A stretch of DNA of 63,119 nucleotides, the filler included, from Hausera hauseri (taxonomy: Eukaryota): assembly GCA_046269625.1 (NCBI GenBank). It is 10 parts of 10 records of this genome, joined end to end, with 100 filler letters (N's around TTAATTAATTAA, not from the genome) between each part and the next. Parts side by side here need not be neighbours in the genome. Positions count along the whole stretch, not along the records: positions 6,487 to 12,384 come from JBJURY010171972.1; 9 more parts are not named here. One strand, given 5' to 3'. The notes below the pieces were generated by a model. It worked only from the letters and a program-made list of their open reading frames with translations, was not told the DNA's origin and made no database searches. The position numbers and the translations under genes were made by a program. Within the stretch, counting starts at the first letter, position 1. Each line of letters starts with the position of its first letter. Shown here one piece after another: positions 1-63,119 of the stretch.

Positions 1-2
1 GA

Positions 3-3000
3 CCAAGTCATGACCGAAAAGCATTTTCTCTGCCCAAATACGACATTTCACCATCACCAATTGACAGTCATGTCGATGATGAGAAAAATGACAGAAAGAA
101 TGAATGGGATGTTTCCACATTTAGTTCAACAGATAGGTCAAATAAATCCACAATAACAGAGACTAAAGAAGTTAAACGACGAACAACTATAAAGAATAGT
201 AAGGTCTATACTTCACAAATGATTTCAGTGGAAGACAGTTCAAAGAATTCTGTAGATGGTGACGTAAATGGCAAACAGTCTGCTTCATCAAGAGGTAGAT
301 TAACTGCAGGTCGAAATATTATGAAGGCATCGGTACGAAAATCTTCTCTCATTAAAAGGTCATATTCAGAATCAGAGATGGGAAACGATGATGAAAGCAG
401 AAATGATGACATTCCAAAAATGATAAATAGAATATCAAATGCCAAAGGTAAATCCTCTCGCGACTCAGTTAAATTGACAGATAAGACAACTCAAAGCCAA
501 AGTTCATCTCGGAGAGTAAGCGAAGTGTCAGATGCTGAATTTAAAAGATCCAAAGGATCAGGAAGCAAAAGTCCAACGATCATCAAACAATCCGATTTTG
601 AATCGGTAGACACAAAGAAATCAGCCCGCCAATCAAGAAACCATACGTATAAAGACACTAAACGTTCAAGCATGAAGAAAGGGTCCGGTAGACATCGCGC
701 TGTTGAACTGGAATATTCTTTAGAATCGGAAAAGTCTACTGATACAGATGGTGAAAGTCAGAGTGCATTTAGACAATACAATTCGGAGACCGGAAAATAT
801 CACGTTGTTGATAGGACTCATTATAAGCAACCAGAAACATCTACTGAAGAAGAAGAAAGCAACGTTCCGAGCATAAAAGTATCCAATCGTAAACCGGGTA
901 TGCAACCAATTAAGTCAAAAGACCACAAATCACCACAAAGCCCAAGTATTTCCAATCAAAAAAGCACAAATGAAAAATCGATAGATAATGACGTATCATC
1001 GTATCAATCAACAAGTTTAAAAATAAAAACGAGTAAAAAATCAAGCAGAAAGTCCAATTTTGAAAACGAATTGGATCAAATATTAGAACACTCTGCAGAC
1101 GAAATCAGTAAAGGTCAAGGTATGGCGAAACAGCCAAGCGGTAAGTTTTCAGAGAAGGAGAAGCCGTCTCGACAATCAGAGAGATCTGTTAAAAGTGGAA
1201 AAAGCAGCAAGAAGCAAAACAAAGAGACGTTAGAAGATAGAAGAATACCTCATGTTGCAGGAGTATTAAATTACAAAGAAAGCAAAGAGACAAATAGGCA
1301 ATTCCTTACTACAAGAGAAAGTTATGATGAATCAAGAAGCTCGAAAGTAATGAAACCATACGACAGTAAATCTGAAGATGAAAGCAGTATAGAATCAAGT
1401 AACAAGTCTTCTATTGGAGAAAAAAGACTAGAAGAATCAGAAAGTATTGCTGAACGAAAAAGTAAAAGACCGAGTAGGAAAAATCGACTTAGCAGCAAAT
1501 CAACGGGTAAAGAAAGTTTTGAACCTAGCAAAGAATCATCTTCCGATAAGGAAAGTCGCAAACAATCCCGGAGTTCAATGGAAAGAAGGAGTAAATCTTC
1601 CAATATAACGAAAGAACGTGACAGTGACATAAAAGTCAAAGGCAGCGTTACACAAGATAAAAAATCTTTTGCAGAAAAGGAAAGTAAAAGAATTTCAGAT
1701 AATTCCCTTGACCCGGAAAACAGAGACTTAAGCCGAATGAAACAGTTTAGTAGTAAATCCAAAGGTAAAGACAGCTATGAATCTAGTATACAGTTACGCG
1801 CAAAATTAAGTCCGAAAGAACCAGAAAGTTCAGAAAACAGTAACAGTTTAAGCGTGATAAAAAATCACCAAAAGAAATCCATGACCAGAGATAACATACA
1901 CACCAAAGCGAAGTCTTCTAATAAAAGAAAGAGCGTCAAAGATTCAGAAAGTTCAGCTGAAGACAAAAGCAAAACTTTTAAATTGTCAAAGAAGCATAGC
2001 AGTAAGTTAAAAGGAAAAGAAAGCGTCGCACCAAGTAAAAGATCATTTGTAAAGGACAGTCGAGAATTGTCGGAGAGTTCATTTGATCTAGGAAGCAGAG
2101 GTGCAAGCACGATAAAACCATATACCAGTACACTGAAGGGTAAAGATGGCTTTGAATCCGGTAAAAGATCTTACATTGAAGTAGAATATCCTGGTTCCAT
2201 TGGTATGGAAGGCATTAGTCCAAATTTACCAAAGCAATATAGTGGTAAATCAAAAGGAAAAGACGACGTTGAACGAAAGAAAAAATCGTTAATAGAAAAA
2301 GAGAGTCATAAAGTACAGGATAGTTCTTTTGAAAGAGAAACCAAAGGTCCGAGTATGATTAAGCCACCAAAGCGTACAACAGATAGTGTTAAACCAACTA
2401 AAAATATATTCGTTGAAAAGGATAGCCACAGATCAACGGAGGGTTCCTTTGATTTAGGACACCAAAGTCCTAGCATGATGAAAAAATCTAATACAAAATC
2501 AAAGGGTAAAGATAGTACTAAACCAAAAAGAAAATCATCTGTTAAAAGAAAGAGCCGCAGAGAGTCAACAAGTTCTGTCGACAGAGAAAGCAAAAGTTCG
2601 AAAAAAACGAAGAAACATAAAAGTAAGTTGAAGAAAGGAGACAGTGTTAAATCAAGTAGAAAATCTTTTGAAGACAGTTCTTCGGAGAAAAATAATAAAG
2701 GTACAAACATGATGAAGCAACATCGCAGTAAGTCAAAGCGAAATGACAGCGTTAAAAGAAGCAGAAAGTCTTCAAAAAAGCGGAAAAGCTACAGCGAATC
2801 AGAAAGTTTTATAGATAAGGAAAGTATGAAGGGTGACCGGAGTAGGTCAAAGAGTAAAGACAGCTTTGTACAGACTGAGAAATCTTTTGTTGGACGACAG
2901 AGTCGTAAGTTGACCGAAGGAGGCAAAAGTCCGAGAATGACGAAACAGCATAACAGTAAGTCAAGGGGAAAAGGCAGCATTAAACCTAGCAGAAATTCGT

Positions 3001-5666
3001 CAATTAGGAATAGTCATGAGGATTTAGAAAGTTCAATTGAAAGAGGAAGCAAAAGTCCGAATATCGTAAAACAGCATAGATTTAAGACCAAGGAAAAAGA
3101 CAGCGTTGAACCTAATAAAAGGTATTCAGTTGAGAAAGAAGGTCGAAAATCGTCACAAAAATCTGTAGGGAAAATGAGCAAGGGTACCGGCATGGTGAGG
3201 GAACTTAGTAGTAAGTCAAAGGAAAAAGAGACTGTTGAACCAAGTAAAAAGTCCTTAATTGAAAAGGAAAGTCGTAGGTCTTCAGAGACAGATAAAAGAA
3301 GTGCCAGCATGAAGAAGCAACATAGCAGTAAATCCAAAGGTAAGGACAGTGTCGACTTTGGTAAAGTACCTTCTGTTAAAAGGAAAAGCCGCGAATCGTC
3401 GGAAAATTTAGTAGAAAGACAAAGCAAGGGTCCTAGTATGGTCAAACAACACCATAGTATGGAAAAGGGTCAGGAAAGCATTGAACCAAGGGAAAGCGGT
3501 AAACAATCAAAAAGTTCCAGAGGAGACGAATATCCCAGCTTGACAAAGCAACCAACCAGTTTGTCAGGAACTGAAAAGAAGTCATTTCTACAATCAATAA
3601 CTTCAAAAGTGAAGTCATTTAAGAGTCCTATTTCAAAGCAACAAAGCAAACAATCAATAGATGATGCAAAATCTTCACTCGGGTTAACAAATATTAAAAG
3701 CAAAGATAGCGACAGGCCTAGTAGCAAATCCACAGGTGATCGTGAATCATTTCCAATATCTGATGGGTCTCTACACAAACGACATAAAACTCCAAGTATG
3801 ACGAAAGAAGCTGTAACAAAATCGACATATGAAAAAGACAGCAAAAGAGTGTGGCCGGATCATAAGTCAATTCTCGAGAGAAAGTCATCTGTAGAGTCAG
3901 AAAGTACTGAAGGGACAGAAGGAAAGAGCTGGTATGCAGCGAAAAGGCCGACCGAAAAACATACAATTGAAAATCCGTCATCTCAAGAATCACTGGATTC
4001 ATACGAAACTGGTCGAAAGACATCTCAACTGGCCACCTCAAAATATATACCATCAAGTCTGAAAGAAATCTCCAAGTTTGTATCCACTGAATCCATCAAT
4101 GCGGAAGAAATTGAAATGGATCAGTCCGGCAATGTTGCAGTCGAACGACCGAAATCCAGATCACTTTTGAAGAAGCATCCAAAGAGCAAAACTCACACAG
4201 ATTTACGTTATTCCCAAAAACGGATTCAAACAACAGAGAAACCCAAAGAACAAAAACATTCTGTTAAAACCACATCTCCAGTATCTGATAAAAAATTAAA
4301 AGTCGCAAATTATGCCAAACAAGAAATAACCAAACCAACGTCCAAACGAAGTTTCTCAATAAAATCCATATCTTCAAAGGACAAGTCGAATGATCCACGA
4401 TATGGGAAACAGGTTATTAAGAAAAATAAGAAATTGAAAGGGCGATCTAAGGATTCACAGTTACAAATTGATTCTAGCGTACAAAGCGACTTGTCCAAAG
4501 TCAGCAGACCATCCAATATTATTAAACGCAAAAAATCCAGTAAAGTTCCATCTGATAAGAGCGTTTCAGAATCGTCAAATAAAACCAAGGATTCGGCGAT
4601 TCGTCAATCAAGGAAAAAGAAATCTTTCAAATCGCGACGAGGGAAAAGAATTTCGGTTGACTCTCAAAGTTCACCAGACGATAAACTTGCGAGTATTAAA
4701 TCTGACGGTAAGCCCTCATCGAAATCTCTATCAATCATTTCAAAACGTAAATCGAAGTCCAAACCACAAAAACGTAGTAAAATCAAAAAGTCCTTATCGA
4801 TTTCTTCAAAACGGTCATCTAAAAAGTCCAAAAGCACAAAACCAGATTCTGAAACAAATTCCGTAATGGTCACAACGGATGAAGGCAGTACAGAGTCTCT
4901 TTCACGAAAGAAATTTCGAAAAAGTACTGAAAGCAGTAATGAAGATAAGATCACTGAATCTGCTGGCTCTAAGGGGAGACAATCGCAGTCGTCAGTTACA
5001 TCCAGCAGCACTTCAAGGAAACAGAAACGTTTAAAATGCAGACGTCGGAAACGGCGTTCAAGAGACCGAAAATCGTCTAGAAGTAGTAGACTCGGTAGAA
5101 AGAGAAGTCGACGTAGAAAACGGCAGAAACGATCACGAGCAAAATCTTCCTCAGAGTCATCTGATACATCACCCGAAAACGAAAGTTTTATATTAGAAAC
5201 GGAAGATGGAAGGCAGAAGATTAGAAAAGTAACAGCTGACTTTCTAACAACAACAACAACAACAACAACTGACACATCTGATGATCATTTTGTTCAAAAG
5301 CATAAAAAATCTAAAGGCAAGATTAAGGAATCAATTTTATCGCAAAAGTCCGTTAATTCGGATGGTACCAATAAGAATCTCGACGATCGTGCAGTTCAAA
5401 CTGGTCGGTTAATAATTTATAACAGTGCGGCACCAGACACAGTTTTCAACAAAACCAACTCATTCAATCGCAAACAGAACTTATCGCTGTCTGGTCGAGA
5501 AATGGAACTCATCCCCGAAAATAAGCAAGAGAGAGAATCGTTTTTATCGGATGAAAACTCGAAAATATCACAGGTTTCAAGCATATCGATGAAAAAGCCG
5601 TTTAAGCAAATGTTACGAGATATACAGATCGAGTCGTTCAGATACCGATTTTGTCTATTTGCTTAG
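3..5666 (+). CDS. Very long Ser/Lys/Arg-rich low-complexity protein, 5'-truncated (>1880 aa), with internal repeats and an Arg-rich protamine-like patch
   Basis: The frame of ORF 219..5666 is open from base 3 and runs 5.6 kb without a stop in AT-rich DNA. RKQKRLKCRRRKRRSRDRK..RKRSRRRKRQKRSR lies near 5015-5140. It may continue by splicing into 5667-6090. Confidence 0.8.
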   Translation, partial: PSHDRKAFSLPKYDISPSPIDSHVDDEKNDRKNEWDVSTFSSTDRSNKSTITETKEVKRRTTIKNSKVYTSQMISVEDSSKNSVDGDVNGKQSASSRGRLTAGRNIMKASVRKSSLIKRSYSESEMGNDDESRNDDIPKMINRISNAKGKSSRDSVKLTDKTTQSQSSSRRVSEVSDAEFKRSKGSGSKSPTIIKQSDFESVDTKKSARQSRNHTYKDTKRSSMKKGSGRHRAVELEYSLESEKSTDTDGESQSAFRQYNSETGKYHVVDRTHYKQPETSTEEEESNVPSIKVSNRKPGMQPIKSKDHKSPQSPSISNQKSTNEKSIDNDVSSYQSTSLKIKTSKKSSRKSNFENELDQILEHSADEISKGQGMAKQPSGKFSEKEKPSRQSERSVKSGKSSKKQNKETLEDRRIPHVAGVLNYKESKETNRQFLTTRESYDESRSSKVMKPYDSKSEDESSIESSNKSSIGEKRLEESESIAERKSKRPSRKNRLSSKSTGKESFEPSKESSSDKESRKQSRSSMERRSKSSNITKERDSDIKVKGSVTQDKKSFAEKESKRISDNSLDPENRDLSRMKQFSSKSKGKDSYESSIQLRAKLSPKEPESSENSNSLSVIKNHQKKSMTRDNIHTKAKSSNKRKSVKDSESSAEDKSKTFKLSKKHSSKLKGKESVAPSKRSFVKDSRELSESSFDLGSRGASTIKPYTSTLKGKDGFESGKRSYIEVEYPGSIGMEGISPNLPKQYSGKSKGKDDVERKKKSLIEKESHKVQDSSFERETKGPSMIKPPKRTTDSVKPTKNIFVEKDSHRSTEGSFDLGHQSPSMMKKSNTKSKGKDSTKPKRKSSVKRKSRRESTSSVDRESKSSKKTKKHKSKLKKGDSVKSSRKSFEDSSSEKNNKGTNMMKQHRSKSKRNDSVKRSRKSSKKRKSYSESESFIDKESMKGDRSRSKSKDSFVQTEKSFVGRQSRKLTEGGKSPRMTKQHNSKSRGKGSIKPSRNSSIRNSHEDLESSIERGSKSPNIVKQHRFKTKEKDSVEPNKRYSVEKEGRKSSQKSVGKMSKGTGMVRELSSKSKEKETVEPSKKSLIEKESRRSSETDKRSASMKKQHSSKSKGKDSVDFGKVPSVKRKSRESSENLVERQSKGPSMVKQHHSMEKGQESIEPRESGKQSKSSRGDEYPSLTKQPTSLSGTEKKSFLQSITSKVKSFKSPISKQQSKQSIDDAKSSLGLTNIKSKDSDRPSSKSTGDRESFPISDGSLHKRHKTPSMTKEAVTKSTYEKDSKRVWPDHKSILERKSSVESESTEGTEGKSWYAAKRPTEKHTIENPSSQESLDSYETGRKTSQLATSKYIPSSLKEISKFVSTESINAEEIEMDQSGNVAVERPKSRSLLKKHPKSKTHTDLRYSQKRIQTTEKPKEQKHSVKTTSPVSDKKLKVANYAKQEITKPTSKRSFSIKSISSKDKSNDPRYGKQVIKKNKKLKGRSKDSQLQIDSSVQSDLSKVSRPSNIIKRKKSSKVPSDKSVSESSNKTKDSAIRQSRKKKSFKSRRGKRISVDSQSSPDDKLASIKSDGKPSSKSLSIISKRKSKSKPQKRSKIKKSLSISSKRSSKKSKSTKPDSETNSVMVTTDEGSTESLSRKKFRKSTESSNEDKITESAGSKGRQSQSSVTSSSTSRKQKRLKCRRRKRRSRDRKSSRSSRLGRKRSRRRKRQKRSRAKSSSESSDTSPENESFILETEDGRQKIRKVTADFLTTTTTTTTDTSDDHFVQKHKKSKGKIKESILSQKSVNSDGTNKNLDDRAVQTGRLIIYNSAAPDTVFNKTNSFNRKQNLSLSGREMELIPENKQERESFLSDENSKISQVSSISMKKPFKQMLRDIQIESFRYRFCLFA
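1100..3900 (+). repeat. Degenerate ~129-nt (43-aa) coding tandem repeat
   Basis: Unit resembles SMxKQHSSKSKGKDSVEPSKKSxVEKESRESSExxxERxSKGP; ATGs at 3309 and 3438 are 129 nt apart. Boundaries approximate. Confidence 0.75.
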
Positions 5667-6307
5667 ACAGGGGTGCTCGCCACCACAAGTCTATTGGGCG
5701 ATTACATCTGAAATCTGCACTGTTATTTGAATCAGATTCATAAGCTCTCCTGCAATGGCTATGAAATCTCATAGAAAACCTAATTACACTTCGAGATGAA
5801 ATGGAAAATTTAGAAAATCACATGTCTAAGACCACAATATTATTCACTAAGACGAAGTGCTTCATCGACACCAATATCTTCAAACAGTTTGAAAAGTTTT
5901 CCATACCAACTAAATCGGAATTATCCAGCCATAGTTCAGAAAATCCCGGTACAGCAAAACCGCCATTCGTCGTGTATCTCGCAGTCCGCAGAATAAAAAT
6001 GGGTCAAGAATTCAAGACAATTATTTTCCAGAACCTCCAATGGATTTGTTGTTGGAACTTAATGATTATTTTAACTATGGATTTGTAAACCTTACAGATG
6101 AACCATTCGTAATGTCATGTTTTCCACAATGATGACTCATGCTGTCAATACACCACTGATGATGGGAATGACGTAATACTAAAATATCGTGATAAATATG
6201 GATTAACATCTTCACCATATTTGATAAAGGATGATATTGATGAAAATACAAAAAATAAAGAACCTGTGTTGAAGTATTGTATATAGATACATATGAGCGT
6301 ATATATC

Positions 6308-6386
6308 CAGTAGGGCGAAATGGGGATTCTATCCCACACCCGGGTGGTGTGTGCGTCCATAAATCGATAGTGCACAGGTGCTAGTC
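6308..6386 (+). mobile_element. Terminal part of a TIR/MITE family also seen at 26670-26968 and 29750-30008
   Basis: cagtagggcgaaatg...ccgggtggtgtgtgcg..ataaatc matches the reverse complement of 26905-26968. Confidence 0.6.
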
Positions 6387-6486
6387 NNNNNNNNNNNNNN
6401 NNNNNNNNNNNNNNNNNNNNNNNNNNNNNNTTAATTAATTAANNNNNNNNNNNNNNNNNNNNNNNNNNNNNNNNNNNNNNNNNNNN
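6387..6486. other. Artificial contig spacer (N-TTAATTAATTAA-N)
   Basis: 100 nt of Ns around a six-frame-stop linker. Confidence 0.99.
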
Positions 6487-6733
6487 AGAACAGCTCCAGT
6501 GATTGACGAAAAGCAACTGGCATCGCTACTGTCGACGCCTAATTTGGATTTTTGTTTTAGAATTGAATTATTATTGTCTTTTATAATTGAATATTACCGA
6601 CTTCATCGGAAGTTTTTTATAGATGACGAAACGTTCAACATATCCACAGATGAGTGTCATGAATTGTTCGCTAAATTGTCAACGCGACACATGTTTGGAG
6701 TTGCAATTGAGTTCCTTCTTAAAAGCCGTATTT

Positions 6734-7010
6734 TCAATGGACCAATAGATCATGGGCGGCAAGGAAATCTAAGCCTATTATAGGAGATTTAATGTTGGCC
6801 ACGTGGAACTTCCAGAAAAACTTATCTGGCAAGTTGGCGAATGCGAAAGTCAATTCCGTGATTCCTGCAACGTGTAACAGTTGACCATTGGCAGTGAAAA
6901 GCGGTGGACAGTATATCATAGTCGATGTGGGAGCAAAGGACAAGGAAATGAGCGAAAAGGGAGCTCCTGAGTCTATAAGGTAGTTGATATATGAAGTATC
7001 TCTTCATAAC
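6734..7010 (-). pseudogene. Retropepsin (LTR retrotransposon aspartic protease) remnant
   Basis: YLIDSGAPFSL, LFTANG, FFWKFHVANIKSPIIGLDFLAAHDLLV; frameshifted; no RT follows. Confidence 0.85.
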
Positions 7011-7174
7011 AGTACAGTTTTCAACAGAAACACTGCAGAGGCGGTGTTGAAACGACCAGAAGTTTGAGCAATATTGCCTGCGCCAGAATGTGCCGTAAAA
7101 TCTGGCGGCATTATTAATTTTTTGAAGGTTTTGGAGAAAAGGAAGAAGAGGAAGAAAAGCGAGGAGATTTATCG

Positions 7175-8184
7175 TTGTAATGTTTACAATCAGGCACGCA
7201 TGACCTAGCCGGTTACTGTAACTTATTGTGGTAAATACAAATAGGGTTGTTCACAGTGTACCGTTCGCTGTAGAACCGACAACCCAAAAAGCACTTCCTA
7301 GCATCCCTTCGAAATCGCGTGTGATAGAAGCAAGTCATGCGTCCTCCAGGTAAAATGGATGAATAAGAGTGTCTAAAAATGCTTCTCTTCCTTGAAGGTC
7401 TGTTTTCACTTCGTCCAGGCCCATTATGATTATTCAGTTGGGTAGTAATGGTCGAAATCGACTGCTGCAACTTGTCAAACTTGCTGCATCATTTGCAATT
7501 GTTTAGTGAAAAATGTGGTATCTGTAGTTGGAGCACATGTAGTTACAGCTGCAATAGGGAGAGAACTGTTGGTATTAAGAATCTCAAAGTATTTGTCAGC
7601 CGTTACTGCCAGTTGTTCGATGGCAGTGGACTCGTCGACAACGCTGAGTAAGGCTCTGATTGAGATGGGCAAGGAGGAAAAGAAATAACGGCGAATTAAA
7701 TCCGCGTTATTCATAGGTGCCACTCCTAGCGCGTTGAGATGCAGAATAGCTTTTGGAGAAAGTCGGATGGCTTTTGGTTTCCTATGGTGTGGTCATTAAA
7801 ATTCTTTTGTATTATATTGTCAATCGAAGGATCCGCGACATGCAGTACAGCTTCACAGAGTGGCTCGTAAGGTGTCGAGGACTGTAGCAGCTCGAAGATG
7901 TTATTAATCTACTGCTTGACGTTGGCTCGAACAAAAGAATTTATGATGTTGTTCGATTTTAGCCACTGCTGGTGGAATTGGAGCCATGGTTTGCTGGAGT
8001 TGCTTTTGTCGAGGAAAAATTCAACACAAGATAAATTTAATGAACCTCGTGACTGTTGGGAGTGTGGCAGACGATAGACGTTGCTTGTATTCGTGTATTT
8101 ATCATCCGAGAAGGATGGATTTGAGTGCGATCCGCCACGAAGGCAAAATGGAGCACCAGATGGATGATGGGACGTTCGTGGCAT
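7175..8184 (-). pseudogene. Ty3/Gypsy CsRn1-like gag remnant with two CHCC-type zinc motifs
   Basis: KPWLQFHQQWL, KPSDF, LIRRYFFSSLPISIRALL, CFYHTRFRRDARKCFLGC and CIYH...ARSCVPDC; homologous to 17320-18330. Confidence 0.8.
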
Positions 8185-8879
8185 GTAAAAAGCAAAAGGG
8201 AGTCGGAAGGATGTATTATAAGCCCTTGATATATAAAATAGAAATCAGAAGTGTTATATTATGAGGACAAAGCGTTATATAAGAACTGTGCTGTCTCGTT
8301 GAGTGGAGCTTTTAAGGTTATAATGTGTTGATTGTAGCAAAAGACCAGGAAAGATAATTGTAATGAGGTCATCTCAAAGGAACAATGAAATGTACTGGGG
8401 GCTTGGGCGGTTACCTTTCGGGTTAAGAAGCCGTTCGAGCGTACATCCGGGATAGCGGTGGCAAATGATGATTGGGGTAAAGAAATATACAAAGATGTTA
8501 AGCTTAGAAACCCTTTAAAATGAAAAAGGTTTAAGCCAGGAAGGATCTGCATATGCGCAAAAAATGGTCACAATGGTGGAGGCAAATCAATGAAAAAAAT
8601 CTCACCCATCTGTATTTGAAGGTGGTTTTGCTGAACGCCATGACAGTATCCTCATTATGACCAATCATTGACGATGTGGTTTTGATACAAAATGACTGCG
8701 TTGAGCAATTTTCACCAGGACCGAATGTTGTTAAATTGATATGGGCGCCGTGTGACTTGATCTGTCTTTGTTGTGAGAGTATAATATTATCTGCGACTTG
8801 AGGAGCCATTCCTTCATTTAGAAAAGCTTTTACATCGCTATAATCACTTTTGCCACTCATTTTTTAACAGATGATGCTC

Positions 8880-11800
8880 GATCAGAAAGAAGAGAATTAA
8901 TTGATAAATATCCAAGATGGAAAAGAAAAGGCTTCAGTGCAGTTTGAACGTCATACACTGGCGTAAGTCTTTTACACAAAATATCTGTATTATTTCTTCT
9001 CGAATTACGAACTATAATATCCGATACTTTTATCATGTTCGTTCTCTTTACATTCTCAAAAATAGCAGCTTCGATCTATCTTCTATAGCTATTGTTTAAA
9101 TAGAACGAAATGAAACTACTGGATAACCAATTGCTCAGAATCCGTATCACATTTACAAAATTATTCGGAGACAGAGCTAGACAAAAGAGTAAAATCAACC
9201 TTGCCGGAGAACTGGAATCAATTATTCTATAAAGAAGATTTTGGGATGATTGTATCTGGTCAATTAGAGATGATGAGGTGCTGGATTTTCGTGTTTCGGT
9301 TAATGCAGGAAATGAATTGTGATCATCGAATATATTATAAAGAATAACATTTTTGGTTTCATTGTGCCAATGGAGCTGTACGGACTAAAGTTACAATCCT
9401 CAAAAGTCTAATAAGAAGTTCAAAAATGTTGCCAGCTTTATTTCGATCATCTGATAATGGAAACGGCATCCAATATACGTGTCCGGTGGCATACATTGGT
9501 GGACAATTGTAAATGGCAACAATGTCTCTAAGAAATGATAGAACATTCAGAGTTTTTGTTTTCTTCAGGATGTGGAATTGATTGGAAAATTAACTTAAAG
9601 GTAATGGACGTACATAAACGATTGCAAATGAATTGAATCACACAGTTTGCAAATATTTTTAAGGAAAACTTTTGAGCCTGTTGCATCTGAGCATTGCACT
9701 GGAGAGCGATCCAACAATTTAGTCGTCTAACTTCCAAAACCAGAAGTCTGACGCAAATGCAAAATTTCAACAGAAAAACCCCTAACAAGTAAATTCCCTC
9801 GAATTAGAGTTGCATTTTCGAAATAACGCATGTATTCCAGAAATTTGAGACGAGATAAGTCGTGGAGTATTAATCAAATTAAACCCATTTTCTTTTTTTA
9901 TGTAGTCGGCATATTGAATTAGTACAGCTCTATTTAATTCTGCACACAACCCATCGTCCATAATTGAATCATTCTCAATATTAGCAATTTTTTTGTTTTT
10001 GATATTAACTATTGTCTTTCGAACATTTGGCATAAATAACAGTGAGCTCAGTACAGAATGAAAAACTCGAGATGACCCTTTCATACATGACAAGAAGTCT
10101 AACTGTTCATTCGTTGAATTTTTGTCATACTCTATTTGCTTGAGTCCCGTTTTACCTTGAAGATATGAGAACGAATGTCGAAGCTTTTTGTTCAGCAAAC
10201 ACCGACTGCACTCTTGACAATAAGTCGATTGAAATTGTTGTAAATGATAAGATATTATATCATAATTTTGATCCATTTTTTTGAAACCAGAAGTGGAATT
10301 GAATAAGAGTCCTGATAAACTCTACTCAAATTTATGTTCGTAGAGATTTTTCTTTAAGACTGCGTCGGCTTATTTGTTGCGGAATTACTGAACAACCTTT
10401 GATTTGAACCTAGTTTTCTTACATTTCGACTTTGCGGTGAAAATGACCTTGGCGATCCACTCGGTCGACGATCAAGAGTAATATCACTGATATTACTCGA
10501 TTTCAGTTTATTTACGGGTCTTTGCAATGAATGGTTTTAAGTTACCGATTGGATGTGATAGAAAATTATTTTCCGTATATTCGTGATAAAGATCCAATCT
10601 CTGATACATAATCAAGTTAAGGATCTCGAATCGAGTTTTGTGACCATTGAGGTTGACATCAAGTAACGTCAGCAGGTTATCAAATTGTTCTTTGGAAAGA
10701 TTATATGAGATAATGTCAGTCTTGCATCCAACAATCTTCAACAGACATAATATTTGGCGTGGAAAAATAGTCCCATTCGGAACTCTGATGTCACAGAATT
10801 CAGGAAATGTTGTTGCAGAAAAGTTTGAGTCAAACGGTGGAAGTCTGAGTAAAGTTCGATACCGAGTACCGCCTCCTCCACTGGAGCATAAACTGGCAAC
10901 ACACCTGTCAAGACTTAAGTCTCCACTATCAACAAAAATCGATAAATTTTCATTCACGTATTTTTTCCACAACTCTTCAACTCTCTCTATAAGAATAAAA
11001 CTTCCATCCAATCCAGGGTATTCTTTTCCGCTTCTTGGAGATTTGCAGATCCATAAATTCCAATTATCATTCCCCAACCAAAATGGCGTAAATTTAATCG
11101 AATCTTGCATAAATTCCATGATATCAAACAACGTGCATTTCACATTATAATTCGATGCCGTTTCAATGTGCTTACCTTTTATCAACTGATTATCGTTTGT
11201 ACTAAAATTGTGTAAATATGTAAAAATATCACTGGAAAAGACGATATTTAAGCGTCCCGATTTGGAGAAGTTTAGAAAACTCGTATCTGATAAACACTGT
11301 TTGGTTGAATCAAAATTAAATCATCAACTAACATTAGAGACGTGGGAATGATGATGAACTTGAATATTATATCACTCGCAGTATGTTGGATTGTATTGGA
11401 AATTTTCTTTTTGAATTGATCCGTGTTGAATTGGCCTCGATACCACAGAGTCACAGAAACATCATATGGTTCTTCCACTGAACAATCATTTTCAATCACA
11501 CTGCTCAATGAAGTTTGTCAGAAATATATCTTTACTGGTATTTAATTTTGGTAAGCAAGAACTTTTAATGACCAAAGGATCTGATGACATTCGATAAATC
11601 AGTTGCACCGTGAAAATTGCTATGACCTCATTTGGAATTCCATGTGCAGCAGTTTGGTTATAGAGATAGATTTCACCATGTTGATCTTTACTCAAAAACA
11701 ACCTTTCAGACAATAATGAATCACTGAGCTTTGGTGATACAAAATGGAGTTGAAAATTTTGTTTTAAATAACAACAAAACGCCAACAAATTTTCTGCGGC

Positions 11801-12142
11801 TAAGGCTGGAACAGACCATGAAAATTGTTTGGGACTTTGGGGTTTATTGCTGTAATCTTCACTAAGAAGAAAATCCAAGTCTTCTTTGTTCAGCGAAACA
11901 ACGGAATTCCGAGATATGAATTCCGATAACTGTCGTAATACGAATGAATCGATTTTTCATCCAATATTTAAAATAATTGAGTTTAGCATGTCGTTATTGG
12001 GTTTTTTGACTCGGTGTATCGATAATTTAAGAAGCTTGCTTAATTTCGGAATGAAATTCACTTGATTAGTTATTTTTTGGAACATCTTTCAACGTACTGA
12101 AAAGAGGAGCCGATTTTATTGACATTATAACAATTTTCCAAC
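8880..12142 (-). pseudogene. SZT2: Decayed internal/C-terminal fragment of SZT2 (KICSTOR subunit)
   Basis: Colinear motifs recalled from SZT2: KIDSFVLRQL..SLNKEDLDFL, YLKQNF..FVSPK, IYLYNQ, TLWYRGQFN, PRQILCLL..ISYNL, RFEILNLIMYQRLDLYH, LNRAVLIQYADYI. In-frame stops and frameshifts present; 3' boundary approximate. Confidence 0.75.
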
Positions 12143-12143
12143 A

Positions 12144-12161
12144 ATCCCACTTCTGACACCA
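12144..12161 (-). promoter_or_regulatory. Primer-binding site complementary to the 3' end of tRNA-Leu
   Basis: Minus strand ...AACA-T-TGGTGTCAGAAGTGGGAT; matches the tRNA-Leu(CAA)-type 3' end ATCCCACTTCTGACACCA. Confidence 0.9.
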
Positions 12162-12162
12162 A

Positions 12163-12384
12163 TGTTGAGAATTGAATTATATCAGAAAGGAATAAATCCA
12201 AACGATGAGAAAATAGTTAGTAACAATATATTCTGTTCAAAAAGTCGGTAACAATATTCAATTTCAATATTTCAAATCAATGTTTTTTACATTTATACAT
12301 GATTATAAACATAATTTACGTTTATACCAGATCAGACAAATAAGAGCTGCTAACAACAAGAACAAAATTGTAAAAGTATGAGAT
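12163..12384 (-). mobile_element. 3' part of an LTR, truncated by the contig end
   Basis: Ends in CA just before the PBS. Shares colinear motifs aataaa(a)tcca, cggtaacaa and tatttcaaa(a)tcaat with the LTR at 22888-23422. Confidence 0.75.
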
Positions 12385-12484
12385 NNNNNNNNNNNNNNNN
12401 NNNNNNNNNNNNNNNNNNNNNNNNNNNNTTAATTAATTAANNNNNNNNNNNNNNNNNNNNNNNNNNNNNNNNNNNNNNNNNNNN
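12385..12484. other. Artificial contig spacer
   Basis: Ns plus TTAATTAATTAA. Confidence 0.99.
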
Positions 12485-12633
12485 TCTTTAGGGATGACTG
12501 ATTTATAGCGGCACAACAATTCATAAAATCGACAATAAGATTCAGAAGAGAAATTAGTTTCGACATGAGGTGGAAATTCGGCATACTTATAAGGCTTTTC
12601 TTCAATAGTTGTAGAAGAAGGAAATACTTATAG

Positions 12634-12879
12634 TTATACTTTATAAGTATTTCCTAAAGTGGTAAAAGCATGAAGCTTGACGGACGTCGGTGCATTATTT
12701 GCTATTCTGATCGGTACACGACCGAAGTGTACTCTTGCTAGTATGTTACTAAGTAATATATTCGAATTTAATGTCTCCTTTGGTTTGAAATTTACCAGTT
12801 GATTGTCATCTTGTTGAACTTGAGCATAGATTATTATCTCTGTTCTTGGTGGAATGTTTTCATCGACTGGTATCCACAC
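12634..12879 (-). pseudogene. Gypsy pol linker (degenerate dUTPase-like segment between protease and RT)
   Basis: IPPRTEIII...VPIRIANNAPTSVKLHAFTTLG pattern directly after the protease. Confidence 0.55.
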
Positions 12880-12899
12880 TTCTCAAAATTTCCTATCCT

Positions 12900-13270
12900 T
12901 AGCGTTTTTATGCCTTTGTCTGTACTGATTTCTATTAGTATTCCTGTTTGCAAGTCGATTGCTATATTTGGTAGTCTTTTTAGTAGATCATATCCTAAAA
13001 CTATGTCGTCAGTTAATTGTTCCATAATTGCAAATTCGTGATGGAAAAATTGTTTAAATATTTGAACTTCTGGGTTCCATTTAAACATTGGTTTCGACAT
13101 TTGGCCAAAAGCTCCTGTACTTCCTAGGTCTTTTGTAGATGGTGGGTATAACTGTCCTCTCAGCGTTTGATGTATTGAATCATTTTTAATGTAGGACACC
13201 TCAGAATCTGTATCGATTAATGCTTAAACTTCCCAATCTTCAAGAATGATTTTGGCGAAAGGTCTTCCTT
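12900..13270 (-). pseudogene. Retropepsin remnant
   Basis: GRPFAKIILEDWEV*ALIDTDSEVSYI...HEFAIMEQLTDDIVLGYDLL; catalytic DTG changed to DTD. Confidence 0.8.
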
Positions 13271-13781
13271 CAATTACTGCTCCAAAACAGTTTGATGCAA
13301 CTTTTGGGCGTTTAGTCGCCGATATTTTATGTCCGTTGATTCGGATTTCTGTAGAGGAAACTATATTTTCCAACAGTTGTTTTAATTCTCCGTTTGGATA
13401 AAATTCATTTTTTTCTATGTTCAATTTTTCCGTTTCATGTGTACTAATTAATGGTTCTCGATTGTTAGTGTGTGGTTCTATATTCTCGAAGGTTTTTAAC
13501 CTTGGACTTTCCCAGACAGTTGATCTAGTTTTTATATTCCGAGGTTCTCTAGGGGAATGCAATATTCTGTGGTCGTTGAGGGGCTGTCGATAATACATTT
13601 TCCGTAGGACTCAGTAACGTTTTGTTCCTTCATAAGGGTCTTCTAAACTAATTGTCCTTTTATAGATTTGTGTCTTATATAAACTCATTGATCGTTTGTC
13701 ACAGTCTTTATAGACTGGCGCGGTAGGGGGTAGCACAAGCAATGTTGCTTTAATGACCGAATACGTCTTATGTCTGTTTGT

Positions 13782-15775
13782 TCATGAAAGTACTTTTCCT
13801 CCTTTAGGCTCGTTATCATTTGAATTATTTCGTCGCGTATTAGGTTTTGTAAATTTCCGCTTGTACAAAAACATAGGCCTTCCTTTTCGTTTGCGATTAT
13901 GATAACCGAAATGACGTTCTTCGTCTGATTTCCATCTATTTTCTTCGTATGCCTTTAAAAACTTTCCAAAACGAGTAATGACTGCAGTCAGCATTTTACA
14001 TGAAAATCCGGTTAATGTAAATATTTCACAGCCATTTATTACTGCTTGAATGACGGCCTTAATCATTTGTATTAGGAAATATATTTCTAAGAATCCGGAT
14101 GCGACTTGGCCAAAAATCAAAAATCTTCCCCAAATTTTGTAGAGTATTTCTGTGGTTACTCGCTGATAATGGTTTACGCCAAGTAATGATTCCCATTTAG
14201 CTTGGTATCGAGTGTCATCCACTACAGAGGCCATGGCTCGATTTATTTCATGGGTCCGTTGTCGCGGAAAAGCGAGAATTTGTCCGAAAGCTTCAAGTTC
14301 CTTAGGTCAATATATGCCTTTTAACGATGTGTCTTAAAATTTGTCGTCTGTAATTCCTTTTTCGAGATTTGTTCCTGTTAATTTATTTGGTGCGGCAGTA
14401 ATACCTCCATGTGGCAGACTAACTAAATCCGTTTCACTACGTCTAAACACGGGTTCTCCTAAGCTTGCTTTACAATCCTTAAGGATTGTCGGTTCAGTTG
14501 CATTGTCTAATTGTACTCTAGTGAGTGGTATAGCTAACCTTGGAGTACTCTGGTAAATAACAGGAAGCTTCTGTATGCAAAGTTTTTCTTCAACGTTGAT
14601 TGGTACATCCCTTTTCTCACATTCGTAAGTCAATAGAACTTCACTTTTAACTCGACCGAAGATTCCTTCTCTCATAGGAATTATTGGGGATGCAAACTTA
14701 GGATTAGCGTAAATAAGAGCCAGTTTTGTCCTCATAATTTCCATATCCAATTTACAATCATGTGTTATCATTTTATGATATAATTCAGTTATTCCGACCT
14801 GCCCTTTGTAATAGAAATAATCGTCTCTGTTTTTCAGGTAGTCCTCAATCCGAATGTCTAGCGTTTCTAACTTGTAAGCCTTAGCATTTATTTCTGTCTC
14901 GGCGATGAAAAGCGCCTTATAGTTAGTAGCGAACATCACTACTTCACAACGAGAAATCATTTCTTTTTTAATAAATTTTAGCCCATGCTGATCAGAAATT
15001 AATACAGTAGGTGTAGGATGTTCTGATATGTCGTCGTGTGTTTATGAATTGGTATTAGATTTATCCGCATATCGCCTTCCGGTAGTTTTATTAAACTTTA
15101 ATTCCTTAATTTTGATAAAATTAGCCTCTTCCAGAGGGAGGTTCCCAGATTATAACAGAACTTCTAAAAGCACAAGTTCCGTCTTGTAAGTGACATTTTT
15201 GATTCTCGGTATATAGTTTGGTGACAATATGGAACATTACTTTCTGTGTTCGCATCTCTGATTCATAAAAATCCACGACCACTACGTTTGCTTGTAATCT
15301 TTTTCCAGTGACGTATTCCGCTCCGTTACAATGTCCGTTATGCACGCCTAACCTTCCGACCACTTCCTTGTATGCTCTAATTATCTTTCTTGATAGCATT
15401 TTCAATTCCATACTATCCCATTGTACTCTTCCGTTCTCTTTAGCCTGTTTGCAGTGCTGGCGTTATAAGTTCATCGGAATTGGAGGGGTTGTTGGTTTAA
15501 TTATTGAAGACTGTCCGTGCATTAGTCCACAGTGAAAAATGCTACGAGATCTTTCAGCATACATTCCATTCCATCTAATGATATCAATTCTTGTTGTTGG
15601 TACAAAAAATAATTTTTCTCTCTCGTTTCTAACCTGTGCGGTCTGACATCTTCGCACACTTCCAAATCTATTGGGGAATATTTCTGCCTTAGTTTAAACT
15701 TATCGTATTCGTATACGGTAACAGCGCCTATGTGTTTTATTAGCATCATCAAGGTGAGTAAGCTGATAAGCCAAT
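13782..15775 (-). pseudogene. Chuvirus-like / gB-type (class III) envelope glycoprotein, fragmented
   Basis: Internal signal peptide WLISLLTLMMLIKHIGA, then IFHCGLMH, CNGAEY, CxxxxGxC..IIWEPP, DCKLDMEIM, EVLLTYEC, CIQKLPV, PLTRV, and a TM region FGQVASGFLEIYFLIQMIK..INGCEIFTLTGFS. Confidence 0.75.
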
Positions 15776-16436
15776 TTGTTTCATTTTTCTGGTTACTACT
15801 ATCTGTCGTTGTTAAATTATGTAGCATGCCTTCAAGCCTATTGTAATTTCCGGACCGTTTATTTTCTTCTTTTTCGAATATTCTTAACCAATTTACTTCG
15901 TAGGGTAGCTTTTTTGCCGCTGTTTGTGATAAGCTTGTAGCTCTATTAATTTCCTTCTCTCGATTAGGGGTTATTTTGATAGCTAAGTACAGTAAAAGTT
16001 TTCTCAGTTCTTCAATGGTGTTTTCCACCATGATCTTCTCGACTACCGAGTCATCGGTTAAGTTTCTTTTTGATAATTTGAAACGTGAACTCCTCGTCAT
16101 CCTAGCTGCATCGAATATCTCTTTCTCTCTATCATCTAATGTGTCGCCTTGGAGGCTTGAACAATTTACAATGCGTATTAAATTCTTCATTGTCTGTGTT
16201 GAGGGTAGGTATCGACATCTGTTTCAATTCTCTAATCAATTCCCCATTATAGTCAACTTCTTGTGTCTTCTTATGCCTACCGACTGGGCGTTTCGGCCTT
16301 GGGACATTGGCTATTATTTCACTCAGTGGCACTAAATTCTTATCGTATTGTTCCTTGTACTCATCCGTTTGTAAATACTCGAAATACATTGCAGCATCTC
16401 GGACTCCCATGATTTGTTCTACGCATTGTTCCGTCT
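15776..16436 (-). pseudogene. Unidentified helical/charged domain fused N-terminally to the glycoprotein (possible gag C-terminus)
   Basis: ORF 15522..16190 runs in frame into the glycoprotein signal peptide; ORF 16132..16410 overlaps it by a frameshift. Confidence 0.4.
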
Positions 16437-16536
16437 NNNNNNNNNNNNNNNNNNNNNNNNNNNNNNNNNNNNNNNNNNNNTTAATTAATTAANNNNNNNN
16501 NNNNNNNNNNNNNNNNNNNNNNNNNNNNNNNNNNNN
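16437..16536. other. Artificial contig spacer
   Basis: Ns plus TTAATTAATTAA. Confidence 0.99.
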
Positions 16537-17170
16537 GGACAAGAGGTATGAACGAATTGTTGTAAACTTGCGGGTAGTTGTTGGAATGTTGTAACTGATG
16601 ATGAACCGAGGTTTCTAGCAATACTTGGTATATGATGATTAGTTGTTGATGAGGAATCAAGTGGAGCCTGTAGTAGGATGGTCTGGTCCGGAACCGTGTT
16701 TGAGTAAGTGCTATTGTTCAGTGATTGTACAGAAAATACCAGATTGTTATTGGAATTAGAACGAAGTACCGAGTGTTTTAAAATAGATGGCTTATTTAAT
16801 GTAGACTGTGTTGTCGTTGTAATTCTGTCTATATTTGTGTTATGGTTTACAGATGTATTTGCTTTTAGACAACGTCGGTTAAAATCAACTAGTAAATTAT
16901 AGTGTGAAAGGAAATATGGGCCAAGTATTGCAGTCTGCACGTTAGCGACTGTAAATGTCCAATGAAATGACGAGGAAAAGTTTTGTAGAGTGAAAGATAG
17001 TTTGCAGGTTCCGGCAATACGAAGACCTTGACCAAATGCAGTGTATAAAGGTTTTATTTTAGTTAAAGAATGTTGAACCGGAAAAGAAAGTAGGAGTAGT
17101 GAGATAGCTGCACCCGTATCGATTAGAAAATCTATGGATTGAATGTTAGGATTAGAGATAGCAGCTTTTA
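16537..17170 (-). pseudogene. Retropepsin plus Ser/Thr-rich linker of a CsRn1-like element
   Basis: DFLIDTGAAISLL, FHWTFTVANVQTAILGPYFLSHYNLLVDF. Confidence 0.85.
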
Positions 17171-17319
17171 ATGTGAAAACTGCAAATGAAGAGTGTCGGC
17201 AAAAGGAATTAGATAGATTGCCTTTGTCAGGATCTACCGCGAATACTAGAGGCGAAATCAGTATTTTTGTATTGGTGAGTTAGAACGGTTACTATTAGAG
17301 ATGTTGGGACGTCTATCCA

Positions 17320-18330
17320 TCGAGTAGTTTTTGCTAGTTTTGTAGGCACAGCCAGAAGTACAACTCCGAGCACTAGATCCGAATTTTGCATGATAGATGC
17401 AAATTATATTACTTGAATCTAGATTTGGCGAATATTTACAACCTAAGCAACATTTATTTGCGTTGTTATTAAATTTGGTTTGGTAGTAGCATACGAATGA
17501 CCTCGTAGGTGACGGTGTTCGATTTCTGGAAGGAGAACGTGTTCGATTAGACGAAGGAACATTACGACGATGTAAAGAAAGGTCATTCAATTTATCATTG
17601 ATAATGTTGATGGTGTGTTGGTGCCGCATTTTCGGCGAGTAATTGGTTTAACTGCTGTTCAAGTGTAACGCTGTTGGTAGTAACTGCTGCGTAAATGACT
17701 GGTTGAGTGTGTGCATTCAAAACCTCCTATGTTCTGTCCGTCAGTTCGGCCAATTTATCAAGTGTTGTCGATTCTTCAACGACAGTAGGCCCTAATTTGT
17801 ATGGGCAATGCGTTCAGGAAGTAGCATCGCAAAAGATCAGTGTTGTGTTGTTTAGTCACGCCAAGTGTTTGAAGTTGAGCGAGTGACGCTCTGAGGAAAT
17901 CAGATGGTTTTATCGTCCCCATAGCATTGTCGTTGAAGAAACGATGAATTATTGAGTCCATAGATGGTTCCGTAAGCTTTAAAACGGCGTTGTAAAGATG
18001 CGTGTATGGATCGGGTTTCTGGAAGATATCTAACAAATCATGAATGGCCGTTTTTACAGTTGTTGGTAAAAGACAAAGCAGGTTATGGGCTTTAATTAGC
18101 GGATCAGTGGTGTTGTTAGATTGCAGCCAAAGTTTGTGAAAGCTAAGCCACGTTTTGTTGGACTGCTCGTGGTCAATAAAATACTCCGTGCACTGAGAAA
18201 TGTGTTTGACTGACGAGGTTGAAGAAGTATAACTACTGAAAGAAGATGGCGTGGTAACAATAGACGATTTTTGGTTCAACGCAAAATGAGATGTTTTGGA
18301 GGTAGTTTTGTCACTGGTGTTAATGGTAGG
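17320..18330 (-). pseudogene. CsRn1-like gag remnant with two CHCC-type motifs
   Basis: KTWLSFHKLWL, DPYTHLYNAVL, KPSDFLR, FLNALPIQIR, CYYQTKFNNNANKCCLGC, CIYHAKFGSSARSCTSGC. Confidence 0.85.
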
Positions 18331-18715
18331 TGAAGATTATCATTCCACCACGTATGCGAATGTGTATGTGAATGATGATGCAATGGCTTGAAGGTACAGA
18401 AAGGTTACGAAGGTTGGCGCTAGTTATTGGTAGATTATTGTACGTAAGATAAAAGTCAGATGTTGGCAACGTGTAGTATGTAGTTGTGTAAGTAGGATGC
18501 GTCTATGAAATGTGTTATTCTGTGTGTAAATAAATGGTGATTATTTAGAAAGAATAAAAACGAAAGAGTCGGTGTAAACACAATTGGTTGGAGTGGTGAC
18601 GAAACACACCATGGTGTGGGACTCATTGACTCAGGACAAAAGGTTAAGTGGTTAATCATGCTATGGTTTGTTTGTAACTCAAGAGTATGAGATGACTGGA
18701 CCACTTCATTAATTT

Positions 18716-19019
18716 CTGTGGCCATCATCTAGTTCACGAATTCTTGCGAGTGCAAGATATCTCGAAAAACTATGTCGTGGACAAAGAATAAAGTGAAACA
18801 ACGGTTGAATGGAATAGACGAAAATTGTGATCTGAAGAATAGAGAAAAGAGTGTTTTGCTTAATGATTTAGGATTCCAAGGGCAGCACGAGTCATGCCGG
18901 AATAATAGCAATGTGTCATCAAAAGACGTCTTCACTAGATAACAATTGTAGGTCAAATATTCGAGACGATCAAAAACGGGCGGAATCATTAATAAAGAGA
19001 AAAGGTAATGCTGCCAACA
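18716..19019 (-). mobile_element. Possible degenerate short LTR plus tRNA-Trp-like PBS belonging to the CsRn1-like element
   Basis: Minus strand starts TGTTGGCAGC and ends GAACTAGA-TGATGGCCACAG, which resembles ACTACA-TGGTGACC with several mismatches. Confidence 0.3.
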
Positions 19020-19269
19020 TGGACCGGTAACTACTTAAAAAAATTGAAGTAGCCAATAGAAATTACAATACCCAAACTTTGGCCAGCTTCTATTCTCTTT
19101 ACCTCAGCGTAAATATTGACGGTATTCTTACAGAAAACGGCCAATGTCGTGGAATTATGATTCGAAAAGTGCATAAATAGGGATATGATCAAATAAATAA
19201 CGCCGCGCCGTAGGTCTAGTGCTTCAGGTAATTCCTTGTGGAAAAAACGCGGAAAAGTTTGAATGGTCT

Positions 19270-20400
19270 TAGATCGTCAATTCGGAAATTCTTGTGTGAT
19301 ACTTAGCAGAGCCACATGGGGATTTATAATCGTAACAGTTCGAGTATTCACGACTCCAACAAAACCTCGTTTATATTCGTCATATTTGGCTTTACAATCA
19401 ATAAGAGAAAATACGACAATTTCCGATTGATTATTTTCGTCCGTTTGTGACTTTGATATTAAATTTACAAGCTCGCCAATTTTTTCTACCGATACTAAGA
19501 ATGTACAATGTTGCCCTACTAATTGATCTTCATTCAGAAAGGGTTCTATATCTATGATAGTATTGTTCAATGAAACAAGATCGGGTATCGGGAAAAGTAA
19601 AGCATTCTGTAAAGCAAACGGACTACTCTTGTCAACACCGCAATACTGTTCGATTTTACTAAATTTCTCGTTTATCAACAAGGCAAACGCACATGACGCC
19701 TGCACATGATATGTGATCCTTTGGTAAATTCACATCTACGGCAACATAGAACACAGATACCACGTCGCCAATATGAAATGATGAACATCATCTCTGAATA
19801 ATCCGAATTTCCCCACGACGTAATGTTTATCAAATCACTCACAAAATCTCGTAAAGAAAAACTGAATACTCCACTAAATTGCGTACTATTCGACTGATTA
19901 TAATTAAGTATAATTTTGATGTGACTTTTTGTTACGATTAAATTTCTAACTTTTACGGAATAGTTAAATAAGTTTATAATCTGTTCCGTCAACATTCGAT
20001 TATTACCAACGGTAGATGGAGATTTGGATGTGAACCCACATAAAGGAAGTAGCTTTTCACTGACACCTTGATTTTGACAAATGACAAACAGTAGGCACAT
20101 TGTAAAAGATGTACCGTAATCATTAATCGGTTTGTTTTCGACGAATTCTACAGACCGGAATATGGTTTTAAAAAATGGTTTAAGCAGGGTTGTGAACACG
20201 TAATTGGATATTCCACAACGAATGGTATGTACTAAACGCTTATATGAACATACAGCAAGTCCAAAACTACTTTTGCGACCATGTAAACAAGATTCAGGTA
20301 TTTCCCTACTTACAAAACCAAGGGAAGGCGATGCTGTGTCAACTGTATAATGGACAAAGAAGTAGGGGAAAAGTGGGTAAAAAAATATCATGAATAAAAA
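19270..20400 (-). pseudogene. CLEC16A: Decayed fragment of a CLEC16A-like (GOP-1/Ema) gene
   Basis: KPFFKTIF..NDYGTSFTMCLLFVICQNQGVS..NRMLTEQIINLFN resembles RPFLDMVY..DDYHALFVLCLLYAMSHNKGM..NHPLAERLIRIMN. DLVSLNN lies downstream. Frameshifted. Confidence 0.6.
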
Positions 20401-20464
20401 ATGTATAAAAAATATTCACCAACCGAACAATGCATAATGGTGAATCTCACCTCATCGTGTACAG

Positions 20465-21975
20465 GTTTCTCCATGATCGGTGGTAGCATGTTGTATTGTG
20501 GAGACTGCAAATCGATGTTTTGCAAGTCAACCGCGTCATCTTACTGGTGATCTGTCCGAATTCGAGTTGTAACTTATGGAATACCTCAGAGGCCAAATCT
20601 GATCGATTCTTTCGAATTTAAAGTATACCTAGTAGAAACGCCGATTCTAAATCGTTGATTCGATCGACAGTGTCGCTGATGTTAAGTGCCATAGACAGAC
20701 AATGCTGGATATCGTCGGCCGATAGAACGGTGAGATCAATATCGAATGTACCATTAATCATACAAATTAAAAATCCGCATTTGACAAAGAAGGTAACAAG
20801 ACACATCTTTTATATCAGTATTCGATAGATATTCTTTAAGTCTATCCGAATCTCCCCCATTATTATAATTGGATAATTTCACATTACTTAAAAAATTTTT
20901 TGAAATCAGATGAATAAATAATCTGTAACGGATTAGCGCACAACGTAGACTCAATGTTTGTAACTGATGAGTCATCACAGACGAATTTATTAACTAACTT
21001 TGATTGAAACTTTTGTAATGGATTTGTAATTCCTGCATCTCTTCCAAAAATAATCATTGACGAAACAGAGAGATATTGAGAAGTTGCCATATCAACAATA
21101 AATAGACATGGTACGTTAATGAAAATGCTTATTGTAGAAGATGTTTCCGAATAAAATATCATTTCAATTTCATAGAAATTAATACGGCAAACCGAAACAG
21201 TTTTTTTGTTATCAAACTGGCAGATTCAATTTTCAGACAATCATTAAATACCTGAATAGAAAATAAATATTTTAAGTCTTTCCAGTTACAGGAGGTATTG
21301 AAAACCACTTCATAAATCGTGGAATCCGACTGTTCTAATCCGATTGTAGGTTTCTGGAATTCAAGATATCGTTTTACCAATAATTTTTATTGGTCATTTG
21401 CGATCACTATTAATTCTTCAAGAAAAGCAAATCAAAGTTCAATAGTAGGCAGGAATCCCAAAGCCAAACGGTGCGAAGAAGGTCACCGGATGAAACCGAA
21501 CAAAACAAACCATTTTTTAAAGCTTCCAAAGAGATTTGTAAATTCTTTACTGATAAATTTCTTCTTTACATATTTGTCAAAAACGTACGAATCTGATTTC
21601 GGAATTTGCATGTCGGTTTGATCATGCCGAAATATGTTACTATTAAAATTACCGATTTTCAAAAACAGCTTGGCCAACAATTGGTCTTGTGTACATATTG
21701 GATCGTGATCACTGTGAATTTGGGAATATTTATTACCGATATATCGGTGAACAACGGCACATTTAACACATAATGTAACATACAAATTAATCGAACACCA
21801 TTCGGGGTTTCCGGCCCTGCATTCAACACAATTTCGATTGTAATCATTGTCGAAAATTTTATCCATGAAACTTTTCGTGTTTAAATTTAAAATGGATGAC
21901 CACTTTTGACATGATTCGACATTTCGGAAAACGATTTCCAATTCAACTGTGTTGCTGAATTTCTTCAGATTATTT
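20465..21975 (-). pseudogene. Decayed ARAP-like fragment (PH end, ArfGAP zinc finger, PH region, start of RhoGAP)
   Basis: NRNCVECRAGNPEWCSINLYVTLCVKCAVVHRYIG..SQIHS, LKIGNFNSN, KYVKKKF. LPPIMEK near 20465 resembles a RhoGAP start. The ArfGAP call is firm; ARAP is inferred. Confidence 0.65.
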
Positions 21976-22875
21976 AATGATACAATCGAATTGCTTCTTT
22001 TAAAATGAGGAGCACATCGATTTTCACTATACGTAGGTGGTCCAAATTTAAAATTGACACAACTGTCCTGAAGTAAGTTGAGATAGATTAAAGCTACATA
22101 TGTTATAGGCCATGTAAGCACATCGAACATAAACTTCAAGAGCACATTTTCTCATGTTATGCATTTTATGGTAAAAAAGCACTCAATGTGTCAAAAACTT
22201 TACTGTTTGAACAAATAAGTTTCTCGAGCCGAACAGTTGTATGCGACGTTGAATAACGACTTAAACTTTTGAGGAATGCAGCTTCAGTCTCATTCTTCCC
22301 AACTTCGTAACTCGGAGTTTTTGTTCAATAATCAAAACTTCTCTGAGTTTGGCAACAATTTTTGCGAACGATTTAGAATATAAATTGGTTAAAACTTTCA
22401 AAATTATACCATTCAGATCAGTAACAAGGCCAGGTAAATATTTTTCAAGATAATCCATTAAGACAATAATAATTTTATTTTTTTTCATTGAGCTTGCTAT
22501 GGGAAAATATATCCATGGCTGAAACTGAGTATGTAAATATATGTTCAGAATTTTCCATTTCCTGGAACTTCATTTCACGATCCAAATAATTTCGTAAAAG
22601 GTTTTCAATTTCATGCTTGGCATTTCCTCTGATACCATCAGAATAAACTTCTGCAAGTTCAAGAGTTGGTCTCAAGATCTGTAAATAGGCCAATTTGAAA
22701 TTTTCTTCTTCAATTTCATTCAGAAAATTTTCAATTATTTTACGAAGCTCCTTTGATGGAAAACGAGAAAACAATGAAGAATAATTGGATGTATATTGAC
22801 CCATAACATTTCAAAGATTAGTAACGAGTCTATCTGGTAATAAACACAGTCGAACCATATTTGTATTTCTGTATA
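21976..22875 (-). pseudogene. ACAC: Decayed central-domain fragment of acetyl-CoA carboxylase
   Basis: MGQYTSNYSSLFSRFPSK, YSDGIRG, LLRNYL, IFSHS..KKNKII, TPSYE, EKLI..KVFDTL, FYH..ALEVYVRCAYMAY are colinear with the animal ACC central region; frameshifts present. Confidence 0.9.
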
Positions 22876-22886
22876 TTCTGACACCA
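22876..22886 (-). promoter_or_regulatory. Truncated tRNA-Leu PBS (TGGTGTCAGAA)
   Basis: Same ACA-T-TGGTGTCAGAA junction as 12151-12165. Confidence 0.8.
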
Positions 22887-22887
22887 A

Positions 22888-23422
22888 TGTTTGTAGGGTT
22901 TTTTCATAATAAAATCCATTAACGCGGTAACAAAGCTTTATATTTTTTCAATTCTAAACTAATTGATTATTTCAAAATCAATATCTACAATATTTATATA
23001 TACTATACAAATATTTATATGCAGTTTTGAAAATTTTTATGGTAGAATTCGTCGAATATTTTCTTTCCGGCAGAATATCAATTCATTCCGATGTATATTT
23101 TTGTTTTTGGCCGAACATCATATTGAATCTTGACCAAAGGAATACTCAAATTCGTATTGTTATGACCCGACACGACAGTAAAATTCGTTATAATTTTTTT
23201 ATCTTGAGTAAAAGAACAATAGCATGTTTTCGACTGTAAACTCGATTGTTTGGTTGGGTTGTTATAGTTCGTATAGGACGTTCCGGGACGACGAAATAAA
23301 GCACCAAGCACATAAATTTGTCGGCGAATGAAAAACAAGTGAAAATAAAATTGTATTTACAGTTAAATAAAGAAATGAAATAAAAACGAAAGCACGATCT
23401 CGTTGTGCACAACAGCACCATA
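22888..23422 (-). mobile_element. Complete ~535-bp LTR preceded by a PPT and followed by a PBS
   Basis: Minus strand GCAAGGGGGTGA-TATGGTG (TGTGGTG variant) ... TATA-like TATATAAATA ... AAACA-T-PBS. Confidence 0.7.
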
Positions 23423-24238
23423 TCACCCCCTTGCAAAGTCAGTTTTTTCAGGCGGGGTCCAACGTGAGTCTTCTGGTGACCAACACGTCGGTGGATTGTA
23501 ACCGAGAAGACGAAATACGTTCGGCAGGAATTCTTCGACTTCTCTCCAATAGGACGATGCAATGTCGATGAAGCTCACAATGGCAGCGCCGTATATTTCG
23601 GTATCGCCACGTGATGCAATATACGTAGTTAAAAACAGTGCACGGTCCTTTTCTTTCCAATTGATTTGGAGATTTTGTGAATAACTATGTAATGAACTCT
23701 CGATGTAGACCGCAAAATGTTACAATAATTCTTTCTTGGATGAGCTTACTAAGTGTTTTGATCATGGTTGAAAATAATAAAATTAATCAGTATACAAATT
23801 CAGCAGACGAAGAAATTGCTACTCCTAACTAGGTTTTATCAGATAGTGCTTTACCATCGCAAACTGTGTATTCAGCATTCAATAATCAATTTATTATGCC
23901 GAATAATTGTTTTAGTTCTTATGTTTTACCCGTTACGCTATTAAATAATAAAAACAATTACATATTTTACAACAGTTCCATTATTACAGATTTAGACCTG
24001 GTTCAGAAGAGTATTGTCGTGTTAACTTAGTTGGAAATTCCAAGGCAGCAAAATACCTGAAATACGGGTATAAATACAATTACTCTTCAAAAATTCGATC
24101 GCCTTCAAGAATTATATAATCGTTTTCCACTTTTGAACAAACTGCTGGTTAAACGAACATACTAGAAATCTTTTGAGTATCGACAGAATTTTACAGGAGT
24201 CGGACATGTTGCACAGACTTAAAGAAAAACGACTTTGC

Positions 24239-24553
24239 AAAAGGGGAGGTGATGTGGTGCCCAAATTGACCCACCAAAATATAAGAATTATATGTGTGTA
24301 ATTTTTAAAGTTGTTTTAAATTTGTGAAATTTTAAAAATTTGTGATTTTCATTTCGAAATATATGGTACCGTTAAAAGTTCGTCAGTGATTATTTCCCAA
24401 ATATATTCCAAATAATTTTCTACGAAAATACTTCATCACAATTTAAGGAAATTAAAATGCCAAATATTCACACACAGACATTATTCTATTTCATTGTAAA
24501 TATTTTGTTATAACAATAAAAGTTTTTTCATGTCTTTTTATTAATAGTAAATA
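24239..24553 (+). mobile_element. PPT plus start of a related 3' LTR in the opposite orientation (LTR from 24253)
   Basis: aaaaacgactttgcaaaaggggaggtga-TGTGGTGC; inverted match to 23415-23447. Confidence 0.7.
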
Positions 24554-24653
24554 NNNNNNNNNNNNNNNNNNNNNNNNNNNNNNNNNNNNNNNNNNNNTTA
24601 ATTAATTAANNNNNNNNNNNNNNNNNNNNNNNNNNNNNNNNNNNNNNNNNNNN
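24554..24653. other. Artificial contig spacer
   Basis: Ns plus TTAATTAATTAA. Confidence 0.99.
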
Positions 24654-25930
24654 TCTGTAATAGCTGCAGATCCCTAAGAAGCTTCTCAAATTCTTGACAC
24701 ATTTTGGTTTCTCAAAGGATTTAATTGCTTCCCGTTTCGATGGGTCTGTTTCTATTTCCTTGTTATTCACTATATGTCCTAAAAATTTTACTTCTTTCTT
24801 GAAGATGTGACATTTCTCTGGATTTACACTGACACATGCTTTCCTGATCCGCTCCTTTACCTTTTCTAGTATCCAATAATGTTCTTCTTAGAATAGAGTC
24901 TTAGAGTCTTAGAGAAGATCAGTATATCATCTAGGTATACCACTGCTTGTTCAATGTCCCCTAGTACTTTATTCATTAGTTCTTGGAAGGTACCCGGGAC
25001 TGCTACTATACCGAATAGCATCCTGTTGAAACAGAACTGCCATAATTTAGTTGAAAACGCCGTCTTCAATTTGGAACCTTCCTCTAGCTCGACTTGGTAG
25101 TATGCATTCCCTAGGTCAATAGACGTGAAAAACTTGGTCCTGTTAAACCTGCCTAATATCTCTTCCACTTTAGGCATGAGGAAGGCCTGCCGTTCCGTTA
25201 TAAGATTCAGCTGTCTGAAGTCCAGGCATATACTGACATCGTTCTTGGCTTTGCTCCATACGCATATCATTGGTGTATTCCATTCTGAGTTATATGGATA
25301 GATAATGTCGTTTTCCCACAGGTTTCAGATGGTCTCCCCGATCTTTTTTCTAAGTTTACTGGCTGACTGTGAGGTTTGATATTAATCGGCGCTCCTGTCG
25401 TGTCTATTCGGAGTTTGATGAGAGATGTGCACCCTATGTCCCACTTCTCGGTCATGAATACCTCTGGGTATTTTGTGTATAATGTTGAATAGCTCTTTGT
25501 TGTCACTTACCTGAAGAGCTTTCTTCACCCTGTGGACTCGTTCTTGGTTAGTCACCTTACGGCAGAAGTTGATTTCCATGTTGCATATGTCTTTCTGTAG
25601 TGTTTCCGTTTCCGTGCGTTTCCATCCCAATTCTATTCCGAATGCCTTTTGCAGGTCCACGCCACTTATTATTTCTGGGCGTAATTCTGACACAACCAGA
25701 AATGTTACATGTGTCCTTAGACCCTTTATTTCCATGTCTGTTTTCAGTGTGCCTAGGCAATTAAGGGGCTATTGTTTGCATATCGTAGTGTGGTATCCGG
25801 TTTCTCTATGTTTGTGTTTGCCAGTTTATCAACGGTCTTCTTGCTTATAATGTTTACCCTGGCCCCCGTGTCCAATAAGCAATCTTTCAATCTGTCTTAT
25901 ATCTTTAAATTCATTCCTGGTCGTCCATTA
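24654..25930 (-). pseudogene. Ty3/Gypsy pol remnant: protease and reverse transcriptase
   Basis: CLLDTGARVN; CLDFRQLN, FTSIDLGNAYYQV, KTAFST, MLFG, VYLDDILIFS, VKFLGHIV; multiple frameshifts. Confidence 0.92.
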
Positions 25931-26049
25931 AACTTCTGTATGATATCTGTTCGACGTACAATTCTTCTAATGTGAAAATCTGCGCATCGTTCCCACTTTC
26001 CTCCATTCCGTTGAAGGACACTTCCTGAAAATTTTCCGTTTTTATAAAT

Positions 26050-27350
26050 TTCCGTACCTCTTTACTGTGTCCTTCTATCCATCACTATATTTCAGTGTCC
26101 CCGTCTTCTTGATACGTGTATACTGTTTGATATACTACTACTATTATACATAACGATATTTTGGGAGACTGAATATATTTTAGTGCCCTAATGTGTTCCA
26201 CTTCTATCAAGGCTCTGCCTTTTGGAGCATCTGACACCCGTTTCGATTCTGTTCTTTTTTCTCCATATTTGCGACTTCCCCCATCTTTTTTTCAGATTAT
26301 CCCGGTACCTTTTTTTGACGTGGTACATATCCCATCCTGGTTCTCTTTTCCCTCCAACCTTGTGTAGCACTCCTTTTCGGCATGTCCCCTATGGCGACAT
26401 CTTGCACAGCTAAGGTTTGTACAATTTTGCCTAGCTGACCACATCGGTAGCATCTAACTGGCTTTCTTTCGATACACTGCCTGCTTATGTTTTATTCTTT
26501 TCCTCATCCAAATCCTTTAATCGGTTTTAGTGTGGTGCAAGTTTTGATCGTATAACCCTCCTTATATCACGACCGACACTTTAATCTACTATTTGGTGGT
26601 CTAGTTGGCGTCGCTTTGATTCTAGGAACGGGTTTCCTTATATTTTGTGCTGCCACGTCTTGGTAGTTTAGTCGGGAGGAAATGGAAGTCTGCATAACCC
26701 ACTCGGGTTGGGTGCGAATCGATAAATCAATTTGGAGTGAGCCAATCGATGTGCACTAATGTGCACTATCGATAAGCATTTCGCCCAATCGAATCGATCA
26801 ATTGTGCAATGTGCAGCTATCGATTTGTGAAAAGTGCGAAAACTCGCATAGCAACCGTGACTAATGGTACCGTCGCCTAGCACAACCAATCGATAGTGCA
26901 CATGTGCAAATTGATTTATCGATTCGCACACACCCGGTGGTGGTGCAGACTTCGCATTTTCTCCCTACTTAGCTTCTTCTATAGATCCCTGGATATTCCT
27001 TGACTGTGTTGACTTCTTCTGTCGTAATCTTTACTTCGTGCATTTTCCGTAATTGCTCCTTTATGGTTCCTACGTCTTGCTTCTCACTGAAATATATTTC
27101 TCTTTTTATCTCTCCATTGTTACAACATTGGAACAATAGTTCCTCTTCTAGAGCCCCGATAGAAAGATCGTGTTTCATGACTTTATCCAGCAGTTTCTCG
27201 ATTGCTGAAAAGTAAGCCTGCGGTTCCTCTCCATTCATTTTCTACTCGAGCTCTTGTTTCAGACCTTCGCACAGCGTTGAGAATTGTGCAAAGCCTTCCA
27301 TAGTCGGTTGTGATATCCAGTTATTTTCGTATCTATTGCATCAAATCTTT
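26050..27350 (-). pseudogene. gag remnants of the same Gypsy element, interrupted by a MITE
   Basis: CCHC knuckle CARCRHRGHAEKEC at ~26370-26412; capsid-like ORF 26969..27238. Confidence 0.6.
26670..26968. mobile_element. MITE with ~60-bp imperfect TIRs
   Basis: Left end agtcgggaggaaatggaagtctgca..tgcgaatcgataaatcaattt versus right-end reverse complement agtagggagaaaatgcgaagtctgca..tgcgaatcgataaatcaattt. Confidence 0.75.
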
Positions 27351-27384
27351 CTAGACGTTTTATCACATGATTTGTCATGATGCA

Positions 27385-27576
27385 TCATTTGCGACCACAA
27401 TGACCAACTCTAGGTGATGTTGCAGCTCCTGTTTTCTTCACTAGTTGTACTGTTCTATGACAAACACCAACCTCTCGTGCTATTTCACTGATTGTGTGGC
27501 GACCATCATTAACTAAAGTCAGTATAGCATGTTTTATTCCACTTGAAATATCTTTCACTTTTTCCATAATACACAC
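27385..27576 (-). pseudogene. Tc1-like transposase N-terminal HTH fragment
   Basis: MEKVKDIS..TISEIAREVGVCHRTVQ..GRK, then truncated. Confidence 0.7.
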
Positions 27577-27714
27577 AAAGATAACTAAAACTTATAATAA
27601 ATACTACTGATTTATTTCATTTTCAAGTTACTATATAAATAACAATCTGTAAGTAGCATTAGATAATCTGCAGTGTCAAACAACAGCAATAGAAATCCTG
27701 AAAAGTTTGGGTGA

Positions 27715-28414
27715 CTAATAATCTGTGCCGCACTGTACATTAAGCACATAAAATTTCATATATTCTGCAATTGGAAGAATCACATCTTTCTTTATCTTAT
27801 ATTCCTGCAAATCTATTTTGACTTTAGTTGTTTGGTCTAAGATTTTAGTAACATTTTCATTTGAATAAATAGTTTTGTCATTTGCATGAGATCGTAGGAA
27901 TATGTTTCTTTTGCTCAAATTCAGTTTCGGATGGACCATGATAATACCGTCATTTAAAATTTTTATATGTTTATCAGTCAGGTTTTAAATGTAATAGTCA
28001 TATTTGCTTTTCTGAATATCAACATTTGTCAAAGTTAGAATTGACTACTTTTTCACCATATATAATAGAGGATCCTATTGAAATTGTTTCAATTATAGCT
28101 CCTCATAGTATTACGACAGTTTCGAGAGTTGTGCAATATACGTATAAACTGCATCTTTGATTTTGCTTAGGCACGGAAGTCATGATTGGTATAGTGATAT
28201 TGAATATTTGTTTTATCAACTTTGTAAAGGAAATCAGGTGTTGTTTATTGGCATTGTAAAAGTCTTCATATTTGATCTGGCACATTACCTCACATGTATG
28301 GCATATATAATAATCAGCCCTGTTGTATAGATAGCTGAAGTATTTCTGCACAACGTTTTTGCAATTTTCAAGCTCGTGGATTTGAGCCAAGTACTGTTTG
28401 TATAGACTGCACAT
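27715..28414 (-). pseudogene. Cys/His-motif ORF remnant, homologous to ORFs upstream of the pPolB genes
   Basis: YYICHTCEVMCQIKYEDFYNANKQHLISFTK; DNA-level homolog at 30213-30430 and protein-level similarity to 40073-40200. Confidence 0.55.
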
Positions 28415-28749
28415 CTAAAATTCACCTAATTATTTGTGGAGCACAAATAAAAGTCTTACCATTGGTGGTAGTGATTTTGGAAATAATGAAACATAGCCAT
28501 AACAACGTATACTGCCTCATTTATGGATTTTTTAAATTTTGAATTTTCAAAGATTCTAGAACACGCTGTTTTACTGCATGAAATAAATTAAATTCACTTG
28601 GACGCAAATTGTCTTATAGGTGTTCGAATATGCACAATTGAATGCAGTGATCACATTGTTCCAATAATTTATTCTTAATCGAATATTATCGAAATTTTTA
28701 ATGTTTTATTCATTTCGAGATTGTTCCAAACACTGTGCACACATTATTT

Positions 28750-30008
28750 TTGGAAATACGGTGCATTATGTGAATGTGTAATTAGAACTTAAATCCATCG
28801 TATAGATTTCGAATAAAATCGATCCAAAGTACAACTGGTAAAGATTTCCCATAAATTTTTACGTACTAGTGAGTCAAAATTCGATGCAATATTTAGCGGT
28901 GACAGATAGAATGTGCCACAAATGTTTTCGAACATGGGAAATTTAATGGGTCTATTCGAATATTCGAATTCGATCGAAAAATCGGCCTTTTTATTTAAGC
29001 CTCTTTTCGAATATCTGACGTCATATTCGGATTCTCCATATACGGTTTTCTATCCCTCTACGCTTTTAGATTTTTCGATTTTTGCTTCTATTCGAATATA
29101 AATTTAATTATTCCAAAAGTTAGACTTGTATTAGAGTTTTCGAATATCTGACGTCATATTTGGATACAGAACATGTTAGTTTCTATGAGTGTACGTTTTT
29201 ACATTTTTCGATTTCTACTTGCTTGTGTGCTAAAATCAACTTTATAGGTTTTATCAGAAAACCGTTATTATTGATTAAAGCACACTGGCACATGTGCCAC
29301 ACGTCTGCAAAGTGCCGCATAGATGCACTATGACATGTGGAATCGATTGACGCTCTCAGATTTTTCAAAAAATTTATGGGTGTCAAGATAATCGATACTA
29401 TTCGGTGAAAATCTATATTTATTCGAGTTGTGCACCGAATTTCTGAAATGTGAGATGGAATGCCCGGGTTATAATGTGGCACATTCTATCTGTCACCACT
29501 AAATGCTGTATCGAATTTTGACTCATTAGTACGTAAAAAACTATGGGAAATCTTCACCAGTTGTACTTTGGATCAATATTATTCGAAATCTATTCACAGA
29601 TTTAAATTCTATTTGAACATTCACATAATGTACCGTATTTCCAATCGATTGCACCCGGTACCATGTGCTATTCATCAATATTGGAAATATCGGAAAACCG
29701 ATATTAGTGATTTTTGCACACTTGCACATGTGCAGTACACCTGCGTTGTGCACAAATCGATGTGCATTAATGTGCACTATCGATGAGCATTTTTCCCGAT
29801 CGATTCGATCAATTGTGCAATGCACAGCTACCGATTTGTGAAATGTGAAAAAATGTGCATAGCAACGGTGCCTAATGGCACCGTCGCCTAGGACATAACC
29901 GATCGATAGTGCTCCAGGTGCAATATCGATTGACACATGTGCAAACTGATTTATCGATTCGCACAACTTCCCCAGGGGGTGGTTCAGACTTCGCATGTTC
30001 TCCCTACT
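28750..30008. mobile_element. Larger foldback/TIR element of the same family
   Basis: 28750-28920 is an inverted repeat of 29476-29643. 29750-30008 is homologous to the MITE at 26745-26968. The motif ttttcgaatatctgacgtcatatt occurs twice internally. Confidence 0.65.
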
Positions 30009-30112
30009 TAGCTTCTTCTATAGATCCCTGGATACTCCTTGACTGTGTTGACTTCTTCTGTCGTAATCTTTACTTCGTGCATTTTCCGTAATTGCTCCTT
30101 TATGGTTCCTAC

Positions 30113-30212
30113 NNNNNNNNNNNNNNNNNNNNNNNNNNNNNNNNNNNNNNNNNNNNTTAATTAATTAANNNNNNNNNNNNNNNNNNNNNNNNNNNNNNNN
30201 NNNNNNNNNNNN
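30113..30212. other. Artificial contig spacer
   Basis: Ns plus TTAATTAATTAA. Confidence 0.99.
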
Positions 30213-30879
30213 TATTATATGTGCTCTACATGTGAGGTAGTGTGCCAGACCAAATATGAAGACTTTTACAATGCTTATAAACAACACCTGATTCCCTTCA
30301 CCAAGTCAAAAAAAACAATTATTCAATACGGCTATGTCAATAATGACTTTCTAGCATAAGAAAAGTCAAAGATGCAGAACTGTCATAATACTATGAGGAG
30401 CTATTATAGATACAAATTCAATAAGATCCTTTATTATATTTGCCCATGATGTGAGACTGTATGCGGCACAGATCACATACAATTCTATTATGATCACAAA
30501 CATCATTTGAGTCACTGCGCATCAAAGTCAAAGAAGGCCATCTTTAATGAGTAACATAATTTTCATGCATCTGCTTCGTAGTGTTATGCTTCGCAGTATT
30601 CTGCCTCACGTTATTCTGCTAGATCTGATGCAGCAGCTGGGAAGTATATTAGAGAATTGAAACGCGCAGCCGCATCATGCTCAGCAGCATCAGGCGCAGC
30701 CACATCAGGCACGGCCACATCAGACGCACAGGCTCCATCAAAAAGCCAAAGACAGCAGCCAGTTGATGCAGGAGCATTAAAGAAAAATTCCGCAGATATG
30801 TTATTGAGGCAACTGATCAAAAAACGCTCCAAGACACCCTCTCATACACAAAGGACGAGACAGATGGAATTCTTCAGGA

Positions 30880-33800
30880 CAATATAGCTGAGCTCAAAGC
30901 CCTTAAGGTAAACATAAAATTGGAGGCCACATACATCAATGTTGATGGCGAAAAATCCAATAGGGCCTTTAAGACCAAAAATAGACCCATATTGTAAAAC
31001 ACCAATATAGCAGAGTGGATGCAAGAGGCGCACGAGTAGCTGATCCCTGAAGCCTGGGAGAGTCAGGATAAGATGAGCGGATGGATTCTGGCAACCATCA
31101 AGAGATTGCTTGTGTATGTTTACAAGTACTCTCCCATGCGGTGTAGTTCATATATTTAGCTCCCTGATGGGATCGCTAATAAAAAGCATGTGTCAATGCC
31201 CATAATAACGACAACATTTGTTTCATGTATGCCATTCTATCAAAACTCGTAATGGATCAAAATCATGCTTCACGAGTTTGGCTATATAAGGATGTGCAGC
31301 ATAACAATGACTTCCAATGTATCAAGTTCCCTCCATCCATAGATGAAGTTAAAAAATTGGGAAAAGTCAACAACATGTCCATCAATACCTTGGGATTGGA
31401 TGAGGATGATAAATTCTATCCCCTGCAGATATGCGATGCTGAATTGGAAGACCATAGGGATGTGCTCCTACTAGACGATGGAGAAAAGAAACATTATGTT
31501 TGGATCAAAGACTTTGAGCGGCTAGTACGAAATTACGAAACATCATGGACAAATAGAAATATGTAAACGATGCTTGTCCAATTTTAGCGCTGATGTAGCT
31601 GTATTGAAGCTGAAAAAGCACAGGATGTACTGCAACAACATTTATTGTATCAGGCCAGAATTTCCCAAGGTAGATTACATTGAATTCAAGGAGTTCGAGA
31701 AGAAGCTTAAGGTCACAATAGTTATCTATTGCGACATTGAAGCGATCCTGCGTCCAGTTTAGAGTTGCAGTCCTAATCCCCCACATAGCAGCACAACGGC
31801 ATAGCAATATCATAAACTTTCATCATATTGCATGTATGGCAAAGGACTCTTCAGTGAACCATATTTATTCAGAGATCCAGGCGCAACAGAATGAAACGAA
31901 TTGAAGTTATGACTCATAGGCTTGGCGATATGCAGCAGCAGCATAAGGATACAATGAGCATGTCAAAGCAGCAAGAAGAAGAATGGCACAAGGCAACAGC
32001 ATGATATTTGTGGTCCAAATCATTTACTAAGGAGAATCATAAAGTCAATGATCATTGCCATTTTACCGACAAATATCCAAGTGCAGCATGCAACAACCGC
32101 AATCTGCGCTGCAAAACATGTACATATGTGCCTGTAGTGTTCCATAATCTCAGTGGCTATTATTCCCATTTAATTGTTCGGGAACTGGGCAGTATTGAAG
32201 GAAACATTGATGTGATACTTTATAGTGAGGAAAAATACATCACATTTACCAAGCATGTTGGGGAAATCAGGCTTCACTTCATAGACAGTTTCCGTTTCAT
32301 GTCGTCTTCACTTGACAGTTTAGTGAAGAACCTCGCTGCAGAAGAACTCAAGAAGACGAAGCGGTTCCTTCCCACTACATTTGACCTCGTCAAGAGGAAA
32401 TGTGTGTTTCCCTATGACTATATAACTTCATGGAAAACATTGGATGAGACCTCATTGCCGGCCAAGAAGGATTTTTACAATATCCTGTCTGATTGTGATA
32501 TCAATAATACGGACTACCAGCATGACCAGAACGTCTGACATACATTTCAATGCCGAACAATAGGGGAATACAGCGACATATACCTCAAGACGGACGTGCT
32601 GCTGCTGATGGATGTCTTTGAGAGCTTCAGGGGTGTTACGATAAAAAACCATGCATTGGATCCAGCTCATTTCTTTGCGGCTCCGGGGATGAGTTGGGCA
32701 GCTATGTTGAGTTATACAGGTGTCAGGCTGCAGATCATAAAGAATTACGATATTGTCCTCACGATTGATAGAAGCATTAGATGTGGAATATGCCAGGCCA
32801 CTCACCGATATAGCGAGGCCAACAACAAGTATTTGGCCCAGAATGATCCATCCAAGGAATTCTCATATATATTATACCTGGATGCCAACAACTTGTATGG
32901 ATGGGCAATGACAGTCCCATTGCCATATGATAACTTCAAGTGGGTCAGGCATCCTGAAAATATTCCCATACTGGACATGGATCCCAGTGAAAATACGGGA
33001 TACATACTGTAGGTGGATTTAGTGTGTCCGGCTTCTACCCACACAAGGCATGAGCAGCTACCTTTCCTCCCTGAGACGAAGCCTCCGCCCCATGGAAAGC
33101 ATAGAAAGCTGCTGTGCCATCTGCATAATAGCGAGAGGTATGTAGTCCACTAAATAAATCTCGAGCAGGCGGTCAGGAATAGACTCCGCATTACTAAGAT
33201 CCATAGAGCCCTGCAGTTCAGCCAGTCTAACTAGCTACAGCACTACATAAATCTAATACAAAGTTGCGGACCAATGCCAAGAACGACTTTGGGAAGGCCC
33301 AGTTCAAGCTTTACAACAACAGCGTTTTGGCAAGACCATGGAGAATATCCGCAACAGGATCAACATCGAACTGGTCTCTCAGTGGAATCGGGCAAAGAAG
33401 CCCATTGTCAAGCCCAATTTTTACATCAACACTATATATGCTGAGAACTTGGTCAGCATCCATATGCTGAAAACATCCTTGCAATTCAACAAGCCCCTAT
33501 ATGTGGGTATGGCAATACTGGACCTGTCGAAGACCCTGATGTACAAATTCCACTATGACATCATGGTCCCCACATTCAAGTCCTTGCAGCTGATGTATAT
33601 TGATACTGATAGTTTCATCTACCAGATCCATACTAAGGACATTTACGAAGACTTTGATAAGTTGGCACAGCATATGGATACGTCTGACTATCCGAAGGAG
33701 CATCCAATTATTCAATTACCAACAAGAAAGTCCTTGGTAAATTCAAAGACGAGGTGAATGGAACAATCATCTCGAGATTTTTAGCTCTTAGGTTCAAAAT

Positions 33801-34068
33801 GTATGCCAATGATGTATGTAGCCAAGTAAAGAAGCGGGCTAAAGGGGTTGAAAGGGTGACCTTAGCCAAGAAGATTGGTTTCAATGACTATGTTAGAGTT
33901 CTGCATGAGCAGACTCATATCATATCAGAGATGCGAAGGATCCAGTCTAGGGCTCATAACATTGAAACAGTAGCATTACCGAAGAAAACCTTAGATACGA
34001 TAGATGACAAGAGGGAGATACTAGATGATGGAATCCATACACTACCTCACGGACATGTAGCATTGTAA
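30880..34068 (+). pseudogene. Polinton/Maverick (adintovirus-type) protein-primed DNA polymerase B, decayed
   Basis: NNDNICFMYAIL..KHYVWI (OTU-like), VIYCDIE, DHCHFT..AACN (endonuclease VII-like insert), FHNLSGY, FIDSF, YLKTDV, YLDANNLYGWAM, KTMEN, YIDTDS, LPHGH. Confidence 0.92.
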
Positions 34069-34099
34069 ATATGTACATATTGTTTTTCTCTGTTTATAT

Positions 34100-34340
34100 A
34101 TTTAACCCTATATACATATTAGGCTAACCCTATGTGTCTATATAGTTAACCCTATACACCTATTCAGTTCATCTATATACTTAACCCTATTGACTTTCCA
34201 AACATTTACCATGGAGTGTATCACTTGAAACTGTTTCTTATAACCCCTTACTTATTCCACATTACTTGAAGAAGAACACAACACGATTTTTCAAAATAAC
34301 TGTGTATTAACATAAAAATCACAAGACTTGTGTAACCCTG
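34100..34340 (+). repeat. Cluster of TAACCCT motifs
   Basis: About six copies (tttaacccta, ctaacccta, ttaacccta twice, ataaccctt, gtaaccctg). Confidence 0.55.
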
Positions 34341-34428
34341 CTATCTTCGATGACAGTATCATTATCAGTGTCTTCATCATCGTCCGAATAAATTATCGCT
34401 GGCAACATCAATGCGATATATATGTCAC

Positions 34429-34608
34429 CTATCTATTGTCATTTTGGACAAAGACATAATTACATTCTGTCCTGCGAATTGGACAAGTATTGTTGTATTG
34501 CATCCCAGTTTTAAGGCAATCAATGCAGAATATATGATCTTGACATGTTGCTAATCTTGCATTGAAACAGTTTCTCTCCTCGAAGCAAATTGCACACCTA
34601 CTGTTCAT
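34429..34608 (-). pseudogene. RING-HC zinc finger ORF convergent with polB (below the ORF-track cutoff)
   Basis: MNSRCAICFEE..CQDHIFCIDCL..TCPIRR; last Cys lost. Confidence 0.75.
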
Positions 34609-34664
34609 TTTGAAAGAATGACAGAGTAATACAAGTATTAATGTATAGTATTGGTTTATTTATA

Positions 34665-34812
34665 AGTGTATTTGATTAGAGTATTGATTAGTATCTTGAT
34701 TAATGCATTAATTTATTGATGAGTGGAATTACTATTGCATTGATTTATTGATGGTCTATTGATTATTGCATTGATTAGTGTACTGATTAGAGTATTGATT
34801 TATTGATTAGTT
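34665..34812 (+). repeat. Degenerate ATTGATT(AG) short tandem repeats
   Basis: tgattagagtattgatt twice plus many attgat units. Confidence 0.6.
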
Positions 34813-35226
34813 TTACATGCAATACTTTAATAGGACATACGTTACCTATATATTATCTTCATTAGCTATATTACCACATATTATATATAGTACCTGCAGA
34901 TTGGCCATATATGCTTTCTGTATTTCGTACCCAATACATTCTATCCATATAATTCCTATATCACATATATACTTTTGTGTATTACCTGAACATTACTCAT
35001 ATTATATATATTACTTGTATTTTACACACATGCACACACAGACATATGTCCGAGCTATACATTTTCCCAAATTAGTTCAATTTTACATACACCCACACAG
35101 GCAAACACACAGACACATATATGAGCTATATCTTTTCTCAGATTACTTACGTTTTACAAGCACGGATATGCACGCGCACACCATATATCGTAATCATTTA
35201 TTTCTCAAGTTATTCGCATTTAACCT

Positions 35227-35326
35227 NNNNNNNNNNNNNNNNNNNNNNNNNNNNNNNNNNNNNNNNNNNNTTAATTAATTAANNNNNNNNNNNNNNNNNN
35301 NNNNNNNNNNNNNNNNNNNNNNNNNN
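35227..35326. other. Artificial contig spacer
   Basis: Ns plus TTAATTAATTAA. Confidence 0.99.
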
Positions 35327-35351
35327 TACCTCTATAGAAAATTTAATTGTT

Positions 35352-35624
35352 GTGTTAAATCAAATGAACATTTACCGATTGTACGATACAAATTACTTTA
35401 ATGGTGTTGAAAAGGTACGCGGTGAATTAATGAACTTAAAAGCGAAAATAATGGACAGCGTACGAGACTGTAAGTTTATGTGTGTACTATGTAAACAAAG
35501 GAAAGTGGATACGGTATTCTTAATGTGCGGCCATCTCGTTGTTTGTCAAATATATTCCAAAGTAACCCAATGTCCAGAGTGTAAATGTGCTATAATGAAA
35601 ATTGTACACATTTATTATGAATGA
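35352..35624 (+). CDS. IAP/MDM2-type C-terminal RING finger protein (partial, possibly decayed)
   Basis: CVLCKQRKVDTVFLMCGHLVVCQIY...CPECKCAIMKIVHIY; one Cys changed to Tyr. Confidence 0.75.
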   Translation: MLNQMNIYRLYDTNYFNGVEKVRGELMNLKAKIMDSVRDCKFMCVLCKQRKVDTVFLMCGHLVVCQIYSKVTQCPECKCAIMKIVHIYYE

Positions 35625-36545
35625 CTTCAATAACGGAACAAAACAGTGTCATGGGCATCAGTGGCGTGGAGGTCATTTTAACTAGTATGTATCATTGCGA
35701 TGAGACAATATGTATCATTGTGATATGAAACAATACTCACAAAGTAAATGTCTACTGTTTGCAATGAAAACAAACCGGTATGAACAAATTTGATATAAAT
35801 ATGGATGCAATTTCAGTTCACGTTTGTCTTCTTTAAACAATACTTTGGTAGAAAACAATACAGCAGGTGATGGCAGTCTCTCAAAGAAACCACGGTACAG
35901 CGAATATTCGCTCAGAAATTCTCTGTTGTATAATGGATACAACTTACATTATCTGTGAAACTTTATTCAATTGCCATTGACTCAAACGGTCAAAATCAAA
36001 CTGGTGAAATATGGTCTATTAATAAAAAAGATCAGCGACGATAATTTGGATACGATACACATTTTGAAAAGTTTACAGTGATTTGGTGTTGAGTAACGAT
36101 ATCCCAGATACATCGTCGATTTTCTCAAAGGAAATACGGCAAAAATTGTCAGTTTACATGGCGGAGAAACCGCAGAAGCAACAAAAGCAGTTTTGCCACC
36201 GGAAGGAGCTAAAGGCCATCTAACATTGAAGTTAAAGGATACAAGGATCTACACGGCGTTAAATCATTAATATGGAAGGTGAAAAAGTTTACACTTATTT
36301 GACTTACTTGGTTTTTGATTTTAGCTTATGATGTTTAATAAATTTTATTAGTTTTGCTTGTTTGTTTTTCATATTGTTTCTCATCATATTAAGTTAAATA
36401 TAAAGGTACATGAAATAATAGTAAAATAATAAAACAAAAGGCAAAACAATGAACTATATACATTATTTATAAAACACAGATCACAACAAAATTTCATAGT
36501 TAATTGATCTGTCTGCACCGATTTCATCTGTATATGTGCGTGTTT

Positions 36546-39542
36546 TATTCCAAACGCGAATGTCCGTACGCCCAACTCTTATTCCGCCCAACTCACGTTT
36601 ATCATCATTGCATGATAAAGCGACTTTTTATTCGTTACCGTATACAGCTGATGCTCAGTCGATCTGATGATCGTTTGTGACACAACAGCCTGTGATTATC
36701 CTCCTCCTTCTTCTTCATAGATACGACGATAATCACAGTGGTCGAATTCTGTCTGTCCCAGCTGGACTCATTTTGTCTGCATTTTTAGTCAACAGTCCGT
36801 CAGAAGACTGCAGCACTTTGGACGTAAATATATTCATTTCTTGTATTGAATCCGGCCTTCATTTTCGTCCTTGAAGCAGCCGATTTTGTTTGTTATCGCG
36901 TTGCTGTACAGAGGATGGTTTTGCGAGTAGTTGGATATGTCCAGTATTCTATCTGACATTATTTGTCGGAGCAGCTGGTCTTGATTTATGTTTTTCAGCT
37001 CAAGGAAAAAGCTGCCTGTGTCACCGGCAACGATACTGATCTCACAACCGTCGAACATCTGCCGGTAACGTGCTAAGTCGGGATACTGGAACTCGTACAT
37101 TCGCAACTTGCTTATGTCCAATACCACTTGTCTGACGTAACTTGGCCGGTCCAAAACGACTTTTTCCCGGTTTAACAGCATAGCAACCAATCCATCGGCC
37201 ATGTACATTGACCACGGAAACTGCACTACACGCGTGTACGTCACCAACCGCTCTTTGCTATTGGTTAAATGGTGCGACGGGTAAATCGTCCAAAACGTCA
37301 TGCAGCTTATCTGGTACCACAAGATCGACCTCCATCAGGTATCCGACTGAGCCTGTCATGTCTGCTCGTGGTAGGTTAACCACTATTTCGTCCAGGTCTT
37401 GTCTGTCGACTATCCATTCGAATAAACTGTACGGCAAGGGTTGCGAAAACGCCCAGCCATACAGGTTATTAATATCAATATACAACAGTGATGTGGTATC
37501 GGCGGTAGCACTGACCTGACGCTTGTTGACAAATGTCATGCCGTCGCGAATACCAACATTAAACAGCCGGTACATTTCCGGGTCTTGCAGCAGCTCAATG
37601 TCTCGTTCCAGTAACATTAGAACTGACGCCCAACTCATTCCCGGTATGGAATAAAAGTTGAGTGGCTCCAGCCTATCTTCAGCCAACGCTTTTGGGCGAA
37701 GCGCTTAGTACATATCGGCTGACAGGTACACATCCAGTTTAAGATACTGAAGCATGTTCTCTAACAGGTTTATACAGCCGAGCTCTGCCCAAAACGATTG
37801 TGCTTTGTGATAATCTTCTGTGATACCGGGCCATTGCCGTGGTAATTCGTCTGTCGTCTGGAGCCGCTCGTACAATATCGCAAAGTCATATGGGAATATG
37901 ACTTTGCTATGTGCAACATGTGTGGGGAATTGAATCAATGTTAGCGGCACATCTTGCGAGGCATTCACCAGCTTTGCCAGAAATTCATTGAAAAATTGCA
38001 ATGAATCGAGGAACCTTACCTGGAACCGGTTTATATCAGCAAACAGTGACAGGTATTTCTTCACCGTAGTCGGAATTATGGACAGTTCTTAGTGAGGAAA
38101 TCCATTTATGTCCCATTTTAGAATATGGTGGCAGTCATAACCTCGGAAATTATGAAAGATCACCGGTAGGAATGGCCGTATGCACCTTGCCATAGTGCAT
38201 GAATTACATGCAGCGCCTAAGTGTTAACCCGTAAAATAATCTTGATTTGATACGATCCGTTCCTATGCATTAAACGATAATATTTTGTGGTAGAGGTAGC
38301 ATTCATCGGTGGTTGCAAACATCAGTGGTTTGTATTCGTCTGCCCAGATTAGTGGCTTAGTGGAATTATTGCGATACCACGGTGCAATTTCCATTTTTAC
38401 AATTGTTTCGAACTGATATAAGAAATCACGTACACAGTTCCAACTGTGAAACGCATAAAACTGTTGTTGACCAATGGCCTTTATTGGAACAACCAGCATA
38501 CCGTCGGCGATTGTTATGTATTTTTGGTCGTAGATGTTGTGCCACGGTAGAATTGCCTCGATATTGACATACACTACATATGCCGGACTGTCCGTTTTTG
38601 ACAAATCAGTGAATTTTAGCTCCTTTTTGACGAGCATGACATACATTGTTGTTCCTGATGCATTTTGTCAGCACAGCGCCACATGCTTTTCCCATGTCGC
38701 TTCTAATCTGAATCCATGCAAACACAGCGGACACCATTTACATCTTATTTGATTCTGGATGAACATGTCATGCGCCATATTAAGCAGTCTGTCCAGATTT
38801 GTCACTGATACGTAATGAAATCGGTCATTCTGTTCCAACAGTAACAAATTTACTGGTCGTCCATTCGGGTTTCGACTGCGATAGATTATGTTCACATGAG
38901 GGTTTTTGTAAATATCTTAGTCTGCGGGTATTTCCAGTGTTGTGTTGTACCGGAAAACATTGATTGAAAGCGTCAGATTACGCAGTTCAAATGTCGGCAT
39001 GGATTTCAATTTCATTGGCATCCAGCTTTTATTGTAATCGAATTCTGAGAAATACTCCAGATATAGAGTTGGACGACTCGCATTATGTCTGGCCACTTCA
39101 TCATATTTTAATACCGCCAGAATACTGTAAAGAAAACAGTATTTATCGTCCGTATTTTGCACATTCACTACAGCACAAGACTGTCGTAAAGCTGCAAGTG
39201 TCGGTATGAATGATCGGCCAGATAAATAAATCACATCACTCGACTTTGTTATAATAAAGCCGAGTGTGACAATTTTCATAATTCGCCATCCACTACCCTT
39301 TTCCGTGTAGTTGGTGATTTTCTCATCGAGCTTTTCGCCAATGTCCGCAATAAAATCTTCTGAATAAGGTACAGCTCGATGTGACAGGTACCATTGTTTC
39401 TTGTCGCCCTGTACATTTTCGAATTCTGCAAATGCGTAATACTGCACTTTGCAGTGTTTGAATTTCTGCACTTCAGCTTGCAATCGGTTTCGCACACTGG
39501 ACGAGATATGACTCAATTGCGTTTTTGTGTTCGCGGACATGC
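36546..39542 (-). pseudogene. Second decayed Polinton-type pPolB
   Basis: NVQNTDDKYCFLYSIL, FHYV, IFHNFRGYD, FLDSLQF, YLKLDV, YIDINNLYGWAF, AGDTGS, FKDE, AYGH. Confidence 0.9.
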
Positions 39543-39642
39543 NNNNNNNNNNNNNNNNNNNNNNNNNNNNNNNNNNNNNNNNNNNNTTAATTAATTAANN
39601 NNNNNNNNNNNNNNNNNNNNNNNNNNNNNNNNNNNNNNNNNN
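39543..39642. other. Artificial contig spacer
   Basis: Ns plus TTAATTAATTAA. Confidence 0.99.
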
Positions 39643-40072
39643 TTAAAATAAAATTAATCAAATTAATGATTAGAAACATCCAATATAAATTAAATTAAAT
39701 ATAAAACCAGGATAAAATTAAGATTATATGTACACAGTAATATAAAAGAAGCCCATAGTGCTCTTACAAAGATCTTAATAAGATCGAAATATCAGCTTTT
39801 GCAACATTATTGTCCTCAAAAGATATATCACTTTATATTATATTATTAAATATTGCTTCAAAAGAATTTTCGTATTCTGAATCATTTTTCCAAATAATGA
39901 CAATTTCATGATGTTTTTATAGTTTTATAAATATGTGCGTGTGTGGCTGTAATTTCTTTGGCTGTCATTTCATTGGGAGAAAAGTAGTATAAATAAAATA
40001 TTTGTTACTTAAAAATATATTTTAATATGTTATATATTTTTCTTTGTTTTTTTCTTACTTCACATTATAGAT

Positions 40073-43000
40073 TTGCAGTACAATGGATCACAGTTTTTCA
40101 TATGTCCATCATGCGAAATATTATCAGATGAAAATTTCAATGAATTTCAAAATCGACATGGACATCACCTAACATTGTTTAAAAAACCTAAAAAGGCAAT
40201 ACTCGAAGAACATAGTGAAATGATTAACAAACAATTTGTGGCAGATCAACAAATACCAACAACATCAACTCATCAACAACAACCAGTTAAACGAAAATTG
40301 AAAAGAAATTTAAGTGAGAATGCAAATAAGAAACAGAGACATTCTGTAAGTAAAGACCCTGTACAAAAAATAAGACTCGATGTACAATGTGTTATCAACG
40401 ATAATTATGTTAATCTTTGTTTTGATGTCGCGCCCGACCAACTCATTTCGACCACACCTCCTGAGAAAATTCTGACTATATTTCATATGTACACATCCCG
40501 ATTTTCATCTTGTAAGGTTCAGTACGGTCTGGAAATTATGTTTCCTAATTCTGAATGTGACTTTAAGGAAGCATACATTCCACATCAAGCCGTGCCTTAT
40601 GAGCAAGTTTATCTCCAATCGTAGCCGATAGTTTATGTAAACAAGTTGAGAATTTTGATGAAATGGGTAGTGGATGGAAGATAGGTAAGATTCTAAAATA
40701 CTGCTTTCACATAGTGAAAACAAGCCCACTACCCTACTTATCCGGATGATCATATCCTTCAACACCGGAAAGCTTTGAATAATGCAAAGGCCGTTGTTAA
40801 TGTACAGAATGAAGACAATTTGTGTTTTTTATATTCAATTCTGGCAGTGACCCAGTATTCTTCTATCGACCATAATAGATTTAGAGTTAACAATTACACT
40901 CCTTACTTAGGGGAATTGAAATATGTCTTGGAACATATGCCAATGAAAATATGCAACATAGGCAAATTTGAGAAGAAGAATCCTCAGTTGTCAATTAATG
41001 TTTTTCTGTTTTATGAGGAGGATGATGTGGATTTTCATAGTTAAAATTTTAAAGTACTGCTTTAGTACAGTGAGAACAAGTCCCCTACCTTATTTATCTG
41101 GACAGTCGTATCTACCAACACATAAATCTTTACGAAATTCAACGGTCATTCTTAATGTACGGAATTAGGACAATTTGTGTTTCCTGTACTCTATCCTTGC
41201 TTTGACTAAGTACTCTTATATTGACTGCAGTAGATGTGGAGTAAATACCTATGCTTCTTATTTAAATGAACTGAAATATTCTTTGGTTTATATGCCCATA
41301 AAGATATGTAACATTGGGAAACTTGAGAGGCAGAATCCACAACTTTCCATAATTGTCTTTTTCTTTCGCGATGTAGATATTGTAGATTTTGAAGAGTACA
41401 TGGTGGAAAATCCATTTATTGATATTTTGTATCGAAGCAAAAACCCGATTGGTTCTGTAGTGAACTTTTTGCTTTTAGAAAATGAGAATAAACTTCACTA
41501 TGTGGCTGGTTCCAGTCTTAAACGATTGTTAAATATTCACAGCAAGAAAATATGGATTCAATGTAAACACTGGTGTGAGAAATGTTTGCATGGCTTCAGG
41601 TATAATACTTCTTACTTTAAGCATCTACCAGTCTGTATGCCTTTATCCAAATGCACTACTTTATGCAAAATGCCTGAAAATAAGTTTTGCAAATTTAAGA
41701 ACTGGGCCAAATCAATAAGTCCTCTATTTGTTATATGTGCAGACTTTGAGTCTGTTCTGTGTCTTGACGATAAGGTAAAGCATATTCATTTGCCTGCTGC
41801 AGCCGGTCTTTTATTAGTGTCTCTTTCAGATATTCAATATAGACAGCTTTTTGGTGAAATTTCTATAGTTGAGTTTCTGGCTTATTTAGAGGAAATAGTC
41901 TAAACTGTAGTTTATTCATGGTATGAAAATGCAAAAAAGCTATGATCCCGTTAACGTCTGCTGAATGGTGCTTGTTTAAAAATGCCATAGCATGTTGTCT
42001 TTGTCATGAAAATGGTTCTAAATTTGTTCGTGATCACTGTCATGTCACAGGAAATTTCGTGGATCAGGCTTCCAGTACATGTAATTTGGCTCGACAAATT
42101 AGGTACAACTTACCGGTTATTTTTCACAATTTGCGTGGATATGATCTTCATTTTATTTTAAAACACGCACTAAGTAAATTTAATACTTGGGAATTAAGGA
42201 CCATTACACAATCAACAGAAAAGTTCCTAACTATACAGGCAATGATACGATGTTCAGGTAAAAAGTCACTTTCCATTCGATTTCAAACTCCTTGTAGTTT
42301 TTACTGGCTTCACTTAAGACTTTATCTGCCAACTGAGACAGTTATCCATTCACTGAAAGGGCTTTCTCGTCTGACATTATTAATGGAAAAGGCACTTTCC
42401 CGTAAACTGCAGCCAAATCATTCTCCCACTTGCAGTCTATTTCTCAGTTACCATCAAAATGGGATTGGAGTTAGTCATAGGCGCAGCTTACCTGGTTAAG
42501 ATATAGGTGTAGCAATCTTTTGGATTATATGATAATATACATGAAACTAGACGTATACTTGTTAGGTGATATTTTGGAAAGATTTAGAAAGGAAGTAAAA
42601 TTGCAGTATGGCTTAGAAGCAGTTAATTTCGTGTCCATTCCAGGTTTGTCTTGGGCAACAGCATTGAAATCGAGCCCTTGTAAAATTGAACTTATTCAAG
42701 ATCCTGAAATGTATACTTTCTTCCAATCAGGTATTCGGGATGGTATGACATTTGTAAATAAGCATAGGATTACCACTGATGAAAGCACCAATCTCTTGTA
42801 TATAGATGTAAATAATTTCTACGGCTGGGCTTTATCGCAACCTTTACCATTTGCGAATTTTACTTGAATCTATGATGAGCATAAATTAGATAATCTGATT
42901 GAACAATTGCCTTTTACTGACAATGTTGGGAAAAAACGAGGTCTCGTCTTTGAAGTCGATTTATCCATTCCATCTGACAAGCATGGTAAATTGGATCAGC

Positions 43001-43980
43001 TGCCTTTAGCTTCGATTAATCAATACCATCCTGGTTCGAGAGTTAAGAAATTGTTGTTGACACATTAGCATAAGTTCAACTATATTATTCATTATCGGCT
43101 CTTACATCTGTACATCGAGTTAGGTGCTGCAGTTGAAAATGTACATCGAGCCGTTGAGTTTGATCTGGGATGTCTTTAAGGATTACATCGACTTACATAC
43201 TGCTAAGAGGGCTGCAGCGCGAAATGTTTTTGAAAAGGACTTCTTTTAATTGAGGAATAATAGCCTGTATGGTAAAACTGTTGGAAACCTGTTGAAAAGG
43301 TCCAACTTAAGTTTGTGTAATAATGCTAAAAAGTTTGTTACATATGCTAGTAAGGCGCAGTTTAAGAAAAGCATTATAATTGCAGATGATCTAGTTGCCG
43401 TTCTCCTCGATAAAGATATGGTTACCTTAGATAGGCCCTCATACATCGGTCAGGCTGTACTTGATCTTTCCCACTTGCAGATATATGAGCTGAATTGCAT
43501 CGAGTTGGAGAAATATCGTCACCAATTTAATTGTGAGTTATATATTGTGGCGGGTGACACTGACATCTTTTTCCTTGAGTGTTGTGGATTTGATCTATGG
43601 TCTCGGCAATTACCAGCAGTGATAGCCAATGAACAGTTGGATACTTCTAACTACGACGCTACAGACCCTCTTTATTCGACTCGTTTCGCGTCTGTCATAG
43701 AAAAATTTAAGGACGAGAGTAAGGGTAGTGTTGAATATCAAGAAGCAGACCCGTCCTTAAATGTAAGGGCATAAACCTGAAACAGACAGACCTACAGTTC
43801 ACCAACTACCTATTGTCATACAAAAATGGATGTGCGACAATTGCTGGTCAAGAACAGATTGGGACTAAGAACCATCAACTGATGACAGTCAGTACAGGAA
43901 AGAAAGCCTTGGACTCTTTTGATGATAAGCAACACTGGATATGAAAAAACAAAAGTCTTTTATGGACATTATTGTATTTT
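40073..43980 (+). pseudogene. Third decayed Polinton-type pPolB, with an N-terminal CxxC..H finger and a duplicated OTU-like segment
   Basis: CPSC..HGHH; NVQNEDNLCFLYSIL-type motif twice; ICADFES, RDHCHVTG, FHNLRGYD, YMKLDV, YIDVNNFYGWAL, NNSLYGKT, AGDTDI, FKDE. Confidence 0.9.
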
Positions 43981-44602
43981 ATTTGTATGTACTTCAATTA
44001 CATACCACCAAATAATCACATATTAGGAAAACTGCGAATGTGAGAAAAGCAATTTAGCAAAATTAAAACAAAAAAATTTTTGGCGCGAAAATACAAATGT
44101 TTAAACGCTTAGAATCCATACAGTACGCCTGATTATGTGCATCCCCTTAGTGACTGTCTCCTATCTCCGCCCTATTAACAGTATGTGTATCATTTTTTCT
44201 ACCCAATGACTCATTTGCGAACCACATCTTTTTTCCTTTCGGCGCGGGGGGTCTGATCTCATGAACTCCTTTCCTACTACTGATACAATTATGTATTTGT
44301 CATCTAACACTGGTTATCGTCTAGTAGAAAACCTTAGAGAAAAGTATTTGTTGTCATTTATGGCTCAAACCTAATACATGACTAATGGTAAAAATTAGGA
44401 ATTTGGTGACAATACAAACGCAAAATGTTATGATATGAAATGACATTTAGAAAATTTTAATTTTTTTGTAAGATGTAAGGAAGATGAAAATTGAATTTGT
44501 GGCAGAACAATCAAATGAAAAAATAAACAACATAAACATATTTTATGGTATTCAAACCATTCTAATTTCTACTTTCTGTAGTTTTTCATTGTACTATTCA
44601 AT

Positions 44603-45742
44603 TTATGATGGAGACTGAACAACGCCCACCGGCTGCTGCTGTGTTACACAATGAATCATTCCACCCAGTGAGAACAAGTAGCGAGAATCGATCCCAACGA
44701 CTTCTCGAGTCGGATATAATTGCTGAATGATATTGTTGGCAATCGCGTCATTTGGGTCACTGTAGTTAGGAACAAGCACCTTTGTGTTACCAATGTAGTA
44801 ATTCGCATATGACCCTTTATATTTCAGACTTTTTCCATTACGCAATTTGACCTTCGTACTTGTCAGTGGTACTGTGACTATATCATACTTCACTCCAGCA
44901 GCATTTTTGGAATTATACAATTGCGATATATCACTTGTCGATACGCCCCATTCATACTCTAAATCACGTTTTGACATTGTCAGAATTGTTGTCGAATTAA
45001 TAAATCGCACGAATCCATCAATATGCATATCTGTTATATCTTTACCTGCCACACCATGCAACCATATCATATTTGTAATGCCGTAGTACTGGGTCATATA
45101 ACTCGCGAACTGTTCTGCCGTCATTATTGGATTCCTGTTTTTATTGATTGTAGAGCTCTTTGTTGCCATCATTGTTCCGTGTCCATCGGCTTCAACAGCG
45201 CCACCTTCAGTTATAATTTCACTTGATAAATCTATGAGCTTTACATTTTTAAGTTTAGCCACATTCAGAGCTACAAGTGCATCATTCGTATAAGGTGCCT
45301 TTTGTCCCCATCCGTTGAATCCGTAACGTATCGCAACAAACTTCCCATTTCTACCTTTTGCGAATATTGGTGCAGTATCCCTGGCCCATACATCGTTGGT
45401 TTTCATAATGTTGAAATCAACCCTTTTTAACGGGACTCCGGCAGTATTCAGAAGGTCGGTAATGCGCTTTTGTTCATCATCATCATATGCAACTATATGG
45501 ACATTCTCACCGTCAACAAGAGCGCGAGTCATTGCAACCCAGGAGGGATCAAGTTCATTACGAAACATTTTCCCGTAAGTATATTCATGTGGCCAAATTA
45601 ACCATGTACCCTCATGTGGCTCGGCTTCATTAGGGAATCTATATAGAATATTTTCAATTTGGGCGTTGACACCTTTGAGATACATTGTCACTGACAGCAG
45701 CAGTGTAAGATAAAGCACAAATGCTGAAACTTTCATCATCAT
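44603..45742 (-). CDS. aguA: Secreted agmatine deiminase / peptidylarginine-deiminase family protein (intact)
   Basis: HEGTWLIWPH, NDVWARD, EGGA, NRNP, DMHIDG, SYANY, GGMIHCVTQQQP with catalytic D/H/D/C present. Signal peptide MMMKVSAFVLYLTLLLSVTMYLKGVNA. First ATG is at 45742; the track's 45766 is a TTG. Confidence 0.93.
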   Translation of the reverse strand: MMMKVSAFVLYLTLLLSVTMYLKGVNAQIENILYRFPNEAEPHEGTWLIWPHEYTYGKMFRNELDPSWVAMTRALVDGENVHIVAYDDDEQKRITDLLNTAGVPLKRVDFNIMKTNDVWARDTAPIFAKGRNGKFVAIRYGFNGWGQKAPYTNDALVALNVAKLKNVKLIDLSSEIITEGGAVEADGHGTMMATKSSTINKNRNPIMTAEQFASYMTQYYGITNMIWLHGVAGKDITDMHIDGFVRFINSTTILTMSKRDLEYEWGVSTSDISQLYNSKNAAGVKYDIVTVPLTSTKVKLRNGKSLKYKGSYANYYIGNTKVLVPNYSDPNDAIANNIIQQLYPTREVVGIDSRYLFSLGGMIHCVTQQQPVGVVQSPS

Positions 45743-46599
45743 CGATATAGGTTCAATTCTATACAAAATTGATGAAAAAGTACATTAAACAAGATACTTT
45801 ACTTAGTTGATAATTTAGATACTGTTCGCCTTTATATGTAATATTTATAGCCCTAGTTAAACAGACCGTGTATGAATTGAAATTTAAATAAAACACCTGT
45901 ATATATAGTTGTTTAGTATTGTGCGTATAATGCTTGATTGGCCAAAGACATGCAATATTTGCATTCAAAATGAACTATTTGTCAATATGGAATCACGAAT
46001 GTTTTAAATAGCTGATCGCAATTATTCGCTACTTAACAATCCTACTCTTTTCCTTATGCAATTAACTTTGACGCCTGAAATCCCAACCATTCAAATAAGT
46101 CACAGAGACACATTCTCGTCACATTGTTGATTTCTGTTCACAATGTTGTATTTAACAGAAGTGTCGTTGAACTAAGATCCTTTGAAAGTTTAATTATGTA
46201 TCCTTTTAGTCAATAAAACATGATTATTTTTGTATTCAAACCTAATTTCAAGTGGTAATTATTGATAGTTTCACATACTTCTTCAGGTTGACAAAATGTA
46301 TTGATTAGAAAATCGATATGAACTGAGTAAATGATGAATCAGTCACCAAGTTACAGACTTAATCAATCTTCTATGGTTATGACATTTAATAAACTAGCAA
46401 GAAAATGAAAATATGTTGAATATTTTATTTATGGTGAAATTTAGGACGTTTTGCATTATTTAAGTTTTCTACACATACTTCAAAAAGACATCACATTCTT
46501 CTAGAAAATGTGATTTATCTCTAACATGTTTAACTTCCGGCCTTGAAGCAACAAAAGGAGGAAGGCATCATCAAAATTATACTACCATATTGATACAGA

Positions 46600-47010
46600 G
46601 GTCTATTTGTGAAGCGTAAAACACAGTATGTATACGTACATCAGATGTGGATAGACATGATAAAAGCTGCGAAACCAAGCAAGCCATTTGCGGCTGAAGA
46701 GATGACAGCTTCTGATGTTTTTATTTTCAAGCCTTTAATAAATCTTTTTTGCAACCGAAAGACGACAACTGATGGTCAGGTTTTTATTTCCAGAAATTCA
46801 GCTTCAACCTGCTTTTATGAAGTATAAGTACAATCACAGGATAGAAAACAATTTTCCAGTCAATTTAAACAAACGTGGTAGATTTCCTAATCAGAATGAA
46901 GTTACTTTGCTCCTAAAATATCCAAATGGTCGAACAGTCAAGCAATCAAAGGTTAATAATTTGCAGTGAATGATGCCATTCATATCACCAGTTTATCATT
47001 CTTACTATTA
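46600..47010 (+). pseudogene. C-terminal remnant of a DNA-transposon transposase (Sola-like)
   Basis: VYVHQMWIDMIKAAKPSKPF..EMT..D..F, YKYNH, KVNNLQ*MMPFISPVYHSYY pattern. Confidence 0.5.
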
Positions 47011-47929
47011 GGCCATCATTAGTCATGGTACAGCAAATTTGGGAGCTATTGAGGATCTGTAGAACTAGACGAAGTTTATAGGAAGTCTTATAATCATGTT
47101 AATCATGATTCGAACTGCTGTAATAAATCTAATAGTATCTATAACTTAATGTATAATGTACTTATTTTCTCAAATGAATCCATGATTATAATAATAAAAA
47201 ATTAATTATATTTTATCATATTTTTTAGTTAACCGATCCGCCAGCAAGCTGTAGATTTGCACGAAGATTTTAAACATATTATTACATTGTGGTACAGTAA
47301 TAGATTTTTATTTTTTGTCTATTGCGCACAAAATGAAATTACGCTAATTTGCATTTTCCCAAAAATTTACTAACAGTAATATAGGCCGTTATTGCCGAGA
47401 GACATTCAGTTATGTGAAGGTTTAACAAAATCTCACAACATGAAATATGGATACTGAATATGTGTCATTTGTGTAATAAATATTAATGTTGTATTGTGGT
47501 GTTCTCTTTCGGTAGTTTCATTAAATTCATCAACATAAGTCATACAAAGTAATCCATTTATATCATGCAAATGGAATAAAAATGCAAAGTAAACAAATGA
47601 CAATATATTTTCTATTACATTTTTAAAAATACCATGTATTCCAAGATTTTCAAACATGTGATTACAACTTTACCTGTGTGGAAAAAATTGATTTACAATG
47701 GATCAAAATTTGTTAGTCTGGGATAAATTTGTTGTCATTCTGTTGAAATTTTTTCAAAATATTATAACATTGACTTTGTTTATATCCGCTTCCTTAACTA
47801 ATATGTTTATGTAGCAGTGATAACCATCCCCTCCCTCCCTAACTCCGCCAATATATAAGTCATTGTTTTATAATTTTTGTGAACCATAATGTTAACAAAC
47901 ATTAATTACAAAGGATATACCAAAGAGAA

Positions 47930-48029
47930 NNNNNNNNNNNNNNNNNNNNNNNNNNNNNNNNNNNNNNNNNNNNTTAATTAATTAANNNNNNNNNNNNNNN
48001 NNNNNNNNNNNNNNNNNNNNNNNNNNNNN
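47930..48029. other. Artificial contig spacer
   Basis: Ns plus TTAATTAATTAA. Confidence 0.99.
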
Positions 48030-50469
48030 AAAAAAAACTGAAAGATATTAAAAATTTTATTTGTTATTGAAAAAGATACAAAATTATTTACTCACAGCAC
48101 AATTATAGGCATTTTTACAGGTAAAATAATCCAAAAAATACCAGGCGGAAATTTGAGTCATTTTGAGCCTTTGGGGTTAAAGGGTTAAAGCTGGTTCAAC
48201 TCAGAACTCCTCAGACCATCTCAGGTAGCATCTGGGTCCATCAGGACCCATTAATGTGGAGCAGAAACCTGGTTTCTGTCACCCTTTTTCCCTTCATAAT
48301 AAAACAACTTTATTTTATATTAAATATCTTATTATTCCATTTTTCCCTAACAGACTCTTCACTCTCAGGCTGTAGGTTTAATTGTGGTTCCTATAGTTTG
48401 TAAAAGTAACAAGAAGGCAGAGATTTCAGTCATCAGGCTCGTCTATTCCTCCAGTTTCCATCCATGAGGCTGAAACTCAGTAGACTGAAGATATTTGTTG
48501 ATAAATCTAATAGTTCAGGTTGGTTTCCTGAATAATCCCTTGGTTCTGCTGCTATAGGCTCTGCTGCTTGCTCTGCTCTACTTGTTCATAATCATTTCAA
48601 TCATTAACAGGTTTGAATCTCTTCTGATAGAAACACCTGGACTAAAGAAGCTTTAAAAATATCTATAAAAAATGTTTTAACAGTGTATTTATGTAGGTAG
48701 GTACATACTGAATGCATACGACCAAACCAAAACCTGAAAATATTAATTTCACGTCCCTTTTTTTTTATAAATAACCACCTCGTGGATTATTTCGCAGTAA
48801 TCTGTAGCTGGTTTCAGCCTCTCAGCTCTGGCGCAGTTCCACTCTGTAGCTTCGTAATTACAAGCTGACAAGAGGAGAGAGAGAGAGAAAAAAAAAGTCT
48901 TTAATTTTATCAGACGTCTTCCAGGTTCTTGACTCCGTTATTAGAAGAGAAACAAACAGCTGATAATTGTGAAGCTGAGCACCCGTCGTCTTTATTATCC
49001 TGAATATTCCACCGGTCGCACGCAGGAATCACCTGCTCGCTCCGTTCACCCGCCTTTAATTAGAGAGAAACAACCGGATCATTTAAGGCGCCGACAGACA
49101 GACGTGTTCTGGATCGGTCTCACCTGCCAGCCCCCCCCTCCTGGACTCTGACTCATATATCCTGCCTGCGGTTTGTCCTCGGTCCCTTCGGCTGAAATGT
49201 CAGAGCGAGCAGAGACTGAAGGTGAAGGAAGACCTGGATGTCTGAGCTGCATGCAGAGGAGCCATCTTTGTGCCCCCCCGCCCTCATCACCGCCCGTTTG
49301 TCTTCATTCAGACACATGTCATCAGCGTGTTCCTTCACACAAGTCAAAACAAATAAATTGCTGCGGCAGCTCTGACACACCTGACCCTCACCTGCCTGCA
49401 TGGACGCCACATCGACCCCTCCCCTCAAAACCAAACGCTGGTTATTTTGAGAGCGATTTCGCCTCGCGTACGGCAGGTACCGCCACCTCTGAAAGCTGAG
49501 GAGGCAAAGACGGAGTTAGACTTTTACAGTTTTCCACTCAGTGACAGAGCGTCTTCACGCTCCACGTGCTTCCCTCCTCTTCCTCCCCTCGCTCCATTTT
49601 AATTCGCCTCCTTCCCGCTGCAGCTCGGTGAATTTCCTGCGCCTGGAGGATCGAGGCAGAATCCCCCCCCTCCCTCCCCGACGATGCCCGTAGTAGCGCC
49701 TGAGAGGGACTGAGCGCGTCCTGCTGCCCCTCCTCCTCCTCCTCCTGTCTGTCACTCTCCCACCATCCCCGACTGAAGCGATGAAGAAGCCCTTCCTCCT
49801 TCCTCCTCTCCCCCGCTGCCGTTTCCTCTCGCTCGGTACAGCGTGTTCGCTGACAGCCATATGATATCACCAGCTTTCCTCATATGGGGAGAGGCGGGTT
49901 GCCATGACGACGGCAGACTCCACCTGTTTCTCCACCTTTTTACTCCGTTAGGAGACGGATGGTTCTGATGGAACCTGAGTGGGAGGAAGAGGAAGCGAGA
50001 CGGACAGACAGCCGCCGACTTAAAGTTCAACAACCTATAAGATTTATGAAAAAATTAACATTTATTTAGCATCTGCTGCCTTCCACAGCAAAGTTTTAAA
50101 CTAAAAAACCAGGAGCAGCAACGAGGCGCGGTGAGCTCCGAGGGAGAAAAGGCTCACGTGTGGAAACAGAAAGCACTCAGACAGCTGAAAGCTCCCGAGG
50201 CTGCACTCTGCTGGTTCTGAGGAGGTGGATCTTCATCCAAACACAAACACCCCATCATTTATTCAGTCAGCAGCTTAGCTTCTGGATGAAATATTTAAAA
50301 ATGCAAAACAAACCTTCATGTTGATGTGAACGTTATTGATTTGTTTTGGTCTGTTAAATAAATCTTGTTTCATGTAATGCAGGGAAAAAAGAAATTCAGA
50401 ATAAATATCATGTTTTCTGTAGTAATACATCAATACAATCCAGCACTTACAGGACAGTGTTTGGAGACT

Positions 50470-51030
50470 CACAGGATACCTACTGGGATTTGACCAAAAT
50501 ACTTACTGAGTGCCTACAGGATACGGCCTATATACTCAGAGTACTCCTGGTTATTCACATGGAAAAAGACAGGTACTAAAATTGCATATGAAGAGTACCT
50601 GGTAGCTACAAGGCAATACATGGGTTGCAGCAAGATACAGGGTACTTAAAGGAGTACAAACAGGGTACCTAAAGGGGTATTACCTGGACACCTACAGGGG
50701 TACTAACTGGGCACCTATAGAAGTACTAATGTGGCACCTACAGAGGTACAAACACGGTACCTAAAGGTGTTCAAATAGGGTACCCACAGGGGTACAAACA
50801 CAGTACCTAAAGGGGCATTACCTGGACACCTACAGGGGTACAAACACGGTACCTAAATGTGTACAAATATGGTACAAAAAGGGTTATTAACTGGGCACCT
50901 ATAGGAGTTCTAACTAGGTACCTACAGGTGTACTAACTGTGTACCTACAGGGGCACAAACAGGGTCCCTACAGGGGTGCAAAGAGGGTACCTACAAGGGT
51001 AAAAATAGGGTGAGTAAAGGGGTAAAAACG
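50470..51030 (+). repeat. Degenerate minisatellite (~22-nt GGGTACCTACAGGGGTACAAACA-like unit)
   Basis: Repeated gtacct/cctacagggg/tacaaac units. Confidence 0.75.
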
Positions 51031-51157
51031 AGGACTGCCTCAGTAATTAACTGTTTTTCCAAAGATTAAAAAGAAAACCTTGGTTTCATAGATTTTCTGA
51101 TTTTGTTTTAAATTGTGTGTTTGGACACCTAATTTTAAAAATGTGACTTGTTTAAAG

Positions 51158-51203
51158 TAATAATAATAATAATAATAATACAATAATAGTAATAATAATA
51201 ATA
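51158..51203 (+). repeat. (AAT)n microsatellite at the truncated 3' end of the LINE
   Basis: Directly visible. Confidence 0.9.
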
Positions 51204-51204
51204 C

Positions 51205-53953
51205 AATGTTAATATGTGCAGTGAAGGATAGTGTGGTGTCAAGGATGACACCTAAGTTCTTGACCTGGAGCGAGGGCGAAAGAGTGGAGTTGTTAATTGA
51301 CAGGAAAGGATTTTGGTATTTAGAGAGAGTATTTTTTGTCCCGACAAGGAGGAGTTAAGTTTTGTCATGGTTGAGCTGGAGGAAGTTGTTAGAGAACCAG
51401 TTATTGAGCTCGGTGAGGCAGTCATTAAGAGTGGAGTTAGGTAAGGAAGAGTTTGGCTTGGTGGAGATGTACAGTTGGGTGTCGTCAGCATATGAGTGGA
51501 AATGGACGCAGAATTTCCGAAAGATGTAACCTAGAGGAAGCAGGTAAATGATGAACAGTAGTGGCCCGAGGACAGAACCTTGTGGAACACCGGTGGAGAT
51601 GGGTGAAGGGTGGGAGCGGAAGGACTTTAGTTGAACAAACTGTGTGCGGTCAGAAAGATATGATCTAAACCAGTCCAGGGGGGTGTCTGAGATGCCGATG
51701 GAGTTCAGTCGGTCGATGAGGATTGGATGAGAAACAGTGTCAAATGCAGAGCTGAGGTCGAGTAGGATTAATATTGTCAGAAGTCCAGAGTAGGCGGCAA
51801 GAAGAAGATCATTAGTAATTTTAATTAGAGCAGTTTCGGTGCTGTGATGGGGTCGAAAGCCTGATTGAAACTGTTCGTAGAGGTTATTGCTGGGGAGGTG
51901 TGCATGAAGCTGGTTAGCGACGATCTTTTCAAGGACTTTGGAGATGAAGGGCAGATTAGAAATTGGGCGGAGGTTATTGAAATTAGTTGGGTCAAGGGCA
52001 GTTTTCTTTATGATGGGGGTGATGGCAGCTGATTTAAAAGCTGTGGGAACAGTACCTGTGGTTAGAGACCAGTGAATTATGTTAGTGATGGTAGTAATCA
52101 GAGAGGGAAGACATGATTTAACCAGAGCTGTGGGGATGGGATCAAGCTGGGAGGAGAATGAGTTACATTTCCTGATGATGACAGAGATGTCAGCAGCAGA
52201 GGGGAGAGTAAAGACAGCGAGGGGGGTGGAGGGGGGTGCGAGTTCAATAAAGGTGTTAGGGGCAGAGTTTGGCCCAAGGTGTTGGTGTATTTTGTGAATT
52301 TTTTGGGTGAAGAATGACATGAGGGAGTTACAGCAGTCAGTAGTGAGCATGTGAGCGGGTAGAGAGTTCGGAGATGAAACTGTGCGATTAAGGAGAGAGA
52401 AAAGAGTTTGTGTGTTACCTGCATTGGAACTGATGATACCAGAGAAATAGTTTGATTTGGCCTGAGTGACACTTTCCTTGTATTGTAAGGTGTGGTCAAT
52501 ATACATTTCTCTGTGAACAGCAAGTCCTGACTTTTTGTAGAGTCGCTCCAGTCTGCGACCTTGTGTTTTCATGGAGTGAAGTTCGGATGGTGAACCAGGG
52601 TGCAGAGGTGTTGAAGGAGACGGAACGGCTTTTAAGGGGAGTAAGAGAGTCTAGGATGTTGGTAAGACTATTGTTGTAAGTGGAGACTAGGTCATCTAGG
52701 TTGGTTGAGTTAGAGGTGGAGAGATGGTTATTTATCTGTGAGATGAGAGCTTCTCGGTCAATGTTCTTGATGTTACGAAACTGAATAGTGCGTTGTGGTC
52801 TGAGAGAGGAGAATTTTAAATTTAAGCTGAAAGAGAGCAACAGGTGATCAGTAAAAGGAAGTTCATCTGAAGAGCAGTTAAGAGGTGACAGTCCAGAGCA
52901 GCATAATAAGTCCAAAATGTGCCCCTTAGTGTGTGTTGGGAAATTGATGAACTGCTGGAGGCCACAGCTGTCGAGGCAGGAGGTAAATTCTCTGGTGAGA
53001 GGGTTGCTGGCTACATCCATGTGAATGTTGAAGTCTCCTAGTAGGACAATGTTGGGTGAGAGAGCTGAGAGGTGGGTGAGAAAAGCAGCAAAGTCATTCA
53101 TGAAAGAGTTGTTTTGTTTGGGTGGGCGATAAACAGTGGCGACAATGGTGGGGGTGGGGCCGGAGAGTAGGCACACAGTCTGCTCAAAGGAGGGGGAGGG
53201 GGGGGTGTGGACCGGGGTGACTTTCCAGTTCTCGCGGTGAATTATCGCGAGACCTCCTCCGCGCCCGGTCTCACGGGATTTGGCGATGTAAACAAACCCA
53301 GGTGGTGTTGCTTCGTTGAGATGGGTGAAGTCGTTCTGTTGTTGCCAAGTTTCAGTTAAGCAGAGAAAATCCATTTTACGGTCAGAGATAAGGTCCTTAA
53401 TGAGCTGACCTTTGCCGGTGAGAGACCGAACGTTTAAGAGCCCAAAGTTAACAGTCGAGGAGGTGGAGGCGACTGGAGGGTTAGCCGACCGAGCTAGGTT
53501 AGCTAACGTGCTATTGTTAGCGGCCCGGGTGTTGCGGCGTGGAGGACGGTCCGACCAGACGGGGTTTGTGGGCTCGCTGGTGGAGAATCTGCGGCGGTGG
53601 CCACGGTGTATATATCGTCGACGGGGCTGAAAGGTGATGTCCCGAGGAAGTGGTGGCGGTGGAGGTACGGCCGGTACGAAGCGTAGGCGGAGTAGTTCTG
53701 GTGCCGTGTAATGGAGGAGTCCGGACACCGGGAGGTGCTGGGTGAGCAGCTGGAGGGTCCAGACCAGAGCGGGCAGCAGGTAAATCCTATTAATCCACAT
53801 GGTTGAAATTGGGATGAAGCAGGGACTTGTCGTAAGGATCCACGAGTAAAAAGATCAGTGTAGGAGTGATAAAATAGTAAATTAAACCAAAAGAACAGGA
53901 GTCCGGTGAGCAGCGGCAGCCAGGTGCGCACAGCGTTCACTCACCGGAAGTGG
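51205..53953 (-). mobile_element. L2/CR1-clade non-LTR retrotransposon (APE endonuclease plus RT), frameshifted and 3'-truncated
   Basis: GLLNVRSL, LCLTETW, GGGLA, VYRPP, LGDFNIH, TDH; RPISNL, QSGFR, LDLSSAFDTV, GVPQGSVLGP, YADDTQ, NLGVILD. Confidence 0.95.
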
Positions 53954-54265
53954 CCTAGTTTACTAAAACAGGTAAAAATCAAACATTAACATGACTTATT
54001 TCACATAGCAGTCTTCTGATTTACTTTGTGTATGCTGACCGTTTTATAAAGGACTTTCTGTAAAATTTCCCTATAGCAGGGATTATATCAAATATTCAGA
54101 AATAAAATATAAACAGGTTGCATCAAGTGCAGATAAAATCAGAAAACATGTTTTTTTAAATAGATTTTTTGTAGAGTATTGAAGACCTGCTGAATGTGTT
54201 TCTATGAAGGTTTAAAGATGAGCGTTAAATGTTTTGGTTGCAGGATTCAGTTTGTGTTCTGGTAC

Positions 54266-54573
54266 CTGTCGTCCGCCTGCAGTGGAGCCGTGAGACATGC
54301 TCCCAGGACTGTTGGAATATTTGTTCTTCTGCAGCTCCATCGGGGCGTCCCGCTGACGCTCCACGTCCACCTTGTGGATGCTGTTCAGGGCCTCCAGGCT
54401 TTTGGCCGCCACAGAGTTGTGCCGGCGGTCCAGCGAGGACGACATGAAGCCGCCGTTGCTGCTGTTCTGGAAGTGGCGGGCCCCTCGGCCGCCGCCGGCA
54501 GCCAGCGTGTGGAAATCCCGCGGGAACTCTGCATCACCGGCAGAGATCATGGGATCCTTTCTCTTCTCTCGGC
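54266..54573 (-). CDS. srcin1: Internal exon of a teleost SRCIN1 (p140Cap)-like gene
   Basis: PMISAGDAEFPRDFHTL..DRRHNSVAAKSLEALNSIHKVDVERQRDA resembles SRCIN1 PMLSADDAEYPREYRTL..ERRHTVIAAQSLEALSGLQKADADRKRDA; flanked by a cag acceptor and a gt donor. Could be a paralog. Confidence 0.75.
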
Positions 54574-55232
54574 CTGCAGACAGAAGAAGACAGGAAGTGA
54601 AAACATGAAGATTCTAGATGACGTAGAATCTAAAACACAAAGACATGAGCTGTGTGAAGCTGTAGTGATCTTTAATTTTTTATATAAATTATTTTATTGG
54701 ACTAATTGTAGAAACAAACCACCTTTCAGCTTTACATAATGAGGCACGATCGAACTGATCAGGGTCTACAAGTGTTCATATCAAACCTCAAATGAACAAA
54801 GACAACAGAGTCCACGGAGTCATTATTTATCAAACAAAAACTGGGTCCAGACCCTGGTCCAGACCTTGGTCCTGCAGCTTCTATAACCTCCTTTAGCGGT
54901 GGGATTCTGTTTCAGTCTCTCATGGTTGTGGAGGACATTTGGTCCAATCTTCTTTCCATTGTTGCTTCAGTTTGTTTTTAAGGTTTCTGGTCTCTGAATG
55001 TCCCACCACAGTTTCAGTCAGATTCAGGTTCTGGACCCTGACTGGACCTTGGTTCTTTTTGTTTTGATCCAGTCAGCTGATGTGTTTGGCATTGTGGTTC
55101 TGTTGGACCCAGTTTGAATCAGCTGCCAACACTGATGAACTCATCACACACGTCACAGACCTGCATGTTTTACTGGTTTCTCTGCTTCAACACGCCTGTT
55201 TTGAATGAATGGATGATTGTCAGACTTCTGTA

Positions 55233-55584
55233 GTGTGGAGGACCAAAACTGACATAATTAAAAATAAAAAGCATTAATACTTAAAGAAACAAATAAATAA
55301 TTAAAGACACTTAAAATGGACAAATTAAATTAAAAAGCGAGACCTTTACATCGTGATTTATAATTTAATTGACCTTCATATTTATTTTTCCAGCGTATTT
55401 CCAACAAATGATATATTTTACCACATAATTAACATTTTAATGTTTTTAAAAATATATATTTCAAATAAAGTTCTCCTTTTTTATTTGTATTTATGCATTT
55501 TAAGTGCATTTATTTATTTATTTGTTGGTCCATTTCTATATTTCTGCTTTTATTTCTAATTATGTCAGTTTCGGTCCTCCATAC
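55233..55584. mobile_element. MITE with ~40-bp TIRs nested in an older non-autonomous DNA element (~55157-55693)
   Basis: gtgtggaggaccaaaactgacataatta versus reverse complement gtatggaggaccgaaactgacataatta. Confidence 0.7.
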
Positions 55585-56223
55585 TGCAGAACCTGAAAGA
55601 GGTAATTCACCGACTGAATCAGGTGTTGGAGCAGGGAAAAAAATTAAAACATGTAGGGCTGCGGCCCTCGAGGACCAGGACTGCCCACCACTGGTCTAGA
55701 GGGAAGTTTGTGGTTCAGTTATCAAACCATCAGCCCTCCACCACCGTGCTGACAGCTGGGAGGAGCTGATGCTGCAGTGCATTCTGGGTAACTTTGATCA
55801 GGTTCTGGTCTAAAATGTCTTGTGGATCCTTCACATGAAATTAAGTTATGATGCCATGCTGCTTTTAGAGAGAAGAGGTCATGACCTTTGACCTTTAGCC
55901 TGCTGACTGAGGTCTGAGATGGAGGTCACTGCACAGCCTGACCTTCAGGGTGAAAACTGTCACCTCTTCTAAATATGAATGATCTTTCTGTAGAACGATG
56001 GGCTCTATACGACCTTTGACCCTCACAGGCAGCAACGGTGGCTTCTCTGAGACTGGCGCTGATGTTTCACCACCTGTATGTGCACCTACAGGTGGTCCCA
56101 CTGATGAAGAGTTAAAAGAACAGATCAGTCCGCAGAACGATTAATCAGAAGTGACGTGGAGCTTTGAGCAGAGTGTTGATCCTTGCCAAGATCACAGAAC
56201 TAGCAGCACAAACTAAATGTTAA

Positions 56224-56507
56224 CTAGGGCTGCAGGCAGCTAACGATTATCTTAGTATTCAATTAATCTATCGATTATTCTGACGATTAATCGGATATAA
56301 GACATGTTCTACAGTAGTTACTTAAGCTTATTTAGTGAGAAAATCTATTATTTAATATTGTGAAGGGGTAATCTACACTTGCTGATCACCCTGCTGCAAT
56401 CAAAGTAAAATTATAATACCAGCTGTATTAATGTGTGCATTTTAAGCTCCATTTACTTGTATGTATGTATGTATGTATGTATGTATGTATGTATGTATGT
56501 ATGTATG

Positions 56508-56538
<31 letters not shown>

Positions 56539-57415
56539 TGTGAGGTTTGAGGAGGCATTAATTTAAATCACTCTGTCATTGAATCATTTTTAACCATCAC
56601 AGAATTATCTAAATGCTTTAAACTTGTTATGGATTAGAAAACTGAAGGTCACTTTTTTGGTTGGAAATTTAATAAGTAAAATGGGTAATATAAACATTTA
56701 GGTGCTACAAATGAGTTTTCTAGAGTTCACTCGTTAGTTGTAACAAAACAATTAATATTCTTTTTAAGACTGGTATTAGATTGGTGCAGGGACCCATTTA
56801 GGCAATAAAAGACTTCAGTAATGAAGGCTAAAGTCATAAAAAGCAGCAGCAAATAATTAAAATAAGATCCAGCTATCTTCTATAAATACTTTTAAACTTG
56901 AAATATTCACTCCAAGTATCTCATTTAAATTAAGATAAAAGCATATCAACAAATAAACATGTTTCAGCTCAAGCTGTCAATCTGTTGCTGTGCTTTTATT
57001 TTTATCTGACAAACTTACAGTAAGTATTGTTTTTATCACAACTTACACACTGTTTAATAAAACCTGCCAGGTCACCATGATTAGTCAGCACTCAGCACAA
57101 ATAACGTTAGTTAAATAAACCTCCTCCTTCTACATCTGTAACATGACAGATTATCACAGATGTAGGGAACCGAAGGGAACGTGAACAAATACTTGTTAAC
57201 TCCGGACGTGTTCGGCACATGCAGCAGCTGTTTTTGTTCCGGTTCAGAAACATAGAGGATGTAGAACGTGTTGCGCGTCGTCGTCTTTTCTGTTTAATTT
57301 TAATTGTTCCCGTGCTTTTTAAGATGTGTCGTTTTCTGAGCGCTTCATTTTGGAGCTCTTCGTCTTCTTCTAAAGCTAAATATAGCGCCTAGGAAGCGTA
57401 CACGCGTCGACGGTG
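56224..57415. mobile_element. Probable hAT-like non-autonomous element, truncated by the contig end
   Basis: Starts ctagggctgcag with cgattaatcg-type subterminal repeats. Confidence 0.4.
56458..56536 (+). repeat. (TGTA)n microsatellite
   Basis: Directly visible. Confidence 0.95.
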
Positions 57416-57515
57416 NNNNNNNNNNNNNNNNNNNNNNNNNNNNNNNNNNNNNNNNNNNNTTAATTAATTAANNNNNNNNNNNNNNNNNNNNNNNNNNNNN
57501 NNNNNNNNNNNNNNN
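57416..57515. other. Artificial contig spacer
   Basis: Ns plus TTAATTAATTAA. Confidence 0.99.
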
Positions 57516-57595
57516 TGCAAACTTTTCATGGTCAACTAATTAAATTCAATCAGTGTGATTATAAATTGAATCTAATTATTTGCAGTTCTGACAAA

Positions 57596-58633
57596 ATGAC
57601 AAAACGAAACAATTATCAGTGCCAAACTCCCAAATTGGGAAGCCTTAATCAAACTACAAAGCAAGTTACAAATGAAAAACTAGCAGATTCTAGACGAGAA
57701 AACATAACCCGAAAGATTCAATTTACCACATTACCATCTTATCATGAAATCAGGCGCCTCTCTGTCGCAGAACGAAACATGATCATCGCATTCTACGAAA
57801 GGATAATTGAACATTCTGAAAAAAAGATATACAAAGTCGGAGAAATTCCGAACTATTTCAAATATGGAGAACTTCGCAACAAACAATTAATTCCCCTCAA
57901 AATAGTTAGAATCGACAAGATATCAACTACCAAAGATAACTGAAAATAGTAATGGATTCACAATACATGTAGCCTTGGGAAAAGTTGAAATAAAATTCCA
58001 CAAATCAAATGAGGATACCGATAACGCAAGTCAGAATTCCAATAATGATTTGAGAGAAGTTATACATAGTCAAGAATCAATTCAGATTAACTATCCCCTG
58101 GAATCAAGCCGCATACAATTGGTAACAAAAGAAATGATGACCATCGGACTACTGGAAATATTCAAGACAGAAGTAATTCACCATTGGCCAGAACCGATGA
58201 AATTCGAAGAGGAACCAACAGAAAAGGAATTAAAAAAAATCCTAATATTTTAATGACAAGCAAAGCGAGAACCACGCGATATATAGCAGTCTCCTTCTCG
58301 TATGGATTCAAATCAGATCGAACTCAGCTGACGTTACCAGTGGAAATTATAATTATCTTTCATGAATTTATATCTCCAAGAAGAATGATTAATAATTTGA
58401 ATAAGGCCAGACATGGAGTTGATTGGGATCAAATTAATAGCGAATTGGACTCTCCAAAAGCACAGGCTGAATTTACCAAATACATAATTCGATTTAAAAT
58501 CGTTGCTTTGGAGAGGCACACAAAGTTTTTAAAGCTTCGTGTTATTTATTGGGTGGGTCCTATTCGACTCCCACTATATAACAATATTTTCACTCAAAGT
58601 TTAAAATTTACTATGCAGGTCCGTCTACCGTAA
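57596..58633 (+). pseudogene. Diverged paralog of the KVGEIPN-domain plus pseudo-DEDDh cargo ORF
   Basis: KVGEIPN is shared with ORF 61349..61780. RYIAVSFSYG..PVEI..FISPR..HGVDWDQIN aligns with RIVAINYEEG..AIEI..IINPR..TGIKREQLN. Confidence 0.55.
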
Positions 58634-58762
58634 TCGAATAGACTGACTGTACACTAACTATTTAGATCACTGTGCGGTATGTATATGCGTGTGATTTGTG
58701 CAAATAGATTAGATATAGTTCTCACTCTTAGCTATTGATTTTTCTCTTGATTTTGACCTTAA

Positions 58763-59225
58763 TGTAGTCGAATCACCCTTAGGGGGCTATGAGAAACTAT
58801 AGATAAATTGAACAACAAAGAAAATATACCTAAAACGTTAATCACGATATACAATACACTTTCAGAATACGCTTGATTTAGAAGCAACAACAGAAGAATC
58901 AAATTTCAGTCTCAAATTTGAACCGCACATTTTTGAATTTATACACTGCAACTTCGTTATGACTTTTCGTTTTCGTTAGCTCTTTATATAGCTTTTCTAG
59001 CTCATCTATTGTTTATTTCATTAATGATTTAATTCAGTTTTTTTATTTTCTTTGTAGCAAAATTCTATTGCGTTCGTTAGTAATTCATTTACATAACAAA
59101 ACTACAGTATTCTCTACTAGAATTTCCATTATATAACTGATTAATAAATTACAATTCTAGATAATGAATAGCAATACTACTTAAATATGTACAATATACA
59201 CATTGTCATTACAATTTTCTCCCCC
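58763..59225 (-). mobile_element. PPT (59216-59225) and putative ~450-bp 3' LTR (58763-59213)
   Basis: Minus strand GGGGGAGAAAA-T-TGTAATG...TATATAAAG...GACTACA, giving TGTA..TACA termini; the distal end is inferred. Confidence 0.65.
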
Positions 59226-59469
59226 GCTATTCATACTATTTCCTTATTATAACATATCTCCTCCCTGAACGGCATCCTCGGATGTGCCCATTGCGTCAGG
59301 AAAGGTGCCGCGGTGACGGGGGCTTCGTAACAATTCCGTCCGCTGGCTTAGGCTGGGTCCAGAACTGGTACTGGGCTAGCGTTCTCTGGGGTTCGGCTCC
59401 AACTCATAACTGTGGTAGAGTTTGATTCTAATTATTCGGGTGTAACTACCATTTGAGTAGTACTTTAGG

Positions 59470-61780
59470 TCAGCGGATTCCGTTCTGCACACTGGACATG
59501 TGGTCTTCCCATTATCCAATGTCTATTTTTCTAGGCAGTCTCTACAATACTTATGACGACAATTGAGGTTATTTAGCATCACGTATCCTTGTTTCATGTT
59601 CGCCTTGCACACCGGGCATTCGTTTTCTTCTTTCGCCCAAGTCTCATCGTCTAGATCCACTCTCAACAGAATTTCAATAGGCTCCACTATTAATTTTTGT
59701 TTTGGGTTTATTGAGCTTTTCTTCGGATCGCATCCGACAGCTATTAGGGTCCAATCGCTGATAGTATCTCGATCTAAATCGGGAACTTCACCAGTCGATC
59801 GGTATTTCTGGTACTGTTTTTTCAGTAGTAGTTTAACTGATTTATCCACAGGAACTAAGATTTTACCATTCCGTTTTGACTGAAATATTGGTGCAACATA
59901 TCTTTCAATTTTGGGATTTTCCCAGACATAGGTATTCTCGTAGACTTGTCTGGCAGGCATTAGTTTAATGAAAAACATTGCTTCTTTAATTTTCTGTTTA
60001 CTATAATACTCGGTGGCTACTAACATCCTGGGGTAGTCTGCGGTTGTAGCATAATGGACATTTTCTGTGGATGTCTTCTTCCGTAAGACATTTATTTGGT
60101 TATTTGTTCTTCCTGTTTTCTTTTTGATTTTATTTCAGTTTTCTCGATTCGGGGCTGCATCCTTGGCCTTGCGGGTTCTGCGGTTGATATTTCTGGTTTC
60201 AGGTCCTTTCTGCCCGTTTTGGGTTCCTCTTTCGATCCTTTTCCACCTCCTTTGCTTTTCTTCTTGAACAAGTCATCGAAAAAGGAGGTTTTTCTCTTTG
60301 TGGGTTTCCCGGTTTCGGTTTCTGAATTTCTATATTTTTCTTCTATGTATTTTTGAGGAACTTCTGGTATCTTAAATAGGTTATTACTTGCTGTAGCGCC
60401 ATAGCTTGTACTGGGTTTTTCATCCATCCGCATCCTTTTTTCCTTTTCCTCCGTTCTTAACCCTTGTATGTTTATTTGGTAGTTCCATTCTGGTTTGATC
60501 TTGACATTTCTGGGCGGGGAGTATGGGCGAAACTGTTTACGATACCGTGCGCTGAGCCTTTCTGATTTTGGGAAATTTCGTAAATTTTGTCCAGGGTTGT
60601 TGGGAATCCATTCGTGTTTCCACTTAAGCCCAGCATTTATATCTCTCAGATACTGTGATCTTTGACTTGCGGATAGCACTCTATTCATTTTTACGTTTTC
60701 CCTGATCAGGGCTTCTACCATTAACTTGAAACGGCCCTTCATAGTCAGTGGTACGTGGCTCCTTTTTTCTTCTACCTTGTTTTTCACTTGTCTCATAATA
60801 GTTGGGTGGGTTTCTATTTCTCTTACTCCGGCTATATGTGTTATCGGTAAGGCCAATTTCTTCATTTTTCTCTATATTTGATACCCCACTAAGACGTATC
60901 CATAGAGACATCGCGTTACTTTCTGCTGTATTAACTTGAAATCTTTTCCATGATTCAATTGTTCCCTCTTTATTCCGGTAATTTCTGCATGCTTTTCAAG
61001 CACCTTTTGTCTTGGGTTGATGATTTTTGAGTAGACTTCATTCCCTTTTTCTTCTCGGATGGATATTTCGATGGCAAGATAATTTCCTTCTTCTCCTTCC
61101 TCATAGTTTATCGCGACAATTCTGAGATTTCTCTCGTCGGCCACCAGTCTAAACGAATGTGAATGGCTTTCTTGTTCATCTTTTGTAGGCTTTCGCCTAA
61201 ACTCTAAAAATGGTAATGTTATAGGCCTTTCTTCTTCTTCTGTCGTTTCGATCATTATCTTTACCGGCAAGGCGGCTATGCGAAATTCCAATTCGTGATT
61301 TTTGAGGCTTTTACTATTGAACACAAAAGTACTAAATCGACTTTGTCTTCATTGGAAGGAATCCCATTTCTGATCCCTTAGTCGATAGTATATTTCCCCG
61401 TCCGCCAAATGCATATAAATCCTCTGTTCCTTCTCTGGTTGGTATTGAGCGATTGGTTTGAACGGGTACGCTCTAGCATATTTATTTTCTCTCCATGCGT
61501 ACAAATATACCGTCCTGGCCTCCTCGGTGGTTCCTTTCAAACCGTTTGGGATCTCACCAACTTTTCCATATTGGACAAAGTTTTTGCCTTGTAACTCGGT
61601 ATTGATTTGTCTGTAGATTGCCTTTGAATTTGTGATCTGTACTGTCACGTATTTCTGTAAAAATTCGTCGATACTAAGTCGACTTGTAGTGTTCTCGGTG
61701 TCGATTCTAATTCGGCTCCTAGTATCTCCTGCGTCGATCCTAAGTCGGATAGATTCCATTTGGGTCTGGTTACTTACCAA
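59470..61780 (-). pseudogene. Decayed cargo polyprotein: KVGEIPN domain, REX4/ISG20-like pseudo-exonuclease, basic linker, RING-HC
   Basis: ORFs 61349..61780, 60872..61324 and 60092..60865 share one frame, separated by single stops. ITGIKREQL..DFKLIQ..VLVGY is REX4-like. CPVC..CRHKYCRDCL*..CPVCR is a RING. Confidence 0.7.
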
Positions 61781-61939
61781 TCTGAAAAAGAAAATATAAA
61801 GGTTAATCTTTAAACAAAGGATGGTTTTAAACCAAAACCAATTCTTTGTTTGATGACAGGATAACCCGCTCTGTAATTGTCAGGTTATTTTATCATACGG
61901 GTCAACAGGGTTTTCCAGTTCCCTTAATTCCCATTCTGA

Positions 61940-63119
61940 ATTTCTACGACGCTTAGAATAACAGTTTTTGGTGACTAATCGAAAAATCGCAATTTACATT
62001 ATGAGAACAAACGTTGACAGTACAGAGATGGATATGATTGGTAATGTAGTTAATCCTGTCGGTGCTTGTGTGGTGATTGGAGTTGTTATTTCTCCGTCGA
62101 TATCCTCATATGTATGCGATTCTGCACGGACTTCATCTAGAGTGCGCAATTTAACAGTTCGGTTTTGTTTATTCTCTGCATACACTTGTACTATGTATTC
62201 GGTCTGTGGTTTTAATAAATTGCACTCAGTTTGATAAGTATTTTTAAATAGCGTCACGTTGTCCGGCAACATATATATGTTGAAATTTTGTTTTTCCTCT
62301 ACGAAGAACACAATCTTAGACCGATATGCCGAATATCTAATAGGGATGCTTCCTAATTCTCTTTTAGGCACACTGCCCGACGTAGCGGTTCCCGTAATGG
62401 CACCAACTCGAGTAGTCGGTCTTTTGGTGGTCGTTTCCACTGAAATTTTCCAAATTCTGTCTTCTGGATAGTAAGTTCGCAGTTCTATACTTGGTTTATT
62501 TGGTCGTACTTCATGTAAGTCGAATCTTATTTTAAATTCTCGGTCAAGAGTATTTTACAACATGGATGTTATACGCTTGAACGAATAGAACACTACTCTA
62601 TTTTCGGGGTCGAACCAACTACTGCTTCGAATGTGATACTAATTTCCTGACTATGAGTTAATCCTATTCGACCATCTACTTGTAGGCATTGCTTTTCCTT
62701 ATTCACAGAGATTTTCTGAATATTTTCGTCTAGTATTCTTATTTCTGAGTCCGTTGATCGTAATATTTCGTTAAGCTTTATTCCGTGATGTCTGTTCCAT
62801 GCAGGAATGACTAACTGAGATTGTGGTTTTACTTCAACGTAAACGTCGGTTGACTCTGGTAAGTATAGACGATAGGTGAGGTTATAAGTACGTCCAAAAT
62901 CTATGTGGCAACATTGCGTATTTTCTCCGGCTTCGAAATCACAATTTTTTGTTTCTTTTGTTGTTAGGTCAAATAAGACAATTTGAAACTTTCCGAAATC
63001 GTGATACGGTTTCCAAGTCTTAAATCCAACGCATACGGAGTTTGGTGAATAATAATGAATTGTCAATTATTGTAATAATTTAGTGTCTTCTTGTTTTTGG
63101 ACCTCTTTGGCTGTTGGCT
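61940..63119 (-). pseudogene. Type-I membrane protein with fibronectin type III-like domains, Thr-rich stalk and TM, decayed
   Basis: LKPQTEYIVQVYAEN and GRTYNLTYRL (FN3-like); TTPITTQAPT; LPIISISVLSTFVLIM*IAIF followed by KRRR. Confidence 0.65.

What the first reader, a model, noticed from the sequence alone, without database searches (positions are those of the whole stretch)
8880..12384. Independent second instance: the same LTR/PBS junction followed at once by ~3.3 kb of decayed SZT2
Seen: a full 18-nt tRNA-Leu PBS and an LTR end sharing three colinear motifs with the contig-4 LTR. SZT2-like coding sequence begins at or within ~150 nt of the PBS (LLENCYNVNKIGSSFQYVERCSK may already be SZT2), again in sense. 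The same junction with different cargo on a different contig suggests a recurrent process rather than an accident. The cargo span is similar (~3.5-4 kb), which could reflect a packaging-size constraint (inference).
Basis: partly seen in the sequence, partly recalled or inferred. Interest (0 to 1): 0.8.

Follow-up and report, generated by a model that had tools for sequence, protein, structure and literature searches.

The report
Retrotransposon carrying a dead SZT2 fragment
A dead jumping gene (LTR retrotransposon) carries a broken 3-kb piece of the host gene SZT2 directly behind its primer site, and a distant cousin in the same window carries pieces of other genes at that spot; they were likely picked up from messenger RNA during reverse transcription, a known kind of accident seen here at an unusual and possibly preferred position.

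Summary
Mostly real, partly over-read. On the minus strand of contig 2: an LTR end (CA at 12164-12163), an 18-nt tRNA-Leu(CAA) primer site (12161-12144), then within 5 nt a decayed SZT2 fragment (12138-9169; residues 1888-2945 of a 3245-aa homolog, 44% identity, 12 frameshifts, 4 stops, no intron-sized insertion). The finding omits what follows: gag (two CHCC-type motifs) and protease, homologous to contig 4's at only 33-48%. So both contigs read LTR-PBS-[host fragments]-gag-pro, but they are sister families, not 'the same LTR': LTR similarity is marginal and the shared junction word also occurs in an unrelated gypsy element. In one public run a second SZT2-bearing copy has its own 278-nt deletion, and copy-to-copy differences look neutral, so the cargo was duplicated after capture. 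No intact parent gene was seen and intron loss is not shown. Best reading: LTR-mediated retroposition (Tan et al. 2016), in a variant where cargo sits between PBS and gag. The packaging-limit idea has no support (n=2). The interesting open question is whether the PBS edge is a capture hotspot.

The parts
12163..12384 (-). 3' part of a 5' LTR, ending in CA (12164-12163); cut by the contig end
   Evidence: Sequence; an X1 contig diverges exactly after the CA, and depth is higher than over the cargo
12144..12161 (-). 18-nt primer binding site complementary to tRNA-Leu(CAA)
   Evidence: junction bridged by an X1 contig 12040-12219 with 0 differences
9169..12138 (-). Decayed internal fragment of SZT2 (residues 1888-2945 of 3245-aa P0002), sense to the element, 12 frameshifts, 4 aligned stops
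   Evidence: PDB SZT2 is the only hit of the main frame, E 0.09
8864..9168 (-). Spacer between cargo and element coding region; not SZT2; shared with more copies than the cargo
8531..8860 (-). Short ORF, possibly the element's own 5' coding region (weakly like contig 4's ORF starting at 18728)
   Evidence: Alignment p 0.035; no Pfam hit; uncertain
7186..8034 (-). Broken gag with two tandem CX2HX9CX3C-type motifs (7332, 7239)
   Evidence: tblastx to contig 4 gag, 41-48%; motif scan
6737..7099 (-). Aspartic protease (DSG), with a stop upstream; contig ends before any RT
   Evidence: Pfam RVP E 0.008, below cut-off; 39% to contig 4 protease
22876..22889 (-). Comparison element (contig 4): LTR end CA-T and 11-nt Leu PBS
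19795..22840 (-). Comparison element cargo: ACC central (22840-22063), ArfGAP (21869-21537), weak CLEC16A-C (20184-19942), MEIOB OB fold (19959-19795), all sense
   Evidence: Pfam; ACC aligns to human ACC1 from 35 nt after the PBS, E 1.5e-8
16860..18198 (-). Comparison element gag (weak DUF7041, two CHCC-type motifs) and protease

Best explanation
This is the 5' half of a dead LTR retrotransposon (LTR end, tRNA-Leu primer site, gag, protease) that holds a 3-kb broken middle piece of the host SZT2 gene between primer site and gag, likely captured when reverse transcriptase switched onto a co-packaged SZT2 mRNA. Shown: the anatomy, the SZT2 identity, truncation at both ends, sense orientation, the lesions, and at least one further SZT2-bearing copy with its own deletion. 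Inferred: during minus-strand synthesis the enzyme left the element RNA just upstream of its coding region (about 9169), copied about 3 kb of SZT2 mRNA and rejoined the element at the PBS; the chimera integrated, was duplicated at least once more (likely by retrotransposition) and cargo and gag-pro then decayed without selection. Contig 4 is a separate event, or series of events, in a sister family, with four host fragments in the same slot. The SZT2 piece cannot make SZT2 protein; it is a passenger.
For: LTR-PBS-cargo-gag-pro in the same order and strand on two contigs. SZT2 cut at both ends, starting 5 nt from the PBS, longest DNA insertion against the protein 5 codons; the 7-sequence SZT2 profile finds no convincing hit outside contig 2's minus frames. 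4 of 4 firm cargo fragments (5 of 5 with weak CLEC16A) are sense; 0 Pfam hits in the 6 plus-strand frames of contigs 2 and 4. Several unrelated genes in one slot match the multi-switch chimeras of PMC5131818. 11 of 16 lesions lie at least 31 nt inside X1 contigs that match the window without difference. Another X1 contig lacks 278 nt of conserved SZT2 coding sequence (frame-breaking) and carries a stop of its own. 10 of 38 examined differences are synonymous, against 0.26 expected without selection. 3362 X1 contigs lie on the whole contig but 59 on cargo plus LTR end: a large family with a variable 5' part.
Against: No parent gene was seen, so intron loss and junction microhomology, the two direct marks of RNA capture, are untested. 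Homolog P0001 is a 715-aa single ORF on a 3109-nt contig and P0002 a 3245-aa ORF on a 10086-nt contig; if these are genomic the lineage's SZT2 is intron-poor and 'no introns' says nothing. Only 38 of 169 differences were visible, chosen by the tool for support; a functional parent among the other copies is not excluded (p 0.06-0.11; 11 of 15 informative changes leave the other copy closer to the intact protein). X1 may be the source sample. RT, integrase, 3' LTR and target-site duplication lie beyond the contig ends. A Leu PBS is atypical for CHCC-gag elements, which use Trp.
Confidence: 0.7

Rival explanations
1. DNA-level capture: a piece of an intron-poor genomic SZT2 gene entered the element by repair or ectopic recombination, with no RNA step, and later deletions brought it up against the PBS.
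For: Long single ORFs in the closest homologs; deletions are common in this family; the PBS must be kept for replication, so deletions would stop there (established knowledge).
Against: All firm cargo fragments are sense and coding, from several unrelated genes packed tightly in contig 4; DNA capture predicts either strand and non-coding flanks.
Confidence: 0.13
2. Two nested elements: a Steamer-like (Leu-primed) non-autonomous element carrying SZT2, followed by an unrelated CsRn1-like element that supplies the gag-pro.
For: Leu PBS is described for Steamer and related branches, CHCC gag for Trp-primed CsRn1 elements; depth rises more than a hundredfold from cargo to gag-pro; three CA-N-TGG words lie in contig 2's 9170-8050 stretch.
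Against: The same pairing, order, strand and similar distance recur on contig 4 with homologous gag-pro; depth rises gradually over 9250-8060, without the block a second LTR would give.
Confidence: 0.1
3. This is the organism's own SZT2 gene, broken by an LTR insertion or misread because of micro-introns or errors.
For: No parent seen; the contig's first six codons resemble SZT2 just upstream of residue 1888 (shuffle p 0.04).
Against: No intron-sized insertions at 16 lesions; 11 of 16 recur in X1 contigs; at least two separately decayed copies; the C-terminal 300 residues are replaced by element sequence; the upstream 222 nt behave like an LTR end in X1.
Confidence: 0.07

Closest known systems
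LTR-mediated retrocopies of animals (Tan et al. 2016, PMC5131818; passages and section 5 read)
   Same: Partial mRNA pieces cut at both ends, embedded in LTR-element sequence, sometimes from two or more genes, able to be copied again with the element.
   Different: There the retrocopy replaces part of the internal ORFs; here it sits between PBS and gag and gag-pro remain downstream. 'PBS' and 'primer binding' do not occur in that main text; its supplementary junction list was not seen and may hold PBS-adjacent cases.
Maize Bs1 and plant LTR elements with additional ORFs (PMC7264820, passages)
   Same: Multi-gene transduction by an LTR element, sense to gag-pol; extra ORFs can lie upstream of gag.
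   Different: Plant; Bs1 became a chimeric gene, plant additional ORFs are mostly between pol and 3' LTR. The cargo here is frameshifted.
CsRn1-clade Ty3/gypsy elements (PMC2582038, passages)
   Same: CX2HX9CX3C gag motif.
   Different: Motif is doubled here; primer is tRNA-Leu, not tRNA-Trp; RT not available for a tree.
Steamer and C9/C10 gypsy branches of bivalves (PMC8905726, passages)
   Same: LTR ending in ...AACA followed by the same Leu PBS word.
   Different: Those are under 5 kb with a 12-nt PBS; here PBS to protease end alone is 5.4 kb and the gag has CHCC-type motifs.
Burro giant gypsy elements of planarians (PMC6431247, passages)
   Same: Invertebrate gypsy-type elements with host-like domains.
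   Different: Burro domains are fused in an intact polyprotein; here the host pieces are dead passengers that differ between families.

Membership tests
LTR retrotransposon (Ty3/gypsy type) | LTR ending in CA followed by a tRNA primer site | tested here: met
LTR retrotransposon (Ty3/gypsy type) | gag and aspartic protease downstream, same strand | tested here: met
   (RVP and DUF7041 hits are below Pfam cut-offs)
LTR retrotransposon (Ty3/gypsy type) | RT-RNase H-integrase order, paired LTRs, target-site duplication | not testable with these tools
   Both contigs end about 250-320 nt after the protease; no genome held
LTR-mediated retrocopy (Tan 2016) | Partial host coding sequence with element sequence on both sides | tested here: met
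LTR-mediated retrocopy (Tan 2016) | Introns of the parent gene missing | tested here: inconclusive
   No insertion over 5 codons, but parent unseen and homologs may be intron-poor
LTR-mediated retrocopy (Tan 2016) | Microsimilarity at the switch points | not testable with these tools
   Needs the parent mRNA and a cargo-free element
LTR-mediated retrocopy (Tan 2016) | Further duplication of the chimera | tested here: met
   A second, separately decayed SZT2 copy in X1; that it sits in the same element is inferred
CsRn1 clade | CX2HX9CX3C gag motif | tested here: met
   Exact at 7332 and 17401, imperfect at 7239 and 17491 (definition)
CsRn1 clade | tRNA-Trp primer site | tested here: not met
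   Primer site is tRNA-Leu; not filed as a member
Steamer family | Leu PBS word after an AACA LTR end | tested here: met
   the paper says this is not diagnostic
Steamer family | Total length under 5 kb | tested here: not met
   PBS (12161) to protease end (6737) is 5.4 kb; not filed as a member
Steamer family | RT/RNase H tree position | not testable with these tools
   No RT on either contig

The most novel reading that the evidence does not exclude
A whole gypsy-type lineage has a standing 'cargo slot' at the edge of its primer site: the plus-strand strong-stop DNA (LTR plus the copied 18 nt of tRNA) jumps onto a half-finished host cDNA, so new mRNA pieces are added directly behind the PBS again and again while gag-pol stay in place. 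Autonomous elements would then sample and amplify hundreds of host genes, an animal LTR counterpart of Pack-MULEs, with older cargo pushed towards gag. Hints: junctions 5 nt and at most 35 nt from the PBS in two families about 40% alike; a third X1 contig with this LTR end, a 10-nt PBS and a different continuation; copies that keep only the last 170 nt of the SZT2 piece. Against: an 18-nt Leu PBS also occurs in an unrelated element, and deletions up to the PBS would give the same picture.
Probability: 0.25. Interest if true: 0.72.

Novelty: new variant of a known kind. Interest (0 to 1): 0.48.

Why it matters
Gene capture by LTR elements is known, mostly as rare accidents that replace the element's own genes. 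If this lineage instead loads host mRNA pieces at one fixed position without losing gag-pol, it would be a repeatable route for exon shuffling, a possible source of small RNAs against essential host genes, and a natural record of where reverse transcriptase switches templates that can be counted genome-wide. If not, it is one more dead retrocopy, and a warning that SZT2 hits in this assembly can be pseudogenes.

Tried and rejected
Whole-genome search for a parent gene: no genome held. Run search: 1 run listed, no RNA holder listed. Protein searches that found nothing: 270-aa ORF among longer proteins up to 2000 aa, contig-4 ACC region. Single ORFs alone hit PDB SZT2 only at E 0.4-1.3; Pfam has no hit for any SZT2 frame or P0001. 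Relatives of the protease: 0 of 275 stretches in viral contigs, 0 of 499 in metagenome contigs. SZT2 relatives in metagenome contigs: 1 of 357, which proved a chance match. No tRNA gene in the window. Protein Atlas gave no answer. Splice-out of the cargo as a way to keep gag translatable past 60-80 upstream ATGs: acceptor-like sites near the putative start rank 9 of 91 (contig 2) and 2 and 6 of 107 (contig 4), no strong donor near the PBS; inconclusive. The bacterial promoter scan is not applicable. Micro-introns rejected. Packaging limit: n=2, no support. My own argument that a full 18-nt PBS marks a tRNA copy was weakened. Earlier-findings look-ups by place and sequence were empty. Nine paper searches showed no paper on a PBS-adjacent cargo slot in animals or on an SZT2 retrocopy among the rows listed; only the top 20 rows of large result sets were seen and subscription journals are largely missing.

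Full report
SETTING. The window is ten contigs joined by an artificial spacer; the finding is on contig 2 (6487-12384), its comparison on contig 4 (16537-24553). No genome is held.

JUNCTION. On the minus strand CA (12164-12163), T, then an 18-nt word (12161-12144), found once in the window, equal to the start of a published mouse tRNA-Leu(CAA) antisense probe, 19 nt with the next base (PMC7997516, one passage). The 16-mer across the junction is exact on contigs 2 and 4; shuffles give 0.08 matches even at 2 mismatches. Contig 4's PBS match is 11 nt. One public run, X1, holds 0.59 of the sampled words; it may be the source sample. One X1 contig bridges the junction without difference (12040-12219); one leaves the window exactly after the CA; one keeps 10 nt of PBS and goes on differently (6 of 15 loose ends shown, each of these from one contig). 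So this is an LTR end with at least three continuations.

IS IT THE SAME LTR AS CONTIG 4? No. The three motifs exist and are colinear, but spacing differs and both regions are very AT-rich: local-alignment p 0.006-0.43 over 9 settings, anchored global p 0.08, shared 8-mers 7 against 3.9, p 0.16; blastn finds nothing at E<=0.01. The junction word is generic: a Leu PBS after ...AAACA is described for Steamer and neighbouring branches (PMC8905726, passages), and the single match of the pattern in viral contigs is a gypsy-type contig with 24 identical bases and no translated similarity to contigs 2 or 4.

CARGO. The longest ORF found 1 protein among 1.84 billion representatives (P0001, E 1e-5), which is SZT2 (human SZT2 E 1.4e-20) and led to full-length P0002 (3245 aa). 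P0002 maps in 8 colinear segments at 25-54%. A frameshift-aware alignment covers residues 1888-2945 on 12138-9169: 976 aligned residues, 44% identity, 12 frameshifts, 4 aligned stops, longest DNA insertion 5 codons. It begins 5 nt after the PBS and lacks both ends of the gene; no other SZT2 part is convincingly in the window. 11 of 16 lesions lie inside X1 contigs identical to the window. Four stops imply about 3% substitution since capture (rough).

WHAT THE FINDING LEFT OUT. Downstream on the same strand lie gag and protease, matching contig 4 in 8 chained tblastx segments at 39-48% (E 6e-53; one upstream segment is weak), each gag with two CX2HX9CX3C-type motifs. That motif marks CsRn1-like elements, which use tRNA-Trp (PMC2582038, passages), so I do not file it there. 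Contig 4 holds ACC, ArfGAP, weak CLEC16A and MEIOB fragments in the same slot, ACC from at most 35 nt behind the PBS. PBS-to-gag is 4133 and 4694 nt. Both contigs end before RT.

COPIES. 3362 X1 contigs lie on contig 2, 59 on 9150-12384; summed depth is 5-20 over most of the cargo, 28-46 at the LTR end and thousands over gag-pro (not a copy number). One contig skips 278 nt (11259-11536) that code residues 2088-2200, breaks frame and has its own stop; another has a 30-nt gap in a gap-free part. Of 169 listed differences 40 were shown and the 38 within the cargo examined (2 LTR rows dropped): 10 synonymous, 28 not, against 0.26 expected with no selection. In the two deletion-bearing groups the window matches the intact protein 4 times and the other copy 3 times; in the other three groups 0 against 8, so a parent or a less decayed sister among them is possible. 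A loose end at 9324 and higher depth at 9150-9257 suggest further copies that keep only the last 170 nt of SZT2.

MECHANISM. Shown: LTR end, PBS, truncated sense cargo, gag-pro, lesions, a second decayed copy. Inferred: template switching onto co-packaged mRNA as in PMC5131818 (passages and section 5), then re-duplication and neutral decay. Not shown: intron loss (the homologs are long single ORFs) and microhomology. More speculative: plus-strand strong-stop DNA ends after 18 nt of tRNA (PMC13191261, passages), and if that end jumped onto host cDNA the cargo would start at the PBS edge, as seen; but one search shows an 18-nt Leu PBS elsewhere, and deletions up to an indispensable PBS give the same result.

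COMPARISON AND VERDICT. It works like an LTR-mediated retrocopy; it differs from the described fly cases in keeping gag-pro and placing cargo in the leader. Plant elements with upstream extra ORFs and Bs1 (PMC7264820, passages) and Burro (PMC6431247, passages) are other precedents. Three unchecked notes of this scan describe similar captures in other genomes. Supplements of these papers were not opened; Tan's junction list may bear on the novelty of the position. New variant of a known kind; interest 0.48; the hotspot reading has about 1 chance in 4.

Noticed in passing
window 23555-23758 (-): A broken Cse1 (exportin-2) fragment, Pfam E 5e-6, lies about 670 nt upstream of contig 4's PBS, same strand: flank, older cargo of a neighbour, or a host piece inside the LTR.
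   Followed up: no
window 12485-16436 (-): Contig 3 carries pieces of a chuvirus-like fusion glycoprotein (Pfam Monjiviricetes_fusion, E 1e-15) followed by a weak aspartic protease hit: a broken env-bearing retroelement with env upstream of gag-pro.
   Followed up: no
window 44603-45784 (-): Intact 393-aa Porphyromonas-type peptidyl-arginine deiminase ORF (E 1e-89) on a contig that also holds decayed DNA-polymerase-like sequence; possible horizontal transfer or mobile-element cargo.
   Followed up: no
window contigs 6, 7, 8 (30213-47929): Mutually homologous decayed ORFs, 28-45% identical, resembling Polinton/adintovirus DNA polymerase B (label recalled, from no call).
   Followed up: no
window 59523-63066 (-): Contig 10 has a run of co-oriented ORFs with RING, weak RNase T exonuclease and weak fibronectin III hits; possibly another mosaic or accessory-gene element.
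   Followed up: no
window 3-5666 (+): 1887-codon open frame rich in K/S with degenerate repeats of about 120 nt; no Pfam hit.
   Followed up: no
window 51355-53854 (-): Non-LTR element: endonuclease and RT, next to a 23-nt tandem array at 50598-51068.
   Followed up: no
whole window: CpG observed/expected differs between contigs (0.54-0.72 in contigs 6, 8, 9; 0.9-1.2 in the others): mixed organisms or patchy methylation.
   Followed up: no
L002:5998-6021: An unrelated gypsy-type contig shares 24 identical bases with contig 2's LTR/PBS junction, and its RT resembles contig 5's at 44%.
   Followed up: partly

Follow-up and report, generated by a model that had tools for sequence, protein, structure and literature searches.

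The question raised by this locus of Hausera hauseri is how pieces of several cellular genes came to stand in a row behind a tRNA-Leu type PBS. The analysed window is 63 kb long (63,119 nt) and consists of 10 concatenated contigs, which are short and differ in composition; the chimera lies within the contig at 16537-24553. The contigs of the window appear to be selected for mobile-element genes.

Four gene pieces on one strand

About 3.6 kb of dead DNA on the minus strand hold pieces of ACC, ARAP, CLEC16A and MEIOB, in this order from 5' to 3' (Table 1). All four are in sense orientation, decayed, and internal or near the N-terminus. The original prediction had described a mosaic of ACC, ARAP and CLEC16A; all three pieces were recovered on the minus strand, and the fourth gene, MEIOB, had been overlooked. 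The pieces had been called internal fragments of housekeeping genes, which is right for their internal position, whereas MEIOB is a meiosis gene.

Table 1. Positions of the features in the window
Feature	Position	Strand	Basis or remark
Second locus, related decayed gag-protease	6734..8244	-	Sequence comparison with first locus
Second locus, likely SZT2 internal fragment, decayed	10511..11815	-	PDB matches
Second locus, full 18-nt tRNA-Leu PBS	12144..12161	-	Contig 6487-12384, after ...AACA-T
Decayed gag (DUF7041-like) and aspartic protease, high-copy Ty3/gypsy	16860..18336	-	Pfam DUF7041 E 0.019
LTR-like segment, 559 nt	18461..19019	-	8-nt inverted ends TGTTGGCA...TGCCAACA
Tail beyond MEIOB	19031..19276	-	Frame of last MEIOB-like ORF; no Pfam match
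MEIOB N-terminal OB fold	19728..19956	-	Pfam OB_MEIOB_N, in frame with CLEC16A
CLEC16A internal fragment	19957..20184	-	Pfam CLEC16A_C, profile 231-302
Stretch between ARAP and CLEC16A	20185..20931	-	No Pfam match; neither ARAP nor ACC
ARAP-type ArfGAP: PH domain end, ArfGAP, downstream region	20932..21998	-	Pfam and profile alignment
Acetyl-CoA carboxylase (ACC) central region, ~275 codons	22017..22840	-	Pfam, human ACC1, profile alignment
tRNA-Leu type PBS, 11-nt core	22876..22886	-	One base past CA (...AACA-T)
Candidate LTR, TGTT...AACA, 527 nt	22888..23414	-	30% GC, TATA-like boxes, no AATAAA
Inverted repeat, right arm	23403..23466	.	Overlaps TG start of claimed LTR
Cse1 (exportin-2) internal fragment, decayed	23555..23758	-	Pfam Cse1 E 8.2e-7, profile 236-304
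Inverted repeat, imperfect, left arm, ~60 nt	24205..24264	.	Local alignment

The ACC piece was recognised by Pfam (ACC_central, E 4.7e-12) and by human ACC1 (E 1e-7). A frameshift-aware alignment with a profile built from 12 ACC proteins ran from 22840 to 22017 with a score of 296, against 37 for the best of 30 shuffles; its 274 aligned columns contained 4 frameshifts, 1 stop, 8 lost codons and 1 inserted codon. In X1, the one public run containing the stretch and possibly the source sample, contig record 7 (22097-22584) was identical to the ACC piece, so three of the ACC frameshifts cannot be put down solely to errors in this assembly. Significant ACC similarity begins 35 nt past the PBS core. 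From the PBS to this point, and also across the PBS, the ACC score was reached by 20 of 100 shuffles, and the predicted ACC start at the first base after the PBS is therefore unproven. A homolog search for the ACC parent (limit 2000 residues, ACC being longer) was empty.

The ArfGap domain of the ARAP piece matched Pfam with E 6.4e-18, and the top named relatives were ARAP1/2. Its alignment, 1.07 kb from 21998 to 20932, contained 3 frameshifts, 1 stop and 5 inserted codons. The best relatives, P0001 and P0002, scored 372 and 352, whereas none of 14 further ARAP-like proteins exceeded 210; a search with P0001 gave no close relative by name. The ARAP piece was identical to X1 records 5 and 6, and record 5 continued 36 nt beyond the end of the ARAP similarity without a difference. 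Like ACC, the piece lies on the PBS strand and is damaged by frameshifts and a stop, as had been proposed; the alignments of both held no intron-sized insert, in agreement with the predicted lack of obvious introns. The ACC/ARAP junction, expected near 21975, was placed instead at 22017-21998, where coding sequence is fused to coding sequence a few codons apart. The expected switch from ARAP to CLEC16A near 20465 was not upheld: ARAP similarity already ends near 20932, and at 20930-20200 the scores with the ARAP and ACC profiles were reached by 18 and 14 of 40 shuffles.

The stretch at 20185-20931, within which the summed X1 depth climbs from 30 to 90 to 243, is, judged by the human protein, likely the upstream part of the CLEC16A piece. 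CLEC16A_C was matched with E 9.7e-5 and 21.5 bits, slightly below the curated 22-bit cut-off. For OB_MEIOB_N, profile positions 18-69 gave E 8.1e-9 and positions 73-92, in the next frame, E 0.13; the MEIOB similarity presumably extends to ~19280. CLEC16A and MEIOB are fused coding to coding near 19957, which with ACC/ARAP makes two in-frame joins. The homolog search for CLEC16A-MEIOB parents was empty, none of 10 window ORFs was found in the protein collection, the four-gene stretch was not found in the JGI metagenomes, no RNA run was listed as containing it, and Rfam gave no match at 6480-24600. The locus is now a pseudogene and a protein product is not expected.

Element sequences around the cargo and a second locus

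The PBS junction has the form CA-N-TGGTGTCAGAA, and its full 18-nt version occurs at window position 12161 and in the LTR element L028. The predicted tRNA-Leu PBS was thus found as a core after ...AACA-T, with only 11 of the 18 bases left. At the ACC boundary, 16 nt of the junction are identical to the full PBS junction of the other contig, for which 6e-6 occurrences are expected per 8-kb contig (post hoc). In 2.9 million viral contigs the junction had 74 matches, 1 of them within a true LTR element. These comparisons make chance an unlikely source of the PBS-like site. A Leu PBS is typical for the Mag and mdg3 lineages (PMC3286476).

The LTR claimed at 22888-23422 could not be confirmed: the contig, whose end within gag-protease bounds the search for a 3' LTR, gave no second LTR, PPT or TSD, and the 5' end of the candidate lies inside an inverted-repeat arm. 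The candidate was not significantly like the other LTR end (score reached by 44 of 500 shuffles). In X1, 3-5 related contigs were found at 23197-23308 and none at the 3' end of the candidate; for the 80 nt ahead of the PBS there were no related contigs at 80% (bin depth 7.6), and the parent ACC, which must exist, was likewise not evident. We also considered the candidate LTR as the ACC biotin-carrier region and rejected this, as the local score was reached by 59 of 200 shuffles and the anchored score was 0; PDB and Atlas searches gave no support for it.

Downstream of the cargo lies the 559-nt LTR-like segment, which is highly repeated in X1. It has no TSD and, unlike the upstream candidate LTR, no TGG PBS behind it, and it resembled 22888-23414 no more than expected by chance (47 of 200 shuffles reached the score), as was true of its likeness to the other LTR end. 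The gag-protease sequence follows. A second locus repeats the layout with a Leu PBS, ~3.5 kb that are likely SZT2 and a related gag-protease; both PBS sites of the window are thus followed by sense cargo, which gives n = 2 for the suggested PBS hotspot. SZT2 accounted for the sole 3 matches among 177,635 PDB sequences, with residues 2225-2302 and 2641-2728 collinear; the best E was 0.052, which is not significant by itself, and SZT2 is the likely identity of this cargo. Further PDB queries and the Atlas added no SZT2 match, and a single-sequence fold (pLDDT 34) was unusable. We presume that the SZT2 fragment spans ~12100-8900. Between the two loci gag-protease is 57% identical in nucleotides and the proteases are 40% identical; the leaders of gag are alike at chance level only, and neither gag nor protease had relatives among the viral contigs. 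The description of the family as non-autonomous is not supported: both loci continue into gag-protease, which may or may not belong to the same element.

Upstream of the PBS, an inverted repeat brackets the Cse1 fragment, a trait of Pack-TIRs, which carry terminal inverted repeats around a gene piece. The arms aligned with a score of 44, the maximum of 500 shuffles being 34. No TSD was seen around the repeat by eye with either placement of the ends; the copy is old. The Cse1 fragment presumably reaches ~24190. In X1, 31 contigs carry sequence related to the Cse1 fragment at 23701, and 48 contigs have another letter at 23457, in the right arm of the repeat. A retained 50-nt GT-AG Cse1 intron at 23987-23938 was rejected, as it did not restore the frame and is readable as coding; its score was reached by 4 of 100 shuffles under a filter devised after the candidate was seen.

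Origin of the chimera

The chimera is best read as a product of LTR-mediated retroposition, which we hold with a little over even confidence. In the steps that we infer, beginning with an RNA origin, a Ty3/gypsy element primed by tRNA-Leu would have supplied a reverse transcriptase that switched several times onto co-packaged germ-line mRNAs. A final switch inside the PBS, by faulty second-strand transfer, would have left the truncated PBS. Once a CLEC16A-MEIOB subfamily had spread, cargo would have been added step by step on the side of the PBS, and the inverted-repeat element with the Cse1 piece would have inserted upstream later. In favour of retroposition, the four pieces and SZT2 are all sense to their own PBS, which has a chance of 1 in 32, and a crude filter found no candidate for a short GT-AG intron in the ACC, ARAP, CLEC16A, MEIOB and SZT2 stretches. 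Of six distinct, clearly genomic ACC loci in other organisms, four are split 1-4 times across the region; as the other two are intronless there and Cse1 has no convincing intron, the host is possibly intron-poor. LTR-mediated retroposition is known to give internal fragments, multi-gene chimeras and their further spread (PMC5131818), and for HIV-1, errors of strand transfer directed by the PBS have been described (PMC12657518). Against it count the lack of a second LTR, PPT and TSD in the contig, the inverted-repeat arm at the start of the claimed LTR, the lack of X1 relatives just ahead of the PBS and the low likeness of the two LTR ends.

Capture at the DNA level is somewhat unlikely. Here, a Pack-TIR or Helitron-like element would have taken the pieces from intron-poor host DNA, and the LTR/PBS remnant would be another captured or inserted piece. 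This would fit the Cse1 fragment between significant inverted repeats directly upstream, which is repeated in X1, and the missing LTR pair in the contig; Helitrons capture sequentially and amplify (PMC4224331), with as many as nine fragments in maize (PMC6431247), and Pack-TIRs are known from animals (PMC8277862). Around the ACC-MEIOB block, however, neither a TIR pair nor a Helitron 3' end was found, the sole significant inverted pair closing upstream; the four candidate ends folded gave an AT-rich hairpin near 19055-19030 without CTRR. Nor were intron, UTR or intergenic pieces recognised in the 3.6 kb and ~3.5 kb of cargo, and a PBS heads the cargo at both sites. We regard as very unlikely a repeat graveyard, in which deletions and ectopic recombination joined LTR debris to retrocopies of independent origin or to duplicated genes, and the PBS-like 11-mer would be an unrelated remnant or part of the ACC coding sequence. 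The contig is composed of decayed repeats, the ACC part is single-copy in X1, and the PBS-like bases are readable as ACC codons in two registers, neither of them significant. Against it stand the 16 nt at the ACC boundary that are identical to a true LTR/PBS junction, the uniform orientation, the in-frame coding fusions, the second contig with the same layout and the joint extent of the CLEC16A and MEIOB repeats in X1, where 9-18 differing contigs were found at the listed sites in 19251-20421 and about 1 for the ACC part.

An assembly chimera of separate pseudogene pieces is highly improbable. The assembly is fragmented and mixed, and among the 8 of 4903 X1 pieces listed none bridged the PBS/ACC, ACC/ARAP or CLEC16A/MEIOB junction. 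Against this reading, X1 covered 30 of 30 bins of the stretch and record 5 runs past the ARAP end without a difference. The junctions lie in non-repetitive sequence of single-copy depth, and misassembly would not predict in-frame joins or uniform orientation.

In a bolder reading, which we think quite unlikely, the leader between PBS and gag would be the cargo bay of a Ty3/gypsy lineage with gag-protease: faulty second-strand transfer would fuse germ-line mRNA pieces at the PBS again and again, older cargo would be pushed downstream and spread with the family, and in-frame joins would be favoured. On this reading two subfamilies, with gag only 57% alike, carry different cargo at the same place, and the genome may hold hundreds of chimeras.

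Relation to known capture systems

This type of mechanism, a known form of exon shuffling, is already published, including four-gene chimeras (PMC5131818). The animal cases include the BATUMI two-gene chimera, BLASTOPIA retrocopies and mouse MERVL 'Super'. In our locus as in these, LTR-element sequence is followed by truncated, internal pieces from several genes in one and the same sense, and further spread of a chimera is also known there; 'Super', with four genes in ~4 kb, resembles it in size and gene number. For these chimeras the two LTRs, the loss of introns and microsimilarity have all been demonstrated, whereas in the four-gene locus these traits are putative. BLASTOPIA kept ~1.8 kb of internal sequence before the cargo, whereas here the cargo starts at the PBS or at most 35 nt from it; the term 'PBS' occurs neither in the main text nor in the supplements searched (9 of 10). 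Maize Bs1, which that paper cites, is likewise multi-gene: its LTR element carries parts of three cellular genes that are unlinked. A hybrid protein is reported for Bs1, whereas our locus is dead, carries frameshifts and has unproven LTRs.

Pack-TIRs (PMC8277862) and Helitrons (PMC4224331, PMC6431247) resemble the locus in gene fragments, serial capture and multicopy spread, and would fit Cse1 between its inverted repeats. DNA-level capture usually retains introns, UTRs or promoters, and no PBS is expected. In HIV-1, aberrant second-strand transfer gives junctions at or beside the PBS from faulty plus-strand transfer, but the products are deletions or tRNA read-through in one virus and not captured cellular mRNA (PMC12657518). 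PBS-anchored serial mRNA capture was not described in the titles and abstract openings of the literature searched, which covered few subscription papers, and passages of PMC8556966 and PMC4299795 contained nothing on PBS by clade or on PBS-anchored capture.

With the four-gene locus, multi-gene LTR-mediated retroposition would gain another example, a decayed one, from an invertebrate-like genome that is unstudied. If capture right at the PBS is the rule here, the genome would offer a natural series for asking whether mRNA capture is driven by errors of second-strand transfer and not by internal template switches, and whether cargo accumulates in order.

Composition of the mosaic

The original prediction had named pieces of ACC, ARAP and CLEC16A. 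All three were recovered, on the minus strand of the contig at 16537-24553, but the gene list was incomplete, since MEIOB had been overlooked and adds a junction at 19957. The ACC alignment scored 296, against a maximum of 37 among 30 shuffles, and carries 4 frameshifts, 1 stop, 8 lost codons and 1 inserted codon. Its profile was derived from public contigs and kept 12 of 27 loci, those in which 300 or more residues followed the motif. The portion at 22475-22810 was also matched by the Pfam ACC model and human ACC1. The ARAP piece scored 372 and 352 with the AT-rich ARAP proteins P0001 and P0002, and at most 210 with 14 other ARAP-like proteins. The host is an AT-rich eukaryote and probably an invertebrate animal. 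The exon-shuffling and small-RNA roles of the original prediction found no support, and the copy is dead.

Features on the contig at 16537-24553
Feature	Position	Strand	Basis or remarks
Imperfect inverted-repeat arms, ~60 nt	24264-24205 and 23466-23403		Score 44 vs maximum 34 in 500 shuffles
Cse1 fragment	23758-23555	-	Pfam
ACC	22840-22017	-	Frameshift-tolerant alignment to profile of 12 ACC proteins
ARAP	21998-20932	-	3 frameshifts, 1 stop, 5 inserted codons
CLEC16A	20184-19957	-	Pfam profile 231-302, just under curated cut-off
MEIOB	from 19956	-	Pfam profile 18-69, same ORF as CLEC16A; profile 73-92 next, other frame
559-nt segment, 8-nt inverted ends	downstream of mosaic	-	Sequence
Decayed gag-protease	downstream of mosaic	-	Pfam and comparison with second locus

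The predicted ACC/ARAP junction exists, but it lies at 22017-21998 by the alignment ends and not near 21975. The junction expected near 20465 moves to about 20930, where the ARAP similarity stops. The stretch 20931-20185 received no assignment from the tools and is probably CLEC16A. ARAP follows in the same ORF (21483-22151) as the final ACC frame, and CLEC16A/MEIOB (ORF 19675-20415) is likewise in frame, so that both tool-supported internal junctions on this minus strand are. Selection to spare the element RNA from nonsense-mediated decay could explain this, as could chance (1 in 9).

The original prediction had noted no obvious introns, and the ACC and ARAP alignments showed no insert of intron size. 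A crude GT-AG filter gave no candidate in these two, in CLEC16A and MEIOB or in the SZT2-like stretch of the second locus, and one candidate each in Cse1 and in the tail after MEIOB. In other organisms, the ACC region is split 1-4 times in 4 distinct loci (L002/L015, L020, L021, L024/L026) and unsplit in 2 long genomic contigs (L004, L023), a comparison that left out other, transcript-sized unsplit loci.

The primer-binding site and a second locus

As predicted, a tRNA-Leu PBS core lies here: the 11-nt TGGTGTCAGAA was found at 22886 directly after AACA-T. The 16-nt junction is identical to one with a full 18-nt PBS at 12161 on another contig, and also occurs in one complete LTR element among viral contigs. 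The core sits at the ACC boundary, but significant ACC similarity begins 35 nt past the core and not at the first base, and the ACC codons readable across the PBS had a score equalled by 20 of 100 shuffles.

The LTR proposed at 22888-23422 stays a candidate. The contig contains no partner LTR, PPT or TSD for it, the likeness of its end to the other LTR end was nonsignificant (reached by 44 of 500 shuffles) and its TG start falls inside the right inverted-repeat arm. A reading of the candidate LTR as upstream ACC coding sequence failed its test and was rejected. Upstream, the Cse1 fragment lies between inverted repeats (23403-24264), is Pack-TIR-like and is multiple in the public sequencing run X1; possibly, the segment is part of a long cargo-bearing LTR.

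The second locus, on the contig at 6487-12384, has the same layout on the minus strand, with an LTR-like end, the PBS at 12161, ~3.5 kb of broken ORFs and a gag-protease with 57% DNA identity to that of the mosaic contig. When its cargo was read through in one frame against 177,635 PDB sequences, 3 matches were obtained, all SZT2 (best E 0.052), in two collinear stretches spaced by 347 codons versus 416 residues in human; three single-ORF queries against PDB gave no SZT2. By sequence, the cargo is likely a decayed SZT2. Both Leu-PBS sites in the window (2/2) head sense, internal host cargo, with SZT2 as a likely assignment only, on separate contigs and possibly in separate organisms. Ahead of each gag, CA and a TCTGA-pyrimidine-rich stretch stand in place of a TGG PBS (18461-18390 and 8251-8175, minus strand); by eye these resemble a branch point and splice acceptor, and their mutual likeness was nonsignificant (83 of 200 shuffles).

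Representation in a public run and neighbouring contigs

The single run X1, which contains 55% of the sampled words, is possibly the source sample itself. At 80% likeness it covered 30 of 30 bins of the mosaic contig. Its summed depth, which is not copy number, was 5.6-9.7 across 21629-22968, 13-30 across the 3' part of ARAP, 85-243 across CLEC16A-MEIOB (9-18 differing contigs at the listed sites), >1000 across the 559-nt segment and gag, 78 across a large share of the candidate LTR and 130-2800 across the Cse1 element. Extra X1 contigs were present for CLEC16A-MEIOB and absent for ACC. The pattern fits a spread CLEC16A-MEIOB subfamily to which the 5' pieces were added later. A parent ACC was not evident in X1 at 80% likeness, which fits poorly with ACC as the youngest piece.

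Mobile-element genes are present on most of the window's 10 short contigs, which are joined by N spacers. An intact intronless ORF for a Porphyromonas-type peptidyl-arginine deiminase (44603-45784, minus; hydrophobic N-terminus, Pfam E 1.5e-89) adjoins decayed PolB-like ORFs, Polinton-like by eye. Fragments of a Monjiviricetes-type fusion glycoprotein (13782-15041, minus; Pfam E 1e-15 to 1e-16) lie on a retroelement-like contig, and 59523-63066 (minus) holds ORFs with a RING finger (E 6.5e-5), a weak DEDD exonuclease match and more long ORFs. A 257-nt repeat, 76% identical, is common to two contigs (28057-28312 and 30213-30442). The LINE-type endonuclease and reverse transcriptase ORFs at 51355-53854 (minus), which we take to be fish-like, are of vertebrate style in a CpG-poor contig and indicate that the assembly mixes organisms.

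Origin of the mosaic

The mosaic works like an LTR-retroposition chimera and is a candidate member of that class. We somewhat favour LTR-mediated retroposition, in which a Leu-primed Ty3/gypsy element would supply the reverse transcriptase that switched among co-packaged germ-line mRNAs, the final template join would land within the PBS, and the chimeras would be recopied as pseudo-elements and decay afterwards. We infer an RNA origin of the gene pieces; in an intron-poor host, the argument from intron absence would be void. Capture at the DNA level by a TIR or Helitron element is less likely; that the genome may undergo capture of this kind is shown by the adjoining Cse1 element.

A chance PBS in a repeat graveyard is improbable. 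The composition-based chance rate of the 16-nt junction is ~6e-6 per 8-kb contig, in agreement with 74 exact matches in 2.9 million viral contigs, 1 of the 74 inside an RT-bearing element. These odds are softer because the motif was picked post hoc, and the position of the core at the ACC boundary adds weight to the PBS reading. Misassembly is very improbable. Among the matches listed, three X1 contigs were identical to the window over ACC and ARAP, so that most of the lesions in these two pieces are not mistakes confined to this assembly. The PBS/ACC, ACC/ARAP and CLEC16A/MEIOB junctions were bridged by none among the matches listed (8 of 4903 X1 pieces); one listed piece extends 36 nt beyond the ARAP similarity end.

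The favoured retroposition is the route published in PMC5131818, which already covers chimeras of two, three and four genes as well as their secondary spread. For HIV-1, PMC12657518 describes transfer errors directed by the PBS. In the BLASTOPIA cases of PMC5131818, the cargo comes after ~1.8 kb of element, whereas here the cargo starts at the PBS or within 35 nt of it. Among the titles and opening abstract lines that literature searches listed, none described PBS-anchored serial capture. Retroposition chimeras are already known, and the sole unusual trait is that, in both of the diverged loci, the cargo runs from the PBS on and comes before gag.

Follow-up and report, generated by a model that had tools for sequence, protein, structure and literature searches.

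Does an animal carry in its own genome a secreted guanidino hydrolase taken from bacteria, and if so, how did the gene arrive and what does its product do? The locus that raises these questions lies in a 63,119-nucleotide stretch of DNA from Hausera hauseri (GCA_046269625.1), here called the window, in which 10 contigs are joined with N spacers between them; contig 8, 8.3 kb in size and bordered by two such spacers, is the sole contig that bears on the finding. An earlier, sequence-only reading had described an intact, secreted, bacterial-type agmatine deiminase beside a dead Polinton polymerase, domesticated by a eukaryote and possibly delivered as Polinton cargo. We find it somewhat more probable than the alternatives together that the deiminase gene has a Bacteroidota-related origin, resides in a probable animal host, next to a dead Polinton-derived element but likely beyond its end, and encodes a predicted secreted enzyme with an action like that of centiPAD, an enzyme of the centipede Lithobius, from which it was gained separately.

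Table 1. Features of contig 8, with positions counted from the first letter of the window.
Feature	Position	Strand	Basis or remark
Contig 8	39643..47929	.	33.8% GC; N spacers 39543-39642 and 47930-48029
AGTAGT, weak left-end candidate of the element	39983..39988	+	sole AGTAGT on contig 8; chance 0.08
Protein-primed family B DNA polymerase (polB), broken (Polinton/Maverick type)	40073..43983 (about)	+	PF03175 pieces; six tblastn pieces, frame changes
Tandem duplication inside polB	40681..41390	+	two copies of ~355 nt, 71% alike
Near-palindrome TTTTGGCGCGAAAA, within the terminal region of the element	44078..44091	+	sequence inspection
ACTACT, likely right end of the element	44276..44281	+	end motif; chance 0.04 within 140-nt zone
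Pentein guanidino hydrolase ORF (PF04371), intact, intronless, 379 aa	44603..45742	-	exported bacterial subfamily
Predicted signal peptide, residues 1-27	45662..45742	-	hydropathy; helix 2-27, then low-confidence linker in model
Possible 44-nt 5' UTR intron, GT..AG, upstream ATG inside	45759..45802	-	motif only
Two TATA-like boxes, candidate	45830..45849	-	TATAAAG 45830-45836; TATAAATA 45842-45849
Two short open frames, low-copy repeat	46594..46969	+	up to 8 contigs with other letters in public run X1
Second high-copy host repeat, candidate	47399..47929 (bin boundaries)	.	summed depth ~19,000

The deiminase ORF is stop-free and needs no intron to encode its full length, as had been claimed. 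Its product matches the PF04371 profile with E=1.3e-89 over positions 1-321 of 321, and a score of 301 bits against a gathering score of 25 places it in the family. The full catalytic set described earlier is present as D122, H240, D242, N314 and C365, by reference to the set given for PPAD and the E. faecalis agmatine deiminase in the portion of PMC4487231 used here, and the channel residues W119, W145 and G361 are kept. An AlphaFold2 model (pLDDT 86.8) adopts the propeller/pentein fold. In structure comparison the model reaches a TM of 0.80 to 1xkn; the values run from 0.73 to 0.80 against agmatine deiminase structures and from 0.68 to 0.70 against PPAD.

The signal peptide proposed earlier is borne out as a hydrophobic N-terminus, with a peak 11-residue Kyte-Doolittle mean of 2.31 compared with at most 1.7 elsewhere, and cleavage is likely to fall after A27, a site judged by eye. 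C365 is the single cysteine of the protein, which therefore has no lipobox, and the C-terminus lies 14 residues beyond it. From these features the deiminase is probably exported from the host cell. Among its bacterial relatives, a lipobox pattern is matched in 102 of 138 subfamily rows, and the proteins P0147 and P0149 bear T9SS tails. As a sign of domestication the signal peptide says little, because members of the bacterial subfamily are exported too, and for the same reason it may simply be inherited.

The best relatives of the deiminase are 52-59% identical and make up an exported, mostly Bacteroidota subfamily. Of 2687 protein matches, the 120 listed peak at 59% identity; the highest value is likewise 59% over 80 genome loci, and it is 58% over 80 metagenome loci. 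Shorter proteins reach 63% among those covering half of the query, with higher values only on short conserved ends, and 50%-cluster representatives reach 54% at full length. No close relative appeared in the protein, genome, metagenome or cluster searches.

In quick IQ-TREE trees of 52 and 27 rows, hand-picked from the matches, the deiminase is sister to a Bacteroidota-dominated clade with an SH-aLRT of 91, a support that comes from a quick search, lies below the starred threshold and attaches to a long deiminase branch (0.84-1.17). Nesting within a vertically inherited eukaryotic clade, which would have counted against the sequence-only reading, is not what the trees show: a single clade of the deiminase with two eukaryote-looking members, P0155 and P0163, is rejected (p-AU 0.0027), and plant enzymes are distant (E=4e-35). 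A position beside the partial sequence P0167, seen in a first FastTree tree, was not reproduced in IQ-TREE and was dropped. P0155 and P0163 have diatom-like N-termini by eye and group neither together nor with the deiminase, and could be further independent transfers. The gene likely came from Bacteroidota-related bacteria.

Whether it now sits in host DNA turns on depth and linkage, both taken from one public run, X1, which is possibly the window's own source and in which depth is no copy number. Contigs of the run cover all 30 bins of the stretch in both layings, and several positions (46277, 47021, 47024) show only non-window letters. The gene lies in a low-depth zone (44352-47398; summed depth 21-61) flanked on both sides by repeats of 14,000-395,000. 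Exact-match pieces listed for the locus reach depths of 24 and 26.7 inside the ORF; those upstream stand at 9.83 and 9.93, and the contig 8 polB copy at 13. This pattern would fit a gene with collapsed alleles and differing flanks. The end of the Polinton-derived element is crossed by a depth-21.3 piece (44155-44351, 94% identity), which extends 126 letters to one side of it and 70 to the other. A coverage or linkage break had been named earlier as the mark of a contaminant join. What emerged from this one run is a gene at host-like depth, with covered bins and a bridged element end; the linkage is piecewise, in that no listed piece contains the gene together with its flanks.

If the ORF came from a symbiotic or contaminating bacterium and had been fused to host repeats during assembly, one would expect the purely bacterial relatives and the lack of a coding intron that we see, as well as a GC content (40.5%) inside the range of the 10 bacterial relatives checked (33-51%), and the stretch is covered by short pieces only. 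We nevertheless give this explanation little credence. ORF, Pfam and blastn comparison revealed no other bacterial gene on contig 8, and in blastn against 160 bacterial and metagenome loci all 196 of 196 matches fall within 44626-45658. Non-coding DNA borders the ORF for ~850 nt on its upstream side and ~320 nt on its downstream side. The depth of the ORF matches that of the polB copy belonging to the host, both flanks show differences like those between alleles, and there is the piece that bridges the element end. Contig 8 also lacks the AraC-GyrI regulator that precedes the gene in 46 of 80 bacterial loci.

Run X1 also contains a diverged copy of the gene, a 514-nt piece of depth 6.39 that matches the ORF at 81% and 83% across 44631-45098, gap-free and of equal length. 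Because this piece is far closer than bacterial DNA (~64-66% over the longest blastn matches), we take it as a second ORF copy. Its depth is about half of the single-copy level, so that its source could also be a polyploid subgenome, a different organism or one of several individuals pooled in the sample. Variants in the run also speak for the purifying selection that had been proposed. The ORF makes up 36% of the stretch, yet it holds none of the 12 listed indels (27 in total) and 3 of the 40 listed substitutions (259 in total), namely F357Y, I29T and one silent change; these figures are from the best-supported rows only, which favours repeats in the flanks. At the F357Y position, Tyr is the commonest subfamily residue. 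The ORF free of listed indels, the gap-free second copy and the shattered polB alongside support coding constraint. The repeat context and the Atlas taxa of the polB homologue make an animal host probable, and a transfer of the deiminase gene into a eukaryote is likely.

Both neighbours of the gene had been called decayed. This stands for polB, which is broken into six aligned pieces with frame changes, but the upstream neighbour could not be upheld as a transposase, since a Pfam profile search returned 0 families for either of its fragments. An Rfam search of contig 8 gave 0 matches.

Other contigs of the window hold features of separate interest. On contig 3, broken frames at 13785-16223 (-) match a Monjiviricetes-type fusion glycoprotein (PF24664) beside retroelement-like frames. 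Contig 4 has MEIOB/CLEC16A, ArfGAP and acetyl-CoA carboxylase matches within ~4 kb (19277-23574, -), a packing that reflects either the capture of gene fragments or a eukaryotic genome of great compactness. Contig 10 (57516-63119) carries tightly packed frames on one strand. Some match RING or, weakly, fibronectin-III, and one is possibly exonuclease-like, as judged by eye; together they may represent an endogenous viral element. A 1815-aa Ser/Lys-rich, low-complexity ORF at 219-5666 (+) belongs to no Pfam family.

Did the Polinton bring the gene? The broken protein-primed polymerase and the deiminase are convergent, as had been noted. In run X1, polB is a very high-copy repeat, the depths of its contigs adding up to as much as 395,000. 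The Atlas clusters nearest to its homologue are 91% Eukaryota with Arthropoda commonest, Atlas taxa not giving the range of the family. According to PMC8097293, Mavericks most often have (ACT)2-3' at their 3' end, which agrees with our choice of ACTACT as the right end. The repeat ends about there, because its depth drops from 14,475 (bin 44075-44351) to 28.9 (bin 44290-44394). The deiminase stop codon is 321 nt past the end motif, outside the high-copy zone. We found no terminal inverted repeat for the element and no clean target-site duplication, the hexamers flanking its two ends agreeing at 4 of 6 positions. The near-palindrome close to the right end presumably resembles an E2F site.

If the gene had arrived as cargo of the adjoining Polinton, one would expect an intronless gene adjacent and convergent to polB, in the same arrangement as the RING genes noted earlier on contigs 6 and 7. 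We do see these ORFs, RING-like by eye from their Cys/His pattern, although the host of those contigs need not be that of contig 8. Cargo has reportedly been moved between species by Mavericks. Yet the end motif and the fall in depth separate polB from the gene, the summed depth over the ORF is 25-90 compared with tens of thousands of contigs matching polB, and adjacency is expected by chance where such elements are so abundant in the run. Searches of viral contigs with the deiminase and with its alignment found no relative, a weak test in that the polB homologue found none there either. The earlier suggestion of Polinton cargo is thus not borne out; a cargo origin is improbable, and the locus does not show Polinton-mediated transfer. 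We retain a gene that is likely outside the element.

Several observations concern the elements themselves. The stretch at 39983-44281 may be a 4.3-kb derivative of a Polinton with polB as its only gene. Of the 35,687 contigs from run X1 that were aligned to the locus, most match polB, an unusually large expansion. The RING-like ORFs, which are short and each face a broken polB, lie at 35364-35624 (+) on contig 7 and 34429-34608 (-) on contig 6, and the polB of contig 7 is 73% alike to that of contig 8 over 122 nt.

Upstream of the ORF, the TATA-like boxes and the GT..AG stretch that had been pointed out are present in the sequence. In simulation, the chance of an intron-like motif is 0.017, of a TATA motif 0.10 and of both 0.002, values that are optimistic because the motif was loosened until the observed one passed; a stricter intron rule does not match the 44-nt motif. 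Among arthropod introns, 44 nt is short. Run X1 has a one-base insertion at 45774, inside the putative intron. It is plausible that the boxes and the intron are host promoter features. Separately, a depth-5.58 piece matches the promoter region at 45776-45951 by ~89%, and could come from a second copy or a distant allele in which the TATA region is kept.

The name agmatine deiminase does not pass sequence tests. The protein scores 189 bits against a cut-off of 381.8 for TIGR03380 and 201.1 against 483 for NF010070, and the amine-binding acid is replaced by isoleucine. In Medicago AIH, Asp220 holds the amine of agmatine, according to the sections of PMC6447857 used here. At this site, four residues ahead of the catalytic His, six solved-structure sequences (1xkn, 1zbr, 2jer, 3h7c, 6b10 and 6nib) have D/E, but the deiminase has Ile236, and 154 of 156 rows of the subfamily have I/L/V. 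The comparison with PPAD fares no better, because the carboxylate-binding arginines are missing: R152, R154 and Y233 of PPAD correspond to G144, G146 and T237, as mapped by eye from the available part of PMC4487231. The C-terminal Ig-like and T9SS domains of PPAD are absent, with no T9SS profile match.

The bacterial neighbourhoods provide a potential clue to the substrate. In the 46 loci mentioned above, the gene is preceded on its own strand by an AraC regulator whose GyrI-like domain binds small molecules; the distance is within 120 nt in 45 of them, and in 3 loci of Bacillota members a MerR-GyrI regulator takes its place. Among the 73 neighbour-family representatives from 80 loci, a scan of directly adjacent ORFs of 120-700 aa, there is no N-carbamoylputrescine amidohydrolase, transcarbamylase or arginine decarboxylase; several families are acetyltransferases, glyoxalase-family proteins, hydrolases or transporters. 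In bacteria, members of the subfamily would be guanidino hydrolases that are inducible, act alone outside the cytoplasm and likely serve in detoxification; in the host, the enzyme would be secreted and have the same chemistry. For the deiminase, the regulator context hints at a detoxifying or secretion-modifying role. The association of the exported PF04371 subfamily with GyrI-like regulators of two families (L002-L080) is possibly an undescribed inducible detoxification module; we found no literature joining agmatine deiminase with GyrI, and no report on the deiminase gene described here.

The same origin and location would be compatible with an ordinary extracellular agmatine deiminase that removes agmatine or supplies N-carbamoylputrescine and ammonia. 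Agmatine deiminases are the closest folds by TM, the three channel residues are kept together with D117, the equivalent of Asp89 (numbered as in the available part of PMC6447857), and relatives are named agmatine deiminase in databases, although automatically. The neighbouring D235 could also take over amine binding, with agmatine as substrate. We consider this explanation rather unlikely, given Ile236, the two missed NCBIfam cut-offs and the lack of any downstream pathway gene in the 73 neighbour families. Because there is an isoleucine at the amine site, and because the bacterial genes have sensor regulators and no polyamine neighbour, the substrate is likely not agmatine in a putrescine pathway.

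We therefore return to the secreted, centiPAD-like enzyme and propose how it might work. An old bacterial transfer would have been followed by duplication and retention under selection. The gene would be transcribed by the host from the TATA-like promoter and its product exported via the signal peptide. D122 and D242 would hold the guanidinium, C365 would attack and H240 would serve as acid/base; in pentein chemistry ammonia then leaves and water yields a ureido product. The substrate would likely be an extracellular guanidino compound or an Arg-containing peptide, and the enzyme would detoxify or modify a secretion, working in the manner of the Lithobius centiPAD.

The idea that animals lack such enzymes does not hold, since centiPADs are known from two centipede lineages and the Lithobius centiPAD belongs to the same subfamily. 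As set out in the accessible part of Undheim and Jenner 2021 (PMC7864903), PAD moved twice from bacteria into centipedes, with the Lithobius transfer coming from Bacteroidetes; one Lasius and four fungal branches are mentioned as well. Its authors could not exclude a symbiont source, because no genome was available; centiPAD had no genomic context. Likely centiPAD paralogues occur in venom and defensive secretion (PMC11170834, in part), and the function of centiPAD is called unknown in the consulted part of PMC4379518. Vertebrate PADIs are a separate lineage, according to portions of PMC8826395 and a preprint. The main text of a Metazoa HGT compendium (PMC13342648) makes no mention of such a gene, and its data files may list further animal members; five myriapod genome supplement files gave 0 matches.

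Against this background, one can propose, tentatively and with low confidence, that an exported, sensor-regulated subfamily with a non-agmatine pocket was caught independently by several eukaryotes, including centipedes and the host of this locus. If this is true, invertebrates would possess a secreted means, distinct from the vertebrate PADI, of citrullinating or disarming guanidino toxins and peptides rich in Arg, and the locus would prove for the first time, at the level of the genome, that the subfamily has become integrated in an animal. The host-repeat setting and the second copy make animal integration of a centiPAD-type enzyme more credible, and repeated capture is suggested. The GyrI-like regulators and the altered pocket offer a testable substrate lead for a large subfamily and, by extension, for centiPAD.

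How does the locus compare to known systems? With Polintons/Mavericks as described in the available part of PMC8097293, it shares a pPolB and the (ACT)2-3' end motif next to the deiminase. However, contig 8 has a broken polB only, neither inverted repeats nor genes for an integrase, an ATPase or a capsid were seen on it, and the deiminase lies beyond the end motif. AguA and the plant agmatine iminohydrolases (2JER, 6B10, 3HVM, 6NIB, 3H7C) have the same pentein fold, catalytic residues and Trp-lined channel; the deiminase differs by Ile in place of Asp/Glu, by its sub-cut-off scores and by its signal peptide, and its bacterial relatives have no polyamine-pathway partners alongside, unlike AguA. 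PPAD of Porphyromonas gingivalis (4YT9), from the part of its description used here, is likewise a secreted pentein with a Cys-His-Asn triad and two guanidinium-binding Asp. Its structural identity to the deiminase is 18%, and its Ig-like domain is missing from the deiminase. Nearer are the exported proteins of Chitinophaga, Pedobacter, Flavobacterium, Saprospiraceae and some Bacillota, which have the same active-site signature at 52-59% identity. These are lipoproteins or carry T9SS tails and usually sit behind AraC-GyrI/MerR-GyrI, whereas the deiminase here has no lipobox, tail or regulator.

The closest parallel is the Lithobius centiPAD, and a single transfer that makes the two genes orthologues, with a centipede as host, would account for much of what they share; it forms one reading with vertical inheritance in eukaryotes, in whose favour P0155 and P0163 exist. 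We regard that reading as highly unlikely. Among the Lithobius sequences in the available part of PMC7864903, every one seen across the region has a five-residue insertion that is absent from the deiminase and common to 3 of 149 database relatives. By hand count over the Lithobius sequence available, identity is ~51%, below the 59% to bacteria. Grouping the deiminase with insertion-bearing bacteria gave a p-AU of 0.045, which is marginal and a proxy, the centiPAD sequences themselves standing outside the tree; the clade with the eukaryote-looking pair and the distance of the plant enzymes count against vertical descent, as noted above. The two genes are likely separate acquisitions. CentiPAD is backed by venom proteome and transcript evidence, in the sources as far as used here, whereas the deiminase is known from genomic context alone. 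Even so, the available parts of PMC7864903 and PMC11170834 agree with our locus on several counts: both enzymes are exported, Bacteroidetes-derived members of one PF04371 subfamily, with shared motifs (supplementary file 11) and an Ile/Val amine position; both have a signal peptide without a lipobox, five catalytic residues and changed PPAD specificity residues; and Lithobius has paralogues, just as a second deiminase copy is present here.
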